This document shows positions 1 through 64,000 of a stretch of 64,000 bases of DNA, piece by piece. The DNA is from Candidatus Eiseniibacteriota bacterium. GTDB lineage: Bacteria > Eisenbacteria > RBG-16-71-46 > CAIMUX01 > VGJL01. Numbering within the stretch: position 1 is the first letter of the stretch; each line of letters opens with the position of its first letter. Location: assembly GCA_041946735.1 (NCBI GenBank), contig JBHGAY010000003.1, forward strand, positions 96,001-160,000, written 5' to 3'. The position numbers were made by a program, and so were the translations under genes. Under the pieces are notes generated by a model. That model worked only from the letters and a program-made list of their open reading frames with translations, did not search any database and was not told where the DNA came from.

Positions 1-2
1 TC

Positions 3-1646
3 TGGAACGGCTCGCTCGTCGCCGGCGGCGTGTTCCCGGAAGCGGGAGGCGTGCGCGCGCGGAACGTCGCCTTGTGGGACGGATCGTCCTGGAGCGCGCT
101 CGGGACCGGCGTCGATCGCATCGTGCTCGCGATCGGCGAGTACCAAGGCGGCCTGGTCGCCGCGGGGAAGTTCCGCGACGCAGGTTCGCAGGCGGCCGGA
201 TACGTCGGACGGTGGGATGGAAACGCCTGGTCGTCGCTGGGAACCCTCTATCCCGCCGGCCTCGGCCTCGACGACTGGTGCCAGGCGGCGATCTTCTACG
301 ACGGAGATCTGGTCGTCGCCGGCAACTTCCTCGAAGCGGGTGGGGTCGCCTGCAACCGTATCGCGCGCTTCGACGGAACGAGCTGGCATCCGCTCGGCGA
401 AGGGATGAACGACTGGGTGAACGCCCTCGCCGTCTACGAGGGAGACCTGATCGCGGGAGGGGACTTCGACGTAGCGGGCGGAGTCCGCTGCAGCGGCGTC
501 GCTCGCTGGGACGGGACCGCGTGGCACCCGCTCGCAGGCGGCGTCGTCTCGCGGGACTTCCCGGCTGTCTATGCGCTCGCGGTCTTCCAGGGGAGGCTGA
601 TCGCCGGGGGCTACTTCGTGCAAGCCGGAGATACCTACTCGCGCGGCATCGCACAGTGGGACGGCACCCACTGGAGCGGCATGGGGTCCGGAGTCGACGC
701 AGGACACTTCTCTTCCGTCTTTGCTCTCGCGGTGCAAGGCGGCCGTCTGTACGCGGGCGGCAGCTTCTCCCGGATCGGCAACGTCCCCGCGGCCAACCTG
801 GCCGAGTGGAACGGGTACGGCTGGGTGCCCGTGGGCGACGGAACGTCCGACTGGGTGAGCGCCTTGGCGATCTACGAGGACGACCTCTACGTCGCCGGCT
901 GGTTCGATCGCGCGGGGGGGATCGAAGCGCGCAACATCGCACGCTGGGACGGCACCGGCTTCTCTCCGGTCGGGAACGGGACGAACAGCGCAATCTACGC
1001 CTTGGACGTCTACGGGGGCTCCCTCCTCGCCGGAGGATGGTTCGATCAGGCGGGCGACGTCCCCGCGAACCACGTCGCGCGCTGGGACGGCGATCGATGG
1101 TCGGCGCTCGGCAGCGGCGTGAACAATGCGGTGCACGGCTTCGCGTCGGACGCGATCGACCTCTATCCGGTCGGCTACTTCCAACTCGCCGGCCGGCATC
1201 CGTCCTATCATCTGGCCCGCTGGGGGGATCCCGACTGGGTCACGCTCCCGCAGGACTTCGCCGGACCGGTCGACCCCGGCTCGCCGGACGATCCCGCAGA
1301 CCCGGACGATCCGGTCGACGGAGACGGCGGTGGCGGAGACGAGAGTCCGGCTCCGCTGCCATCGGCGGACGACCCGGACGTCCTGCTCTCCCTCCCGACT
1401 CCCTATCGCGCCAGCGAGTCGATCCTGCTATCGGTCGACTCCTCCGCGCACGGCCTGGTCGCCGTCTACGATCTCCTCGGCCGCAAGGTGCGCACGCTTC
1501 ACGACGGGTCCTTCGGCGCCGGAAGCACCGAGCTTCGCTGGGACGGCCTGATGGAGGGCGGAGGGGCGAGCCCTGCGGGGATCTACTTCCTGGTCGCGCG
1601 TCTGGACGGCAGCGCGGCGCAGCGCAAGCTCGTGCTCGTCCGCTGA
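3..1646 (+). CDS. Beta-propeller repeat protein with C-terminal FlgD/T9SS-like domain (5' end outside the window)
   Basis: The frame is open from position 3 (WNGSLVAGGVF...). About 8 repeats of WDG..W..LG.G....V.ALA.Y.G.L.AGG.F, an acidic Pro/Asp linker (DPGSPDDPADPDDPVD), then LPTPY...VYDLLGRKVRTL...WDG...AGIYFL...KLVLVR. Confidence 0.8.
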   Translation, partial: WNGSLVAGGVFPEAGGVRARNVALWDGSSWSALGTGVDRIVLAIGEYQGGLVAAGKFRDAGSQAAGYVGRWDGNAWSSLGTLYPAGLGLDDWCQAAIFYDGDLVVAGNFLEAGGVACNRIARFDGTSWHPLGEGMNDWVNALAVYEGDLIAGGDFDVAGGVRCSGVARWDGTAWHPLAGGVVSRDFPAVYALAVFQGRLIAGGYFVQAGDTYSRGIAQWDGTHWSGMGSGVDAGHFSSVFALAVQGGRLYAGGSFSRIGNVPAANLAEWNGYGWVPVGDGTSDWVSALAIYEDDLYVAGWFDRAGGIEARNIARWDGTGFSPVGNGTNSAIYALDVYGGSLLAGGWFDQAGDVPANHVARWDGDRWSALGSGVNNAVHGFASDAIDLYPVGYFQLAGRHPSYHLARWGDPDWVTLPQDFAGPVDPGSPDDPADPDDPVDGDGGGGDESPAPLPSADDPDVLLSLPTPYRASESILLSVDSSAHGLVAVYDLLGRKVRTLHDGSFGAGSTELRWDGLMEGGGASPAGIYFLVARLDGSAAQRKLVLVR

Positions 1647-1717
1647 TCCTGACGCGTTCCTCCTTCCCTCCGGATCGCACGGATCTGCGGAGGGAACGCG
1701 AACCGCGGGCATGAGAA

Positions 1718-1750
1718 GGGCGGAGGATCGAGGAGCCCGATCCTCCGCCC
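1718..1750. terminator. Hairpin between convergent genes (probable bidirectional terminator)
   Basis: GGGCGGAGGATCG (1718-1730) pairs with CGATCCTCCGCCC (1738-1750). A second, imperfect hairpin lies at about 1653-1700. Confidence 0.6.
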
Positions 1751-1776
1751 CGATTCGTATCCGACCGATCGCTCCC

Positions 1777-2742
1777 TTACGGAATCGCGGGAGTCTCCGG
1801 GAAGTCGAACAGAGGGGTCGACAGGTATCGCTCCCCGTGGCTCGGCAGGATCGCGACGATCTGCTTGCCACGGTTCTCCGGCCGCCGCGCGATCTCATAG
1901 GCCGCGTAGGCGGCGGCTCCGCTCGAGATCCCGACCATCAGGCCTTCCTCGCGCGCCAGCCGGCGCGCCGTATCGAACGCCTGCTCATCGGCGACGACGA
2001 ACGTGTCGTCGATCACTTCCAGGTTCAGCACCTTCGGAATGAAGCCGGTCCCGATCCCCTGGATCTTGTGGGGCCCGGGCGCAAGCTCCTGCCCCTTCTT
2101 CGCCTGCGTGATGACGGGGGAGTTCGCCGGCTCGACCGCGTAGACCCGCACCGACGGCTTGCGCGATTTCAGCACTTCGCCGACGCCGGTGATCGTCCCG
2201 CCGGTGCCGACGCCCGAGACGAAGATGTCGACCTTCCCCTCGGTGTCGTCCCAGATCTCGACCGCCGTGGTCTTCCGGTGGATCTCGGGGTTCGCGGGAT
2301 TCGTGAACTGGCCGAGGATCAGCGAGTTCGGAATCTCGCGATTCAGCTCCTCGGCCCGCGCGATGGTCTCCTTCACCCCCTTCGTCCCATCGGTCAGGAC
2401 GACGCGGGCTCCGAGGGCGGCCATGACCTTGCGCCGCTCGAGCGACATCGTATCGGGCATCGTCAGGACGAGCGGGATCTTGCGCGCCGCGCAGATGAAG
2501 GCGAGCGCGATCCCGGTATTGCCGGAGGTCGGCTCGATGAGGGTCGTCCCGGGGCCGAGGACCCCGCGTTCGATCGCGTCCTGGATCATCGAGTAGCCGA
2601 TCCTGTCCTTCACGCTCGACATCGGGTTGAACGATTCGAGCTTGAAGAGGACGTCGGCCTCGAGACCCTTCGAAAGGTGCGGTGTACGGACGAGGGGCGT
2701 CCGCCCGATCGTCTCGGCGACGGAGTCGAAGATCTTTCCCAT
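1777..2742 (-). CDS. cysK: Cysteine synthase A (O-acetylserine sulfhydrylase)
   Basis: IGRTPLV, KLESFNPMSSVKDRIG (PLP lysine), EPTSGNTGIALA, GVGTGGT, PHKIQGIG, GERYLST. Confidence 0.95.
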   Translation of the reverse strand: MGKIFDSVAETIGRTPLVRTPHLSKGLEADVLFKLESFNPMSSVKDRIGYSMIQDAIERGVLGPGTTLIEPTSGNTGIALAFICAARKIPLVLTMPDTMSLERRKVMAALGARVVLTDGTKGVKETIARAEELNREIPNSLILGQFTNPANPEIHRKTTAVEIWDDTEGKVDIFVSGVGTGGTITGVGEVLKSRKPSVRVYAVEPANSPVITQAKKGQELAPGPHKIQGIGTGFIPKVLNLEVIDDTFVVADEQAFDTARRLAREEGLMVGISSGAAAYAAYEIARRPENRGKQIVAILPSHGERYLSTPLFDFPETPAIP

Positions 2743-2766
2743 GCTATCGGTCCTCCGAAGGATCTC

Positions 2767-3735
2767 CTAGCGTCCGCCGTTGGGACGATTCGCGCCCGAC
2801 GGGACACGGTTCGGTCCGTTGCCGCCCGGCTCGATCCGCTGCTCCTGCGGCGTGCTCAAGACCCTGCTGTATGGCGGAATCGAATGCGTGACCCAGGTGT
2901 TTCCGCCGATGACCGACCCCTTGCCGATCACCGTGTCTCCTCCCAGGATCGTCGCGCCTGCATAGATCACCACCTCGTCCTCGATGGTCGGGTGGCGTTT
3001 GCGGCCTCGGATCAGGTTGCCCCTCTCGTCCTTGGGGAAGGAGAGCGCGCCGAGCGTGACACCCTGATAGATCTTCACCTGCGAGCCGATGTCCGTCGTC
3101 TCGCCCACCACCACTCCCGTTCCATGATCGATGAAGAAGCTGTTGCCGATCTTCGCCCCCGGATGGATGTCGATCCCCGTCTTGCGATGGGCATACTCGG
3201 TCATGATCCGCGGCAGGAGCTGCACGTCGAGGACGGTCAACTCGTGCGCGATCCGATAGATCGAGACCGCCTCGAGTCCCGGATAGGCGAGGATGATCTC
3301 CGCGAAGCTCTTCGCCGCAGGGTCCCCGTCGAACGCCGCCTGCACGTCGAGAGCGAGCGCGCGCCGCACGTCCGGCAACCCTCCGATGAACTGCTCGACC
3401 GCGGCGTCCGCGAACTGTGCGCAGTGGTCGCACGGATCGTCGTTCGGGCAGACGAAGCGCGACGAGAGATAGATCTGCTCGTCCAGCTCGTCGGCGATGT
3501 CATCGAGCAACGCGCCCGCGTGATAGGCGACGTTGTTCCTCGTCAGGTGCTGATTCCCGTAGAAGCCGGGATAGAGCACCTCGAGGATCTTCAGCAGGAC
3601 CTCGGTCGTCTTCTCGGGCGACGGGAGGCGGCGCACCTGATCGAGATTGTGGGCGCGAGACATCTCGTCGGCGTACGTCTCGACGAGGCGGCTCGTGTAT
3701 TCGGCAAGGCGGTCCTGAATCGGTCGACGCTTCAT
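2767..3735 (-). CDS. cysE: Serine O-acetyltransferase (long, EpsC-like form)
   Basis: GDPAAKS..EI...YPG, TGIDIHPGAKIG..FFIDHGTGVVVGET, IYQGVTLG, KRHPTI hexapeptide repeats; adjacent to cysK. Confidence 0.92.
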   Translation of the reverse strand: MKRRPIQDRLAEYTSRLVETYADEMSRAHNLDQVRRLPSPEKTTEVLLKILEVLYPGFYGNQHLTRNNVAYHAGALLDDIADELDEQIYLSSRFVCPNDDPCDHCAQFADAAVEQFIGGLPDVRRALALDVQAAFDGDPAAKSFAEIILAYPGLEAVSIYRIAHELTVLDVQLLPRIMTEYAHRKTGIDIHPGAKIGNSFFIDHGTGVVVGETTDIGSQVKIYQGVTLGALSFPKDERGNLIRGRKRHPTIEDEVVIYAGATILGGDTVIGKGSVIGGNTWVTHSIPPYSRVLSTPQEQRIEPGGNGPNRVPSGANRPNGGR

Positions 3736-4418
3736 GGCACCAAGGACCTCAGGAAAGGGTTGGACCGGCGCTCTTGGCCGATCGTGGTGGAGGGCCCGTG
3801 TCCGGGGACGACGAGCGTCGCGTCGGGCAGGGTCAGGAGCCGCTCGCGGATCGAGCGGAGGATCGCATCGGTGTCGCCTCCCCAGAGGTCGGTCCGTCCG
3901 ATCGATCCCTGGAAGAGCGTGTCGCCGGAGAACAGCCGGGCGGGAGCATCGCTGGCTCTCGGGGAGGCGGCGCCGGCCGGGGAGTTCGCCGGAGCAGGAA
4001 GGTGGAGGCAGAGGCTGCCCGGCGTGTGGCCGGGCGTGTGGAGCACCTCGCCCCGCATCTCTCCCACGCGGAGCTCCTCGCCGTCGGCCACATGGCGATC
4101 GACCGGGACGGTTGGCGGCGTGGCGAATCCGAAGAGCCGCGCCTGCTCGTCGACGTGGTCGTAGAGCGGCTGGTCGCCGGCATGCAGCAGCACCCGCGCT
4201 CCGGTCGCCCGCGCGAGGGGAGCCGTCGCGCCGAGGTGGTCGAGGTGCGCGTGGGTGTGGAGGATCGTCTCGACGGTCAGGCGGTAGCGTTCGACGACGG
4301 CGAGAATCGCCTCGACCTCATCCCCTGGGTCGACGACGAGGGCGCGCCTCGTCTCTTCGCACCCGAGAACGGTGCAGTTGCATTGAAGCAGCCCGACAGG
4401 GAAAGTCTCGACGATCAT
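3732..4418 (-). CDS. MBL-fold metallo-hydrolase (glyoxalase II/YcbL-like)
   Basis: HTHAHLDH, HTPGHTPG, FSGDTLF.GSIGRTDL.GGD, PGHGPSTTIGQERRSNPFL; ATGA overlap with cysE. Confidence 0.9.
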   Translation of the reverse strand: MIVETFPVGLLQCNCTVLGCEETRRALVVDPGDEVEAILAVVERYRLTVETILHTHAHLDHLGATAPLARATGARVLLHAGDQPLYDHVDEQARLFGFATPPTVPVDRHVADGEELRVGEMRGEVLHTPGHTPGSLCLHLPAPANSPAGAASPRASDAPARLFSGDTLFQGSIGRTDLWGGDTDAILRSIRERLLTLPDATLVVPGHGPSTTIGQERRSNPFLRSLVP

Positions 4419-4527
4419 GTGTCCCAGCTCCCCGCTCGCTTCGAGTCGACTCTCGATTCTAGGGAATCGGACGGTGGAGCCGATAAGGTTAGCAGAATCT
4501 TTCTAGAAGCCACAGCGGAGGTATTTC

Positions 4528-6210
4528 TTGCTGGAGCGCCCCCCGGTCCGGGCCCCTCGCTGCGCCGTCGCAACCGCGCATCCCCTTGCTACGTCGGCAG
4601 GACTGCGGCTTCTCGCCGAGGGGGGATCGGCCGCGGACGCTGTCGTGGCGGCCGGCGCGGCCCTGTGCGTGGTGGAGCCATGGGCGAGCCACCTCGGGGG
4701 GGATGCCTTTGCCCTGGTCTGGGACGATTCCGCCTCCCGCGCGCGCGCCCTCCAGGGCAGCGGAGCGGCGCCGGCCCGCGCCGACGCGGAGGCGTTGCGG
4801 AAGGCGGCCGGGGGCGCCGTCCCGGTGCGCGGGGCTCTGCCCATCACAGTCCCGGGGATCGTGGGCGCCTGGTTCCACCTGCTGGCCTCGCGCGGGCGCT
4901 CCTCGCCCGATCGTGTGCTGGCGCCGGCCATCCAACTGGCCGAGGAGGGATTTCCGATCGGCGAGCGCTGGACCCGGGCCGCGAGCCTCCACCGTCCTCT
5001 GTTGGCCGCCGATCCTCTGCTGGCGGGCCTGTTCCTCTCGCCCGACGGCCGGCCGCTCCCCGCGGGGGCGCGCGTCGTCCAGCCGGATCTCGCCCGCTCG
5101 CTGCGCCGCCTCGCCGACGAGGGGCCGGATGCTTTCTACCGGGGCAACCTCGGGCGGTCGATCGTGAAGGCGATCGAGGAGCGGGGAGGCTGGCTCTCGC
5201 TGGAGGATCTCGCGGCGCACGACACGGAGGAGATCGAGCCCCTCGCGATCGATCTCGACCGGAGCCGGACGGTCCTCGGCCAGCCGCCGGTCTCACAGGG
5301 AGCGATGCTGCTCGGCGCGCTGCGGGTGCTGTGGGAGTGCGAGCGGCGAGGCCTCACGATCCCCGGCGAGACGGCCCGGGCGCAGGCGCGCGAGACGCAT
5401 CTGCAGGTCGAGGCGCTCCGTCTCGTGCGCGAGTGGCGCGACGCTCACCTCGGCGATCCGCGGCGGCCGAGGGGAGAGAAGACGGCGAGCGGTGCGGAGA
5501 CGCACGCGCGCTCGGTCTTGAAGGATCTCAACCGCTTCCTCGATCCCGTATGGGCGAGAAGCGCGTGCGAATCGTTGTCGGTCGACCGGCCTCGTGCGAG
5601 CGGCGCCGGCGGGGCGGCGCGCGACCGCTCCGCCGACACGACCTCCGTCTGCGCTTCCGACGGCGAGGGGAACTTGATCGCCTGGATCCAGAGCATCTAC
5701 CAGCCGTTCGGCGCCGGGTGGACAGTCCCGGGAACCGGCATTCTGCTCAACGACCGGATGCGCGGTTTCTCGCTCGATCCCGCCTCGCCCAACCTTCTCG
5801 CACCCGGCAAGCGCCCCGTTCACACGCTCCATACCTGGATGGTCCTGAACGACGGCGAGCCCTGGCTCGCCGGATCCACGCCGGGCGCTGAGACGCAAGT
5901 CTCGACGAACCTGCAGGTGCTCCGGCGCGCGCTCGCCGGGGGCGGGTCCGCGCTCGCCGCCGGCGGGTCCGTGCTCGCCGAGGCGGTTCACGCCCCACGC
6001 TGGCATCTCGACGAACAGGATCGCGTGCGGATCGAGGATCGCATGCCGGGAGAAGTGCGCCGGCGCCTGCGCGACCTCGGGCACGCGACCTCCCGCTTCG
6101 GTCCGTGGGAAGGGCCCGGTTTCGTGCAGGCGATCGAGAGGCTCGCGGGCGGAGCCGGATGGCTCGCGGTCACCGACCCCCGCGGAGAGGGCCAGGCGGC
6201 GGGAATCTGA
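4528..6210 (+). CDS. Gamma-glutamyltransferase family protein
   Basis: GGSAADA, VVEPWASHLGGDAF, TVPGIVGAW, ADTTSVC (nucleophile Thr), GILLNDRM, LAPGKRPVHT, DPRGEGQA. Confidence 0.88.
   Translation: MLERPPVRAPRCAVATAHPLATSAGLRLLAEGGSAADAVVAAGAALCVVEPWASHLGGDAFALVWDDSASRARALQGSGAAPARADAEALRKAAGGAVPVRGALPITVPGIVGAWFHLLASRGRSSPDRVLAPAIQLAEEGFPIGERWTRAASLHRPLLAADPLLAGLFLSPDGRPLPAGARVVQPDLARSLRRLADEGPDAFYRGNLGRSIVKAIEERGGWLSLEDLAAHDTEEIEPLAIDLDRSRTVLGQPPVSQGAMLLGALRVLWECERRGLTIPGETARAQARETHLQVEALRLVREWRDAHLGDPRRPRGEKTASGAETHARSVLKDLNRFLDPVWARSACESLSVDRPRASGAGGAARDRSADTTSVCASDGEGNLIAWIQSIYQPFGAGWTVPGTGILLNDRMRGFSLDPASPNLLAPGKRPVHTLHTWMVLNDGEPWLAGSTPGAETQVSTNLQVLRRALAGGGSALAAGGSVLAEAVHAPRWHLDEQDRVRIEDRMPGEVRRRLRDLGHATSRFGPWEGPGFVQAIERLAGGAGWLAVTDPRGEGQAAGI
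5929..5980 (+). repeat. In-frame 21-bp tandem duplication in the GGT gene (ALAGGGS-ALAAGGS-VLA)
   Basis: gcgctcgccgggggcgggtcc / gcgctcgccgccggcgggtcc / gtgctcgccg. Confidence 0.7.
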
Positions 6211-6375
6211 AGTCGAGGCGCCGCGGCGACCCTCCTCGATGGGCGAGGAAGGTCGCCGCTCTGCGTTCCGCGCTTCGTGGCCCGCGCTTGGTGGCCCGCG
6301 TGCCTCGGCCGCCCGGCGCGTCGACGCCTGTTGGGCCTGGCGCCGGCTCAGCCTGGCGCCGGTTGCCGGTTCGGC

Positions 6376-9300
6376 CTAGCGCCGGTTCACGATGACCTTC
6401 GTGGCGATCGACGCTGAGCCGTCATCGAGCCGGACCAGGTAGATGCCGGCCGGGACCGGGCGGCCTTGCTCGTCCCGCGTGTCCCAGCCGGCCGCGTGCT
6501 GTCCCGCCTGCGCCTCGCCGTCGAAGAGGGTCGCGACGCGACGGCCGGAGACGTCGTGCACCGTCAGCCGCACGCGACCGTTCGCGGGCAGAACGAAACC
6601 GAGGGTGGCGGACTCGTAGCAGGGATTGGGGCCGACGCGCGAGAAGCGAAGGGCCAGGTGACCAGCACCCGCTCCCGCACCTTGTCCCTGTCCGTCGTCG
6701 ACCGTCGCCGGTTGTCCGCCCATGCGCACGTCCGACTCGCCGGCCGCGTTGCCGGGGACCGAGAACCACGGGGAGTGCGGGAAGAACGGAGAATCGCCGT
6801 CGAATCTCACCCTCCAACGGTAGGGCTCCGCTATCGCGAGACCGGAGCAGCTCGCCTTCGCGAGAACTGCGCTGCCCACGCTCGGAATCGGGACCCCGGT
6901 GTCATAGAAGCCGCCCGATTCCGGAGCGGCCCCGTCCCAAGGGCTGCCGGCCGGCGCGGTTTCGTACCGCAGCTCGACGGTGCTGCGTCCCTTTGCGGAG
7001 CGGGCGACGCCGCCGAGGACGAAGCCCGTGGGACTGTCCGACGCGCCGAGGAGAGCGATTGGGGTGGAGCCGTCCGCGCGCCACTGCCGTGGATGGCGTA
7101 GCCCGCCGTTCTCGCTCGGTGGCAAGCCGTCGCGGCTGCCGTAGAAGCAGTAGCCTTTTCCGTATCCCGCCTGGTAGTTCGGCTCGCTGACGACGAGGTC
7201 GGCGAACCCGTCACCCGTCACGTCCCCCGCGATCGAGAGGCCCGTGCCGAAGGAGCCGGCCGGATCCCCGCCGTTCGCTCCCCAGACGGGCGCGGCGCCG
7301 AGACCGCCCGCCTGGCCAAGGTAGAGATAGCACTCCCCTCGCGTGCCCGCGGCAGTCGGGGCGCCGACGAGGACGTCGCTGTAGCCGTCATCGTTGGCGT
7401 CCCCGCCTCCGGCGAGCGAGTAGCCGTAGAAGTCGCCGGTGGACCCGCCCCGCTGCTGCCACACGCGGGTGAGCGTGTTGCCTGGAGTCCCGAGATACGC
7501 CTCGGCGATCCCGCAATTGATGAGCCCGTCGCCGTCGAAGAACGGGGCGCCGTGAAGCAGGTCGCTCAGGCCGTCGCCATTCAGGTCGCCGCCGGCCGCG
7601 ACTTCGTATCCGTACTGCACGAAGTTCGCGTTCCCTTCAACGGTCCAGCTTCCCTCGATGCCCTCGGGCGATCCGAAGAACACGTGGAACGCCCCCTCAT
7701 CCGTCTGTCCGTCGTCCAGTCCGGGGGAGCCGACGGCGATGTCGCCGTAGCCGTCGCCGTTCACGTCGCCAATGCCCGCAACGCTGGAGCCGTAGGCGTC
7801 GCCGTCGGCGTTGCCTGAGCCCGTCCAGGCGGTGACGTAGCTCAGTCCCGAAGCGGATCCGAAGAACAGGAACGCCTTGCCTCCCACCTCCGGCGAGAAC
7901 GAGTACTGGGGGGCGCCCACGATCACGTCGGCGAAGCCGTCGCTGTTGACGTCGCCCGCTCCGGAGACCGACCAGCCGAACTGGCACGGCAGGATTCCTC
8001 CGGAGACCGACCAGGAGGGCGTGCCGGAGAGTCCTGTCGCCGAGCCCTTGTACAGGAAGGCTGCCCCGACGTTCGGCCAATCGAGGCTGCCGTAGCTGGG
8101 CGCGCCGACGACCAGATCGTCGTAGCCGTCGTTGTCGACATCGCCGGCATTCGCGAGCGAGAAGCCGAGCAGCTCGTTTTCGATTTCACCGCTCAGGAAC
8201 TGGTTCGCGGCGACCGTATAGCCCGCTTCGTTGCCGTAGTAGATCGTGACCGCGCCGCAGTCGGTCTCCTCGACGTCGTACCAGGGGGCGCCGAAGGCGA
8301 GATCGGTCAGGCCGTCCCCGTTCCAGTCGCCTTGGGCGACCGCCGCGCCGTATTGCGCGTTCCACTGAACGCCCATCGGGAACCAGGCGGGCTGCGAGGC
8401 GGGTGCGGTGGCCTGGCCGAGATAGAGGCGGACGATTCCCTCATCGATGTGCACCGGACCGCTCTCGAAGCGCGGGGCGCCCACGATCACGTCTCCATAC
8501 CCGTCGCCATTCACATCGCCGGCGGGACGCGCATCGGTTGCGAACGCCTCCTCCGCCTGCTGGCCGTCTCGGAGGGCGAGGACCGGCGGCGCCGCGGCGG
8601 TCTCCGATCCGCCGAGGATGGTGATCCGGCCGGTGAAGTTGTTGGCGCTGACCTCGCTCGCGATCAGATCCGAGGATCCGTCGCCGTTCACGTCGCCTGC
8701 CGTGTAGATGACGTCCCCGAAGGCGCCCTGGTTGCTCGGGAAGACCCGGTTCGCCACGGCTCCCGGCACGTTTGGTCCTCCGAAGAAGATGAGGACCGCG
8801 CCGGTGGCGGGATTGTTGCTGCCCGTATCGAAGACGATGTCGCTATAGCCATCCGCATTGACGTCGCCCGCGCAGCCGAGGCCCCAACCGCAACGGCCGC
8901 CGGCGGTGTTCGATTCGTAGGTCCAGGCGGGGCCTGCGCCGAGTCCCGACGGCGAGCCGAGGAACAGGTAGACGCGTCCTTCGGACGCCTGGCCGTTCGC
9001 CAGATCGGGCGCCGAGACGAGGAGGTCGTCGTAACCGTCGGCGTTGACGTCGGCGCTGCCGGCAACGCGCTGGCCGAGGTAGGCGCCGGAGACATTGCTC
9101 TCGAAACTCCACGAGGGTTGCGCGTGCATTCCCGAGGACGACCCGAGATAGACGTAGACCCGTCCTTCCTGCGCCTGCCCGCTCCCGTAGTTCGGCGCGC
9201 CGACCACGACGTCATCGTAGCCGTCGCCGTTGACATCGCCGGCGGTGTCGACCGAGGACCCGAATCCCGCCAACGCGACGTCCTGTTGGAGGACCTTGTG

Positions 9301-9819
9301 CGGCGTCGGCGAGAGTCCGGAGGAGGAGCCTAGGTAGACGAAGACCGCTCCTTCGGACGATTGTCCGTCGCTGTAGATCGGCGCGCCGATCAGCACGTCG
9401 TCGTAGCCGTCGCCGTTCACGTCGCCGGCGGTGGAGACGCGGCAGCCCAGCCAGGCGTTGGGCTGCGCTCCGCCCGTCGCCGTCCATGCGGGGGCCGAGA
9501 AATCGAGATCGCGGCCGCCCAGGTAGCACCGGACGGTGCCGTTGTTCTCGCGGCTGTTGAGGAGCACGTCGCTGTAACCGTCCCCATTGACGTCGCCGGC
9601 GGTGCCGACCGAAGCGCCGATGTTCGCGTCGTTCGCGTTGCCTTCGCGGACCGTCAGGAACGCTTCGCGGAGGGCATCGGCCCCCGCCGTCCGGGCATCG
9701 AGCCCGAGGCCGAGGCAGAGCCCGAGCACGAGCGCGAGAAGCGTGGAAGGAACGAGAAGGAGCGGCAGGGGCTGGAACCATCTGCGCGACGCGGCTCGCG
9801 CAGGTCGATGGCCGATCAT
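6376..9819 (-). CDS. Secreted FG-GAP (integrin alpha-like) repeat protein with FlgD/T9SS-like C-terminal domain
   Basis: AGGAGG before ATG at 9819; hydrophobic signal ending AGA; about 14 AGDVNGDGYxDVxVGAP repeats; C-terminal GPNP...VHDVSGRRVATL...WD.RDEQGRPVPAGIYLVRL...KVIVNRR. Confidence 0.88.
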   Translation of the reverse strand: MIGHRPARAASRRWFQPLPLLLVPSTLLALVLGLCLGLGLDARTAGADALREAFLTVREGNANDANIGASVGTAGDVNGDGYSDVLLNSRENNGTVRCYLGGRDLDFSAPAWTATGGAQPNAWLGCRVSTAGDVNGDGYDDVLIGAPIYSDGQSSEGAVFVYLGSSSGLSPTPHKVLQQDVALAGFGSSVDTAGDVNGDGYDDVVVGAPNYGSGQAQEGRVYVYLGSSSGMHAQPSWSFESNVSGAYLGQRVAGSADVNADGYDDLLVSAPDLANGQASEGRVYLFLGSPSGLGAGPAWTYESNTAGGRCGWGLGCAGDVNADGYSDIVFDTGSNNPATGAVLIFFGGPNVPGAVANRVFPSNQGAFGDVIYTAGDVNGDGSSDLIASEVSANNFTGRITILGGSETAAAPPVLALRDGQQAEEAFATDARPAGDVNGDGYGDVIVGAPRFESGPVHIDEGIVRLYLGQATAPASQPAWFPMGVQWNAQYGAAVAQGDWNGDGLTDLAFGAPWYDVEETDCGAVTIYYGNEAGYTVAANQFLSGEIENELLGFSLANAGDVDNDGYDDLVVGAPSYGSLDWPNVGAAFLYKGSATGLSGTPSWSVSGGILPCQFGWSVSGAGDVNSDGFADVIVGAPQYSFSPEVGGKAFLFFGSASGLSYVTAWTGSGNADGDAYGSSVAGIGDVNGDGYGDIAVGSPGLDDGQTDEGAFHVFFGSPEGIEGSWTVEGNANFVQYGYEVAAGGDLNGDGLSDLLHGAPFFDGDGLINCGIAEAYLGTPGNTLTRVWQQRGGSTGDFYGYSLAGGGDANDDGYSDVLVGAPTAAGTRGECYLYLGQAGGLGAAPVWGANGGDPAGSFGTGLSIAGDVTGDGFADLVVSEPNYQAGYGKGYCFYGSRDGLPPSENGGLRHPRQWRADGSTPIALLGASDSPTGFVLGGVARSAKGRSTVELRYETAPAGSPWDGAAPESGGFYDTGVPIPSVGSAVLAKASCSGLAIAEPYRWRVRFDGDSPFFPHSPWFSVPGNAAGESDVRMGGQPATVDDGQGQGAGAGAGHLALRFSRVGPNPCYESATLGFVLPANGRVRLTVHDVSGRRVATLFDGEAQAGQHAAGWDTRDEQGRPVPAGIYLVRLDDGSASIATKVIVNRR

Positions 9820-10083
9820 GGCAGTCCTCCTGTGCAAAGGGGGCAGGGTCGTGGTTCGGGGTTGCGGAACGCCCTACATCCGTAAGGACGGGTCAGAGGC
9901 GGACAGAGAATCTTCGGGGAATTTCGCGAGCCGAATGCCTGATCGGGCGCCGGAGCGGGATCGTGTTAGGATCGACCCGCCCCGAAAGCAACCCAAAGGT
10001 CGCCGAACGCGAGCGAGAGAGGCGAGCAGGCGGCGGGTCTTCGCGATACTTGATTCGAGATACTTGAGAGGAGCCTGCATCGG

Positions 10084-10836
10084 ATGAGGCCCTATGGAGT
10101 CGATCCTCTGATCCATGATGGCGTCTTCTATGACGCGATGAACACTTCCCTGGGCGACCTCGACTATTACGACGGATGGTGCCGGCAGGCCGGCGGCGAG
10201 GTGCTCGAGCTTTGCTGCGGCACCGGGCGTCTCACGATCCCTCTTGCGCAGCGCGGGCATCGGATGACAGGTCTCGATTTCACCGATTCGATGCTCGATT
10301 CCGCCCGCGAGAAGGGTCGCGCTGCGGGGGTGGACGTGCGCTGGGTCAAGGGAGACATGCGCCGGCTGAGCCTGGGGCGACGGTTCTCGATGATCTTCAT
10401 CCCGTTCAACTCGCTCCAGAACACCTACACCATCGAGGACATCGAGAGAATCTTCGCCGGAGTGCGGGCGCATCTCGAACCCGGCGGTCTCTTCCTCACA
10501 GACCTGTTCAATCCCGATGTCAATCGCCTGGTCGGGCGTGACGTCACTCCTCGCATCTGGGATTTCCATCTGCCCGACGGCCGCCGTGTCGAGATCGTCG
10601 AGACGTGCCGCTACGATGCCGCCGGCCAGGTGAACCGGGTGTTGTGGTCCTTCAGAATCGAAGGGCAGGAGAGTCCGATGGACCAGCTTCTCGACATGCG
10701 GTGCTTCTTCCCTCAGGAGATGGACGCGCTCCTGCGCTACAACGGCTGGAAGGTGCTCGAGAAGTTCGGCAACTACGACGGCTCGCCGTTCACGTCCGAC
10801 TCGCCGAAGCAGCTCTACGTCTGCGTGCCGGCCTGA
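10084..10836 (+). CDS. Class I SAM-dependent methyltransferase
   Basis: VLELCCGTGR motif I, GLDFTDSML, KGDMR, HLEPGG; GAGGAG ribosome-binding site. Confidence 0.9.
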   Translation: MRPYGVDPLIHDGVFYDAMNTSLGDLDYYDGWCRQAGGEVLELCCGTGRLTIPLAQRGHRMTGLDFTDSMLDSAREKGRAAGVDVRWVKGDMRRLSLGRRFSMIFIPFNSLQNTYTIEDIERIFAGVRAHLEPGGLFLTDLFNPDVNRLVGRDVTPRIWDFHLPDGRRVEIVETCRYDAAGQVNRVLWSFRIEGQESPMDQLLDMRCFFPQEMDALLRYNGWKVLEKFGNYDGSPFTSDSPKQLYVCVPA

Positions 10837-11555
10837 TCGCGGGTGTCGTCGATGTCCGCGGCGAAGAACGCGAGCGCCGTCTTCCCGACCTGCGCCGTGT
10901 CGTAGTAGGCGTAGGCTCCGATCCCGACCGCGCCGACGACCGGCAGCCAGCGCGAAGCGGCGCGACCGGCCGCGCGCTCGGAGATCGAGACGCCCACGCG
11001 CCGCAGCATGCTTCGCAGCATCTCCATCGAAGTCCTGCGGACCACGTAGCGTTCCCCTGCGCGCATCACGACGTCCCGGACCACCTGGCCTGCCGCATGG
11101 CGGAAGAGGCAGTACGCCATCTCCTCCCGGCCGAGACGGGCCGTCTTGCCGTGCAGCGCGGCGATGTCGGCGACGAGCTGGCGCTGGATGCGCCAGATCG
11201 CCATCAGATCGGGCAGGACCGTCGCGAGCCCGAGCGGGCCGGGCGGGATCGAGAGCGTCGCCGACGTGAGCGCCGCGCGCGAGGAGGCGTGCAGGATCAG
11301 AAGCTTCGATCGATCCGCGGGAGTGCGCTCGGCCACCGCCTTCGACGCTGGGATCCGGCTGATCAGGCGGAACAACGCCTCCGCCAGCCGCTCCTCGAGG
11401 CGGGAGGGCGAGAACCCGAACGCGCCCGCGCGCGTGCCCGAGCGCCCGCCCGCGCGTTCCGCGCCCGCGCGTGCGCCCAAGCGTGCGCCCGAACGTGCGC
11501 CCGAGCGCCCCGCCCCCGCGCGCCCGCCCTTCCCGCGGCGACTCGTGAACGCCAT
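10815..11555 (-). CDS. EcsC-like protein
   Basis: SIPPGPLGLATVLPDL..IWRIQ.QLVADIAALHG and RWLPVVGAVG...YAYYDT.QVGK patterns; Arg/Gly-rich repetitive N-terminus, start uncertain. Confidence 0.65.
   Translation of the reverse strand: MAFTSRRGKGGRAGAGRSGARSGARLGARAGAERAGGRSGTRAGAFGFSPSRLEERLAEALFRLISRIPASKAVAERTPADRSKLLILHASSRAALTSATLSIPPGPLGLATVLPDLMAIWRIQRQLVADIAALHGKTARLGREEMAYCLFRHAAGQVVRDVVMRAGERYVVRRTSMEMLRSMLRRVGVSISERAAGRAASRWLPVVGAVGIGAYAYYDTAQVGKTALAFFAADIDDTRDQAGTQT
11470..11505. repeat. 3 x 12-bp tandem repeat (CGTGCGCCCRAR), in frame in the EcsC-like N-terminus
   Basis: cgtgcgcccaag cgtgcgcccgaa cgtgcgcccgag. Confidence 0.7.
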
Positions 11556-11564
11556 CGATCGCCT

Positions 11565-12572
11565 CTATCCCGCCACCGCCTCCGGTCCTCGCTCCAGGGC
11601 GTCCTGGATGCGCCGGCGCGTGCGCGGTCCCCAGGGTTCGTGATCCAGAGGGAGCTCCTCCGGCCCGAAGAATCCGACCTCCGTGCTTTCCACGCCGTCG
11701 GCGCGGAGCGTCCCTCCTTCGATTTCGCAGAGGAAGCAGGCCACCGCGAGCCAGACCTGATCCCCGTTCGGATAGACCGACCAGTGGTCGAGCCCGGCGT
11801 AGAAGCCGGTCAAGCGCGTGGCGCGCACGATCAGTCCTGTCTCCTCTTCGACCTCGCGCACCGCCGTGCCGTCGATCCGCTCGCCCATCTCCATCGATCC
11901 GGCCGGGAGCGCCCAGAGCCCGGAGTCGCCTCGCCGTATGAGGAGCACCCGGCCCAGTCCGTCCTGCACGATCGCCGAGGCGCACGGCATCAGGATCGGC
12001 TCGGCGCCGACGTGCGATCGCAGCCAGCGGACGATCCCTTCGGGATGGGGGTTCGGCCCGCTCGGCGAACCGGCGTCGAAGCGCGTGGCGGGGGAGCCGG
12101 CGCGAACGTCTGCGAGCATCTGGTCGTACCAGGGGAAGAGCGGGGGAGCGGAATCGATCGGAAGGAAGATCTGCTCGAGCGATTCGTCGCCGTCCGGCTC
12201 GCCGCTCCCCCCTTCGATCTCGCACTCGAACGCTCCGGTCACCTGCTGGACCGCATCTCCGTTGGGATAGTGGACCGTGTAGTCGGGGGAGGAATACAGC
12301 CCGACGAAACGCACCGGCCGCACCTCGTAGCCGGTCTCCTCGCGCGCTTCGCGCCGGAGCGCGTCGATCAACGTCTCTCCCGGCTCCAGGATCCCGCCGG
12401 GGAGCCCCCAGATCGGGAAGTCGGCGCGGCGCTGGAACAGGACGCGGCCGGAACGGTCCCGCACGATCGCGGTCGCGTAGACGAGCAGGATCGGCTCGCG
12501 TCCGACGTGCGAGCGGATCCAGCCGAGATAACCCGATGGATGGGGGAAGGAAGGCGTTTCGCTATCGCTCAC
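11565..12572 (-). CDS. Tandem (double) NUDIX hydrolase
   Basis: Two NUDIX boxes (GGILEPGETLIDALRREAREETG; AGSMEMGERIDGTAVREVEEETG), each preceded by PHP.G...W.RSHVG.EPIL. The GTG start overlaps the nitroreductase stop (GTGA). Confidence 0.88.
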   Translation of the reverse strand: MSDSETPSFPHPSGYLGWIRSHVGREPILLVYATAIVRDRSGRVLFQRRADFPIWGLPGGILEPGETLIDALRREAREETGYEVRPVRFVGLYSSPDYTVHYPNGDAVQQVTGAFECEIEGGSGEPDGDESLEQIFLPIDSAPPLFPWYDQMLADVRAGSPATRFDAGSPSGPNPHPEGIVRWLRSHVGAEPILMPCASAIVQDGLGRVLLIRRGDSGLWALPAGSMEMGERIDGTAVREVEEETGLIVRATRLTGFYAGLDHWSVYPNGDQVWLAVACFLCEIEGGTLRADGVESTEVGFFGPEELPLDHEPWGPRTRRRIQDALERGPEAVAG

Positions 12573-13099
12573 CGCGTCTCCACGATCTCCCGCAGCGGGC
12601 GGCGCGGGCGCGCGCGACCAGGCCCGGCCGGCTGCCCGATCGGCACCATCGCCACGGGGCGGAGCCGGTCGGGGAGCGAAATGGCGGCGCGGACCGCCTC
12701 CTCCTCGAACGCTCCGACCCAGCAGCTCCCATAGCCGAGCGCAGTGGCGGCGACGAGCGCGTTTTCCACCGCCGCGGCCGTGTCCTGGTAGACGTAGAGC
12801 GTACGGCCACGCTCTCCATATTCCTCGGCGGACCGATCGGGGTCGGCGCAGACGACGAGCACCACCGGCGCCTCGGACAGGAACTCCTGGCCATGGGCGG
12901 CCGCGGCGAGCGCGCAGCGAAGATCGAGCGACCGGACGACGTAGAATCGCCACGGCTGCGAGTTGCCGGCCGATGGCGCGTGGCGCATCGCCTCGAGCAG
13001 ACGCGTCAGATCCTCCTCCGGGATCGGATCGGACCGGTAGGAGCGGCAGCTCGTTCGCGTGAGGATCGGGTCGAGAAGGGCGGCACGGTTACGGTCCAT
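12569..13099 (-). CDS. Nitroreductase family protein
   Basis: RTSCRSY, APSAGNSQPWRF, APVVLVV, QDTAAAVEN.LVAATALGYGSCWVGAF. Confidence 0.9.
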   Translation of the reverse strand: MDRNRAALLDPILTRTSCRSYRSDPIPEEDLTRLLEAMRHAPSAGNSQPWRFYVVRSLDLRCALAAAAHGQEFLSEAPVVLVVCADPDRSAEEYGERGRTLYVYQDTAAAVENALVAATALGYGSCWVGAFEEEAVRAAISLPDRLRPVAMVPIGQPAGPGRARPRRPLREIVETR

Positions 13100-13146
13100 C
13101 CTGGGCGGCCTCCAGTTCCGCCAGCGGGCGCGGAGCCGTGCGCCGG

Positions 13147-16100
13147 CTACCGCGCCGCTTCCGTGGAGTCTACTTCGCGCAGGATGCCCGGTCTCAGGAA
13201 GAAGAGGACGGCCCGCGCCGGCGACCCGAACAGCTCCGAAGCCGCCCGCCGGTAGATAGCCATCTGCCCCGCGTACAGGCGCGTCCGCTCCTCGATCGCC
13301 TCGTCGCCGGCGACGCGGTCCGACTTCCAGTCGAGGACCGTCCAGACTCCGGTCGCCGGGTCCCGGAAGACGAGGTCGATCCGGCCCTGCACGAGGATCC
13401 AGGGATCGCCCGCCTCGCGCATGCGATCCGGATCGCCGAGCGCGCCGGCCCAGCCGGGATCGTTCGCGATCTCGCCGGCGAGGTCGGGGAGCAGCCGCGC
13501 CGCTTCGGACAGGGGCAGGCGCAAGCTGAAGGCGACTTCGCGCTCGATCGCACGGGCCGTCGAGAGGGCGCGTCCGGTGGGAGACGCGAGGAGCGCGCGC
13601 AGTCCGGCCGAAAGGACCGAGACCTCTTCGGGCGTGGCGCCGCCGTCTGCGGGCGCAGCGGCTTCGACCCGCGGCGCGAGGGACGCCTCGTCGATCCCGG
13701 CGAAGTCGATTCGCTCGAGCATCTCGTGCAGGCGGATCCCCTGCTCGGCAGCGGCGGCCGCCGAAACGCCGGCCTTCGCCTCCGGCGCGCCGGCAAGGGC
13801 GACCGGCTCCGCGGCGCCCAGGCTCGGCGCGAGGAGCAGCGCGGCCGGTTCCTCGTCCTCGGCGGTGGACAGAGCGGCCGCCAGGACGCTCGCGCTCTTG
13901 AACTCCGTCGCCCATAGCTTGGCGCGCGCCGAGGAGAGCGACGCCGTCCAGGGGAAGGGCGGGCGGCGCGTCACGCGCTCGTAGGCGGCGTCCGCTTCGC
14001 GATCCGCTTCCTCTGCCGAGTCGCTCCCCGCCCCCGTGGCGCGCTCCGCCACGGCGGTGCGCTCCGCCCCGGTGGTGCTCTCCGCCCCGGCGCTCCCCGC
14101 CGCCACATCGTCCGCCTCCGCCGGCTCGGCCGCAGCGAGCGCGGCCGGCTCGAGCGCGCGGAGGGCCGGCTCGAGCGCGCGGATCGCGTTTTCCGGCGGC
14201 GCGGAGAGTCCCGGCACGATCGGATCGGACCATCGCACGACGAAGGGCGTTCCCTCGACCTCCCCGTCCCGGTCGGGAAGCGGGGGAAGCGCGCACAGGA
14301 TCCAGCCGAGCCAGGACGGCTTGCGGGCGAGCAGCATCTCGACGAGGGCGGCGCGCCGCTGCGGATCCGCCTCGCGTCGCGCCTCCTCGAACAGCTCCCG
14401 GAACAGCGGTTCCGCCACGGCGCGCGTGTGCGGGCACCCGCTCAGCAGCAGGCGGTCGCGCGCCCGCGTCATCGCGACGTAGAGGATCCTCTTCTCTTCG
14501 GCGATCGTGGCGCGCTTCCCTTCGTCGCGCAGCAGGCGCAACGGCCACGGGTCTCGCAAGAGGTAGCGCGCCGGATCGAGCAGCCGGACGCCGATGTAGC
14601 GTGGCCCGGGAGCGAGCGAGCTCACCTCGTCCACGACGCGCGCGAGACGGTCCGTGCGAGCGACGACGACGATCGGGAACTCGAGCCCTTTCGCCTCGTG
14701 CACCGTCAGGATGCGCACCGCCGGGATCGACGCCGAGGCGAGAGGTGCCTGGGCGATCGGCACCCCGCGCATCTCCAAGTCGTCGAGCCACCGGAGGAAG
14801 CGGGGCAGCGCGTGCCCCGAGTCGCCCGCGAAGCGCCGCGCGAGGGTGACGAGCTTCCGCAGATTCGCCTGCCTCTGCAGGCCGCCGGGGAGGGCAGCGA
14901 CTGCGTCGAGCAGGCGCGTCTCGTCCAGGATCCGCTCGAGGAGGGCGGGAAGCTCCAGATGGCCCGCCGCTTCGCGCCATCCCACGATCGCCTCCACGGC
15001 GGCGGCCGCGCGCTCACGCAAGCCGGCGAGGAGCGGATGATCCGGCAGGTCACCCGGCGATCCGAGCAGGACCGAGCGCGCCTCCGGATCGCGCGGGAGC
15101 AGCGCCATCTCGCGCGCCGTTCCGATCGCCCCGGCGATCGACGCAAGACCGTAGGCGAGATGCAGGGCATAGGGGCGAGCGATCCGCAGCGCGAGCAGCT
15201 CGGCGTCCGACCATCCGAAGGCGGGGGAACGAAGGGCGGCGGCGAGGGCGATGTCGTCGAGCAGATTGTCTGTCACGCGCAGCAGCCCGATCGCGTCGCG
15301 CACTTCCCGCGACTCGAAGAACGGCGCGCCGGCGGAAACGTGGACCGGGATGCCGTGCTCCTCGAGGATCCGCCCGATGGGTGGGGCGTCCGCGCGCACC
15401 CGCACGAGGATCGCGATGTCGCCGAACGCGGCCCGCCTCGGCGCCCCACTCTCCGGATCGCGAACCGTCTCGCCGGAATCGAGGATCTCGCGCAGTCGGC
15501 GCGCGATCGCGCGCGCCTCTGCCTCGATCGGATCGACGAAGCCCGTCGCACCGTCCCCGAGCCGTTCGACCGCATTCGCCGCGTCGTCTTCGCCGCCGCA
15601 GGAGGGCTTCGCCTCGGCCTCCATCTCCGCCTTCGCCCCTGCCTCCGCGTCCGCCTCTCCCTCCACCTCCGTCTCCGCCTTCGCCTTCGCCTCTCCCTTC
15701 GCCTCCGCCTCCGCGTCATCGCCGTTGGCCGGCGGTCGCACGAGGAGCAGCTCCACCGGCGCGCCCGGCGGCGGCGACGCCTCCGCCTTTCCTCCCGGCT
15801 CGAGGCGTTCGCGTTCGTAACTGCCGCCGATCTCCTCGTCGAGGAAGATCCTCTCCGAGATGCGATTCACCGCCTGGAGCACCGGCACGAGGCTCCGGAA
15901 GTTCTCCGGCAGCGGCACGGTCCACGCCGGCTCCTCGCGAGGCGGATGCTCGGGATCCTCCACCCACGCGCGAGACTGCCCGAGCGCGCGGAAGATCGAG
16001 GGATCGGCGAGGCGGAACTGGTAGATGCTCTGCTTCACGTCGCCCACGCGGAAGACGCCGGCCGGGTCGCAGAGCCGCGAGAGAATGCGGTGCTGCAGGC

Positions 16101-17292
16101 CGTTGACGTCCTGGAACTCGTCGACGAAGACCCGGTCGAAGCCGACCGGCTTCTCCTCCGCCTCCCCGGCAGGGCTGCCCTCGAGGAGGGCGAGCGTGCG
16201 AATCTCGAGGTCCGAGTAGTCGAGGCGGCCTGTCCGTCCCTTCGCCTCCTCGTACGCGGCATGGACGCGCTGGGTGAGGTGCACGAGCGCCCGCGCGTAG
16301 TGCGCCGACTGGCCCTCCTCCGCGAGCAGCTCCACGGTGTCGAGCGGCATCGCGGCGAGGTAGACATTCCCCAGCGCTTCCTTGACCACCTGTCGGAGCT
16401 TTCCCAGCTCGGGCGACCGCCGCAGCGTCGGGAGATCGATCGAGAACGACGCACCCTCTGCGTCGCGCGCGATGACGCCGGCCCGCTCGAGCGCCGCCAG
16501 CGCCTCGTGCTGGCCGGCAGGATCCCCCAACCGCTCCGGGTCGATCGCCTCCAGCGCTCGGGCGAGCTCCGCGAACGGCCGGTTCTTCGGATCGTTCGCG
16601 GTCGCGCGCCCGGCGAGCATCCGGAGCAGGCCGGTGGCGGTCCTCCAGGCGAGCGCGGCGCGTCTCGCGTAATCCTCGCGCCACGGCAGATCGTCCCAAG
16701 CTCCGTGCCGTCCCATCCTCTCGAGATGCTGATCGAGGAAGCGTGCCGGATCGTCGGACGCCCGCGCATATTCGAGCAGGCGCCGGACTACCTTTCGCAG
16801 GCGCTCCCCCTCCTCGTCGTAACCGCACATTTCCACGAGGCGCGCGAATGTCTCGGTCGCTTCCTCTCCCCAACTTCCGCGATACCCATCCTCGAAGACG
16901 CGCGTGACGGCTTCTTCCAGCAGGAGCGTCGCATCCTCCTCCGAGAGGATCCGGAAGCGCGGATCGACCCCCGCCCGCTCGAACTGCTCGCGCAGCAGGC
17001 GCGCGCAGAAGGCATGGATCGTCGAGATCCGCGCCTGCGGAAGCTGCAGGCGAAGGTGGGCCAGCTGCGGCGACTCCGACAGCGTGCGATAGATGCGGTT
17101 CTTCATCTCCATCGCCGCCTTCTCCGTGAAGGTGACGACCAGGATCCTCTCGAGCGGGATGCCGTCGGCCAGGCACCCGAGGACGCGCTCGACGAGGACC
17201 CGCGTCTTCCCGGATCCCGCGCCGGCCGCGATCAGCAGGTCGCGGTCGCGCGTCTCGACGGCGAGCCGCTGAAGCCGCGAAAGGGGGCTCAT
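13147..17292 (-). CDS. addA: ATP-dependent helicase/nuclease subunit A (UvrD helicase + RecB-family nuclease)
   Basis: AGAGSGKT, VTFTEKAA.EMKNRI, ISTIHAFC, VDEFQD, VGDVKQSIYQFR.AD, LPENFRS, TVHEAKGLEF, EEKRILYVAMTRA, QGRIDL..VLDWKSD..YAGQMAIY; ATGA overlap with addB. Confidence 0.9.
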   Translation of the reverse strand: MSPLSRLQRLAVETRDRDLLIAAGAGSGKTRVLVERVLGCLADGIPLERILVVTFTEKAAMEMKNRIYRTLSESPQLAHLRLQLPQARISTIHAFCARLLREQFERAGVDPRFRILSEEDATLLLEEAVTRVFEDGYRGSWGEEATETFARLVEMCGYDEEGERLRKVVRRLLEYARASDDPARFLDQHLERMGRHGAWDDLPWREDYARRAALAWRTATGLLRMLAGRATANDPKNRPFAELARALEAIDPERLGDPAGQHEALAALERAGVIARDAEGASFSIDLPTLRRSPELGKLRQVVKEALGNVYLAAMPLDTVELLAEEGQSAHYARALVHLTQRVHAAYEEAKGRTGRLDYSDLEIRTLALLEGSPAGEAEEKPVGFDRVFVDEFQDVNGLQHRILSRLCDPAGVFRVGDVKQSIYQFRLADPSIFRALGQSRAWVEDPEHPPREEPAWTVPLPENFRSLVPVLQAVNRISERIFLDEEIGGSYERERLEPGGKAEASPPPGAPVELLLVRPPANGDDAEAEAKGEAKAKAETEVEGEADAEAGAKAEMEAEAKPSCGGEDDAANAVERLGDGATGFVDPIEAEARAIARRLREILDSGETVRDPESGAPRRAAFGDIAILVRVRADAPPIGRILEEHGIPVHVSAGAPFFESREVRDAIGLLRVTDNLLDDIALAAALRSPAFGWSDAELLALRIARPYALHLAYGLASIAGAIGTAREMALLPRDPEARSVLLGSPGDLPDHPLLAGLRERAAAAVEAIVGWREAAGHLELPALLERILDETRLLDAVAALPGGLQRQANLRKLVTLARRFAGDSGHALPRFLRWLDDLEMRGVPIAQAPLASASIPAVRILTVHEAKGLEFPIVVVARTDRLARVVDEVSSLAPGPRYIGVRLLDPARYLLRDPWPLRLLRDEGKRATIAEEKRILYVAMTRARDRLLLSGCPHTRAVAEPLFRELFEEARREADPQRRAALVEMLLARKPSWLGWILCALPPLPDRDGEVEGTPFVVRWSDPIVPGLSAPPENAIRALEPALRALEPAALAAAEPAEADDVAAGSAGAESTTGAERTAVAERATGAGSDSAEEADREADAAYERVTRRPPFPWTASLSSARAKLWATEFKSASVLAAALSTAEDEEPAALLLAPSLGAAEPVALAGAPEAKAGVSAAAAAEQGIRLHEMLERIDFAGIDEASLAPRVEAAAPADGGATPEEVSVLSAGLRALLASPTGRALSTARAIEREVAFSLRLPLSEAARLLPDLAGEIANDPGWAGALGDPDRMREAGDPWILVQGRIDLVFRDPATGVWTVLDWKSDRVAGDEAIEERTRLYAGQMAIYRRAASELFGSPARAVLFFLRPGILREVDSTEAAR

Positions 17293-20200
17293 GCGCGCCC
17301 GCCTTCCCGACGATCGGCTTCGTCGAGCGCATCGTCGAGCGGGAGGTCGAAACGTTCCAGCCCGTCGATCGGCCGGGACCTCGGCGGGTTGTATTCGGGG
17401 TCGGTCCTGCAGAGGACGGAGAAATCGCAGAAGTCGCACGGCGGCCGCGAGCCTGCCTGCGCGGGCGCGACGTCGATGCACCCGGCCGCCATCGCCCGCC
17501 CGAAGAGGCCGAGCAGGCGGCGCGCCTGCCCGAGGAGCCGCTCGAGGTCGGCGCCGTCGGCGATCCTCGAAGACTTGCGCGGCTGCGAGAGGACCGAAAG
17601 GCCGCCGTCGATCTCCGCGCGGATCGTCTCCGGCAGCAGCCCCGTCATCCGCAGTCCGAAGTTGCGCTCCGCCCTCTGCTCGAGGGTCGGCCTGGGCAGC
17701 ACGGGAACGTACAGCGCGCCGGCCGGCCGGAACCCGAGCACCTCTGCGGCGAGGAGGTAGACGGCGAGCTGCAGATCGAAGCCGTCGAGCAGGTCGTCGC
17801 GGCGGCCGCGCCGCTGCGCGATTCGCGACTTGTAGTCGAGGACGATGGCCTCCGGTCGAGTGGCCCCCGGTCGCGCCTCGTCCGGTCGCGCCTCGTCCGG
17901 TCGCGCCTCGTCCGGTCGCCCCTCTTCCTGTCGCGCCGCCGCCGAGCGCCCGTCCTCCTCGCTCTTCGTCGCTTCTGCCGGCCGCGCGTCGAGCCGGTCG
18001 ATCCTCCCTCGCAGGTAGAGGCGCGAAGAACCCCCGATCGGGATCGCGAGCGCGTTCTCCTCGGTCGTCCCGAAGTCCAGCTCGTACTCGAGCGGACGGA
18101 ACGGGCTGCGCTGCTCCCGGAGAGTCTCGACGTCGAGGAACCGCAGGATCTGCGTGCCGGTCGTGCGCAGGCGGACGCGGCCGGCCGGCTCGGTCCGGAA
18201 TGCGGCGAGGTCCGGCTCCTGCGCGATCCGCTCCAGCAGCTCGTGGAGGCGCCGCTGCCGCTCCGGCGGATCCTGCTCGTGCACGCGCGCCCTGTAGAGC
18301 AGCTCGAGCGCGCGATGGGCGAGAATCCCGGTCGCGATCGGCGTCAGGGCCGCGCGAGGCCGGGGGCGCAGGCGCAGCACGTCCCCCGCAAAGTGCCGGT
18401 AGGGGCAAAGCGCGAACGCTTCGAGCCGGCTTGCGCTCGCGTAGAGGTGATCGCCGCGCTCATGCGCGCGTAGCAGCTCGGGCGGGACGGTCGGGCGGTT
18501 CGCATAACCGAAGACCCGCGCCGCCGGCGCGAGCGTGGCGCGCAGATCGGGCTGCCGCGGAGCGCGGACGATCCTGTTGTAGGCGGCGAGCACCCGGCGG
18601 TCGCGCACGGCCGCGGAATCGGCAGGTGGCTCGGGCGGGCGCCCGCGGAGCCGCTTGTCGAGCCGCAGGGCCAGGTAGGCGCCGATCCGCGAGGCGAGAT
18701 CCTGCGGAGTCTGCGCCTCCCGCAGATCGGCCGGATCTTCCTCGATCCGCGGAACCTCCTCGACCAGGCCGGGGCAGGACCGCGTCAGCTCACGCAGGAA
18801 GGGGGACGGCTCGATCGATCGTCCCTCGGAATCGGAGGCGGGACGGGTCAAGAGCACCGCGTCGGTCGCCCGGGTCATCGCGATATAGAAGAAGTACGCC
18901 TCCTCCTCCTGCCGAAGCGTGTCGGGAGGCCCGAGGGTCAACCCGAGGCTCGAGAGAAGCTCGCGCTCGCGCGGCTGGAAGAAGCGGTCCGTGCCGACCG
19001 CCCGGGGGAAGTCCGCCGAGAGGCCGCCGACGATCACGCGTCGCGCCTCGCCGACGCGCGACCTTTGCACCTCGGCCACTGTGACGGGACCGAGACGCGA
19101 CGGCGTCCGCCCGAGGCGGAGCGAAGCCAGTCCGGCCGCGGCGAGATCGGCGAACCCGTCGATCGTGAGGCGCCGCTCGCCCGCCTCGCTCGCGATCTGG
19201 TCGAGCACGTGCGCGACCGCCGCCGCTTCGCGCGCGCTGTCCGGGTCGCGGGGCAGCCGCCTCGCGATCCCCGTCTCGTCGATCCAGGCGCGCAGCGTCG
19301 CCACCGCGGCGGCTCCGTCGAGCCCTCCCTCCCACGACTCCTCGAGGCGGCGCAGCGGTTGCAGGCGCTCGCGCCGGACCCGGTTGGCGATCCTCGTGCG
19401 CACCTCCTCGAGACGCTGCGCGGCCTGCACGTTGCGGCTCTCGATCTCCTCGCGGTCGGTCCCCGCTTCCCCTTCGCAGATCCCCTTCGTTTCGGGACGG
19501 TCGGGCGGCGCATCCTCGCGGACACGGAAGTAGCGCGTGCGGGGAGGCAGGATGCGTGGCAGCCAGTCCGGCCCATGCCAGTCGCCGTGGTCGTATCCCG
19601 CTTCGAGCGCGAGGTTGTCGAGCAGGTCGACGTCCGGCGGCGCCGCGCCGAGCAGCGGCGATCGGAGCAGGGCGAGCACCGACTCGCGCGACCACCGGGA
19701 GCGGAGCACCTGCAAGGCGTCGAGGATCGTGCGGATCAGGGGCCTCGCGGCCAGGTCCCAGTCGCGATCGACGAAAACCGGGATGCCGAAGCGGGCGAAC
19801 GTCGTCTCGAGAATCGGCCGGTAGCGCTCGAGATCGCGGATGATCACCGCCACCTCGTCGGGACGAACCGGATCGGGATCGAGCCGCGTCCAGGCGTCGA
19901 TGCGGCGCGCCCAAATCTCCACCTCGTGAGCGGGATCGCGCGCGACGAAGATGGGCAGGGCGATTTCCGCGCGCCCGGCCGCCTGCCCCGCACGGCTCTC
20001 ACGCCCCGCTTCCGGCGCGAGCAGCGTCCGCTCGATCGCGGCCAGCGACCGGTTCCGGAAGCGGCGGGCGGCCGGAAGGTCCACCCGATCGACGGCGGCG
20101 CCGGCGGCTCGGAATCGAGCGGAGATCTCGAGGAAGGTGCGCAGCGGCGCGAGGAAGACCGGGCGGTCGACGGCGCGCAGAAACGCCTCCGGCCAGCGCG

Positions 20201-21014
20201 GCAGGCGGAAGGCGGGTGGCTCCGGCCTTGGCATTCCGGGGAACGCCAGCGCCACGTCCGCGAGAGAGGGATCGCAGGCGATCGCGATCGACACCCTGGC
20301 CCCCGCGCGCACCAGCGCTTCGAGCACCTCCGCTTCGAGTCGGGTGAAGGAGAGAAAGCCGTCGACCTCCACCGGGATGTCCTTGAAGCGAGCCGCGCCG
20401 GCCGCAATTCGCTCGGGCGTAACTTCGAGCGCTCGCTCCGGATCCCGCAGGCCGCGACGCTCGAGTTCCGCCTCGTAAGCGTCCCGCAGCGCGAGCAGCG
20501 CCTCGAGCTTCCGATGGAGCGCCGGCGACATCGATGGCGCGGCGCTCCCGCCGAGCCAACCGCGCGCCTCTTTCCCCCCTTCGAAACGCAGGTCGCGGAG
20601 CACGGCGGCGAGAGTTTCCAGGAAGCCGGGACGGTCGAGCACCGCGACGAACGGCGCTCGCAGCCGTGGCTCGAGCCGATCCAGAAGCGCGCGCAGAAGC
20701 AGACGCCGCCCGGAGCGGTCGAGCGTCCGCCTCGCGGCGTGCGAGGCCGGCTCGAGCTCCAGGGCGAGCCGCTGGAAGGAAAGCACCCGGGCATGGCGCG
20801 CGGCCACCGGCCCCGGGGGCTCCAGAAGCTGGCGGTCCGCGAGGAACGTCGACTGCTCCGGCACCAGGGCGAGCGCGGGCAATCCGGCCGCCTCGCGCTC
20901 CCGAAGCGCGGCGATCGCGGCCGCGGTCTTGCCGCTTCCCGCGGGTCCCAGCCGCAAGGTCACCGGGTGGATTCGCTCCCCACGGATGGGCTCGGTGGTG
21001 CCTTCCCTCGTCAT
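17289..21014 (-). CDS. addB: ATP-dependent helicase/nuclease subunit B (PD-(D/E)xK nuclease with Fe-S staple)
   Basis: GPAGSGKT, LVPEQ.TF, VLSFQRLA, VDGF.SFT, SASRLE.F..CPY.HF, GRIDRLD...LDYKS, LQL.VY, C-terminal PCDFCDFSVLC; start may be 21029. Confidence 0.87.
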   Translation of the reverse strand: MTREGTTEPIRGERIHPVTLRLGPAGSGKTAAAIAALREREAAGLPALALVPEQSTFLADRQLLEPPGPVAARHARVLSFQRLALELEPASHAARRTLDRSGRRLLLRALLDRLEPRLRAPFVAVLDRPGFLETLAAVLRDLRFEGGKEARGWLGGSAAPSMSPALHRKLEALLALRDAYEAELERRGLRDPERALEVTPERIAAGAARFKDIPVEVDGFLSFTRLEAEVLEALVRAGARVSIAIACDPSLADVALAFPGMPRPEPPAFRLPRWPEAFLRAVDRPVFLAPLRTFLEISARFRAAGAAVDRVDLPAARRFRNRSLAAIERTLLAPEAGRESRAGQAAGRAEIALPIFVARDPAHEVEIWARRIDAWTRLDPDPVRPDEVAVIIRDLERYRPILETTFARFGIPVFVDRDWDLAARPLIRTILDALQVLRSRWSRESVLALLRSPLLGAAPPDVDLLDNLALEAGYDHGDWHGPDWLPRILPPRTRYFRVREDAPPDRPETKGICEGEAGTDREEIESRNVQAAQRLEEVRTRIANRVRRERLQPLRRLEESWEGGLDGAAAVATLRAWIDETGIARRLPRDPDSAREAAAVAHVLDQIASEAGERRLTIDGFADLAAAGLASLRLGRTPSRLGPVTVAEVQRSRVGEARRVIVGGLSADFPRAVGTDRFFQPRERELLSSLGLTLGPPDTLRQEEEAYFFYIAMTRATDAVLLTRPASDSEGRSIEPSPFLRELTRSCPGLVEEVPRIEEDPADLREAQTPQDLASRIGAYLALRLDKRLRGRPPEPPADSAAVRDRRVLAAYNRIVRAPRQPDLRATLAPAARVFGYANRPTVPPELLRAHERGDHLYASASRLEAFALCPYRHFAGDVLRLRPRPRAALTPIATGILAHRALELLYRARVHEQDPPERQRRLHELLERIAQEPDLAAFRTEPAGRVRLRTTGTQILRFLDVETLREQRSPFRPLEYELDFGTTEENALAIPIGGSSRLYLRGRIDRLDARPAEATKSEEDGRSAAARQEEGRPDEARPDEARPDEARPGATRPEAIVLDYKSRIAQRRGRRDDLLDGFDLQLAVYLLAAEVLGFRPAGALYVPVLPRPTLEQRAERNFGLRMTGLLPETIRAEIDGGLSVLSQPRKSSRIADGADLERLLGQARRLLGLFGRAMAAGCIDVAPAQAGSRPPCDFCDFSVLCRTDPEYNPPRSRPIDGLERFDLPLDDALDEADRREGGRA
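17851..17940. repeat. About 6 x 15-bp tandem repeat inside the AddB nuclease domain (RPDEA units)
   Basis: TCCGGTCGCGCCTCG-like units start at 17851, 17866, 17881, 17896, 17911 and 17926. Confidence 0.85.
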
Positions 21015-21242
21015 CGGAGCCGCTCGCAATTCACGAACGCCAGTTTAGCGGATCGTGGGGTGACAGGGGATGACGCACCCCTGCGCCCGCGGTTATTCTC
21101 GCCGGTTCGCACGTAGGCGAGGCGGGCGGCGGCCGGCGACCGCCGAGCGACGGCCGGGCGAGCGCTGGAGCGGCCGGGCGGGCCGCGAACCGGCGTGCGC
21201 CGCGAGGCGCCGGGAACCGAACTTCCGGACGAGGAGGACACG

Positions 21243-21740
21243 ATGACCGAAATCGATCGCATCGTCGATGAGTTGACCCGGGTGTACGACGGCGAACCAT
21301 GGCACGGTTCGCCCGTGCGCTCCCTGCTCGAGGGGGTCGACTTCGCGGCGGCCGCTGCGCGTCCGATCGCCGGCGCCCACACGATCTGGGAGTTGGTCCT
21401 TCATCTGACCGCCTGGACCGCCGAAGCGCGCCGGCGAGTCGAGGGCGGCGAGCCGGCCGTGCCGGCGGAAGGCGACTGGCCGCCGATGCCGGAGGACCTC
21501 GGCGCATCCGCCTGGAGCGCAGCTCTCGCGAAGCTCGACGCTTCGCATCGCGACCTGCTTCGCGCGGTCCGCTCCTTCCCGGAGCAACGAGTGGACGAGG
21601 AGGTAGGGAGGCGGCGCGACCGAGCAGCGGGGACGGGGGTGAGTTACGCCGTCCTTCTACACGGGGTCTCGCAACACGACGCCTATCACTCCGGCCAGGT
21701 CGCGATTCTGAGGAAGGCGCTCGGGCACCGGTTCGGATGA
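21243..21740 (+). CDS. DinB/YfiT-like family protein
   Basis: GAGGAGG ribosome-binding site; PWHG, HTIWELVLHL, QHDAYHSGQ metal-binding His pattern. Confidence 0.85.
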   Translation: MTEIDRIVDELTRVYDGEPWHGSPVRSLLEGVDFAAAAARPIAGAHTIWELVLHLTAWTAEARRRVEGGEPAVPAEGDWPPMPEDLGASAWSAALAKLDASHRDLLRAVRSFPEQRVDEEVGRRRDRAAGTGVSYAVLLHGVSQHDAYHSGQVAILRKALGHRFG

Positions 21741-21784
21741 TCGGCGCCCTGGCCTGAATCCCCGCCGCTCGAGTATGAACGCCG

Positions 21785-21818
21785 CGTTCGCCAAACTTGA
21801 CGTTCGCCAATCGGCGAA
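21785..21818 (+). promoter_or_regulatory. Candidate operator: TTGACG followed by the palindrome TTCGCC-N4-GGCGAA, with a CGTTCGCCAA direct repeat
   Basis: TTGACG 21797-21802; TTCGCCAATCGGCGAA 21803-21818; CGTTCGCCAA at 21785 and 21801. No convincing -10 element at canonical spacing. Confidence 0.3.
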
Positions 21819-22033
21819 ATGTTCGGCTGCTGGAAGCAGGTCGCTGCCCGCCGAGCGCACGCAGCCGAGGGCGCGGAGGTCGTCGGCGGGCGGTCTCCTC
21901 CCACACGCGATCGCTTGCATGCTTGCCGGCGCGCGGCGGGCCTCGATAGGTTCGATCGTTTCCTCCGCTCTTGGGACTGGTGGCCGCGCCGGCAGGGGCG
22001 AGCCGCAAGGGGATATCGGAAGCCGAGGAGCGT

Positions 22034-23212
22034 TTGGCAAGACGGACTCCAACTCGAACTCGAGCTCGGACGGTCGCGGAGATATCGCGGGCGAGACGCT
22101 CGACGCCCAAGGCAGTCGCGACTCCCGCGGATGCTTCGTCGCTGGCCGGGACCACCGATCCGATCTGGCTGCGCAGTCGCCGATGGGATCTGACGTGGAT
22201 CATCGGGTCGTGCATTCTGATCCTCCTGCCGATCTCGATCTATGGACTCTTTCCCGACGATCGGACGCGGGTCGCCCTGAACCTCGCTGTCACGCTCTTC
22301 GTAGGTGGTCCGCACATGTACGTGACCGCCACGCGGACGGCATGGGAGCCACGATTCCGCGCGGCTCGCGGCACCCTGATGATTGCGGGCGCGATCGCGA
22401 TCCCGGCGATCGTGATCACCCTCTCCATCCACTCCTACGTGTTGCTTCTGACGCTGTTCTTCGGGTGGGCGGGCTTGCACATCCTGCATCAGGCCTTCTA
22501 CCTCACCCGGTGCTACGGGGAACGCGGGGCGCTGGCGGGAAGGACCGGCTGGCGGTGGCTCGACTACGCCTTGATCGGCTCGTCCCTCTATCCGGTCGCC
22601 CTCTACAAGATGGTGAACGGCACGTTCGCGATCGGCCCGACCAAGACGATCTTTCCGGAGTTCCTGCGCGTGCCGGCCGTCTACATCGCAGCCTTCGCTC
22701 TCTTCGCGGCACTGTTCGTGCTGTTTACGGTGCGCGTCATTCGGGACGCTCGTGCGGGAAGGGCCAACTGGCCGAAGACCTGTTTCGTCTATGCGACGGC
22801 GATCGGTTCCTTTTCGGTTTCGCTCTTCGACAATCTCGACACGTCCTTCCAGGGATTCAACACCTGGCACTCGCTGCAATATCTCGCCCTCACGTGGCAC
22901 ATCCATCGTGTTCGGGATCAGCGCGGAGATCTGGAAGGGAGATTCGTTCGCCGGCTCGTCCAGGGGCGCTCGATGTGGCCCGGTTACGCGATGCTCGTCG
23001 GAATGACCCTGATCGCCGGCGGCCTCGTCGTGCTCGTGAAGGCCGGCTCCGGCTTCTCGATCGATCGCAGCTACTACGCGGTCGTGCTCTCTTTCCTCCT
23101 TATCCACTATTTCCTCGATCATTTCCTGTTTCAGAGTGACGAGGGAGCGCTGCGCGGGCCGGCCGATGCGTTCGCGAACCGAGCGACCGGGATGGTGCCG
23201 CGCGCGCGCTGA
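22034..23212 (+). CDS. Multi-pass membrane protein with His motifs
   Basis: GAGGAG before TTG 22034; about 9-10 hydrophobic segments; GGPHMY, LHILHQ, WHSLQY, IHYFLDH. Confidence 0.75.
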   Translation: MARRTPTRTRARTVAEISRARRSTPKAVATPADASSLAGTTDPIWLRSRRWDLTWIIGSCILILLPISIYGLFPDDRTRVALNLAVTLFVGGPHMYVTATRTAWEPRFRAARGTLMIAGAIAIPAIVITLSIHSYVLLLTLFFGWAGLHILHQAFYLTRCYGERGALAGRTGWRWLDYALIGSSLYPVALYKMVNGTFAIGPTKTIFPEFLRVPAVYIAAFALFAALFVLFTVRVIRDARAGRANWPKTCFVYATAIGSFSVSLFDNLDTSFQGFNTWHSLQYLALTWHIHRVRDQRGDLEGRFVRRLVQGRSMWPGYAMLVGMTLIAGGLVVLVKAGSGFSIDRSYYAVVLSFLLIHYFLDHFLFQSDEGALRGPADAFANRATGMVPRAR

Positions 23213-23312
23213 GCGCGGAGGCCGAGTGGAGGCCGGATGAGGTCCGCCCACCGGCCGACGACGTGACATCCGCCGGTTGGGTTTTCTCGCGCGGGAAGTA
23301 GGAAATCCCCTA

Positions 23313-23354
23313 CGCGGAAAGGGCCGGCGGATCTTTCCGCCGGCCCCTTCCGCG
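23313..23354. terminator. GC-rich hairpin between convergent genes
   Basis: CGCGGAAAGGGCCGGCGGA-TCTT-TCCGCCGGCCCCTTCCGCG. Confidence 0.6.
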
Positions 23355-23386
23355 CCTCTCTGCGCCTCCATTTCTGCGGGCGACCG

Positions 23387-26300
23387 TCAACGTGTGCGGA
23401 CGATGGCGAGGCTCCTCTCCGATTCCCGAGTCGCCACGCGAACGAAGTAGATGCCGGCTCCGACGCGTCTGCCGGCTTGGTCGAGGCCGTCCCAGGCGAT
23501 CTCTCTCGGTCCCGCCTCCAAGACGGCGGGCGGCTCGAGGCGGCGGACCAGCCGGCCGGCCACGTCGTAGATCGAGAGCCGGAGCGGACCGCCGGACGGC
23601 GCCTGGAATCGCAGCGAGGTCGACTCGCGGAATGGGTTCGGCGCCGCTGTGAGGCCGCGCGCCGGGCCGCCCGCGTCGGCCGACTCCTCGATGCCGGAAG
23701 CGGCTCCCCCGTAGACGGTCTGGGCGGCGTCCGCGTTCTGCTCCAGCTCGGCCAGGCTCGACGCGCCGGCGATCGCGAAAGCCACCGCCGTCTCCGAGCC
23801 GGCCGAAAGGTCGAACGGTCCGACGGCGACGAGCAAGCCATAGTCCGCCGGGTTCGGACCGGCGGCGAGCACGTGCGCCGGGTCGGCGGCCGACAGAAAG
23901 GCGTACTTGTCCGCGTCGGGAATGTACTGGTTCGCATAGACGAAGGTCGCGTTGTCGATCAGGGTCAGGTTGGAAGGAGCGACGCCGGGCGGAAGAGGGT
24001 CGAGTAGCCGGATACCTGCGTGGACGCCGCCTGGATCGGTGATCCACGCGAGGCGGCGGCCGCCTTCCGTCCCGGCGACGTCGTCGCTCCCGTCGCCCCG
24101 CATATCCGGATCGACGAAGAGCCCGAGGTAGAGGCCGTTCAGCGGTCCGTTTCCCTCGTTCGCCACCCGGTAGCGGACGATCACGAAGTCGTCCTGCGCC
24201 GGAGGCGCCGAGTAGGCGAACGACTCCTGAGTCACGACAGTGCCATGCGACTGGCCGGTCGCGGTGTCGGCGTAGCGCCCGAGAATTGTCTGCATGGAGC
24301 CGGTATTCGAGACCTGGATCCTCCCGTCCGGGCACGCGGCCGGCTCCCATTCGCGCGCCGGATCGAGATCGTAGTCCCGATTCGCGACGTATCCAGCGTC
24401 CACGCCGATCCAGAGGCCTCCGATGTAGATGTGATTCGTTCCGCCCGCGCTCGGGTAGACGAAGCCCGAGCCTGCCTGGTGGCTCCCGTCGAGGAAACCG
24501 AGGACTCCCTGGTCGGTCACCGTCAGAAGCGCGGCGCCGACATCGTGGTCCGCGAGATCAGGACGGTTCGGCGGGCAGACATTCGGCGTGCAGTCCGTCC
24601 CCGCCCCCTGGAACTGGCCAGCTCGCGACACGCAAACCGGAGCGAGCAGCACTTCGCAGCAGCCGTCCTCCAGGCAGCACGCGCCGGAGATCGCGCCGCC
24701 CGCCTGCACGACGACCACCGTTGAGTCCCGGCCGGTCGCCCCATTCCAGTCCTGCGCTTCGAAGACGATCGCGTAGCTTCCGGCGTCACCCGAGCCGGTC
24801 GTCCACTCGAACGTTCCCGTTCCGGCCCCGTCGTCCGTGAACGCCGCGCCCCCCGGGATCGGCGCTCCCTTCAGGAAGAGGCGGTCGAAGTCCGGGTCGG
24901 TGGCGACGACATCGAAGTCCACGGGATCCCCTTCGACCGCGAAGATCGAGTCGGGCGCGGAGACCGCGGGCGGCTGGTTCGTCCCTCCGTCCTGGATCCC
25001 GGATATGTTCGTGAACTCGTCGAGCGTGCGCACGCAGAAATGGTGGTCGCCGCTCGAGAGATCGTGGACGGCGAGCGTCGCCGCGTTGCCCGGCGGGTCC
25101 GGCACCGGCAGCGTCGCGACCATGTCCGGGGCGACCCACAGAGCATGGCGCCAGTTGGAGGCGTCGATCGGGTACGGTCCGTAGCGAATGTTATAGGTCT
25201 CCGCCTGGCGGATGGCCTGGTCGTCGCCGGGCGCCGTCCAGGCGAGCTGTGCTCGACCGTGGCCCAAGGGTGTCACGGTCGCCGTCGCATCGCCCGGCCG
25301 GATACGGTCGATCCCCCAGACGACCACGTTGTCGATCTTCCAGTCCTGGTAGTTCGGGAGCGGCGTTCCGCAAGGATCCCCTGGCAACGTGACGAGGCGG
25401 ATTTCGATCGACCGGTAGTCGTCCCCGCACCAGGGCGTGAGGTCGAACGACTCGTGGAGCACCGGCGCGCAGGGCGGCTGCGGGAGCGGATCGTTGTACA
25501 AGGCGAGTCCCGTTTCCTCGACCATCCCGTTCGCCCGCGTCGCGTGGACCATCACCTGCCCGGTCGTCATCTCGACCCCCGAATGATCGAATTCGAGCGT
25601 CGCCTCCGTCAGCTCCCGCAGATCGAAGGACGGGGTCGCGAGAGCGGCGAACTGGTCTCCGGAGTAGCCGGGAGCGTACACCTCCGCGCACATGTAGCCG
25701 TTGGGGGGAGCATCGGGCGGGAAGGCGGGATGGCAGGTCCAGGGCTGCGACCCGTCGTACCAGAGCCAGACCGGACACGACTGGATCGTGCTCATGTAAC
25801 CGCGGTCGCGGTCGAACATCTCCACGAAGTTCAGGATCCTCGTGTCCTCGACCTCGCCGTACTCCGCGACCGCGTCGTCTTCGGCGAGGGTGTCGTTCCA
25901 TGTGATCCGCGTCCGAACGTTCAGGAACGCATCGGGCGCCGCGCCCTGCACGTGCCAGGCGATCGGGTCCGCGGGGACCGGGATGTGGATGTCGTAGGTG
26001 TGGCAGGGATCGGTCCACGTGCGCGGGTCGACCGCCATGTTTTGGACGACCCAGTCGTCCTGCTCGTCGTAGTCGTCATCGCTTCCCCAGTCGAACCAGA
26101 CGTTCAGATGGAGCTGCCCCTGGTCGTAACGGATGCTGTGCTCGTTCTCGACGCAGACGCGCACTTGGATGCGACCGGTCTGCCCCGGAATGTACGGAGG
26201 GAAGAAGGTGACCCCGTCGTCGAAGGCGTCCGATTCGCGGTCGGCGGCCGCGTCGACGTTCGCTCTCCCGTCCGGGTCCTTCGGATCCGTCTCGCCGGTT

Positions 26301-28039
26301 TCAGGGCTGTAGTCGTCCCCGAGCCACTCGTAGGCGGCGTTGTCGTGAAAGGTCCAGGGATATCCCGGCGCGTCGCTCCACTCCTCGTAGCTGCTCTGCT
26401 CTGTCGGCGGCGCACCGTTGGGAATCTGCGGCTTGCCGGAAAGGGCGCGGTAGACGTTGATCCGTCCGTATCCGAGTTGCGCGGACCGGCCGGTCTCGCC
26501 GTGGTAGGCGTAGCCCCCGACCTTGTCGCAAGTCTCCTGGATCCGCGCGCGAATCTCGGTCCCTCGATAGCTCGGGTACTCGCAGATCAGAAGCGCCGCG
26601 AGGCCGGCGACCGTCGGCGTAGCGGCGGAAGTTCCCGAGAAGTCGAAGAGGTAGTTGCCGCCGTCGAAGCCGTTCGGGTCGTTGTGGTCGACGTAGCCGT
26701 CGTCCCCCTGGATGTCGCAGGCGATGATGTCGACTCCAGGCGCGGCGCAGTCGAGCTCCGGCCCGTAGTTGCTGAACGACGCCCGCTGATCCGAGCCGTC
26801 GGTCGCGCCGACGCTCAGGCACTCCGGGAAGCGGGCCGGATAGCTCAGGCTGTCGGCGGAGTCGTTTCCGGCGGCGAAGACGACGACCGAGCCGAGTCCA
26901 CCGCGCCCCAGCGTGACCGCGTCGCGGATCGCAGCCCGGATCTGGTTGGATGGAGGGCCGCCTCCCCAGCTGTTGCTCAGCACGTCGGCGCCGTTCAGGT
27001 ACGCCCAGGCGATGCCGTTCGCGAGCTTCTCGTCGGTCGTGGTCCAGTAGGGATCCCCGGGCTGCGCGTGCTGCCCGACGCGCACCGGCAGGATCTTGCA
27101 CGATCCGGCCACCCCCGCCATCCCGACGCCATTGTTGTCGATCGCTGCGGCAATCCCCGCGCAGGCGGTGCCGTGAGCATCGTAAGGATTGGGGCTCGGA
27201 TCGTCGTCCGGCACGCCGGGAATGAAGTCGCGCCCGGTCAGAAGATTCGCCGCATAATCCGGATGCGACGGATCGCACCCTTCGTCGAGGATCGCGATCG
27301 TCACTTCGGCGCACCCGGCGGAGATCTCCCATCCCTCCGGAGCGTCGATGTCGATGTCTCCCGCGGCATTCAGGTTCGTCTGCACCCAGAACAGCGGGTC
27401 GTCGGTCCAGTGGAAGGTGGGGAGCAGCAGGACGAAGTTCGGCTCGCAGTACGAGACCCCGGGCACCGTGCGCAGCGAGTCGCACGCGGCGAAGACGTCC
27501 CGGGGATCCCGCGCGGGAACGCGAAGCAGGTAGTTCCCCTCCCGCCAGAATGTGCGCTCGGCCAGCTCGAGATGATGGCGAACGAGGAGATCCTGCAGCG
27601 CCGGCTCCCCGGTCTCCGACTCGAACTGCACGAACAGCTCTCCCGACGGGATCACGATCGAGCCACCCGCCTCGTAGACCGGAGTCGCGAAGTCGATGGC
27701 CGGATCCGCGGCAAGGACGCGCGCCGCGCCTTGGATCGACTCCTCCGGCTGCACGGCCGGCAGGCGGGCGAGGAACATCCCCTCGGCCGCGAGCGAGTCG
27801 ACGGCGAGAGCGCCCGCCAGGATCGGATTCCGCCCGCGGGCGGCGTCCCGGTCCGCCGCCGTGATGCCGGCCGCGAAACGGATCGCAATCCGGTCCCCGC
27901 GAACTCGTAGCGGATGGGGCTGGCCATCGAGCCAGACGGCCGCCGGTGCCGCAAGGGAGCCTTGGGCGAGAGTCGAGGCCAGCACCGCCACGGTCAGCGC
28001 GGCCCCGGCCAGGTTGAGACGAGCGAGCATGAGGTTCAT
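23387..28039 (-). CDS. Secreted multidomain S8 (subtilisin-like) serine peptidase with GEVED, FN3/Ig-like, Cys-rich and FlgD/T9SS-like domains
   Basis: Signal peptide; IAILDEG (Asp), HGTACAG (His), FAAGN, FSGTSAATP (Ser); LNVWFDW..YGEVED; LAWTAPGDD..YNIRY; GACCLEDGCC..GAGTDCTPNVCPP; APNPF..IYDVAGRLVR..AGIYFVRV. Confidence 0.9.
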   Translation of the reverse strand: MNLMLARLNLAGAALTVAVLASTLAQGSLAAPAAVWLDGQPHPLRVRGDRIAIRFAAGITAADRDAARGRNPILAGALAVDSLAAEGMFLARLPAVQPEESIQGAARVLAADPAIDFATPVYEAGGSIVIPSGELFVQFESETGEPALQDLLVRHHLELAERTFWREGNYLLRVPARDPRDVFAACDSLRTVPGVSYCEPNFVLLLPTFHWTDDPLFWVQTNLNAAGDIDIDAPEGWEISAGCAEVTIAILDEGCDPSHPDYAANLLTGRDFIPGVPDDDPSPNPYDAHGTACAGIAAAIDNNGVGMAGVAGSCKILPVRVGQHAQPGDPYWTTTDEKLANGIAWAYLNGADVLSNSWGGGPPSNQIRAAIRDAVTLGRGGLGSVVVFAAGNDSADSLSYPARFPECLSVGATDGSDQRASFSNYGPELDCAAPGVDIIACDIQGDDGYVDHNDPNGFDGGNYLFDFSGTSAATPTVAGLAALLICEYPSYRGTEIRARIQETCDKVGGYAYHGETGRSAQLGYGRINVYRALSGKPQIPNGAPPTEQSSYEEWSDAPGYPWTFHDNAAYEWLGDDYSPETGETDPKDPDGRANVDAAADRESDAFDDGVTFFPPYIPGQTGRIQVRVCVENEHSIRYDQGQLHLNVWFDWGSDDDYDEQDDWVVQNMAVDPRTWTDPCHTYDIHIPVPADPIAWHVQGAAPDAFLNVRTRITWNDTLAEDDAVAEYGEVEDTRILNFVEMFDRDRGYMSTIQSCPVWLWYDGSQPWTCHPAFPPDAPPNGYMCAEVYAPGYSGDQFAALATPSFDLRELTEATLEFDHSGVEMTTGQVMVHATRANGMVEETGLALYNDPLPQPPCAPVLHESFDLTPWCGDDYRSIEIRLVTLPGDPCGTPLPNYQDWKIDNVVVWGIDRIRPGDATATVTPLGHGRAQLAWTAPGDDQAIRQAETYNIRYGPYPIDASNWRHALWVAPDMVATLPVPDPPGNAATLAVHDLSSGDHHFCVRTLDEFTNISGIQDGGTNQPPAVSAPDSIFAVEGDPVDFDVVATDPDFDRLFLKGAPIPGGAAFTDDGAGTGTFEWTTGSGDAGSYAIVFEAQDWNGATGRDSTVVVVQAGGAISGACCLEDGCCEVLLAPVCVSRAGQFQGAGTDCTPNVCPPNRPDLADHDVGAALLTVTDQGVLGFLDGSHQAGSGFVYPSAGGTNHIYIGGLWIGVDAGYVANRDYDLDPAREWEPAACPDGRIQVSNTGSMQTILGRYADTATGQSHGTVVTQESFAYSAPPAQDDFVIVRYRVANEGNGPLNGLYLGLFVDPDMRGDGSDDVAGTEGGRRLAWITDPGGVHAGIRLLDPLPPGVAPSNLTLIDNATFVYANQYIPDADKYAFLSAADPAHVLAAGPNPADYGLLVAVGPFDLSAGSETAVAFAIAGASSLAELEQNADAAQTVYGGAASGIEESADAGGPARGLTAAPNPFRESTSLRFQAPSGGPLRLSIYDVAGRLVRRLEPPAVLEAGPREIAWDGLDQAGRRVGAGIYFVRVATRESERSLAIVRTR

Positions 28040-28114
28040 GACCATTCCCCCGTTTCTGTTTGGCCATCGGGCTCGGAGATCGGCTACCCTTCTCCGTTTC
28101 GATCGGACTGGCGA

Positions 28115-28136
28115 CGTGGCGCGCGCGAGACCGACA
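28115..28136 (-). promoter_or_regulatory. Candidate ECF-dependent promoter element upstream of the S8 peptidase
   Basis: Minus-strand TGTCGGTCTCGCGCGCGCCACG; 15 of 22 positions match the element at 43932. Confidence 0.4.
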
Positions 28137-28187
28137 TCGATTCTTCCGACGGCAGGGAGCGGATGGGCCGAACGCAGGAGGGGCACC

Positions 28188-28772
28188 ATGGATGTGACCG
28201 CGATCCTCACCCGGGTGGGCGGGGGAGATCGACAGGCGCTCGACGAGCTCTTCCCGCTCGTCTACCGCGAGCTCCGCTCCCTCGCCCGCCTCTACGTGGC
28301 CCGCGAGCGGGCCGGCCACACCCTGCAGCCGACCGCGCTCACCCATGAGGCGTATCTCCGGCTGATCGGGCAGGTGGATCTCTCGTGGGACTGCCGGGCC
28401 CATTTCTTCGCGGCCGCGGCGCAGGCCATGCGCCGCATCCTGGTCGAGCATGCCCGCGCCCGCAGTCGCAAGAAGCGTGGAGGGGGGATGGAGCAAGTCT
28501 CGCTGATCGACATTCCCGCCTTCGCCCCGATCAGCCGCCTGGACCTGCTCGCTCTCGATGAGGCGCTCGAACGTCTCGCCGCGGTGGATCCACGCAAGGA
28601 GCGGGTGGTCGAGCTCCTCTACTTCGGAGGGTTGACCGCGGCCGAGGCGGCCGCGGTGCTCGGCGTCACCTCCCGGACGGTCGAGCGGGACTGGAGCTAC
28701 GCGCGGCTCTGGTTGCTCCGCGAGATGGAGCAGGGGAGGCGGGCCGCCGCCCAACGCGAGGCAGATCCTTGA
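28188..28772 (+). CDS. ECF sigma factor, kinase-associated type (TIGR02999-like)
   Basis: AGGAGG ribosome-binding site; LFPLVYRELRSLA, HTLQPTALTHEAYLRL, HFFAAAAQAMRRILVEHAR, KRGGG, VELLYFGGLT, SRTVERDW. Confidence 0.92.
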   Translation: MDVTAILTRVGGGDRQALDELFPLVYRELRSLARLYVARERAGHTLQPTALTHEAYLRLIGQVDLSWDCRAHFFAAAAQAMRRILVEHARARSRKKRGGGMEQVSLIDIPAFAPISRLDLLALDEALERLAAVDPRKERVVELLYFGGLTAAEAAAVLGVTSRTVERDWSYARLWLLREMEQGRRAAAQREADP

Positions 28773-31700
28773 CCGGGCCCGAGCTGTCCTCCGAGGAGAT
28801 TCTCGAGCAGGCGCTGGCGCTCGATCCGGCGCGGCGGCTCGCCTTCCTCGAGCGAGCCTGCGGCAAGAATCGCGAGCGCTTCGACGATCTCGCCTCTCTG
28901 TTGGCCATCCACGACCGATTCCCCGAGCTGCTGCAGCGCCCCGGCGACCGCGTGGATCCAGCCTCTCCGCTCCCTTCGACGATCGGCGGCTATCGAGTCC
29001 TGCGCGAGATCGGCCGCGGCGGCATGGGAGTGGTGGTTCTCGCGGAGGACGAACGTCTGCACCGGCTGGTGGCGCTGAAGCTGCTGCCCGACCCGCTCGC
29101 GCGCGATGCTGCGGCCCGGGCGCGCTTCGAACGGGAGGCGCAGCTGCTGGCGGCGATGAACCATCCGAACATCGCGACGATCTACTCCCTCGAGCAGGAC
29201 GAAGAGCAGAACCTCCGCTTCCTGGCGATGGAGTTCCTGGAAGGAGATTCGCTCGCGGAGCGGCTCGCCGGAGGCCCGCTCCCCCTGGCGCGGTCGCTCG
29301 CGATCGCGCGGCAGGTCGCCCGTGCGCTGGAGGCGGCCCACGAGAAGGGGATCGTGCATCGCGATCTTAAGCCGTCGAACGTGATCGTCGGCAAGGACGG
29401 CCGTGTCAAGGTCCTCGACTTCGGGCTCGCACGTTCCTTGAGGCGAGAGGTGACGGACGCCGACGAATCGGGGACCGTAATGGGGACTCCCGGCTACATG
29501 GGTCCCGAACAATTCTCCCGCTCCGATGTCGATCCACGGACGGACATCTGGTCCTTCGGCTGTCTGCTCTTCGAATGTCTCTCCGGCGCTCCTGCCTTCG
29601 GCGGCCGCACCCCTTCGGAAGCGATGCGTCTCACCGTATCGGCGAGCCCCGACTGGTCCCGCCTGCCGCCTTCCACTCCGCCGCGCGTCCGTGACCTGCT
29701 CCGCCGCTGTCTCGAGAAGGGCCTCGACGCGCGGCTCCCGAACATCCGGCTCGCGCGCCGGGAGCTCGAGGAGGAGATGGCGGAGCGCTCGATCCTCCGC
29801 CGCCGTCCGCCGCCCGCGACCGTGCGGGGCGCGGCTTCGGCGGGGAACGTCCCGCACCTCCTGGATCGGTTCGTTGGCCGGGCGCGCGAGCAGAGGGAGA
29901 TTGGCCGGTTGCTGCGCCGTTGCCGCCTCGTGACGGTCACGGGACCGGGGGGATGCGGCAAGACGCGGCTCGCGCAGCAGGTCGCCCGCGCGCGGGCATC
30001 CACATTTCGGGACGGCGTTTGGCTCGCCGACCTTTCTGCCGCGGGTGATACGGAGCAGGCGGCGGCGCGGATCGCCTCCGCCCTCCGGCTGCGGGATCGA
30101 GCGATGGAGCATCCGCTCTTCGATTCGTTGCTCGAGTGGATCGGTCCCCGCGAAATGCTTCTGCTCCTGGACGGCTGTGAGCGATCCGGCGAGGTGGTCC
30201 GCGAGCTGCTCGAGCGCTGCCCCCGCTTGAAGGTCCTCGCGACGGCGCTCGGCCCCCTCGGGATACGGGGGGAGGCCGTGCTCCGCCTCGGAATGCTCCT
30301 CGATCCGGAACTCCCGGATCGCTCGACGGATCTCGCCCCCCTACTCGCGAGCCCATCCGTGCAGCTCTTCGTCGACCGATGGGGGCACCCGCTCACTTCC
30401 GAGAATGCCTCGGCCGTCCTCGAGATCTGCCGCCTGGCCGAGGGGATGCCGCTTGCACTCGAACTCGCGGCTGCGGCCGCGCAACTGCTCCCTGTGGCGG
30501 ACCTCGCCCAGCGCCTGACCTCGCGGTCTCCCGTTCCGGGATGGGAGGGCCGGACCGGCTGGATCGATCGCGCGCAATCGCTTCTCGACCCGATCGACCG
30601 CGAAACGTTCCAGCGCCTCTCGGTCTTCCGCGGCGGATGGAGCCTCGACGACGCCGAGGCGGTCTGCTCCGGCGAAGGACTCGCCCCTTGGGATCTCCTC
30701 GACCGGATCGCCCGGCTGCGCGACCGCTCCCTGATCGAGCCGGATGACGAAGGCACGCGAGCGACCGGTCAAGCGCGCTGGCGGATGCTGGAAGCGATCC
30801 GCCGTTTCGCGGCCGAGCAGCTTCCGGCGGCAGAGTCGCAGCGGCTCCGAATCCTCCATCGCGATCACTTCGTCGCGCTCTCCGAACGGCTGGAAACGGA
30901 GCTGACCGGACCCGCGCAGAGGCAGGCGGTTTCACGACTCGAGGCGGAGTACGAGAACCTGCGCGCCGCGCTCGACGAAAGCCTCGATCCGCAGGCGCAG
31001 GCGTCCGAGATCGCCTTGCGTATCGCCGGCAGTCTTGGCCGGTTCCTGCTCCTGCAGGGACGATGGACGGAGGGGCGCACGTGGATCGCGCGGGCGCTCG
31101 AAGCTGCGCGAACTTCTCCTTGGGACGGCCATCATCCCCGGCTCGGGAGAGACGCGACCCAGGCGGCGCCGCCGGCCTCCGCGTTTGCCAAGGCGCTACA
31201 CTGGGAGGCCAACCTGGCGGAACGCCAGGGCGATCTCGAAGCGGCGCGCCGTGCGAGTGAAGAGAGCCTTGCGATCTGGCGCGCGCGGGGCGAAGAGAAG
31301 AACGTCGCCCGCCTCCTGAACAATCTCGCAAACCTTGCGTCAAGACAGGGGAATGCGGAGCGTGCCGAGAGATTGTATGCGGAGGCGCTTGCCATCCACG
31401 AGAGGGGGGATGACCGGCTTGATATGGCCCATATCTGGAACAACCTCGGCGCGCTGCACGCGGGGCGAGGGGACTTCGCCAAGGCGCGATCATGCTTCGA
31501 GAGGAGCGTTGATCTGAAGCGAATGCTCGGTGATCGCGCGGGGGTGGCGGCGGGTCTGCAGAACCTCGGGGCGCTGGCTGGCATCCAGCGGGATTTCGAG
31601 GCGGCGCGGTCCTTCCTTCGCGAGGCGATGGCGGTCCGCGAGGAGACCGGATCGGGAGAGGCCGTGGCGGTCGTCTCGTACAACCTCGGGCAGCTGGAGT

Positions 31701-32128
31701 GCGAGGCGGGCAACTGGGAGCAGGGGGAGGTTCTCCTGCGCCGCTCGCTTCTGCTGCGCCGGGAGCTGGACGATCGTCCCGGCATCGCGGAGGCGCTCGA
31801 ATCGCTGGCCGAAGTGGCGGCGGCGATCGGCGAGCCTCTGCGCGCCGCACGGCTCGCCGGAGCTGCGGAGGCGGCCGGAGGCGGTCCGGCATGGAGTGCC
31901 GCCGGCAAAGACGCGAGCGGCCAGCCCGCTCGATCCGGCGCGCTCGCGGGATGGCTCGCGAGGGCGGAGAACGAGATCGGGTCCGAGGCGTTTGAGGCCG
32001 CCCGCCTCATCGGGCGGACGATGACATTGGAACAGGCGATCGCGTATGTCCAGCGCGGCGTGGCAGCCGCACCTTCGGCAAGCAGGAGAGTGAAGCGCCA
32101 AGCCAGGAAGAAAGACGGCCCTCGCTGA
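28769..32128 (+). CDS. Cytoplasmic Ser/Thr protein kinase fused to a STAND-like ATPase and TPR repeats
   Basis: TTGA overlap with the sigma gene; GRGGMG, VALK, HRDLKPSN, DFGLA, GTPGYMGPE; FVGR..E, GPGGCGKT, LLLLDGCE, GMPLALELAA, LSVFRGG; TPR-like NNLG/NLG repeats; no transmembrane helix seen. Confidence 0.9.
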   Translation: MTGPELSSEEILEQALALDPARRLAFLERACGKNRERFDDLASLLAIHDRFPELLQRPGDRVDPASPLPSTIGGYRVLREIGRGGMGVVVLAEDERLHRLVALKLLPDPLARDAAARARFEREAQLLAAMNHPNIATIYSLEQDEEQNLRFLAMEFLEGDSLAERLAGGPLPLARSLAIARQVARALEAAHEKGIVHRDLKPSNVIVGKDGRVKVLDFGLARSLRREVTDADESGTVMGTPGYMGPEQFSRSDVDPRTDIWSFGCLLFECLSGAPAFGGRTPSEAMRLTVSASPDWSRLPPSTPPRVRDLLRRCLEKGLDARLPNIRLARRELEEEMAERSILRRRPPPATVRGAASAGNVPHLLDRFVGRAREQREIGRLLRRCRLVTVTGPGGCGKTRLAQQVARARASTFRDGVWLADLSAAGDTEQAAARIASALRLRDRAMEHPLFDSLLEWIGPREMLLLLDGCERSGEVVRELLERCPRLKVLATALGPLGIRGEAVLRLGMLLDPELPDRSTDLAPLLASPSVQLFVDRWGHPLTSENASAVLEICRLAEGMPLALELAAAAAQLLPVADLAQRLTSRSPVPGWEGRTGWIDRAQSLLDPIDRETFQRLSVFRGGWSLDDAEAVCSGEGLAPWDLLDRIARLRDRSLIEPDDEGTRATGQARWRMLEAIRRFAAEQLPAAESQRLRILHRDHFVALSERLETELTGPAQRQAVSRLEAEYENLRAALDESLDPQAQASEIALRIAGSLGRFLLLQGRWTEGRTWIARALEAARTSPWDGHHPRLGRDATQAAPPASAFAKALHWEANLAERQGDLEAARRASEESLAIWRARGEEKNVARLLNNLANLASRQGNAERAERLYAEALAIHERGDDRLDMAHIWNNLGALHAGRGDFAKARSCFERSVDLKRMLGDRAGVAAGLQNLGALAGIQRDFEAARSFLREAMAVREETGSGEAVAVVSYNLGQLECEAGNWEQGEVLLRRSLLLRRELDDRPGIAEALESLAEVAAAIGEPLRAARLAGAAEAAGGGPAWSAAGKDASGQPARSGALAGWLARAENEIGSEAFEAARLIGRTMTLEQAIAYVQRGVAAAPSASRRVKRQARKKDGPR

Positions 32129-32327
32129 GGCATCGCTCACCTCACCCGGCCAGATTGGCGCTCCGTTGCAGCTCACTTCGCCGCGCCATGCAAGGACTCC
32201 GCCGGTGGGAAGCATCCGGCGGGGTCGCATCGGAGATCGAACCGTCCTGTGCCCTGCCGTCATGTTTCAGCGGGCTCGGCGCGGCCGGCGGGTGCTCTGC
32301 GTCGGCCAAGCCTGGAGGTGGCTTTCG

Positions 32328-32981
32328 ATGATCTCCGTGTGGATCGAGCCGTTCGGCGAGACCTGGTATGCGGTGGCCCACCACGGTCGCCGCCTGGTGG
32401 CCACCGCCACCGGCCTCGACGCATCGCGAGCCGAACGATCCTTGCGCCTCTCCCTACCCGGAGGCGCTCCTTGCGAGAGGACGATGGAGGGTTCGGAATA
32501 CTGGGAGTACGCGCGTGGCGTGACGCGCATGCTCGCGCGGCTCGAAGCCGGGGATGTCGAGTTCGCTGCGTTCGAACTCTGTCCGGACTGCGTTCACGAG
32601 CCGGTCGCCTCCGTCGCGCGCGTGGCTTCTGCGATCCCTCGCGGTTTCGTCGCCACCTACGGCGGGATCGCGGTGGCGGCCGGCACAGAAGCCCGCGTGG
32701 TCGGCCGCATCATGGCGACCAATCCCCTCTATCCGATCATTCCCTGCCACCGCGTGGTCGGGGCGGACCTCGCGCTCGTCGGATACAACGGCAGACAGGA
32801 TCGGCCGGCCCTGCGAGCGAAACTGGAGCGGCTTCGCGCCGAGGCGAAGGGATTCACGAAGCATCGGACGATCCCAGCGCTGATCGGCGGCGCCGACCTC
32901 GACCTCTATCCCGTCGAAGCCGTACTCGAGAAAGCGAGCCGCGAGGATCCTCGCGACGGGGGACAGCAATCGTTGTGGTGA
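32328..32981 (+). CDS. Methylated-DNA--protein-cysteine methyltransferase (MGMT/Ogt family)
   Basis: GGAGG ribosome-binding site; IPRGFVATYG.IA, RVVG..MATNP, IIPCHRVV active site. Confidence 0.88.
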   Translation: MISVWIEPFGETWYAVAHHGRRLVATATGLDASRAERSLRLSLPGGAPCERTMEGSEYWEYARGVTRMLARLEAGDVEFAAFELCPDCVHEPVASVARVASAIPRGFVATYGGIAVAAGTEARVVGRIMATNPLYPIIPCHRVVGADLALVGYNGRQDRPALRAKLERLRAEAKGFTKHRTIPALIGGADLDLYPVEAVLEKASREDPRDGGQQSLW

Positions 32982-33235
32982 AGGGCACAAGCGTGCGGTA
33001 GCTGGCCCTTTTCAGGATGGAGGGCCGCCGTGGCCGTCCCCATCAGGCCCGCCCGCTTGAAGCGACCCAATTGGGCAGCTATACTCGTTCCTCGGCGCTT
33101 CGGGCACCGGGCGCGCGAGAGCTCTTTCCTCTCTCGTGCCCTCGGAAGTGTTGCAGGCCAAACTTGCAGGCCCTTTTCTGGCCTCTCCGCACGGTGAGCG
33201 AAGGACTTCCTCGGCTTCTGACTGGGAGGTGCCGC

Positions 33236-33916
33236 ATGAACAAGTCGCTCTTCATCGAGTCGCTCTGCCTCCTTGGCGTCATCTCGTTCTGCGCGGCCGT
33301 CGCCGGGCCGGCCTTGGCGGGCGCTACTCGAGCCACGATCCCGGACGGCGCGGTAATCGTTTCCCCGCACGATGGCCAGTCGCGGGTGCCGTGTGACGTC
33401 GAGATCCGTTACGACGACGGAGAGGACGACTCCCCGGATTCCGGGCCGGTGCTCGGCTGGTCCAGCGAGACCGAGTATCAGTACCTGGGGGTGATCTTCA
33501 CCGCACCGGTGGGCGAGGACTTCCTGGTGCAGAGCGCGAGCTGGTACTCCGACTTCTGGGTGTTCGAAGGCGACGTCGACGTGACCGCCTACGAGATCAA
33601 CGATCCGGCGAACACCGCGACCGAAACGCTCTACATCGATGCCGGTGGGACGTATGCGGTCGAGTTCTCGACCCCGATCTGCGTTCCGGGTGGGACGGAC
33701 TACGTCGTGATGCTCTGTCCCGGTCACTGGGTGGAAGGCGTGCTTGGAGAGGACTGGGACGAGCCGGACTACCGGTCCTACTTCTCCAGGACGACCTGCG
33801 ATCCGTTGGTCAACTACGGGCCGTCCGACTTCATGCTCTGGTCGTGCGTGACTCCCTGCGGGCCGACATCGGTCCGGTCGGGGAGCTGGGGAAGGATCCG
33901 GACGATGTTCCGCTGA
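33236..33916 (+). CDS. Secreted hypothetical protein with C-terminal SWG tail
   Basis: GGGAGG ribosome-binding site; signal peptide ending ALA; YDDG motif; ends TSVRSGSWGRIRTMFR*. Confidence 0.8.
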   Translation: MNKSLFIESLCLLGVISFCAAVAGPALAGATRATIPDGAVIVSPHDGQSRVPCDVEIRYDDGEDDSPDSGPVLGWSSETEYQYLGVIFTAPVGEDFLVQSASWYSDFWVFEGDVDVTAYEINDPANTATETLYIDAGGTYAVEFSTPICVPGGTDYVVMLCPGHWVEGVLGEDWDEPDYRSYFSRTTCDPLVNYGPSDFMLWSCVTPCGPTSVRSGSWGRIRTMFR

Positions 33917-33981
33917 TCTTCCGCGGCCGGTCGATCGACGATGCGCGTGATCAGGGAAGAAACACGCAACGGGGGTATTTG

Positions 33982-35466
33982 ATGCAATCCAACCGGAGTC
34001 GAGCGTTCTGGCCGCTGTTCTTGTACATTGTCTTGATCTGTGCGTGCGCGCCGGCGGCATTCGCTCAGGACCCGGGATCCGGCCCATTCGAGATACGGAC
34101 CGACGTGCCCTGCCTCACCAACGCGCAACGAGAAGCGATCGTGGCGGAGATCTCCCGCAGCGAGGCGATGCTGCAACGCGCGGGCCTTCTCCTTCCCGCC
34201 GATCCGCTTCGTGTCGTTTCCTTCGACTGGCCATTGAGTCCCTGGAACGGACTTTCCGACTACGGCTATCACGGTATCTCGGCGCTGGTCGATCACGATC
34301 CTTCCTATCCGGATCACCTCCGGGATTACGAGTGCGGCACGCGGACGTACGACCAGGCGAATGGCTACAACCACCGGGGGACAGACTTTTTCACCTGGCC
34401 CTTCTCCTGGTACAAGATGGACCACGACCAGGTGGCGGTCGTGGCGGCGGCGCCCGGTCAGATCACCCTGAAGTCGGACGGCCACTACGATCGCAACTGC
34501 GGCACCGGCGCCGACGTCTGGAACGCCGTCTATGTGCGCCATGCCGACGGGTCGACGGCCTGGTACGGGCACATGAAGAACGGTTCGCTCACCTCGAAGC
34601 CGGTCGGCGCGCTCGTCGAAGCGGGAGAATACCTCGGGATCGTGGGCAGCTCCGGCAATTCCACCGGGCCGCACCTCCATCTCGAGGTATACGACGCCGG
34701 GGGACACCTGATCGATCCATGGGCCGGCCCGTGCAACGGGACGATCGAGCAATCGTGGTGGACGGACCAGCGCCCGTACTACGACTCCGCCGTCAACGCC
34801 GTCCTGACGCACTGGATGCCCCCGTCCTTCCCCCCCTGCCCGCAGACCGAGGATCCGCGAACGAGCGACGTCTTCTCGCCGGGCGCCGTCGTCTACTTCG
34901 CGGCCTACTATCGCGATCAGCTCCAAGGGCAGCTGAGCGAGTACACCGTCCGGCGTCCGGATGGGATGCCGCAGTACCACTGGACGCATAGCAGCCCGGC
35001 TCCGTACTACGCGGCGTCCTATTGGTACTGGAACCGCGTGATTCCTTCGGGCGCTCCTCTCGGGGTGTGGACATTCGAGGTCGTGTTCGAGGGCGAGACG
35101 TACACCCACTCCTTCGTCGTCGGCACCGAGGCGGACGTCAATGCAGGCGAGCTCGCCGGCGCCGGCGTTCCCTGGATCCATCTCCAAGCCTTCCCCAATC
35201 CTTTCGAGGGGGAGACGAAGGTGAGTTGGGATCGAGCTGCTGGCGACGGCGAAAGGGCCGGCGCTCGCGCGGGCGGTCGGACCGTCCTCGCAATCCACGA
35301 CGCTTCGGGCCGCCGCGTGCGCGTGTGGGCCCTGTCTCCCGGAGCCCAGTCGTTCTTCTGGAACGGAGAGGACGAGTCGGGGCGCAGACTCCCGCCCGGG
35401 ATCTACGTGGCTCGGCTGGACGCGGGCGGCGCGACGGGGACGTTGAAGCTGATCGTGTCGCGATGA
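33982..35466 (+). CDS. Secreted M23 family peptidase with FlgD/T9SS-like C-terminal domain
   Basis: Signal ending AFA; HRGTD, VVAAAPG, YGHMK, GSSGNSTGPHLHLEV; AFPNPF..IHDASGRRVR..WNGEDESGRRLPPGIY..KLIVSR. Confidence 0.88.
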   Translation: MQSNRSRAFWPLFLYIVLICACAPAAFAQDPGSGPFEIRTDVPCLTNAQREAIVAEISRSEAMLQRAGLLLPADPLRVVSFDWPLSPWNGLSDYGYHGISALVDHDPSYPDHLRDYECGTRTYDQANGYNHRGTDFFTWPFSWYKMDHDQVAVVAAAPGQITLKSDGHYDRNCGTGADVWNAVYVRHADGSTAWYGHMKNGSLTSKPVGALVEAGEYLGIVGSSGNSTGPHLHLEVYDAGGHLIDPWAGPCNGTIEQSWWTDQRPYYDSAVNAVLTHWMPPSFPPCPQTEDPRTSDVFSPGAVVYFAAYYRDQLQGQLSEYTVRRPDGMPQYHWTHSSPAPYYAASYWYWNRVIPSGAPLGVWTFEVVFEGETYTHSFVVGTEADVNAGELAGAGVPWIHLQAFPNPFEGETKVSWDRAAGDGERAGARAGGRTVLAIHDASGRRVRVWALSPGAQSFFWNGEDESGRRLPPGIYVARLDAGGATGTLKLIVSR

Positions 35467-35536
35467 CTGCCGGGATGGGGAAGTAGCACCGAAGATCCGC
35501 GGCGAAGGGGTCGCGCCGAGGATTCCGGGCGGACTC

Positions 35537-37534
35537 CTATACCTGCAGGTGACGGCTGCCCGGCCCGGTCAGGAACTCCAGGGGGCCGAGGTACTCGCTA
35601 CGCGGGTAGACATGGAAGCGTGCTCGGTCTTCCGCGTCCTCGTGGATCAGAATCCGCAGCCGGCCGCGCTTGAGCTTGCTCCATCGAATGCCGTCGACGG
35701 TCTCGCGAGGAAGGAGCTGGCGTGCGGCGACCGGCATCGATTCATAGTAGCGAAGCGCCCGGACGATGCTCTCCACCTTGATGACCGTCTCGATCCCTTC
35801 TTCCCGGAAGTGCGTGGCGAAGCGGCCCACGTTCTCGGGGTCGGCGCTTCCGAGCGGGACGCCGGGATCGGAGGGACGTTGGGGGTCGCGGATGAATGAC
35901 CAGGAGACCGGCGCCGTTCCCTCGATCTCCTCCATCGCGGCCGCTTTCGCCGCCGCTGCGACCGCCGCCCGCTCCCGCGCCGCGGCGCGCGCTGCCGTCG
36001 CTGCCGCCACTGCCGCCGCACGCTCCCGCTCCTCCTCCTCGGCTTCCACCTCCTCCGGCGTCTTCGGTGGAGCGGGACGCGCCGCGCCGGCGCCTCCCTC
36101 CGCGATCTGCTCGAGCGCGGCTTCCCGCATCGCGACCGCGATCTCATGGGCATGCGGGAAGACGAATTCACTGCACATCCGGCGCAGGTCGTCCTTTTGC
36201 GCATCGCTCATCTCTTCCAGCCGGATGAGGTAGCGCGCAGCCGCGTCCCGGATGCGGCCCGCGCTTGCCATGAGCGGCTCGGGACACCGGGCGGCATCGG
36301 GCGAGGAGAGATCGCCGTATGGCGCGGGGCCCGCCTCGAGGATCTCGTCGATGGGCGTCGACTCGGCGACGAGCCAGGGGGCGATCCGGCGCGCGAGGAG
36401 CGACCGCGCCCTCGCTGCTGCGGGCGGCACCGGGACGCGATGCAACTGGCGCGGTCCATGGATAAGCCGATCGACGAGCTGCGAGGCCCAGGGAGCGATC
36501 GAGCCGCGCGCGTCGATCCCTCCGGAGACGAGCAGCAGTCCGCGCAGCACGAGGAACCAGAATTCCGGCTCCCAAAGCATCGGAAGGACGATCGGTTCCC
36601 AGTCCTTTTCGTCCTTCAGCACGTCCCGTTCCACCCGATCCGGCCCCACCTGAGCGTAGCTGGCGTCGAGCTCGCGAAACCGGAGGGTCAGGAGAGTGAC
36701 CAGGAAGCGAGTGTGCGGGTCTTGGCGCTTCTCGAGGACGTCCGTGGCTTCACCGAGAAGCACCCCCGCCGTCATGCGGGCCCTCTGGTAGAACGCGATC
36801 GACTCGCGACCCGCTTTCTCGAGCCGTCGATCGAGATCGGCGAGCTTGTCCCGCTCTTCCCGCACCCGTTGAGCGAGCAGGTCCCGCGACTTGCCAGCCG
36901 GCCGGCAAAGGGAATCGAGGAGACCGAAGTCCGGCTTCCCCTCGAGATCGAGGATCTCATCGTCGTAGGGGCTCGGATGGAAGATCGCCAGGCGCCAGTC
37001 GTCCGGGTGGGTCTTGAAGTACTCGGATACGAACTGGAACATCGCCGCCTGATGCGGATGTTTTCGCATTTCGGACGTCGCCAGATCGCCGATGCTCTCG
37101 CGGACGGCGGAAGCCAACTTCTCACGAAGGATGTCCCAGAGCCCCGGCTCCTCGTAGAGCCGCGTCAACTCCTTCTTCCCTGGCAACGAGCGGAAGACGT
37201 CCCGGATCTGCTTGTACAGGTAAAGCCAACCCAGCGTCGCTTCGAGCGGATCGACACCGGCGCGCCGAGCCTCCTCGGGAAGGTCCTGGAATGTTTCGAG
37301 CGCCGCCAGACAACGCCGCGAGAGGAGCCATTCCACGGACAGCTCCTCCGTGTAGTCGACCAGCAGGCGTCCCTTGCGCATGATTTCCTGATGCTTGCGG
37401 CTCGAGTGGAAGAGCTCGACATTGCGGAGGGCGGAGAAGTAGGCATCGACGCATTCGACGACGGCGACCGGGTCCTGCTGAAGCAGGGACGGCCAGATTC
37501 GGGGAGGCGGAAATTGGAATCTGTCTTTGCGCAT
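35537..37534 (-). CDS. Hypothetical helical protein with Ala/Glu-rich linker and possible RelE-like C-terminal domain
   Basis: 665-aa ORF with protein-like composition, starting 24 bp after the TonB receptor stop; ends WSKLKRGRLRILIHEDAEDRARFHVYPRSEY. Confidence 0.7.
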   Translation of the reverse strand: MRKDRFQFPPPRIWPSLLQQDPVAVVECVDAYFSALRNVELFHSSRKHQEIMRKGRLLVDYTEELSVEWLLSRRCLAALETFQDLPEEARRAGVDPLEATLGWLYLYKQIRDVFRSLPGKKELTRLYEEPGLWDILREKLASAVRESIGDLATSEMRKHPHQAAMFQFVSEYFKTHPDDWRLAIFHPSPYDDEILDLEGKPDFGLLDSLCRPAGKSRDLLAQRVREERDKLADLDRRLEKAGRESIAFYQRARMTAGVLLGEATDVLEKRQDPHTRFLVTLLTLRFRELDASYAQVGPDRVERDVLKDEKDWEPIVLPMLWEPEFWFLVLRGLLLVSGGIDARGSIAPWASQLVDRLIHGPRQLHRVPVPPAAARARSLLARRIAPWLVAESTPIDEILEAGPAPYGDLSSPDAARCPEPLMASAGRIRDAAARYLIRLEEMSDAQKDDLRRMCSEFVFPHAHEIAVAMREAALEQIAEGGAGAARPAPPKTPEEVEAEEEERERAAAVAAATAARAAARERAAVAAAAKAAAMEEIEGTAPVSWSFIRDPQRPSDPGVPLGSADPENVGRFATHFREEGIETVIKVESIVRALRYYESMPVAARQLLPRETVDGIRWSKLKRGRLRILIHEDAEDRARFHVYPRSEYLGPLEFLTGPGSRHLQV

Positions 37535-37557
37535 GGCCTGCTCGTGTGCGCTACCAA

Positions 37558-39990
37558 TCAGTACCGGTACGCCACCGTCACTCCGATCCGCCTCGGCGGG
37601 CCGAGATAGGCCTGCTCGCCTCCGCGGTACTCGTAGGCGGAGATCACGTAGCGGCGGTCCAGAAGGTTCTTCGCCCAGAGGTAGACCTCGGCCGTCCTTC
37701 CGGAGATCCCGACCCTTCCGCCGACGAGCTGGCGCGCTGCGCTCCTGTAGAGATTCATATGCGACATGTAGTACGGATCGATGTACTGATAGTCGGCCGC
37801 GACGATCGCCTTGAGGTCACGCCCTAGCAGGCGCGCCGGCATCAAGTACTTCGCGGAGATCGCGGTCGTGAAGCGAGGCGTGAACTGGAGGTCGTTGCCG
37901 GCGTAGTCGTACACGACATCGATGCCGTCCTTGGTCTCGTGGAACTCGAACTCCTCGAACTTCGCCTCGAGCAACCCGAGGTTTCCGGAAAGCGTCAGTC
38001 CGGCGAGTGGAACGGCGTTCACCTCCATCTCGAGCCCCTTGCTGGTAGTCCTTCCCGCGTTCGTGATCGTCTGGAGCGGGCTCGACAGGTCGCCGACGGT
38101 CAAGACCTGCTGTTGTCGCCAGTCGATGTAGAAGGCATTCGCGTTCAGCCGGAGGGTGTTCTCGAGGAAGGACGACTTCCAGCCGACCTCGTAGTTCCAC
38201 GCGAACTCCGGGCCGTAGTACGCGATCGGCTTGTCCGTGCTGTTGAAATCGCCGCCATGCGTTCCCCGGGAAGCCGATGCGTAGACCATGTCCGTTTCGT
38301 CAAGGCGGTAGGAAAGCGCGAACCTGGGTGTCACGAAGTCGAAGTCCTTGGTCTGCTTGCGGCGGCTCACGCCGTCGAAGGGTGGCGGAGCCGGCTCTCC
38401 GTTATACAGATAGCGCGTCTCGTTGTCGATCTCGATCGTCTGTCTCTCGATGCGAGCGCCTGAGGTGAATTCGAGTCTCTCGAAGAGCGTGTACGTGCCC
38501 TGGGCGAATCCCGCCAGCCCCTGCGTCGTCAGGTCGCCGGTCGTCGCCTGGTAGATCGGCCAGATCGGCACGTGATTCGCGCGCGCCCACATCTCCCCGA
38601 GGATCGCGCTGAAATCCTGGTCCTCGAGATCGTTCGAGTAGAAGGCGCCCGCCATCCACCGGAGGCGTGAAGGCCTAGCTGGGAACTGGCATCGAACCTC
38701 CTGCGACCAGCCTCGGTAGGGCGTATTCGAGAGGAGACCGATCAAATCGAGCGGGGAGAAGTCGGCATCGTAAAGCCAGTTCATCCCTGACGTATTCTGA
38801 TAGGCGGTCGTCGACAGGAGGTCGATGCCGGCCCCCTTGTACCTTAGCTTCAACGAGGCGATCGAGTTGTGCTTGTGGATCTTCGAGTCGACGTCCGTCG
38901 CGAACCGGTACGGGTCCTCCATTGCAGCGGCCGGGTCGGTCGCGAACGGCCAGATGCTTTCCTCGATCTGCTCATTGTTGGCGAAGATCTCGGCGCTGAA
39001 GGACTCCGACGGGAAGAAGCGGAGGTCGAGGGTCCCGCCACGCCCCTTGCTCCAGCCGGCGTTCTTATCCAGGTATGTGTTGGTGTAGTAGCCGTCCCGG
39101 TTCGCATCGTAGACGGAAGCGCGAAGGAAGAGCCGGTGCCGGACCAACGGCGCGGAGACGCCGAGCGAAACCTTGGAAGCGTCGTAGTTCCCGTACTCCA
39201 TGCCCACAGAGAGTCGCGTCCGATCGCTCGGCTTCTGCGAGACGATGTTGACCACGCCGGCCAGTGAGTTCCGACCGTACAGCATGCCTTGCGGGCCTCG
39301 AACGATCTCGATGCGGTCGACGTCGTTCAAGTACATCGGATTCAGGCCGTAGCCATAGATCGGCACGCCGTCGTAGTAGAAGAGGCTCGTCGCCTCGAAC
39401 GGGGTCGCGGGCACAATCCCGCGGATGCTGACGAAGTCGGTCATGTGCGATCCAGTGTCCGCAATGATCGAGTTTGGCGAGAGGCCGGAGACGTCGGTGC
39501 GGTCGCGGATCGACAAGTCGCCGATCTTCTCCGCGGTGATCGCGCTGACAGCGACCGGAACCGTCTGCAGGTTCTGCTGGACCCTTGCTGCCGTGACGAC
39601 GATCTCCTGGAGGTTCACTGGCACGCGGTTCAAGGTGAAGTCGATTGCCAGGGTATCGGACCCCGCAGGAACCGTCATTTCCCGCCGGACCGGCTCGGCT
39701 CCGATCATTGAGACGATGACGAGATAATCCCCAGCGCGGATATTCGCGATGAAGTAGTGCCCCGATGCGTCGGTCAGAACTCCCATTGCAGTCCCATCGA
39801 GATACACCGACGCTCCCTGGGCCGGCTCTCCCTTCGAGTCCGTCACTCTGCCGCCAACCCCTGCGCCCCACGCGGGTGCCGCCGCGTACAGGACAAGGAC
39901 CAGGAGAAAAGCGGCAGTCACAGCCCGGATCAGAACGCGCACCCCAGCCCCGGTCTTGGGATCCATGGCGACTCTGAGCTTCGGCTTCAT
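37558..39990 (-). CDS. TonB-dependent receptor with N-terminal carboxypeptidase-regulatory-like domain
   Basis: GAGGAGGAG, then a TGATG overlap with the kinase stop; signal ending AWG; GRVTD..GEP..GASV; EIVVTA TonB box; DRIEIVRGPQG.LYGRN..AGVVNI plug; NLLDRRY..PRRIGVTVAYRY. Confidence 0.92.
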   Translation of the reverse strand: MKPKLRVAMDPKTGAGVRVLIRAVTAAFLLVLVLYAAAPAWGAGVGGRVTDSKGEPAQGASVYLDGTAMGVLTDASGHYFIANIRAGDYLVIVSMIGAEPVRREMTVPAGSDTLAIDFTLNRVPVNLQEIVVTAARVQQNLQTVPVAVSAITAEKIGDLSIRDRTDVSGLSPNSIIADTGSHMTDFVSIRGIVPATPFEATSLFYYDGVPIYGYGLNPMYLNDVDRIEIVRGPQGMLYGRNSLAGVVNIVSQKPSDRTRLSVGMEYGNYDASKVSLGVSAPLVRHRLFLRASVYDANRDGYYTNTYLDKNAGWSKGRGGTLDLRFFPSESFSAEIFANNEQIEESIWPFATDPAAAMEDPYRFATDVDSKIHKHNSIASLKLRYKGAGIDLLSTTAYQNTSGMNWLYDADFSPLDLIGLLSNTPYRGWSQEVRCQFPARPSRLRWMAGAFYSNDLEDQDFSAILGEMWARANHVPIWPIYQATTGDLTTQGLAGFAQGTYTLFERLEFTSGARIERQTIEIDNETRYLYNGEPAPPPFDGVSRRKQTKDFDFVTPRFALSYRLDETDMVYASASRGTHGGDFNSTDKPIAYYGPEFAWNYEVGWKSSFLENTLRLNANAFYIDWRQQQVLTVGDLSSPLQTITNAGRTTSKGLEMEVNAVPLAGLTLSGNLGLLEAKFEEFEFHETKDGIDVVYDYAGNDLQFTPRFTTAISAKYLMPARLLGRDLKAIVAADYQYIDPYYMSHMNLYRSAARQLVGGRVGISGRTAEVYLWAKNLLDRRYVISAYEYRGGEQAYLGPPRRIGVTVAYRY

Positions 39991-42900
39991 CAGCTCCTCC
40001 TCACCTGGCGATCTCCGTCTTGATCGCTCCTCCCTCCCGCCGTGCGATCGAGAGGAGCGAATCGGCAACTGCCGGCCGCGGTGAACGAGCCCTTGCTGGG
40101 TGTGATGCTGGTGTTTCCCGGCCTGTTCCCCCAGCACTTCACCTCGAATCGTCCGTCGACTCCCTCGAATCGTCCGGTCCCCTCGACCGCAGTGGAGAAC
40201 GCCCGGCTCTCGTAATGGTCTGGCGTCATCAGCGTCATCTCGCCTGTATACGCCAGCCGGATCTGCGCTCCATCCCTGGCGGTGCAGGTTCCCACGCCCT
40301 CGGAGAAGTGGCCGGTCGCCATGTTGTAGCGATGGCTTATCTCGACGGTGCACGGACCGAAGTACGTCGCGTGCCCCTCGAACCTGCCGGTCGAGATGAG
40401 CTCGTCCTCCGTCACAGGCACGCTCGAGAACGCTCCCTCCCCATACACGAACCACGGCAGGGTCAGCGAGGCGAGCCACTCCCGCCCGCGCGAAAGGAAT
40501 GCCACCGATTCGTCACGGGCTCCGATCCGCGCGAGATGATGCCCGAGAGAGATGAGCACCTGCGCCTCGAGCTGCGGATCCCCCGCGTCCTTTGAAACAT
40601 CGAGCGCCTCATCGAGCGCCGCGCGTTCGCGGTCCGGGTGCTGCAACAGGTCGAGCCGCTCCGCCTTGCGCAGCAGGATCTCGATCCGGCGGGCTCCGGA
40701 AAGGAGCCCGCGACAGCCCAAGGCCATCTCGATCAGATCGAGCGCCCTCTCGCTCGAGAAGCTCTGCTCCAGACGCCTCAGCGCGGGCTCCAGATGCGGC
40801 AAGGCTCGTTCGCCGCGCCCTCCCTTCAGGAAGTGCTCGCAGACCGCAGTCACGTCTTCGGAACCGCGGATCTCCAGCGCTTCCCCGATCGATGCGTGGT
40901 ACGCCTGTCGCAACGGTTGCGAGAGACTGCCGTAGAGCGCCTCCTGCACCTGATGGTGATCGAAGACGTAGTTCGAGCCCGAAGAGCGAACGAGCCGGTG
41001 ATGCCGCTCGATCTGCGACAACAGCTTCAGGACGGCGAGCGTGGGGAGTCCCGTCGCCTCTGCGACGAGCAACGGGTCGAACGAGAACCCGCAGCAACTC
41101 GCCGTGTCCAGCAGGTCCCGCTCCTGCTCGGAGAGGCTCGATACCCGTGCTTTCACCAGGTCGAGCACCGAGGAGGGGATCTCGATCTTCTGGATCTTCT
41201 TCGAGATCACCCAGGTGCCGTCAGGAAGCATCCTCAGGTACTGCCCCTCCCGCAGGTCCCGTACAATCTCGAACGCGAAGAACGGGTTGCCGTCCGACTT
41301 CGCCGCGATCTTGTACGCCAGCTCCTCCGCGAGCGATTCCGAGCGGAACGCGTCGACCAGCAGCCTCGTCAGGTCCTTCGGCCCGAGCCGGGAGAGGGCC
41401 ATCGACCGGGCGTGTTCGAGCCGCTCGATGCTTGCACGCCAGCTCTCCGGGACTCCTGGACGGGACGTGCCGATCAGAAGGACCCGATCCTCCGGGATGG
41501 CGAGCGCGAGCGACGCGAACATCGCGCGCCCCTCCTCGGGAGCGAAGTGCAGGTCCTCGATCAAGACCACCGTCGGCCGCTCGGCTGCGAGCGCCCGGGT
41601 CGCCTGGACGAACGCCGTCTGCATGGAGTCCTTGGTCAGCGGCTCCTTCCCCTCGGGTGTCGGCTCCCCCTTGAGGAGAGCGGCGAAGGCAGACGCCAGC
41701 GAGGGCGTGAGCGAGAGGTAGCCTCGGATCCTCTCTTCCAGCCCCTCGGATCCGAACTGCTCCCGGTAGGCCGTGGACCATGCGCCCGAAACCGTTGCCG
41801 CCCCGCCGGGCGGATAGCTGCCAAAGAGGAAGTTCAAGTCCTCGCCGGCGGAGTCCAGCTCTCCGATGAACTCGTCGATCAGCCGGGTCTTCCCGATCCC
41901 CGCCTCTCCTTCGACTAGGAGGACCTGGCCGTGGGCGGCCTTGACGTCCGCGAAGATGACGCGCAGTCGCGCGAGATCATCCTCCCGGCCATAGATCGCC
42001 GTCTCCCGCGGCATCCGGACCCGCCGGAGCGGTCGCTTTGTCTCGATCCGGATCGCCTGCGCCCGGGCGTTCCACCATTCGCTCTTGTCGCCGTCCTCGA
42101 GGACGTGGATCAAATCGGTCGCCGACGCGAAGCGATCCTCCTTGTCCTTCGCGATCAGCTTCTGTACGACCTCCTCGAAGAAAGGAGAAAGTTGCGGATT
42201 CAACTGACCGACCCGGCGCGGCGGCTCTTCGAGCACCCGTCTCAGGACGACGCGAGGATCCCCGTCTCGATATGGATGTCTTGCCGTCGAAAGCTCGTAG
42301 AGGATGATGCCGAGGGCGTAGAGGTCCGCTCGGCCGTCGATGTCCGGACCGTCCGAGCGGAACTGCTCGGGCGCGGCGTACTCAACCGTCCCGATGAAGC
42401 TCCCCGTCTGGCTGAGGCGCGCGGTCTGTTCCGTAGGCCGTGCCACTCCGAGGTCCATCACCTTGACCGCGTGGTCCGCCGTGATGAGGATGTTGTCCGG
42501 TTTCAAATCCCGATGCACGACTCCGGCGGCATGGATCGCCGCGAGCCCCCTCGCAATCTCACGGCCGAGGTGACGGCACAGTTCCTCCGGAACGCGATCC
42601 AGCTCTTGGAGGAGAGACCGCAGCGTCTGCCCCTCGACGTATTCCATCACCAGGAAGTTGAGCTGACGACCCTCGTGCACAATCGCATCGCAATCGATGC
42701 AGCGGACGACGTTGGGATGGCGGACCGACTTGCCGATCTCCGCCTCGCGCAGGAAGCGCTTGAAGAAGCCGGCCTTCTCGAGCAGGTGGGGATGGATGAT
42801 TTTCAGAGCGACAGTCGTGCCTGCGGCGAGCCCGGGCGCTTTGCCAACGACCTCGGCCCGGTAGACCTTTCCCATCCCGCCGGAGCCCAACTCATCACCG

Positions 42901-43142
42901 ATGAGGTAGGGGCCGATTCGAGCCTGCGGATTCAGGGTCCCGATGGTGTGAGTGATCTTGTCACCGGTGTCCTCCGAGCCGGAGAAGGGCTCGCTATCGA
43001 GCGCGAGGAGATCTTCGACCTCCGCCCGCAAGGAGGCGTTTGTACCGCACGCCGCGCGCAGGGCCGCGCGCCGATCCTCCTCGGGAAGATCGGCCACGCG
43101 CAGGAAGATCTCCTTCACGCGCTCGTAGTGGCCCGGGATCAC
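39990..43142 (-). CDS. Cytoplasmic Ser/Thr kinase + AAA/STAND ATPase + short TPR-like region + C-terminal beta-rich 'GTGRF' domain
   Basis: GTGA overlap with the sigma gene; GSGGMG, VALK, HRDLKPDN, DLGVA, GTVEYAAPE; YGRE, GEAGIGKTRL, VLIEDLH, SDGNPFF; the last ~140 aa resemble the proteins at 44074 and 44736. Confidence 0.88.
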   Translation of the reverse strand: MIPGHYERVKEIFLRVADLPEEDRRAALRAACGTNASLRAEVEDLLALDSEPFSGSEDTGDKITHTIGTLNPQARIGPYLIGDELGSGGMGKVYRAEVVGKAPGLAAGTTVALKIIHPHLLEKAGFFKRFLREAEIGKSVRHPNVVRCIDCDAIVHEGRQLNFLVMEYVEGQTLRSLLQELDRVPEELCRHLGREIARGLAAIHAAGVVHRDLKPDNILITADHAVKVMDLGVARPTEQTARLSQTGSFIGTVEYAAPEQFRSDGPDIDGRADLYALGIILYELSTARHPYRDGDPRVVLRRVLEEPPRRVGQLNPQLSPFFEEVVQKLIAKDKEDRFASATDLIHVLEDGDKSEWWNARAQAIRIETKRPLRRVRMPRETAIYGREDDLARLRVIFADVKAAHGQVLLVEGEAGIGKTRLIDEFIGELDSAGEDLNFLFGSYPPGGAATVSGAWSTAYREQFGSEGLEERIRGYLSLTPSLASAFAALLKGEPTPEGKEPLTKDSMQTAFVQATRALAAERPTVVLIEDLHFAPEEGRAMFASLALAIPEDRVLLIGTSRPGVPESWRASIERLEHARSMALSRLGPKDLTRLLVDAFRSESLAEELAYKIAAKSDGNPFFAFEIVRDLREGQYLRMLPDGTWVISKKIQKIEIPSSVLDLVKARVSSLSEQERDLLDTASCCGFSFDPLLVAEATGLPTLAVLKLLSQIERHHRLVRSSGSNYVFDHHQVQEALYGSLSQPLRQAYHASIGEALEIRGSEDVTAVCEHFLKGGRGERALPHLEPALRRLEQSFSSERALDLIEMALGCRGLLSGARRIEILLRKAERLDLLQHPDRERAALDEALDVSKDAGDPQLEAQVLISLGHHLARIGARDESVAFLSRGREWLASLTLPWFVYGEGAFSSVPVTEDELISTGRFEGHATYFGPCTVEISHRYNMATGHFSEGVGTCTARDGAQIRLAYTGEMTLMTPDHYESRAFSTAVEGTGRFEGVDGRFEVKCWGNRPGNTSITPSKGSFTAAGSCRFAPLDRTAGGRSDQDGDRQVRRS

Positions 43143-43735
43143 GCCTGCGGCCCTCCCGGCGGTCCACGCAGCTCACGGCCAAGCCACGCGGCCGCGATCC
43201 GCCAGTCGCCACGGACCGTTCGCTCCGAGACGCCGAGGACCGTGGCGATCTCCTTCTCGCGCAGTCCGGCGAAGACCCGCATCTCGACGATCTGAGCCGC
43301 GCGTGGATCGACCTCCGCGAAGCGCGAGAGGATACGGTCCAACTCCAGGATCTCGAGTTCGGATCGCCCGCCGATCTGCACGTGCTCATCGAGCGCGATC
43401 TTCTCGCACCCCCCTCCGCGTTTCTCGGCGGCGCGGCGGCGCGCATGCTGGATCAGAACGCGCCGCATCGCCGACGCGACGATGCCGAAGAACTGCGCGC
43501 GGCTCTCCCACTCGATGGGGACGTCGCCGACCAAGCGCAGATACGCCTCGTTGACCAGGGCGGTGGGCTGGAGCGTATGGCTCTGGCGTTCGTGGCTCAT
43601 CAGGCCGACCGCGATGCGGTGCAGCTCGCGGTAGGTGGCCTGGAACAGCTTCGCGGTCGCTACGGAAGGATCCTCTTGCTCCTTCGCGATAAGGCGAAGG
43701 AGTCGCGTGACTTCGCCCTCGATGGGCTCGTCCAT
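43139..43735 (-). CDS. ECF sigma factor, kinase-associated type (TIGR02999-like)
   Basis: EVTRLL, YRELHRIA, HTLQPTALVNEAYLRL, FFGIVASAMRRVLIQHAR, KRGGG, VEMRVFAGL, SERTVRGDW. Confidence 0.92.
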   Translation of the reverse strand: MDEPIEGEVTRLLRLIAKEQEDPSVATAKLFQATYRELHRIAVGLMSHERQSHTLQPTALVNEAYLRLVGDVPIEWESRAQFFGIVASAMRRVLIQHARRRAAEKRGGGCEKIALDEHVQIGGRSELEILELDRILSRFAEVDPRAAQIVEMRVFAGLREKEIATVLGVSERTVRGDWRIAAAWLGRELRGPPGGPQA

Positions 43736-43931
43736 GCGCCACCCCCGGAGTGAAGCGGCATGCCGGGCACAGGCACGCGCAGACCGTAGCTACTTTGCGG
43801 CAAATACGGTACGGCCCCGGGAAGCGTCCTGCAACCGGAGAATGGCGGTCCGGGAGAATCGCAGCTGGCGATGACGAAAGGCCGGCGGGACGGCAGCCCG
43901 GGTCGGGACGCTTGCGCCTCGACGGGCTTTT

Positions 43932-43953
43932 TGCCGGTTTCGGACGCGGAATG
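43932..43953 (+). promoter_or_regulatory. Candidate ECF-dependent promoter element upstream of the two secreted GTGRF proteins
   Basis: TGCCGGTTTCGGACGCGGAATG; 15 of 22 positions match the minus-strand element at 28115-28136. Confidence 0.4.
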
Positions 43954-44073
43954 CACACATAGGGGAGCAGTCCCGGCGGTTCGAGAGGATGCGTCACGAA
44001 TCCCGGACGCGAGGGGGGCCGGCCCGGACCGGCGCCCGTATGCCAAACGGATGACTCAAGAAGGGGGACAGAA

Positions 44074-44628
44074 ATGAACATTCTCATCTCCGCCCTGATG
44101 GCCGTTCTGCTGGGCTTCACCGGAAGCTCCGCCGACCCCGGTGCGGTCAGCACGTCGCCCGACAGGAGCGACCAGGACACGATGTTCCGAGAACCGGTGG
44201 GTGGGTATTTCCATGGCAGAATCGACGGGATCGCAGTGACCGTGGGCTATTGCGTACCGGATCAGGTACTGGACATCGACTTCGACGGCGTCGGCGTCGT
44301 CTCCTTCCTCGGGCGCTGCACGATGAGCGCAAACAACTGCTCGGACTGGACCGATCCCGAGCTGCCTTTCGAGGGCGGCATTGAGGGTGACGGCACGGTG
44401 GTCGCAGCCAACGGGGATGAGCTCTACATGACGGTAGCCGGCAGGTACTACGTCGGTAGCTTGCCGCCGACCACGATGACGATCACCGGCACGTACACCG
44501 TCACGGGCGGCACGGGCAGATTCTCCGATGCAACCGGCTCCGGGCAGATCTACGGAGAGCAGGAACTCTTGGATCTATACGGTCATCACGAGACCTGGTT
44601 CAGCTTCGACGGGACTTTCCGTCCTTAG
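44074..44628 (+). CDS. Secreted beta-rich protein with GGTGRF motif (dirigent/allene oxide cyclase-like barrel inferred)
   Basis: AAGGGGG ribosome-binding site; signal peptide; G..SFLG.C, AANGDEL, TVTGGTGRFSDATGSG. Confidence 0.8.
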   Translation: MNILISALMAVLLGFTGSSADPGAVSTSPDRSDQDTMFREPVGGYFHGRIDGIAVTVGYCVPDQVLDIDFDGVGVVSFLGRCTMSANNCSDWTDPELPFEGGIEGDGTVVAANGDELYMTVAGRYYVGSLPPTTMTITGTYTVTGGTGRFSDATGSGQIYGEQELLDLYGHHETWFSFDGTFRP

Positions 44629-44644
44629 GCGAAGCGAAGAGACG

Positions 44645-44676
44645 CTGGGAGCCGGCAACTGTCGTCCGGCTCCCAG
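44645..44676 (+). terminator. Intergenic hairpin between the two GTGRF genes (terminator, attenuator or stabiliser)
   Basis: CTGGGAGCCGG (44645-44655) pairs with CCGGCTCCCAG (44666-44676). Confidence 0.45.
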
Positions 44677-44735
44677 TTGGATGGAAAGCCTGTTGGCGCT
44701 CGGGGCTCGGCCCCGAGATCTGAAGGAGGAATCCC

Positions 44736-45221
44736 ATGACAGGGCGGGCCATGTTCTTCGGACTTCTCGTGGCGCTGGTCGCCGCGCTCGCTCCGATCAC
44801 AGCGCAGTCGCAGGAGATGGTCTACTTCAAGGGGCACGCAGAGGGGACGATCGATCACGCGCCAAGCGTCGCCTGCGGGACCGGGTTCCTCGAGGCGACC
44901 ACGCAGGCCTCGGGGAACGTTAGCCACATGGGTCGCGTCGACATCGAGGGCCTCCACTGCCTGAACCCGAGCAGCGGCGAGGTGAGCAATGGCGATTTCA
45001 CGATCGCCACCAAGGGTGGAGACATGCTGTACGCCACCTACACCGGGCAGGCTTTCCCAGACCAGACGGTCCGTCTGGAAGGAACGTGGACCGGCGGCAC
45101 GGGACGTTTTGCCGGGGCAACCGGGCAGTTCGTCGTGACCGCGACCAAGACGGTCGGCGACATCTGGCACTCCCAGATCGTCATGGATGCGGTCGGGACG
45201 GTGACGATCATCGACGACTGA
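44736..45221 (+). CDS. Secreted beta-rich protein with GGTGRF motif (paralog of 44074)
   Basis: AAGGAGG ribosome-binding site; signal peptide; GNVSHMG, TKGGDML..TYTG, WTGGTGRFAGATGQF. Confidence 0.82.
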   Translation: MTGRAMFFGLLVALVAALAPITAQSQEMVYFKGHAEGTIDHAPSVACGTGFLEATTQASGNVSHMGRVDIEGLHCLNPSSGEVSNGDFTIATKGGDMLYATYTGQAFPDQTVRLEGTWTGGTGRFAGATGQFVVTATKTVGDIWHSQIVMDAVGTVTIIDD

Positions 45222-45526
45222 TCACATGGGGAGAAGGCGGGCGCCCATCTCCCATTTCACGGAGCCAGCCCGCACCCCGGGCCTCCCGTCCATCTCACAT
45301 CGGACGGGAGGCTCGGTCCGTGAAAGTGGAGGACGCGTTCCCGGGAGAGGAATTTCGAGTAGAATGGGTGCGCCCGCAAGCGGGTGGCGGGGACGCGGCC
45401 GAAGCTCGGCATCCGTGCCGGCGCCGTCCCTGCCGGATCGATCCGGTTCGGGAGAACGGCCGCTTCCCGCTCGACAAACCGCTCGAAAGACTGCCGTTCC
45501 GTCCCGGATCAGGAAAGGGCCCCGAT

Positions 45527-46354
45527 ATGCGTGTCCTTCTGATCCTTCTCGCCCTTCTACTCCTACTCATCGCTGGCACCGCCGCTGCCCGGGACGTCGC
45601 GAAGAACGACCAGGTCATCGATGGGATCGTGACCCCGCACGCGAACCAGATCGACGCCGAGAACCGTGGAGCCGATCTGGTCGTCTCGATCATCGCCGGC
45701 ACCTTCACCGACCTCGGTCCGGCCTACCGGAGCGCGCTTCTGGCGATCGGTGAGGGCCCGGTCGACCTGATCTACGACCCGATGGGCAACTGGCCGAGCC
45801 TGAGCGGCTACACGACGGTGCTCGTCACCTGCTCCGACCTCTGGTGGAGCGGCTACTTCCTCGCGGCCGACGAGCAGCAGCTCGCCGCCCACCTTGACAC
45901 CAACGGTTGCGTGACCTTGATCGGTCAGGATTATCTCTACCAGCGGGGCGGCTACGCAGGCTTCCCCGCGAACTACCTCGGCGTCGCGGGCGCGAACGAA
46001 GACGCCAACTACAACGACAGCGGCGAGCTTTCGTGGCAGGGAACGACGAGCGGCCCGCTGGAAGGCGTCTCCGGCTCGATGTACCCGTGCTTCGCCGCGA
46101 ACCCCTGGTTCACCGACGAGATCTATCCCGCCTCCCAAGGACTCGTGACCTGGGCCTCGCCGTTGTACGGCCCGGCCGAGGGCGGGACGCAGCTGAGCTT
46201 TGCCGTCTTTTCGGCAGTCGAGTTCGCCTGCGGCGACCCCGCCACCCTGGAGACGGTCATGGTGAGTCTCCTCTGCGGAGGCATACCCCCTCCCCCGCCT
46301 CCTGTGGCGACGCAGCACGAGAGCTGGGGGAGCCTGAAGCACCAGTACCGCTGA
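45527..46354 (+). CDS. Secreted hypothetical protein with C-terminal SWG tail
   Basis: Signal MRVLLILLALLLLLIAGTAAA; L.AHLD.NG...LIGQDYL segment; poly-Pro linker, then VATQHESWGSLKHQYR*. Confidence 0.8.
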   Translation: MRVLLILLALLLLLIAGTAAARDVAKNDQVIDGIVTPHANQIDAENRGADLVVSIIAGTFTDLGPAYRSALLAIGEGPVDLIYDPMGNWPSLSGYTTVLVTCSDLWWSGYFLAADEQQLAAHLDTNGCVTLIGQDYLYQRGGYAGFPANYLGVAGANEDANYNDSGELSWQGTTSGPLEGVSGSMYPCFAANPWFTDEIYPASQGLVTWASPLYGPAEGGTQLSFAVFSAVEFACGDPATLETVMVSLLCGGIPPPPPPVATQHESWGSLKHQYR

Positions 46355-46398
46355 TTCCTGGCTGCTTCCGCCGATCCCACGGCGGATGCGAAACGATT

Positions 46399-46447
46399 CG
46401 AGAAAGAGCCGGCCCTCCACTTCCCAGGGTCGGCTTCTCCTTTCTCG
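46399..46447 (+). terminator. Putative intrinsic terminator
   Basis: AGCCGGCCCT/AGGGTCGGCT stem with outer CGAGAAAG/CTTTCTCG pairing and a pyrimidine-rich 3' side. Confidence 0.45.
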
Positions 46448-46524
46448 CAATTCCGTAAGACCCGGTTCACGACACCGGCATGAGATGGACGAGTGAGCAT
46501 GATCGGCGTACGCTTCCCGCCGGC

Positions 46525-47511
46525 ATGGAATCGATCCCGAATGTTTCGGCCGCGAGTCGCGCAAATCCGGATGCGGCGGGAATCACCGTTGAGGGCTTGA
46601 CCAAGACCTACCGTTCGGGAAAGGTGCGAGCGCTGGACGCGGTGTCGCTGCGCGTGCGTCCCGGAGAGGTCCTCGGGGTGATCGGCCCCAACGGCGCCGG
46701 CAAGACGACGCTCATGGGCTGCATGCTCGGCTTCTTGCGCCCAGACGCGGGAACCGTGGCGATCGATGGACACCCGCCTGACGACCTCTCCGTCCGTGGT
46801 GCCACGGGCTATCTGCCCGAGAGGCTCACGCTCGACCGCTGGATGACCGGTCTCGGCTACCTTCGCTATCAGCACGCGCTCGCGCGTCTGCCGGCGGAGA
46901 CGCGGGATCAGGACGCGCGTGCCTGGCTGGCTAGGGTCGGACTCGATCCGGCTGCCGGCGACCGGACGGTCCGCAGGTACTCGCAGGGGATGCTGCAACG
47001 CCTCGGCCTCGCGCAGGCGCTCCTCGGCTGCCCGCGATTCCTCTTCCTGGACGAGCCGACCTCCGGCATGGACCCGGAGGGCGTCGTCCTGTTCCGGCGG
47101 ATCGTGGGAGATCTCAAGGGCTCCGGTGTCACGGTGATCCTGAACTCGCACCAACTCGATCAGGTGGAGCGCGTCTGCGATCGCGTCGCCTTCGTTCAGC
47201 GGGGGAAGGTGGAATCGATCGACACCCTGACGGCGGGGGCTCAGCTTGAGCGTCTCCTGCGCGTGCGATTCGCCGCCGGGTCGTTCCCATCTTCCGACGC
47301 CCTGGCGCGGTGCGCGCGGGAATCGGGCGCGGAGCTGGTCGAGGTCGCACCCGGCGAAGGTCGATTCCAGGTCTCCGGCGACGAGGGCGCGGTGAGGCTC
47401 CTGCGCGCGCTCGTCGGAGCGGGACTGGCGGTCGTGGAAGCGAACGCCGACCAGGGCCGGCTCGAACGGCTTTTCACGGCTGCGGCTCCGCCGGCCGGAG
47501 ACGCGCGATGA
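46525..47511 (+). CDS. ABC transporter ATP-binding protein (ABC-2 type)
   Basis: GPNGAGKTT, YSQGMLQRLGLA, FLDEPTSGMDP, NSHQL; start may be 46480. Confidence 0.92.
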   Translation: MESIPNVSAASRANPDAAGITVEGLTKTYRSGKVRALDAVSLRVRPGEVLGVIGPNGAGKTTLMGCMLGFLRPDAGTVAIDGHPPDDLSVRGATGYLPERLTLDRWMTGLGYLRYQHALARLPAETRDQDARAWLARVGLDPAAGDRTVRRYSQGMLQRLGLAQALLGCPRFLFLDEPTSGMDPEGVVLFRRIVGDLKGSGVTVILNSHQLDQVERVCDRVAFVQRGKVESIDTLTAGAQLERLLRVRFAAGSFPSSDALARCARESGAELVEVAPGEGRFQVSGDEGAVRLLRALVGAGLAVVEANADQGRLERLFTAAAPPAGDAR

Positions 47512-48209
47512 ACGGGACGCTCATCACAGCCTTCCTTCGCCAGCGCCTGCATAGCCGCGTCCGCATGGCCTTGGCCATCTTCTTCTTCGCGACGAAGCCG
47601 CTCATCGCCGCAATCGCGCCCCGCATCGGGTTCGATCCATTCGACTGGGCCTTCGCCCTGATCGTCGGCGCGGGCATGATCGGGCAGGACGTGGCATCGG
47701 GCGTTCTCGCGGGGATCCTCGCTCGTCCGGTCCGGCGCTCCGAGTACGTGCTGAGCCGCGGCGCGGCGACGGCGATCGGCGCCGGGCTCCTCTGTCTGGC
47801 GCATTGCGCTGCCGGTTTCGCGGCGCTGGCCCTGCGTGGGGCCCCGGTCGACCTGGCCATGGCCGCTTCGCGAACGGCCGCCGCGCTCTTCACCGTCATC
47901 GGCGCCTCCGCCGTCCTGCTCTTCTTCTCCAGCGCCATGAACGCGCTCGGCGACCTCGCGGTCTACCTCATCGCTTTCCTGCTGACCCAGGTCGTGCAGA
48001 CGGTCGGGTCGATGCAGTCGATCGGCTGGCTCCAGCGGACCGGCCTCGAGCTCGGGGGATTCGTCCAACCCATCCTCTACCCCGCGCAGATCGCCGGCCC
48101 GGCGGCGTCGCCGTTCGCGGTCGTCTCGTACCTGTCGACGATCACCCTCTGCATCGTGCTCGCGATCCTCCTCACGAATCGGAAGGAGCTGTCCTATGCC
48201 GCCTCGTGA
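47508..48209 (+). CDS. ABC-2 type transporter permease
   Basis: ATGA overlap with the ATPase; about 6 transmembrane segments; DVASGVL..ILARPVRRSEYVLSR. Confidence 0.85.
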   Translation: MNGTLITAFLRQRLHSRVRMALAIFFFATKPLIAAIAPRIGFDPFDWAFALIVGAGMIGQDVASGVLAGILARPVRRSEYVLSRGAATAIGAGLLCLAHCAAGFAALALRGAPVDLAMAASRTAAALFTVIGASAVLLFFSSAMNALGDLAVYLIAFLLTQVVQTVGSMQSIGWLQRTGLELGGFVQPILYPAQIAGPAASPFAVVSYLSTITLCIVLAILLTNRKELSYAAS

Positions 48210-48795
48210 GACGAAGGCCAGCGGGTCGGGAGCAAAGGAAGAGTCGAGCGGCCGCGTAACAGTGCGCGGCTCGACGCGCGCGACGCCGCGCTGGCTTTTC
48301 GTGCTCGCGGCGGTCCTCCTGATCGCCCGCGTGGCGACAGGGATCCAGGAGCACGCCCAGGCGCGCCCACCAGTCGACCGAGTCGCGTGGGTTCCCATGG
48401 AGCAGGCGGAGGCGCAGGCACAATCCACCGGGAAGGCGATCCTCTACGACTTCTCGGCTGCGTCGTCTCGGCCGTGCCGCAGGATGGCGAGGGAGGTCTT
48501 CACCGACTCGACGATGGCGAGAATCATTTCCACGCAGTATGTGCCGGTGCAGGTCATCGATCGCTCACGTGAAGACGGACGGAATTCCGCGGCCATCGAC
48601 TCTCTGCAAGCCGTCTACCGCGTGCGCTCCTTCCCCACGCTGGTCGTGTTTCACCCGCAGACCGGCGAGCACGAAACCGCCGAGGGCTACGAGAGCCGGG
48701 GCAAGACGGCGCGGTTCCTGCAGGATCCGGCCGGCAAGCTCCACATCCGTCCGTTCCTGCCACAAGGGACGCCCCCGGCGGACTCGGGCCGGTGA
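48196..48795 (+). CDS. Membrane-anchored or exported thioredoxin-like protein with SxxC motif
   Basis: N-terminal hydrophobic helix; VAW..AEAQA...GKAILYDFSAASSRPCRRM.REVF, YRVRSFPTLV. Confidence 0.8.
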   Translation: MPPRETKASGSGAKEESSGRVTVRGSTRATPRWLFVLAAVLLIARVATGIQEHAQARPPVDRVAWVPMEQAEAQAQSTGKAILYDFSAASSRPCRRMAREVFTDSTMARIISTQYVPVQVIDRSREDGRNSAAIDSLQAVYRVRSFPTLVVFHPQTGEHETAEGYESRGKTARFLQDPAGKLHIRPFLPQGTPPADSGR

Positions 48796-48820
48796 TGTTT
48801 CCGGGACATTGTCGTGGGCA

Positions 48821-49050
48821 TCACCGCCAGCGAACGACGATGTCGCGGTCCGGGATGAAGTCGCGAACCTCGTAGGTGTAGACGACTCTGCCACGATCCG
48901 TCCGGCGCTCGAACGGGTAGCTGAACTCGCTCGGTTCGGCTTCGGGAGGCAGCCGGATCTCGAAGGTGGCCCGGCGTAGCGGCCGGCCCCACAGGCGCGC
49001 AGTCGTAAGGATGTACGGGGCGTACCCGGTCAGGATCTTCTGCCGATTAC
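48821..49050 (-). pseudogene. Probable 5'-truncated gene remnant resembling the C-terminal part of DUF4424-type proteins
   Basis: PYILTTARLWGRPLRRATFEI...FSYPF...YEVRDFIPDRDIVVRWR* is protein-like; the upstream part is not, and there is no ribosome-binding site or signal peptide. Confidence 0.4.
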
Positions 49051-49434
49051 CGGTGAACAAGCCGGGGCACACGGCGCTCGCGCGTGAAGGGCATCGCGTG
49101 GAGGTCCTTCCCTTGAATCGCACAGCGGAGGTCGGGCGGGTCGCGCACAGGATCCTGGCGTCGCGTCCCGGCTTGGTCAGGTTCTCGCTAGTCGCCCAGA
49201 GACGATTCGGGGACTTCGAGAGGTTTGCGGGCGTCCTGCGGGAATCGGGTTACCGCCTCTGCGGGAACGCCATCGCGAGCCGGTCGTCCGGTCGTCCGCT
49301 GCAGCGCCTTCACACCTCAGGCAGCCGAGCGTGCCCGCCAGGCACCGGCTCCTCTGTGGTATCCTTTGTCGCCGGGATTTCAACCCCGCCGGCCGTCTTC
49401 TTTCGAAAGCCCCGGGTGCGGGAAGGAGGATGCG

Positions 49435-50157
49435 ATGAAGGCCGTGCGTTTCCTGATCGTGCTCTCGATCCCGATCGTGCTCTCGATCCTCGCCGCCAGC
49501 ACGGATCTCGCCAAGGAATGGGACAGCCGCGGTGTGCACGGGGAAGGATCGACGGAAGTCCCCGAGGTGCGCGACGCCCTCTACTGCCAGATGCCGAGTC
49601 CCAGTTGGGGATGCTACAACGCCTCCACCGGGTTCGGCTCCGAGCTTGCCGACGACATTCCATCCAATCTCGCCGGCGAGACGGTCGCTTCCGTCGTCCT
49701 ATGGGCCGCGGAGTGGGCCGGGCAGGAGTGGCAGCCGTTCACGAGCCTGATCGTAAACTTCTATCACGAGAGCTGTCCGCCCAACCTCGACCCTGACGTG
49801 CATTACGAGGTGCCGTACAGCCAGCTGCATGTCACCGAGGCGTATGCGGGAAGCTGGTTCGTCTACGAGTGCACGGCTCCACTGAATCCTCCCATCGTTG
49901 TCGGAGCCACGATGTCGATCGGCGGCCTCCTCGACAACGCCTGGGGGACCGATCTCCCCTACTGCGGACTCGCAATCACCGACTGGTTGGAGTACGGCTG
50001 TGAGTGCTGGTGGGATGGGGACTATTGGGGGGCCCTTCGATGGACTGCCTGCGACCCGTACTTCGAACCGGTCGACCTCGCCTACTGCCTCCTCCCACCC
50101 GAGCCGGTGCCGGCCGAGGCGACGAGCTGGGGCCGCGTGAAGAGCCTGTTTCGCTGA
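49435..50157 (+). CDS. Secreted Cys/Trp-rich protein with C-terminal SWG tail (paralog of 57803)
   Basis: AAGGAGG ribosome-binding site; signal peptide; SELADD motif; ends VPAEATSWGRVKSLFR*. Extended -10-like TGGTATCCT at about 49357. Confidence 0.85.
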   Translation: MKAVRFLIVLSIPIVLSILAASTDLAKEWDSRGVHGEGSTEVPEVRDALYCQMPSPSWGCYNASTGFGSELADDIPSNLAGETVASVVLWAAEWAGQEWQPFTSLIVNFYHESCPPNLDPDVHYEVPYSQLHVTEAYAGSWFVYECTAPLNPPIVVGATMSIGGLLDNAWGTDLPYCGLAITDWLEYGCECWWDGDYWGALRWTACDPYFEPVDLAYCLLPPEPVPAEATSWGRVKSLFR

Positions 50158-50173
50158 CGTGTAGCGAAGAGCC

Positions 50174-50791
50174 CTAGGCGCGCTTCTTCCTGGCGCGCAT
50201 CCGCGCTGCGGAGCCTACGAGCCCGAGCCCGAGAAGCAGGAGAGATGTCGGTTCCGGAACCGGCCCGACCATGTCTTGACCCTGTCCCGAGCCCGCATAG
50301 TCGAACCAGCCGGCCGTCGAGCTCTGGCTCTGGGCGGTGGTCAGGTAGCCATCTACCTGGCTGCCGAGGTCGCCTGAGTACTGGAAGGCTCCTGCTGCGC
50401 GATCGGCCTCGTCATCCGCGGTCAGTTCCCAGAGCGCGATCTGGAGGGCGGCGGCATCGGTCGACGTCGATGTCTGGCCGTAGACGTTGTAGAGCCAGGC
50501 GATCTGCTGTCCGTTCCGAGGCATCTCCGTGGTGCTGCGGACGTTCACGTCGTAACAGAACGGCATCGACCCGAGGAAGTGATCGAGATCGACGCAGTAG
50601 ATCTCCGGCAGGGAGGTGCCGTTCAGCTCGGCGTCGAAGCTCCCCGCATAAAGGTTCAGATCCTGACCGAGGTAGTTGACCCAGACGGCCTGGTAATGGT
50701 GCATCCCCTGGATACACAACGGGATGGCGCCGGCGATCTGGGGAGCGGCAATCAGGGCCAGGAGGATGAGGATGGTGATCCGGGTGCGCAT
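50174..50791 (-). CDS. PEP-CTERM protein with thioester-domain (TED)-like motifs
   Basis: AAGGAGG ribosome-binding site; signal ending AGA; YCVDL, LQIALWEL, GQDMV; VPEPTSLLLLGLGLVGSAARMRARKKRA. Confidence 0.88.
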   Translation of the reverse strand: MRTRITILILLALIAAPQIAGAIPLCIQGMHHYQAVWVNYLGQDLNLYAGSFDAELNGTSLPEIYCVDLDHFLGSMPFCYDVNVRSTTEMPRNGQQIAWLYNVYGQTSTSTDAAALQIALWELTADDEADRAAGAFQYSGDLGSQVDGYLTTAQSQSSTAGWFDYAGSGQGQDMVGPVPEPTSLLLLGLGLVGSAARMRARKKRA

Positions 50792-50983
50792 GTCGTCCCT
50801 CCTTGACGCCCGTTTGCTGGACGGACGTCATTTCGAAGAATTTACTGGATTCATGATGCTATTTCAACGAAATATGCGCTTTGATGTCGGGGTGGGCAGA
50901 TGCAGGGCAGAGGCGGGCAAAGCCGGTGCAGATGCGGCAGGGAGAGCCAGGAACCCTGGGAAGCGGCGGAACGGCGCGACGCG

Positions 50984-51697
50984 CTACTTGACGGTGGGCA
51001 GACCTTCGCGATTCCACTCGGCGATGCCGCGTCTCATGTTGACGACCCGCGTGAAGCCCGCGTCGACGAGCATCTTCGAAGCGACGGTGCTTCGATTGCC
51101 GGTGGCGCAGTAAACCAGCACGGGTTCCTGCTTGCGGGGCGTGAGCTCGGCGATCCGCGCGTGCAGCTCCTGCACGGGGATCAGCACAGCGCCTTCGAGA
51201 TGACCGCTGGCGAATTCCCCCTTCGACCGCACGTCGAGGACGAGCGGATGGGCCGCTTCGATCATTCGCGCCGCTTCCTTGGCCCCGACCTCCCTGTACT
51301 GCGACGCCGCGTACTCGATTGCTTCGATCGTCCCGGTCGCGTCACCGATCCGGAAGGAGAAGCTGCCGGTATCGGGCACCTTGAAGTAGCCCGGCTCTCC
51401 GGGAGAAGCAGGGAATCGCCTGGACACGTCGAGATCAGGGATCTCAAGCGTGAAAGGCTCTCCCGTCGTGAGTTCCGGCCGGACGTAGTCGCCTCGATAG
51501 ATCGTGAACCGCTGATCCTTGGCGGACGGATCGAAGGCCAACACACGCAGTCCCGCGTCCAGCTTGCCGGATACGGTGACGGCGGGTCCGGTGGCGCCGC
51601 CACCGCTGTCGGGCGTCGACTGGCCGCACGCAAGCAGGACGAGCGAGACAGTCCAGAACGCGAGCTGGCGGCGCGATCGAGCGGCGCATCTCACCAT
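50984..51697 (-). CDS. Rhodanese-domain lipoprotein
   Basis: Lipobox LLAC; LDVRS.GEF.SGHLEGA.LIP, VYCATGNRS, GI.EW...GLP. Confidence 0.88.
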   Translation of the reverse strand: MVRCAARSRRQLAFWTVSLVLLACGQSTPDSGGGATGPAVTVSGKLDAGLRVLAFDPSAKDQRFTIYRGDYVRPELTTGEPFTLEIPDLDVSRRFPASPGEPGYFKVPDTGSFSFRIGDATGTIEAIEYAASQYREVGAKEAARMIEAAHPLVLDVRSKGEFASGHLEGAVLIPVQELHARIAELTPRKQEPVLVYCATGNRSTVASKMLVDAGFTRVVNMRRGIAEWNREGLPTVK

Positions 51698-51872
51698 CGT
51701 CCCTCCCGGACCCTACCTGCTGGCGGGCCTCTTTCTCGGACCGACGGAGGCCCTGCGGCGCGAGCCGTCGAGCTTCATGGGATCCGATCCACGAGTGCAT
51801 CCTACCCGTCAGGTGCATGGTTTTGAAGACCTGCGCGGTCCTCGATCTCGGGCGCGTTGGCGGTCGCTCGAG

Positions 51873-53858
51873 TCATCCCGTGCGAACCGTCACGAGCGCG
51901 TACGCGCCCAATTGCGGAAGGGCGACCGTCCAACCAGTGGGGCCCTTGGCCGCGTCGAGGCGGCGCGATTCCCCCTCCGGCGTCTCCCATTGCACGGACT
52001 GGACGGCCACGCTTTCCGGCAAGTCGAGGCGCAATCCGGCCACGCTCTTCGATCGCGGGGGTTTCGACTCTCCCTCTCCCCCGGCGAGTGGGGCCTCGAG
52101 CGAGTAGTTGACCAGGTGCAGGATCCAGAGGCTGCCCGCGCCATCGCCCTCCCTGCCTGCCCCGCCGTCCTTCAGCCATGCGTGAAGCTGGACGTCCGCG
52201 CCCGGCGGAGTGAGCAGGCGCGGCGCTTTCCGCTCCATGTCACCCAGAAGCGACAGAAGCTGGGTCTGGGACGGCTCCGCCTCGAACGTAGGAGCCAACG
52301 GAGTCTCTCGTGGTCTCCAGCGTTCGTCGATCGTTCCGCAGGGTCCGCATCGGATCAACAGCCCGCCTCGGCCTGCGTACTCCAGGAGGGACGCGACCTC
52401 CGCATCGGAGAGAACCGAAGCGAAGCCGACCAGAACAGCATCGAAACGCTCCAACTGGCCGGACGAACATTCAACGTTCAGGACCGTGAAGGGAATGCCG
52501 GAGTCGATCAGCAGCTTGGCCAGCTTCTCCAGTCGAGGCTGGTAGGTCCTGTCATAGAGATAAGACTTGTTGCTGTCGAGGATCGCGATGCGCGCGGCCG
52601 GCCGAAGGCCGGCGAGAAGACCCTGACGCTCGTCGAAAAAGGAGCGAATGCGAGCGATCACCGCGCCGGTCTCCGGATCGATGCGCCACGCTTCGTCTTC
52701 CTTGCCGGGGCTCCCGAAGTGAATGACCATCTCGCCCCCGCAAGCGACCGCTTCGTCGAGGCTCGCCGCGTACTGCTCCGGAGTCGCGCCCTCCTGGCCC
52801 CAGCCTTCTCCGCCAGGAATCATCTCGACCGGTTTGCGCATCGCGCGCGCGAAACCCTGCAGGTATCGAAGCGAGTTGTTGGCCTGCGGCGCGAGGGAAT
52901 GCGGTCCCTCCTCGAAGATCCACAGGTCCATCACCGCCTGGCTGAGCACGACGAGTGCCGGCATGTCCGGCTGCCCGCAGTTCGCGCTGAACACGAAGCC
53001 GGGGTCGACGGCGAGGGCCGCGCCCTTCATTTCCTTCAGGAAGTCCTCGAGGCTCGCCTCGGCGAACAGGACCCATTCACGATCCACCTGGGTCTTGCAG
53101 TCCCTCATGTCCACGAGACGTGTCGCGGGCGGTGGCGGCAGCCCGGTCTCCGTGACTCTCATCGAATCGAGCTCGGCATCGGTGTACCGAGCGGCGAGCC
53201 AGGCACGGAACGCGTCCTGGCAGATCGGGCAGTCGCAGCCGAGAGGGATGGCGTCGTCCCAGAACACTCCAAGCGCGCCGATCCGGGCGAGATGGGACAC
53301 GGCCTCCCTGCTGTGCGCCCGCCAGCCCGGGTTGTTGACGCAGGCCGCATAGCGTTGCCGCTCCGTCCCCCAGGGACGCAACGGCTGACCGTCCCCGTCG
53401 AGCGCCAGCCAGGATCGCGAGCGTGGCACGGTCTCCATGGGATCCCGCTGGGAAAAGTATCCATCGCCAAAGATCGAATGCGGTGTCGAGTAGACGAGGA
53501 CGTTCAAGCCGAGCGCGCGATACGGATCGAGCGAGGCCGCCCTCGGGGTGCCCCAGCCGGCGACAGAGAACACGGCGCCGCCGAGAATCGTCTTGCAGCC
53601 GAGCTTGACGAACGCGTCGAGGCGCTCCGGGGTTGGGGCCGCGTAGCTCAAGCCGATGTTCCACGGCTTGCCGGTCGTCAGGAGATCCGGCCACCGATCC
53701 GCCGCCCGGGCGACGGGCAGCAAGCGCATGTCCGACGGCAGCACTGCGAGGACCATCGCGAACGCCGGGAGGAGGGCAAGGGCGAAGACCCGCGCGAAAG
53801 CCCGGGCGATGGCGAGGATGCGGAGCGTCTTTGTGGTAGCAGCGCGAGTGGTGATCAC
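51873..53858 (-). CDS. Exported glycoside hydrolase-like protein (TIM barrel + GH42-like trimerisation domain inferred)
   Basis: GAGG before GTG 53858; long signal ending ARA; ACVNNPGWR, GVFWDD, GCDCPICQDAFRAWL..RY, ARIAIL, GIPF.VL, YAGRGG.L; start uncertain. Confidence 0.6.
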   Translation of the reverse strand: MITTRAATTKTLRILAIARAFARVFALALLPAFAMVLAVLPSDMRLLPVARAADRWPDLLTTGKPWNIGLSYAAPTPERLDAFVKLGCKTILGGAVFSVAGWGTPRAASLDPYRALGLNVLVYSTPHSIFGDGYFSQRDPMETVPRSRSWLALDGDGQPLRPWGTERQRYAACVNNPGWRAHSREAVSHLARIGALGVFWDDAIPLGCDCPICQDAFRAWLAARYTDAELDSMRVTETGLPPPPATRLVDMRDCKTQVDREWVLFAEASLEDFLKEMKGAALAVDPGFVFSANCGQPDMPALVVLSQAVMDLWIFEEGPHSLAPQANNSLRYLQGFARAMRKPVEMIPGGEGWGQEGATPEQYAASLDEAVACGGEMVIHFGSPGKEDEAWRIDPETGAVIARIRSFFDERQGLLAGLRPAARIAILDSNKSYLYDRTYQPRLEKLAKLLIDSGIPFTVLNVECSSGQLERFDAVLVGFASVLSDAEVASLLEYAGRGGLLIRCGPCGTIDERWRPRETPLAPTFEAEPSQTQLLSLLGDMERKAPRLLTPPGADVQLHAWLKDGGAGREGDGAGSLWILHLVNYSLEAPLAGGEGESKPPRSKSVAGLRLDLPESVAVQSVQWETPEGESRRLDAAKGPTGWTVALPQLGAYALVTVRTG

Positions 53859-53994
53859 GCCTCGAGGATACGCTCGGCGGCGCGGGAGCGAAGCCACCCG
53901 CCCCGGCGGGCCGGACCGAGTTGGGGGTGAGCCCGGCACCAGGTTCCTGATCCCCCCCGTCCAACGCCGGTCGGACGGGGGGCCGCTGCCTGCG

Positions 53995-56900
53995 CTAACG
54001 GGCGAGGATCAGACGAGCATGCACGACGCGATCGCCCGCCTGCAACCGCGCGAAGTACACCCCCGGACTGAGGCGCCGCCCGCCCCCGCTCCCGCTCAAT
54101 CCGGCCGTTCCGGCTCCGCCTGCCCACGCGATCTCGTGCGTTCCAGCTTCCACGTGACCGTCGAGGAGTGTGGCGACCCGCCGTCCGGAAACGTCGTGAA
54201 CGGTCAATCGGACGGCGCCGGGGGAGGGAATGTAAAAGCGCAGGCGCGTGTCGTCCCGTAGCGGATTCGGGAAGACGCGCTCGAAGCGAAGATCGAGCGC
54301 GCCGGCGCCTGCCGTCACGTCCGTCGCCTCCACTCCCGTCGGCGCTCCCGCGGTGCGGAAGTCCGCGTCGACCGGTCCGTTCCCGGCGAGAGAGAGCCAG
54401 GGAGTCGGCGAAAAGTATGGCGATTCCGACTCGAACCGCACACGCCAGTGGTAGGGCGTGTCGCCGGCGAGGCCGGAGACGATCTCGTTGATACCGACCC
54501 GGCTTCCTTGGCCCGGGATCGGCTCGCCGCTGTCGACCCAGTTCGTCGTGAGAGTCGGACCGCTCCACGTTTCGCCGAGCGGGGAGAACTGGTAGCTGGC
54601 GCGCACCCGCCCCCGGCCGAAGGCGCTGCGCCCCAGCATCCGGATCCGCATCTCGCCCGCCTCCTCGGAGCGTCCGAGGAGCGCGAGTCGCGAGCCATCG
54701 TCGGGCTGGCGCATGTGCAGCCGGCGGGCGGCGCCCGGCCCGAAGTCCGAAGCGCCGGTGCGATTGCCGTAGAGGAGGGCGAGTAGTCCCTCGCCTTCCG
54801 ATCCGTTCGTCGCGTCCGGCGCGCCGGCGACGAGATCCGGGAAGCCGTCGCTGTCGATGTCGCCGTATCCGGCGATCGCCGCTCCGAAGCGGCCGTCGCC
54901 TCCGTTCAGGATCGCAAACGGGGTGCTCACGATCCCGCTGGGCGAGCCGGCGAAGACATAGATCCGTCCTTCGAAGTTCGGCCCGTAGTGAGGCGCGGCT
55001 GCGGCAATATCGGAATAGCCGTCGGCGTTGATGTCGCCGATTCCTGCGACCTTCTCGCCGAGGTAGGCGCCGGCAATGTTCGGCTCGAAGGCGAAGTCGT
55101 GGAGTCCATCTACCCCTGCGGGGCCGCCGTGATAGACATAGACGGCCCCTTCCTGGTCCTGCCCGTTCGTGTATCCCGAGGCGCCGACGACGATGTCGCT
55201 GTACCCGTCGCCGTTGACGTCGCTGGCGGAGTCGATCGAGATGCCGAACTTCATCCCGGGAAAGCCGCGCCGGATCGTCTGGGAAGGACTGGGGTCGAGA
55301 TCTCCAGGCGACCCGAAGAAGACGAAGACGACCCCTTCGTTCCCCTGCGCGGTGTCATAGAGCGGAGCGCCTGAGATCACATCCGAGTAGCCGTCGCCGT
55401 TGACGTCGCCGGCGCAGGCGACCGAGAAGCCGGCGTTCGCCCCGTCCTGGTTCCCTTCCCAGCCGATGACCGGCGCCGACTGCAAGCCGCCCGCGGAGCC
55501 GAGGTACAAGAGCGCGGCCCCTTCATCCGTCTGAGGATTGTCATGGTCCGGCTTGCCAATGATCAAGTCGCCGTAGCCGTCGCCGTTCACGTCCCCGGCC
55601 GATGCTGCCGACCAGCCGAAGTCCGAGTCCGCCTGCTGGCCGCGCGCAGACCAGGAAGGATCGGCGGACAGTCCCGTCGCCGAGCCGTGATGAACCCAGA
55701 CCTTCCCCTCGTTCGCGAGTACGTCGTCATAGCCGGGAGCGGTGACCGCCACATCGTCGTACCCGTCGCCGTTGACGTCGCCGGCCGAGGCAATGACGTG
55801 GCCGTAGAAGGCGTTCGTCTGATTCCCGTCGCGGTACCAGTCCGCGGGGTTCGAGATCCCCTCGTATCCGCCGAGCCAGCAGTAGGCTCGCCCCTCGTTC
55901 GTCTCGCCGGCGTCGTAGAACCAGGCGGCCCCGAGAAGATCGGAGTAGCCGTCCCCGTTGACGTCGGCCATGCCGACCGCGTGCCCCATTCCCGCTCCGG
56001 CCTGGTTGTTCTCGGCGGTGAAGTCGGCGTTGCCGTAGTGGTCGGCGAAGGCAGCGAAGATCTGAACGCGCCCGCGATTGCTGCCGCCGGCATCGGCGAA
56101 GGGAGCGCCCACGAGGATGTCGGAGCGTCCGTCGCCGTCGACGTCGCCCGCCGTAGCGACCGCCCAGCCGAGCCCCGCAAACGCCTCGTCGGAATCGATC
56201 GCGAAGATGCTCGAGCCGGGACCGGTCGGAGAGCCGCAGTAGGCGAGCACCGAGCCCTCATCCTCCTGGCCGGCGTCCAGGTTCGGCTCGCCGAGGATCA
56301 CGTCCGCGAAGCCATCGGCGTTGACGTCGCCGGCGGTCGCGACCGCGTCGCCCAGGTAGGTGTCGCTCTGGTTGCTCTCCCATTCGCGGTGCGGAGTCCC
56401 GGCGAGTCCGGTCGCGGAGCCGAGGTAGAGGACCACGTGGCCTTCTCCCACCTGACCGTTGTCATAGGCGCCGGCGCCGATCAGGATATCGGAAAAGCCG
56501 TCGCCGTTCGTGTCGCCGGCGAATGCGAGTCCCGAGCCGAAGTACTCATCCGCTTGCACACCGGAACGGAGCCAGTCGGCAGTGTCGTCGACGCCCGCAG
56601 CGCTGCCGTGATAGCAGTAGACGGCCCCTTCGTTCGTCGGACCAAGAAGTCCCTCGTAATAGACCGCGCTGACGAGGACATCATCGTAGCCGTCGCCGTT
56701 GACGTCGCCGGCGGTCGCGACACGCCACCCGAACGCGTCCCCCGCACCGGATCCGTAGATCGTCCGATGCGGCGAGGATGCGAGACTGTCTGGCCCCCCG
56801 AGGAAGATCTGCACCCGTCCCTGCTCGGTCAGGTTGCTCGTGTAGAACGGGCTGGCGACGATCACGTCGTCGTAGCCGTCGCCGTTGACGTCGCCCGCCG

Positions 56901-57453
56901 TGGAGACGCAATGACCGAGTCGTGCGCCGTCCTGCCCCCCTTCCCGGGACCAGGCGATGCCACCGTTGACTCCCCCGGAGGAGCCGAGGTAGAGCCACGC
57001 CGCGCCCTCGCTGTCGTTGCCGTTGGAGTAGTACGGCGCGCCGATGATTACGTCGTCGTAGCCGTCGCCGTTTACGTCACCCGCGGTGGAAACCGAGTAG
57101 CCGAACTGCGACAGCCCGGCTCCGAAGGCCGACCAATCGGCGGAGTCTCCGGGGCCGTTGGGGCCGCCTTGGTAGACGCGCGCCCGGCCGTTGTTGTTGC
57201 CGAACAGCGCGTCGGCGAGCGGCTCTCCGACGATGACGTCCGCATACCCATCGCCGTTCACGTCGCCTGCGGTCGAGACGGACCAGCCAAGGTTCGCGCC
57301 GTTCTGGGATCCGTCGAGCGTCCACAGAGGCGTGGCTGCGATCCCGGCGAGCGATGCGGACGGCGCCAGGATGGCGGCGGACAGAAGCGCCGCGAACGCG
57401 GCGATCCATGCGGCCCCGGAGCGCGTGTCAAAGGCGAACAGCTTGCGTTGCAT
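53995..57453 (-). CDS. Secreted FG-GAP repeat protein with FlgD/T9SS-like C-terminal domain (paralog of 6376)
   Basis: GAGAGG ribosome-binding site; signal ending SLA; about 14 AGDVNGDGY repeats; VFPNPL..VHDVSGRRVATL..PGVYFARL..RLILAR. Confidence 0.88.
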   Translation of the reverse strand: MQRKLFAFDTRSGAAWIAAFAALLSAAILAPSASLAGIAATPLWTLDGSQNGANLGWSVSTAGDVNGDGYADVIVGEPLADALFGNNNGRARVYQGGPNGPGDSADWSAFGAGLSQFGYSVSTAGDVNGDGYDDVIIGAPYYSNGNDSEGAAWLYLGSSGGVNGGIAWSREGGQDGARLGHCVSTAGDVNGDGYDDVIVASPFYTSNLTEQGRVQIFLGGPDSLASSPHRTIYGSGAGDAFGWRVATAGDVNGDGYDDVLVSAVYYEGLLGPTNEGAVYCYHGSAAGVDDTADWLRSGVQADEYFGSGLAFAGDTNGDGFSDILIGAGAYDNGQVGEGHVVLYLGSATGLAGTPHREWESNQSDTYLGDAVATAGDVNADGFADVILGEPNLDAGQEDEGSVLAYCGSPTGPGSSIFAIDSDEAFAGLGWAVATAGDVDGDGRSDILVGAPFADAGGSNRGRVQIFAAFADHYGNADFTAENNQAGAGMGHAVGMADVNGDGYSDLLGAAWFYDAGETNEGRAYCWLGGYEGISNPADWYRDGNQTNAFYGHVIASAGDVNGDGYDDVAVTAPGYDDVLANEGKVWVHHGSATGLSADPSWSARGQQADSDFGWSAASAGDVNGDGYGDLIIGKPDHDNPQTDEGAALLYLGSAGGLQSAPVIGWEGNQDGANAGFSVACAGDVNGDGYSDVISGAPLYDTAQGNEGVVFVFFGSPGDLDPSPSQTIRRGFPGMKFGISIDSASDVNGDGYSDIVVGASGYTNGQDQEGAVYVYHGGPAGVDGLHDFAFEPNIAGAYLGEKVAGIGDINADGYSDIAAAAPHYGPNFEGRIYVFAGSPSGIVSTPFAILNGGDGRFGAAIAGYGDIDSDGFPDLVAGAPDATNGSEGEGLLALLYGNRTGASDFGPGAARRLHMRQPDDGSRLALLGRSEEAGEMRIRMLGRSAFGRGRVRASYQFSPLGETWSGPTLTTNWVDSGEPIPGQGSRVGINEIVSGLAGDTPYHWRVRFESESPYFSPTPWLSLAGNGPVDADFRTAGAPTGVEATDVTAGAGALDLRFERVFPNPLRDDTRLRFYIPSPGAVRLTVHDVSGRRVATLLDGHVEAGTHEIAWAGGAGTAGLSGSGGGRRLSPGVYFARLQAGDRVVHARLILAR

Positions 57454-57802
57454 AGGGTTCCTCTCTCGCCGCGGCCGTACGACGGGGTGTCGACCGTAAC
57501 AAAGAGAGAATGCCGGTTGCGGAAAAAGCGCACGGACGACGCGGCGCGAGGTTGAATCAGCGGCAGCCAGCCGGATCCGACCGACCCCTATCGGCGGTGG
57601 TCGGAAAGGGGACAGCGGGAGGGGGCGCTCCGGGTGGAGATCGTCCAAGCGAGCGAGAGGCGGCAGTGCTACCATCATTCCGCCCCGAAGGAAGGGGCGG
57701 CCCCGCGGGCCTCCCGAGCCGTGGGTTTCTGGGCATCGTGCGCGAGTGATCGAAAGACTGTTCTGTCGCAACGGCCGGCAGAAACAGAAAGGAGGGCCGA
57801 CG

Positions 57803-58510
57803 ATGAGGGCGATCTTTCTTCTCGCTCTCGGGATCCTTGCTCTTCCCGCCACGGCGTTCGCCTTCCCCGAATCGGCAGGATTCCTGTCCGACGTTCCCGT
57901 GAGCTTCCCGGACCCGCGCGAGGACATCTACTGCCAATTGCCGTCGGGCGGTTGGGGCGTGTACAACGCGTCGACCGCTTTCTCATCGGAGATGGCGGAC
58001 GACATGCCCGCGAACCTGAGCGGCATCTACGTCGGGGGAGTTGCGGTGTGGGTGGGGGAATGGGGGGGCGTAGATTGGATGCCGTTTACCAGCTTGATCG
58101 TCAACATCTACGACGACACCTGTCCTCCACCCCAGGATCCCGTCTTCAGTGTCGCCGTCCCGTATGACGAGCTGAACGCCATCCAAGTCTATGCGGGAAA
58201 CTGGTACGTGTACCAGTGCCAGGCCGATGTCTTGGCGCCGATTACGATCGATGACGCGACGTCGATCGGCTTCGTCGTTGATCAGGACTGGGGACAGAAC
58301 CCACCCTATTGCGGCATGGTCATTACCGATGGGGTCCTCTACGGATGCGAGCTGTACTGGGACGCCGAGTTCTGGGGTTATTCCCGTTGGATTCCGGGCT
58401 CGCAATACTTCGGCATTGCCGTAGATCTCGCCTGGTGCCTGGTCCATGGGATAGGACCGACCTCGACCGTGGAGACGCACTGGGGCTCGATCCGAGGACT
58501 CTTCCGATAG
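57803..58510 (+). CDS. Secreted Cys/Trp-rich protein with C-terminal WG tail (paralog of 49435)
   Basis: AAGGAGG ribosome-binding site; signal ending AFA; SEMADD; ends TSTVETHWGSIRGLFR*. Confidence 0.85.
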   Translation: MRAIFLLALGILALPATAFAFPESAGFLSDVPVSFPDPREDIYCQLPSGGWGVYNASTAFSSEMADDMPANLSGIYVGGVAVWVGEWGGVDWMPFTSLIVNIYDDTCPPPQDPVFSVAVPYDELNAIQVYAGNWYVYQCQADVLAPITIDDATSIGFVVDQDWGQNPPYCGMVITDGVLYGCELYWDAEFWGYSRWIPGSQYFGIAVDLAWCLVHGIGPTSTVETHWGSIRGLFR

Positions 58511-58544
58511 CAGTGCTCCCCGCTGTCGGTCGCGCTTCCGATTT

Positions 58545-58584
58545 CGAGAACTCCGCCGGATGCTTCCCGCCGGCGGAGTTCTCG
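58545..58584. terminator. Hairpin between convergent genes
   Basis: CGAGAACTCCGCCGG (58545-58559) pairs with CCGGCGGAGTTCTCG (58570-58584). Confidence 0.65.
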
Positions 58585-58627
58585 TTCCGGATCGCCCGGC
58601 CCATTGCCTGACCGAGATCGGCCCTGC

Positions 58628-60109
58628 CTACCGAATGCGGATCAGCCGGCCGGTGCCGGTTGCACCGTCGAGACGATAGAAGTAGAAGCCGGTGCCCAGG
58701 GCATCGCCTGCGTCGGTCTTCCCGTCCCAGCGGATCTCGCCGGCCCCGCCGCCGATCGGCAGCGATCGCACGATCCGCCCGGCCACGTCGAAGATCCGCA
58801 GGCTTCCGCTAGCGCCACGCGGGATCTGGAACGCCACTTGATTCGTGAACGGATTCGGCGCGCAGAGAATGCTCGTCGCGGCGCCGGGTCCCAAGTCCTC
58901 GACCCCGGCCGCCGACGCGATCCCTTGCGCGGAATAGACGCCCTGCATGAACGCACTCTCGCGGTTATCGAGCCAGGCCACGTCGAGGTTGCAGATCGCG
59001 TCGACGGTGATCACCGGTTGAAGGGCGTCCGACTGGCCGCTCGTGATCGACTCGGCCTGACCGAAGTAGATCCCATGAATGTTCATGTATCGGATGACGT
59101 TTCCTTCCGGCATGTACTCCCGCCACACGACGTGGACGTCGGCAGGGCCTTCGCCACAACGGCTGGTGGCCAGATGCGCGCCGTCCGATCCGTCGAAGGC
59201 GAGTTGGGTGAGTCCCTGCCATCCGGTGGCGCCGAGCTTGGAGTAGCAGACTCGATCCTGATTGCCGAATTCACGGACCATTACGGCGTGCACGCCACCC
59301 GTAAGGCTCACGGCGATGTCCGGATGTCGGACCGGCTCGGCTTCGTCTCCGATCACAACGGCGGTCGACCAGACACCTGCGACGCGCTGGCGATGATACA
59401 CCTGATCGGCGCCGCTCTCGTTGTCCTGCCAGAGGACGTGAACGTCACCGTTGGGGGCGACGGCGATGGCCGGCTCCTGGGCGGAATCAATGCCTTCGGT
59501 CAGCGGCTCCTGAGGCGACCAGACGGCGCCGTCCCAGTGCGAGTAGTAGATGTTGGAGAAGGTAGGCGGGGGATAGAAGTCGCCTTGCTGCCATACGAGG
59601 TGCACGGTCCCATCCGGGTCAGCGGCCAGGCGCGGATGGTCGGCCGTGCGGCCATTGTAGTCGTTGATCCGCTCGATGGGCGTCCACTCGCCGGACTCGA
59701 ATCGTCGGTAGAAGATTCCGTCCATGCCGCTGGCCCAATCCGACCAGACGACATGGACCCGTCCTTCCCGATCGACGGCGACCGCTGGATACGAGGTTCC
59801 GTCGGAGTCGGAGAGCTGCACGACCGGGTCCCAGTCGTCTCCGTGCCCCGAGCGGTAGAAGACCTGATCCCCCAGGTCCTCGCCGATCTGCTCGGACCAC
59901 ACGATGTGCACCTTCGAATCGGGTCCCGTCGCAATGGCGGGACCGGTGAGGGACCACATGGGGAAGGAGCTGATCTTGACGTCCTCCTGCCACTCGACCG
60001 CGACGGCGGAACCGGGGTGAGTGGCGGGAAGGACGCAGAGGAAGCCAAGAGCGATTGCGACCGTCGAGCAACCGGTCCGATGGCGAAACGAGGAACGTCG
60101 CGGTCTCAT
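58628..60109 (-). CDS. Secreted BNR-like beta-propeller protein with FlgD/T9SS-like C-terminal domain
   Basis: GGAGG ribosome-binding site; about 7 repeats of P.IA.D..G.VHVVW....YY..W; APNPF..IFDVAGRIVR..WDGKTD.G..GFYFYRL..RLIRIR. Confidence 0.85.
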   Translation of the reverse strand: MRPRRSSFRHRTGCSTVAIALGFLCVLPATHPGSAVAVEWQEDVKISSFPMWSLTGPAIATGPDSKVHIVWSEQIGEDLGDQVFYRSGHGDDWDPVVQLSDSDGTSYPAVAVDREGRVHVVWSDWASGMDGIFYRRFESGEWTPIERINDYNGRTADHPRLAADPDGTVHLVWQQGDFYPPPTFSNIYYSHWDGAVWSPQEPLTEGIDSAQEPAIAVAPNGDVHVLWQDNESGADQVYHRQRVAGVWSTAVVIGDEAEPVRHPDIAVSLTGGVHAVMVREFGNQDRVCYSKLGATGWQGLTQLAFDGSDGAHLATSRCGEGPADVHVVWREYMPEGNVIRYMNIHGIYFGQAESITSGQSDALQPVITVDAICNLDVAWLDNRESAFMQGVYSAQGIASAAGVEDLGPGAATSILCAPNPFTNQVAFQIPRGASGSLRIFDVAGRIVRSLPIGGGAGEIRWDGKTDAGDALGTGFYFYRLDGATGTGRLIRIR

Positions 60110-60313
60110 CGGGAACCTCCGTGTCTCTCGCTGGGAAACAGAACCGCTGAACTCGACCGCCTAATAGGATACGCCGGTCGGGGAAAGTCGGCTAGGGGAG
60201 TGGACCGATGCGGTGGGCGCGGCGCTCGACCGGGGCCGTGCCCACCGAAGCAACGCTCTCCGCCTGAAGCACGAGAGCCTACCTCAGACACACACCGGAG
60301 GACGGCCGCGACG

Positions 60314-60940
60314 CTACTTCTTCCAGAAGACTCCGCTATCCTCCATCCCCCGGACGAAGCCGACAGCGAAGTCGTCGATCGCGTCCAGCACGGAGTTGGG
60401 ATCCACGGTCCGCGATTGACCGCTCCAGATCAGCCGCTCGTCTTTCATGGAGTAGACGTTCGTCTCCACCGTCGCGACCGGATACTGGCGCAGGTAGCCA
60501 GGCGTCGTGACCAAGGTGTAGGAGGTGTAGTAGTAGGGGAAGAAGCCGAAGTAGCTCGGCCCTGGCTTGTAGTAACTCGTTCCAGGGACGTATTCGACTT
60601 CTTCAGAGAGCCCCAGCACGCGGGTGACCGCGACGAGGTCGATGCCGTTCTCTTCGCAGTACTTCCGGCCGCCCGTCGTGTCGAGAGGGGCGCCCGCCGG
60701 AATGAACGTGGACCCCATGATCGCCACGATGTTGCGCCTCTTCAGTTCGTTGGCCATCGCGCTCTCGAATACCCGGACATTGCTCTCGTTCTCACCCAAT
60801 CCAATGACAAGCATCTTCTGCTCGGGTGCGGCTCGGTATTCGGGATCACTCCACACACCGATCATCTGTGTCGAGCTGACGCAGGATAGTTGGAGTGCCA
60901 CGAACAGCAGGGCAGCGCCCGCGATCCCCGTACGTTTCAT
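60314..60940 (-). CDS. Putative lipoprotein (DUF4136-like) with Tyr-rich insert
   Basis: GGAG ribosome-binding site; lipobox QLSC; WSDP.Y, VETNVYS..LIWSG.S.T..P. Confidence 0.7.
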   Translation of the reverse strand: MKRTGIAGAALLFVALQLSCVSSTQMIGVWSDPEYRAAPEQKMLVIGLGENESNVRVFESAMANELKRRNIVAIMGSTFIPAGAPLDTTGGRKYCEENGIDLVAVTRVLGLSEEVEYVPGTSYYKPGPSYFGFFPYYYTSYTLVTTPGYLRQYPVATVETNVYSMKDERLIWSGQSRTVDPNSVLDAIDDFAVGFVRGMEDSGVFWKK

Positions 60941-61437
60941 GTCTCTTCTCCAATCGATCGGCTCCCCGTTTCCGACGGAGGGGCCTTGGTTCGGGAACAT
61001 CGGATGCGCGCCCTGGCGACCGATCCACATCCCGGTGTGCCTGTCTCCCCCGCGTTGCCCGGTAGTACGAGCCGGACGGATGCTGTCACCTGGCATCAGG
61101 ACTGTCAAGCGGATGGGCATCCTCGACGATGGGCTGCGACCGGCGGATCGAAGCAGCAACCGCGTCCCGGCCTGGTCGTTCGTCGGGAAAGACATGGGCC
61201 GAGAAATCATGGAAAGCGTAGCGATGGCGGAGGCTGTTGCAGGCGCGGGCAGGCGTCTCGCTCACGTTTGGTGTCGACAACCGGCAGGTCCCAAACTAAG
61301 ATGCTTTACGTTTGGAACGACCGGGGCCCCCGCGAGCTTCGGCTCCGAGAGCGCTTCCCGCCGACTGCGATTCGTTCGCGTCCCGGTGTAGTCCTGTCGG
61401 ATGGGCGAGGAGCGAGCTTATTGGAGGGGGGTTCGCA

Positions 61438-62112
61438 ATGATCAGGCCTCTGCTGCTTTTCGTTGCTTGCATCTTCGTCGGGATCCTCGCCGGGGATGCC
61501 GTGGCTCAATCGGACTTGCTTGGACCGAGCAGACGGAGCGGATACTGGGACTTCGGTGTGCAGACGCGCTACGTCGGATCCCACGACTACGACTCGAAGG
61601 GCGGTTCCCATCTCTCTCTCGAGGACGATCTCGGCTGGGGCTTCAATGTCGGCTATAGCTTCAAGGAGTGGCTAAACGTCGGCGCCCTGTTCTCGTGGAG
61701 AACGGTTGACTACAGCGCGAAAGTCGTGAATTCGGAGAAACCGGACGACATCATCCGCTACAGCAGCTGGCTCGATACCGCGACGATCGCGGTCAACGCG
61801 ACGTGGAACGTGCTGCCGAATCGATTGACACCTTACGTCCAGGGAGCCGGAGGTGTCGCGATGGTCGATACCAACATTCCCGCGTCGATCGACATGGATT
61901 GCTGGTACGACCCCTGGTGGGGGTATACGTGTCTCGGCTACGCGTCCACCTATGGCGACGACGGATCGTCTTTCAGTGTGGGCGCGGGAATGAGTTGGCA
62001 GCTCACGAAGGCCTTTTTCGTTCGGGCAGGATACGAGAAGACTTGGATCGACGTGGGCCCGGCGGACGACTTCGACATCATTCGCCTGGACCTTGCGTTC
62101 CTCTATCGATAG
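61438..62112 (+). CDS. Outer-membrane beta-barrel protein (OmpA/OmpW-like 8-strand)
   Basis: GGAGG ribosome-binding site; signal ending AVA; WGFNVGYSF, LTPYVQGAGG, VGAGMSW, FVRAGYE; loop CWYDPWWGYTC. Confidence 0.82.
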   Translation: MIRPLLLFVACIFVGILAGDAVAQSDLLGPSRRSGYWDFGVQTRYVGSHDYDSKGGSHLSLEDDLGWGFNVGYSFKEWLNVGALFSWRTVDYSAKVVNSEKPDDIIRYSSWLDTATIAVNATWNVLPNRLTPYVQGAGGVAMVDTNIPASIDMDCWYDPWWGYTCLGYASTYGDDGSSFSVGAGMSWQLTKAFFVRAGYEKTWIDVGPADDFDIIRLDLAFLYR

Positions 62113-62718
62113 CTCGGAGCCGGTGGCGCGCGGCGGCCCGCGGCGCCGCCCCCGATCGATCAGGCGGGCACGGCCCGGTCGAAGGCACCAAGGCGGCGCC
62201 GGATGGCCTGGCGGGTACGGACGTGGCGCTCGACTATCTCCTGTGCCGTGGACATATCCCACCATCTAGGTCCCGCGTTCCTCGATAGGGGAATTTGTGC
62301 GCCAATGTTCTGCCTCGTATCCCGCGACCGACCAACCCATCAACCAGCATGTTCGGATAGCCCGCGGGGGTCGCGAAGGCGTACAATACGGCGGCACCGA
62401 TAGAGGCGACATCCTTTCCGTCTGCCAATAGGCGACTTACGAGGAGGGGCGTCATGGGCCTGATCGGAGGATGGGCTTCCTCTCGCAGTCGCGCTGGCGC
62501 ATCCTTTGGCCCCGTGCTTCTCCCCGGTCAAGGCCACGAGCCAGCGCGTTCCTCAGGCTGTTCGGCGTTCTTCCCGAGGCCCCTCGCGGTGGGGATCCCC
62601 CGGGTCGCTCCCCTCCCATCCCTGCACGGTGCTCGTCGAAAGGCCCGCGCGGTCGCCGCTGTCTTCCTTCGGAAGAAACCCCTCCGCCACGAATTTCGAG
62701 GACCTAGGAGGTGATTTC

Positions 62719-63900
62719 GTGAGAACCAGCCGGAGAGCTCTCGGAGCCCTGCCCCTATTGCGCGTCGCGACGATCCTCGCGCTCGGCGTCTCCGCTTGCA
62801 GCAGCGGAGAAAAGGGACCGCCGAGCGGGGCGCCTCAGGTGAAGGTCGTCGCTGCCACGCAGAAAGACGTGCCGATCAGCAAGGAGTGGGTCGGAGAGGT
62901 GAAAGGCGCGGTCGACATCGAAGTCCGAGCCAATGTCGATGGCTGGCTGCAGGGCATGCACTTCAAAGAGGGCACCGAGGTCGAGAAAGGGACCCTTCTC
63001 TACACGATCGACACCAGCGAGCTGGAGCAGGCCGTGGCCACGGCCAACGCGAAGCTCGCCCAGGCGAAGACGCTCTTCGCCAAGGCGGAGTCCGACCTCA
63101 ACCGGTACCGGCCACTCGCGGCGGCGGGCGCTGTCAGCCAGCGAGACCTCGAATCCGCCCTCGCGGAATACGGGGCTCGGAAGAGCGAGGTCGATGCTGC
63201 GGAAGCTTCGCTGCGATTGTCCGAGATCAACTTCGGATATGCGAGGATCACCGCTCCGATCGATGGCCTGATCGGAATGTCAGCCGCGCGCGTCGGAGAC
63301 TTCGTCGGACGTCCGCCCAATCCTCTCATCCTGAACACCATCTCGCGGATCGACTCGGTGGACGTTCGCTTTTCCATCACGGAGCAGGAGTACCTCGCGC
63401 TTGCCCGAAAGCTTCAAGCCTCGACGGGCGCGGACCGCGGCCGGCCGAGAGATCGTTTCGTCTTCCAGCTGATTCTCGCGGACGGTTCCCGGTACCCCTA
63501 CACGGGAACGGTAAGCACTGCGCAGCGCGAGATCGACCCGGCGACCGGGACTCTCCAGTTCGAGGCGTCCTTCCCCAACCCGGATCGCCTCCTCCGTCCC
63601 GGGCAGTTTGCGCGGATCGTGTCGGTCGTGGACGTCCGCAAGGGAGCGGTCGTCGTTCCGTCGCTGGCGGTCATGGAGCTCCAGGGCCAGTACCTGGTCC
63701 TTACGGTTGGGCCGGACAGCAAGGTGGGTGTGCGGCGGATCGAGGCGGGGCCATCGGCCGGCGCCTTCACCGTGATCGATCGGGGGATCGCGCCAGGCGA
63801 GAAGGTCATCGTCGAAGGCATGCAGAGGGTGCGGCCCGATATGGCCGTCCAGGCGATCGAGGTCCCCCCCGATTCCATCATCGCGAAGGGAAGGCGCTGA
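62719..63900 (+). CDS. RND efflux periplasmic adaptor (AcrA/MexA-like lipoprotein)
   Basis: AGGAGG before GTG; lipobox VSAC; EVRANVDG.L..FKEG.EVEKG.LLY.ID, ITAPIDG, IDPATGT, FPNPD.LLRPGQF. Confidence 0.92.
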   Translation: MRTSRRALGALPLLRVATILALGVSACSSGEKGPPSGAPQVKVVAATQKDVPISKEWVGEVKGAVDIEVRANVDGWLQGMHFKEGTEVEKGTLLYTIDTSELEQAVATANAKLAQAKTLFAKAESDLNRYRPLAAAGAVSQRDLESALAEYGARKSEVDAAEASLRLSEINFGYARITAPIDGLIGMSAARVGDFVGRPPNPLILNTISRIDSVDVRFSITEQEYLALARKLQASTGADRGRPRDRFVFQLILADGSRYPYTGTVSTAQREIDPATGTLQFEASFPNPDRLLRPGQFARIVSVVDVRKGAVVVPSLAVMELQGQYLVLTVGPDSKVGVRRIEAGPSAGAFTVIDRGIAPGEKVIVEGMQRVRPDMAVQAIEVPPDSIIAKGRR

Positions 63901-63903
63901 GCC

Positions 63904-64000
63904 ATGTCGCGATTCTTCATCAATCGCCCGATCGTGGCGATGGTCATCTCGATCGTAATGGTGCTGGTCGGCCTGATCGTCATGAGTCGTCTGCCAATCT
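63904..64000 (+). CDS. RND efflux permease subunit (AcrB-like), N-terminus only
   Basis: MSRFFINRPIVAMVISIVMVLVGLIVMSRLPI, 3 bp after the adaptor gene. Confidence 0.9.
   Translation, partial: MSRFFINRPIVAMVISIVMVLVGLIVMSRLPI

Follow-up and report, generated by a model that had tools for sequence, protein, structure and literature searches.

A one-off kinase-barrel fusion beside an ECF43-like sigma factor hints that dirigent-type barrels take part in sensing

Why does a bacterial Ser/Thr kinase end in a barrel domain whose other two copies in the genome belong to secreted proteins encoded on the facing strand? The question arose from a locus in a stretch of 64,000 nucleotides from a Candidatus Eiseniibacteriota bacterium, which is called the window here. 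A preliminary description of this DNA had proposed that the kinase senses a small molecule through its own barrel and then activates an ECF sigma factor, which induces the secreted barrels. We investigated the kinase gene, the three barrels, their fold and their relatives. The results hinted, from a fusion found only once, that barrels of this kind take part in sensing. A sensor role of the barrel at the kinase end (the tail) was plausible, at slightly less than an even chance.

The kinase gene was an uninterrupted open reading frame of 1050 codons on the minus strand (39990-43142). Its product, P0001 (1050 aa), was ordered as a Ser/Thr kinase, an AAA_16 ATPase, a short TPR remnant and a barrel. 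The kinase domain covered residues 81-342 (42117-42902, minus strand) and matched PF00069 with E 1e-45. The motifs GSGGMGKVY, VALK, HRDLKPDN, DLG and APE were found by reading. Judged from this domain and its catalytic-loop, DFG-type and APE motifs, P0001 is a Hanks-type Ser/Thr kinase. The AAA_16 (STAND-like) ATPase followed at residues 383-557 (41472-41996, minus strand; PF13191, E 1e-15, 59 bits against a cut-off of 32.6), with the Walker A motif GEAGIGKT of a P-loop. No Pfam match was found in P0001 beyond residue 557. The long C-terminal repeat array of STAND-like ATPases was absent, and no Pfam TPR was detected in P0001 at E up to 0.1. A TPR-array remnant was located at about residues 790-890 (40473-40775, minus strand) by its homology to the MalT-like TPR start of P0006, a kinase of a sister genus. 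Judged by this homology, P0001 kept only about 1.5 repeats, and then the barrel began.

The barrel was predicted as an eight-stranded domain of about 130 folded residues (893-1022; 40077-40466, minus strand), with an AlphaFold pLDDT above 90 over this span. The open reading frame, the Pfam matches and the alignments thus bore out the earlier view of a kinase that ends in a barrel after a short TPR-like stretch. The C-terminal 28 residues (39993-40076, minus strand) had low AlphaFold confidence and are probably disordered. GC3 stayed at 0.8-0.9 along the kinase frame, tail included, and dropped in these final 28 codons, which also contain the AGGAGG ribosome site of the TonB receptor gene. Hydropathy of the sequence gave no membrane-like segment in P0001, and the kinase and its barrel would be cytoplasmic. 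A hidden internal start that gives a separate secreted barrel was rejected, as neither an ATG with a ribosome site nor a hydrophobic leader was found upstream.

The two secreted proteins were barrel protein A (P0003, 184 aa; 44074-44628, plus strand) and barrel protein B (P0004, 161 aa; 44736-45221, plus strand). As described before, each carried a signal peptide, seen as a hydrophobic N-terminal leader, and their genes were divergent from the ECF-kinase pair. The ortholog of P0003 in the sister genus (genome G005) carries a lipobox. BLASTP aligned the tail to P0004 with E 2e-7 and 32% identity over 87 columns; the homology that had been noted was confirmed, but the alignment contained two small gaps and was not gapless. 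P0003 and P0004 matched each other with E 1e-10. The pairwise match of the tail to P0003 was not significant (E 1.4), and the resemblance proposed between them was established through the barrel family profile, which matched the tail, P0003 and P0004. Six-frame searches of the whole 4.9-Mb genome showed these three barrel copies only. The tail as query found the P0004 gene (5.6e-5) and then a match at chance level (E 0.45). P0004 as query found the P0003 gene (2.5e-6) and the tail (4.6e-5). The ORF after barrel B was considered as a relocated kinase part and rejected, its sequence being unrelated.

Structure models indicated that the tail and the secreted proteins have one fold, of the dirigent/allene oxide cyclase type that the preliminary description had named. 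AlphaFold gave a pLDDT of 86.7 for the tail and 93.6 for P0004. In Foldseek, both models matched the same solved entries, dirigent proteins and PloI4, with probability 1.00 to 6ooc, 7ywe, 7r5z and 6ood. VIA-align gave Z 14.4 for 2q03 (rmsd 1.9 over 117 residues), 12.1 for PloI4, 11.4 for the JAC1 dirigent domain and 11.2 for both allene oxide cyclase and AtDIR6. The predicted eight-stranded antiparallel barrel therefore superposed on solved members of the fold. The same barrel occurs in plant dirigent proteins and allene oxide cyclase, in the bacterial cyclases PloI4, AbyU and Cyc15, and in DUF3224-type proteins (2q03, 2ooj), although these relatives share just 8-13% sequence identity with the tail. 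A GGTG.F..A.G-like motif is common to the barrel and the dirigent/allene oxide cyclase-type families and leads to weak sequence matches. A literature search found no fusion of a member of such a family to a kinase.

The fold neighbors are mostly enzymes or trimeric scaffolds, and they include cyclases, Diels-Alderases and a pyocyanin demethylase. The barrel might accordingly be no input domain but a catalytic module, or an oligomerization module that clusters the kinase constitutively. We considered this improbable, and the catalytic form is opposed by the loss from the tail of an Asp that is nearly invariant in the family. Dirigent proteins and allene oxide cyclase have been described as trimers. 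A complex prediction with three copies of the tail barrel returned 'no answer' with a score of 0.00 and counted neither way.

The barrel family was large, with 4177 cluster representatives. A hydrophobic leader was present in 123 of 149 representatives by a crude hydropathy test, indicating mostly secreted proteins. P0003, P0004 and the tail of P0001 had no Pfam match at E up to 0.1. When 24 family relatives were scanned, 9 matched at least one of Dirigent (PF03018), Allene_ox_cyc (PF06351) and AOC_like (PF18678); one of them, P0011, passed the whole-protein cut-off (Dirigent, 43 bits against 29.1), and the matches were mostly below the curated cut-offs. The tail was likewise below the gathering cut-offs of the three Pfam families, and it belonged to the barrel family by its phmmer matches to many members (best 5e-12). 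An ESM Atlas search with the tail returned unnamed clusters alone, at 0.80, which chance can reach as well.

The fusion point was within about 16 residues of P896, the first conserved barrel residue, and we asked whether the two parts are contiguous. They could belong to an assembly chimera or a mixed-strain artefact, in which no cell, or only a minority variant, has the kinase joined to the barrel-receptor segment. The genome assembly consists of 72 contigs. Among contigs from three other studies, none spanned the junction at 40470-40511, so the earlier claim gained no bridging support from them across about 40470. One of these contigs (depth 11) ended precisely at position 40469, and its run resumed at 40716 with the next contig (depth 6.6). 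A 99%-identical kinase in another public assembly reached its contig end at residue 813 (about 40704), where the last residue differed. However, 113 of 113 sampled 31-mers of 39900-41000 were present in an independent contig set from the likely source run, and position 40716 was bridged by contigs of two other studies (40512-40767 and 40580-40730). A perfect 9-bp GC hairpin (40689-40711) and a GC-rich run (40479-40498) adjoined the contig breaks, and depths were 2-11x; technical drop-out is therefore a sufficient cause of the breaks. Repeat-mediated misassembly was rejected, since the genome contains the junction DNA only once, leaving nothing to misdirect the assembly, and local repeats were at most 20 nt. 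In addition, two segments joined by chance would seldom keep the reading frame and meet at a domain boundary. The fusion is probably real, and we rated an artefact as a slight chance.

Comparison with relatives showed what the barrel had replaced. The G005 kinase P0006 was 71% identical to P0001 without gaps over residues 75-879. Beyond this alignment, P0006 had about 520 aa of TPR repeats (TPR_MalT match from residue 852) at the place where P0001 has the barrel. This agreed with the earlier assignment of the barrel to the C-terminal sensor position. Both kinases were found in a module with an ECF sigma factor and orthologs of barrels A and B, but P0006 lacked the barrel and the N-terminal motif of P0001. 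Its gene was downstream of barrel B, whereas the P0001 gene was downstream of the sigma gene; the G005 order was the sigma gene on one side and A, B and the kinase on the other. Since the ortholog has TPRs where P0001 has the barrel, the fusion represents a domain swap specific to this lineage. In a third genome of the phylum (G175), the order was a sigma factor, a kinase with a membrane helix and TPRs, and directly afterwards a secreted barrel gene. The barrel was found in 3 of 206 genomes searched in the phylum, in all three beside an ECF sigma factor and a kinase.

Fused barrels were rare. The metagenome kinase P0229, which is unrelated, combined a kinase, a membrane helix, TPRs and a fused barrel; its barrel matched the profile with 41 bits (E 4e-5 against 5.8 billion sequences). 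P0229 and P0001 share a Hanks kinase, an N-terminal motif of the same kind and a C-terminal barrel of one family, but P0229 has no AAA_16 domain and differs further in its membrane helix and complete TPR array. The P0229 barrel follows the helix and the array, and it should therefore be periplasmic. P0229 independently showed that the barrel can occupy the sensor end of such kinases, although this type of fusion was also a singleton. P0201 was a truncated chimera of half a kinase and half a barrel. A search of proteins 577-1838 aa long found no fused relative of P0001, and the metagenome and genome contig collections yielded nothing closely related to the tail. The search for longer fused forms was limited to 8000 scored candidates and missed P0001 itself, and its silence on further fusions is therefore weak. 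The preliminary description had made conserved homologs of the kinase-ATPase-barrel fusion a point on which its idea should stand or fall; none was found, and the nearest ortholog has TPRs, which counts in part against it. In G039 and G028 the tail gave weak matches (E 0.005-0.008), which were judged spurious on reading the loci. The kinase TPR half had not moved elsewhere in the genome, where the best tblastn match was a 30%-identical paralog.

The linkage of the barrel to ECF/kinase genes was not universal. A metagenome contig scan for B-type barrels gave none. A genome-contig scan for barrels gave just two results, the G005 contig and an Armatimonadota locus with no ECF or kinase gene beside the barrel. 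Barrels were present in 6 of 401 Armatimonadota genomes, all in frames of 156-277 aa, and Pfam found no ECF or kinase near these six among 63 stop-to-stop ORFs within about 1.5 kb.

The arrangement in G175 also offers a route by which the fusion could have arisen as a fairly recent accident without a sensing role. An ancestral order of sigma factor, kinase with TPRs, secreted barrel and receptor would have suffered a deletion that took the stop codon and spacer together with most of the TPRs and of the barrel signal peptide. The barrel would then be stranded in the cytoplasm and the kinase deregulated or dead. We regarded this as a serious explanation, yet a rather doubtful one. The fusion was unique in our searches, and P0201 indicates that such accidents happen. 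The locus is prone to rearrangement, as G005 also holds a kinase copy without the catalytic core. The drop of GC3 at the end of the frame would be expected of read-through into a former spacer. In addition, LASLTL before the tail barrel resembled LAPITA at the end of the P0004 leader, by reading only.

The tail itself departed from its family. It kept the invariant residues G929, G988, G990, R991 and G997 (GxGRFxGxxG and other glycines). Among 29 conserved positions, 9 departed from the consensus; the start Met would be a 30th column but is not applicable to the tail and was left out. The 95%-conserved Asp of AANGD was lost, and the motif reads ARDGA. The Cys of the usual HC.N motif was replaced by Arg and the region of the first Cys was missing, so the tail has no Cys pair. 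The export signal, Cys pair and AANGD motif typical of the family were all lacking, the leader because the tail is internal to the kinase. This loss of near-invariant residues is what an accident would leave, and relaxed selection or a new role would explain it equally well. However, the absence of the Cys pair suits the cytoplasm. The barrel was complete, in frame, joined at a domain boundary and predicted to fold with high confidence. It was only about 30% identical to every other member found and is thus no fresh copy of the neighboring genes. The tail was no closer to P0003 or P0004 than to distant members, a point against its being the kinase input domain. Flanking sequence with 100% identity to the window was present in runs of four further studies, and the allele is therefore at least tolerated. 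Among the sequencing runs that contain this DNA, none listed was of RNA.

The sigma factor P0002 (198 aa; 43139-43735, minus strand) was ECF43-like. It matched PF07638 over residues 8-190 (E 2e-51) and TIGR02999 with 194.3 bits against a cut-off of 126.15. Its sigma2.2 region contained LQPTALV, with Q..A in place of the acidic DxxD. In the part of PMC13147305 used here, ECF43 factors are described as having uncharged residues and a conserved Thr instead of DxxD, with a QTTA consensus. P0002 reads HTLQPTALVNEAY and the G005 sigma factor HTLQTTALVNEAY, as compared by eye with that description. The PF07638/TIGR02999 type, the Q-x-T-A motif and the adjacent Hanks-type kinase gene are ECF43 hallmarks, and the earlier suggestion that this kinase-linked factor may be activated by phosphorylation is therefore a fair one.

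The TonB-dependent receptor (810 aa from MKPKL; 37558-39990, minus strand) consisted of a CarboxypepD_reg domain (PF13620), a plug (PF07715, E 1e-16) and a barrel domain (PF00593, E 4e-27); a plug and a 22-strand barrel define such receptors. A longer ORF at 37558-40479, overlapping the tail in another frame, was dismissed as an artefact of high GC, and the Met of MKPKL is the receptor start. The kinase GTG start overlapped the sigma stop (GTGA), and the receptor ATG had one base in common with the kinase TGA. No terminator-like site was found between the three genes. Judged from these overlaps, sigma factor, kinase and receptor form an operon. Whether such a receptor is a steady neighbor had been raised earlier as a point to check; the G005 locus has none, and the receptor is thus outside the conserved module. 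Two promoter-like motifs were found in the divergent region: CCGGTTTC-N16-CATA facing the barrel genes (43934-43961, plus strand) and CCGGTTGC-N17-CGTA facing the sigma-kinase operon (43810-43838, minus strand). Each was also present in the G005 intergenic region, the pair being kept between this genome (G000) and G005, and we infer that both are candidate promoters.

We favored, with somewhat less than even confidence, a lineage-specific domain swap in an ECF43-type sigma/kinase module by which the barrel became the input domain of the kinase. The TPR sensor array was cut to about 1.5 repeats and a complete barrel put in its place. This barrel comes from a family that is mostly secreted, and the two further copies in the genome are encoded on the far side of the divergent promoter region. 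The tail barrel may bind a partner in the cytoplasm, or a small molecule of hydrophobic character, and such binding would control how the ATPase activates the kinase. The sigma factor would then be phosphorylated on the Thr within the QPTA motif and would in turn induce its own operon, including the receptor, and the two secreted barrels.

A wider reading joins two ideas, that the barrel family is a ligand-binding co-sensor of ECF43-type kinase modules and that a two-compartment loop operates here. We thought this combination unlikely. The barrel would be a separate periplasmic partner of the kinase TPRs, as in G175, or be fused to them, as in P0229, and this organism would have moved a barrel copy into the cytoplasm, onto a STAND-type kinase. 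The secreted barrels would capture a hydrophobic molecule and the co-transcribed TonB receptor would import it. The kinase barrel would detect it inside the cell, and phosphorylation of the sigma factor would amplify the whole system.

FecA-FecR-FecI cell-surface signaling combines a TonB receptor with an ECF sigma factor. The locus resembles this type in having both in one operon. However, no anti-sigma gene was seen, the receptor N-terminus was CarboxypepD_reg and not a signaling domain, and the signal would run through a cytoplasmic kinase.

Closer systems are EcfP/PknT of Vibrio parahaemolyticus and EcfK/PknS of Xanthomonas citri, where, in the portions of PMC13147305 and PMC8999054 drawn on here, a PF07638/TIGR02999-type sigma factor is likewise encoded beside a Ser/Thr kinase gene. 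In these portions, Q-x-T-A with a conserved Thr stands for DxxD, as in P0002, and for PknT and PknS no cue beyond polymyxin stress or contact with amoebae is given. PknS sits in the membrane as a receptor kinase and has three TPRs in the periplasm (PMC13147305, same portion), whereas P0001 has no membrane segment, carries AAA_16 and has a barrel, not TPRs, at its end. The barrel is a concrete, expressible candidate for the input component of ECF43-activating kinases. It was linked to ECF43-type modules in three lineages of one phylum and fused at the sensor end of two unrelated kinases, and the locus flags a large family with the plant dirigent fold that is mostly beneath Pfam cut-offs. If the fusion were a mere accident, it would still be a Rosetta-stone hint of cooperation between barrel and kinase.

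A last likeness to both systems, within the same portions of these sources, is an N-terminal extension of the kinase before the catalytic domain. In P0001, a helical motif occupied residues 1-47 (43002-43142, minus strand). It was 64% identical (E 5e-13) to the start of an ECF-adjacent protein of G005. Motifs resembling it were also seen, by reading, in P0229 and P0262.

The locus consisted of an operon on the minus strand and, divergent from it, two genes on the plus strand. The operon comprised the ECF sigma gene (P0002, 43139-43735; Pfam PF07638), the gene of the 1050-residue kinase (P0001, 39990-43142; Pfam Pkinase at residues 81-342, AAA_16 at 383-557) and a TonB-dependent receptor gene (37558-39990; Pfam CarboxypepD_reg, Plug and TonB barrel domains). 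The sigma stop codon TGA and the kinase start codon GTG overlapped as GTGA. The kinase TGA and the receptor ATG had one base in common, with an AGGAGG ribosome site immediately 5' of the ATG. No terminator-like site was found between the three genes. All catalytic motifs of the kinase were present by reading, no membrane-like segment was found in it, and its last ~490 residues had no Pfam match. A 338-bp spacer separated the operon from the plus-strand genes P0003 (44074-44628) and P0004 (44736-45221), which also matched no Pfam family. Their products began with hydrophobic leaders, as expected from the preliminary description of two exported proteins divergent from the ECF-kinase pair. Directly 3' of the receptor gene was a 665-residue helical protein (35537-37534, minus strand) with no Pfam family and no leader by reading. 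About 300 bp after P0004 lay a gene for a secreted protein of ~275 residues (45527-46354, plus strand; leader MRVLLILLALLLLLIAG; no Pfam family), and beyond it an ABC transporter pair (46480-48209) and a thioredoxin-like protein (48196-48795). A PEP-CTERM protein (50174-50791) and a 1310-residue FG-GAP repeat protein (53995-57927) were encoded on the minus strand.

The kinase tail was confirmed to share a domain with the two facing secreted proteins. The C-terminal 176 kinase residues matched P0004 at E 2e-7 (32% identity over 87 columns). The alignment was significant, but it contained two short gaps and was not gap-free as described. The proposed resemblance to P0003 was not significant pairwise, but a domain profile recovered all three proteins. 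P0003 and P0004 matched each other at 1e-10. Six-frame searches of the 4.9-Mb assembly with the tail or P0004 found barrel copies at these three places only, as did the profile. Third-position GC in the kinase frame was 0.8-0.9 throughout the tail, and first-position GC fell to the level of P0003 and P0004; the tail is therefore coding sequence in the kinase frame. An overlapping long ORF in another frame (37558-40479) was rejected as a high-GC artefact.

The fold was modelled with AlphaFold using tail residues 885-1050 and a 65-row family alignment. Mean pLDDT was 86.7 and exceeded 90 over construct residues 9-138 (kinase residues 893-1022), which formed an all-beta barrel; the last 28 residues were of low confidence. 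The P0004 model reached a pLDDT of 93.6. In Foldseek, both models matched the same solved structures, namely the dirigent proteins 6ooc, 7ywe/7r5z, 4rev, 6ood and 8th2 and the cyclase PloI4. In a Foldseek-independent structure search, the best match of the tail was 2q03 (Z 14.4, rmsd 1.9 over 117 residues), followed by PloI4 (12.1), pyocyanin demethylase (11.8), the JAC1 dirigent domain (11.4), allene oxide cyclase (11.2) and AtDIR6 (11.2). The fold was thus the dirigent/allene oxide cyclase-like barrel that had been predicted. At the sequence level, profile matches were weak, with E 0.09 for a dirigent protein and 0.29 for allene oxide cyclase, and 9 of 24 scanned relatives matched Dirigent, Allene_ox_cyc or AOC_like, mostly under cut-offs. 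The barrels form a family of their own, which exceeds the cut-off of no Pfam model and is covered by no Pfam or NCBIfam model.

A five-sequence profile matched 4177 cluster representatives of the family at an E threshold of 1e-3, and 636 at the stricter 1e-10. The 150 top matches were 110-502 residues long and contained the domain either once or in two to three tandem copies. A crude hydropathy test gave a hydrophobic leader in 123 of 149 representatives; the family is mainly extracytoplasmic. In some members the barrel was joined to FG-GAP, beta-propeller, hydrolase or dockerin segments. The tail was a clear member (best phmmer E 5e-12 against family matches) and was not especially near its neighbours, with P0004 ranking about fortieth and P0003 near chance. 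Its GxGRF core and the invariant glycines were intact. Of 29 conserved positions, 9 differed from the consensus (the 30th, the start Met, is inapplicable), among them the 95%-conserved Asp of AANGD; the count is rough, since P0004 and the closely related P0012 come out as divergent too. In the HC.N motif the usual Cys was Arg, and the region of the likely partner Cys was absent.

The same module was carried by G005, a genome of the same family and another genus. Here an ECF sigma gene lay 5' to orthologs of both secreted barrels, followed by the kinase P0006. P0006 was 71% identical to P0001 over residues 75-879 with zero gaps. Beyond this part it had TPR repeats over about 520 residues (TPR_12 and others, with TPR_MalT starting at residue 852) and no barrel. 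P0001 retained just the first ~1.5 TPR repeats, followed by a 16-residue link and the barrel from its first conserved residue, P896. The barrel replaced the TPR sensor array in P0001, and this replacement is specific to its lineage. Relocation of the TPR part was rejected, as no relocated copy was found in the genome. In G005, a further gene 3' of the ECF sigma gene (L010, contig C29, 6511-8228, minus strand) kept the N-terminal motif and AAA_16 domain. Its product was 52% identical to P0001 over 492 residues, and neither the catalytic core of the kinase nor any TPR remained in it. The gene appears to be a decayed duplicate, with the intact kinase across the barrel genes. The window itself held a second kinase-AAA-TPR protein 8 kb away (28769-32128, plus strand; 1119 residues; TPR_12 and TPR_10), and tblastn gave about 20 kinase paralogs in the genome.

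An assembly chimera at the junction would fit the finding that no contig among three other studies spanned 40470-40511, but we consider it improbable. All 113 of 113 sampled 31-mers of 39900-41000 were found in contigs assembled independently for the probable source run, the junction DNA occurred once in the genome, and a chance join would seldom be in frame at a domain boundary. The contigs of the three other studies matched the window at 100% on both junction sides. In one run, a contig of depth 11 stopped precisely at 40469 and the following one began at 40716 at depth 6.6; two other runs bridged 40716 (contigs 40512-40767 and 40580-40730) and not 40470. In another public assembly, a 99%-identical kinase was cut off at residue 813 (about window 40704), where its 2.7-kb contig ends. 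Within the kinase gene, positions 40689-40711 hold a perfect 9-bp GC hairpin (GCGGGCTCC-ggaaa-GGAGCCCGC), and two other runs as well as another public assembly had contigs that broke only a few bases away from it (about 40704-40716). That the breaks adjoined this hairpin and a GC-rich run at 40479-40498, at depths of 2-11x, also speaks against a chimera.

The barrel was present in 3 of 206 genomes searched in the phylum, and it adjoined an ECF sigma factor and a Hanks kinase in all three. In the third genome, G175, the order was sigma, kinase (same N-terminal motif, membrane helix and TPRs) and a secreted barrel directly downstream. Neighbouring of a TonB receptor was not conserved, since the G005 kinase gene was followed by an efflux-type HlyD gene. 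Among 103 longer profile-matching proteins, two had a kinase domain: the metagenome protein P0229 (kinase, membrane helix, TPR array, barrel) and P0201, a 276-residue chimera of half kinase and half barrel. No fused relatives of P0229 were found either. In Armatimonadota, 6 of 401 genomes had the barrel, in short frames, and no ECF or kinase was found within about 1.5 kb of it; the linkage is not general outside the phylum. At two of these six loci (L028 in G500 and L029 in G241), the barrel gene adjoined a WD40-repeat protein gene. Because of the repeated adjacency and two fusions, we argue that barrel and kinase probably work together, whichever reading holds.

In the most likely account, still a tentative one, the barrel serves as input domain for a cytoplasmic STAND-type kinase that belongs to an ECF43 module, and the secreted barrels and the TonB receptor would be among the outputs of this module. 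The main rival, which we regard as possible yet rather doubtful, is that an accidental deletion fused the kinase gene with that of a secreted barrel lying downstream and left a stranded barrel, neutral or decaying. The gene order that this rival starts from, kinase then secreted barrel, is still seen in G175, and the rival fits the P0001 fusion being a singleton, the loss of conserved family residues in the tail and the existence of a chimera such as P0201. However, the barrel is complete and confidently folded in the model, and the tail is distant from all other members of the family that were found. Precedents exist for ECF43 sigma/kinase pairs, for STAND kinases and for dirigent-type barrels. 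A full-text search found no report of a kinase of this type that ends in a dirigent-type barrel and has secreted paralogs of the barrel encoded alongside, and literature on Eisenbacteria sigma factors, judged by title and abstract, gave only unrelated work. The finding is a single occurrence, with a probable junction and a putative function, and its weight is limited accordingly.

The sigma factor P0002 passed TIGR02999. It had LQPTALV at the position where QTTA replaces the acidic DxxD in the ECF43 group, and the G005 sigma factor had QTTA itself. PMC13147305 and PMC8999054 describe the activation step of EcfP and EcfK as phosphorylation of that Thr by the neighbouring kinase. The intergenic regions of this genome and G005 had two blocks in common. 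One faced the barrels (CCGGTTTC-N16-C[AG]TA, 43934-43961, plus strand) and the other the sigma gene (CCGGTTGC-N16-17-CGTA, 43810-43838, minus strand). As one pattern, CCGGTT[TG]C-N16-17-C[AG]TA, they gave 10 genome matches, two at this locus; because the pattern was built from these very sites, the putative divergent sigma-dependent promoter pair is only a lead. The other eight matches were on contigs C4, C6, C8, C13, C24, C36, C45 and C71.
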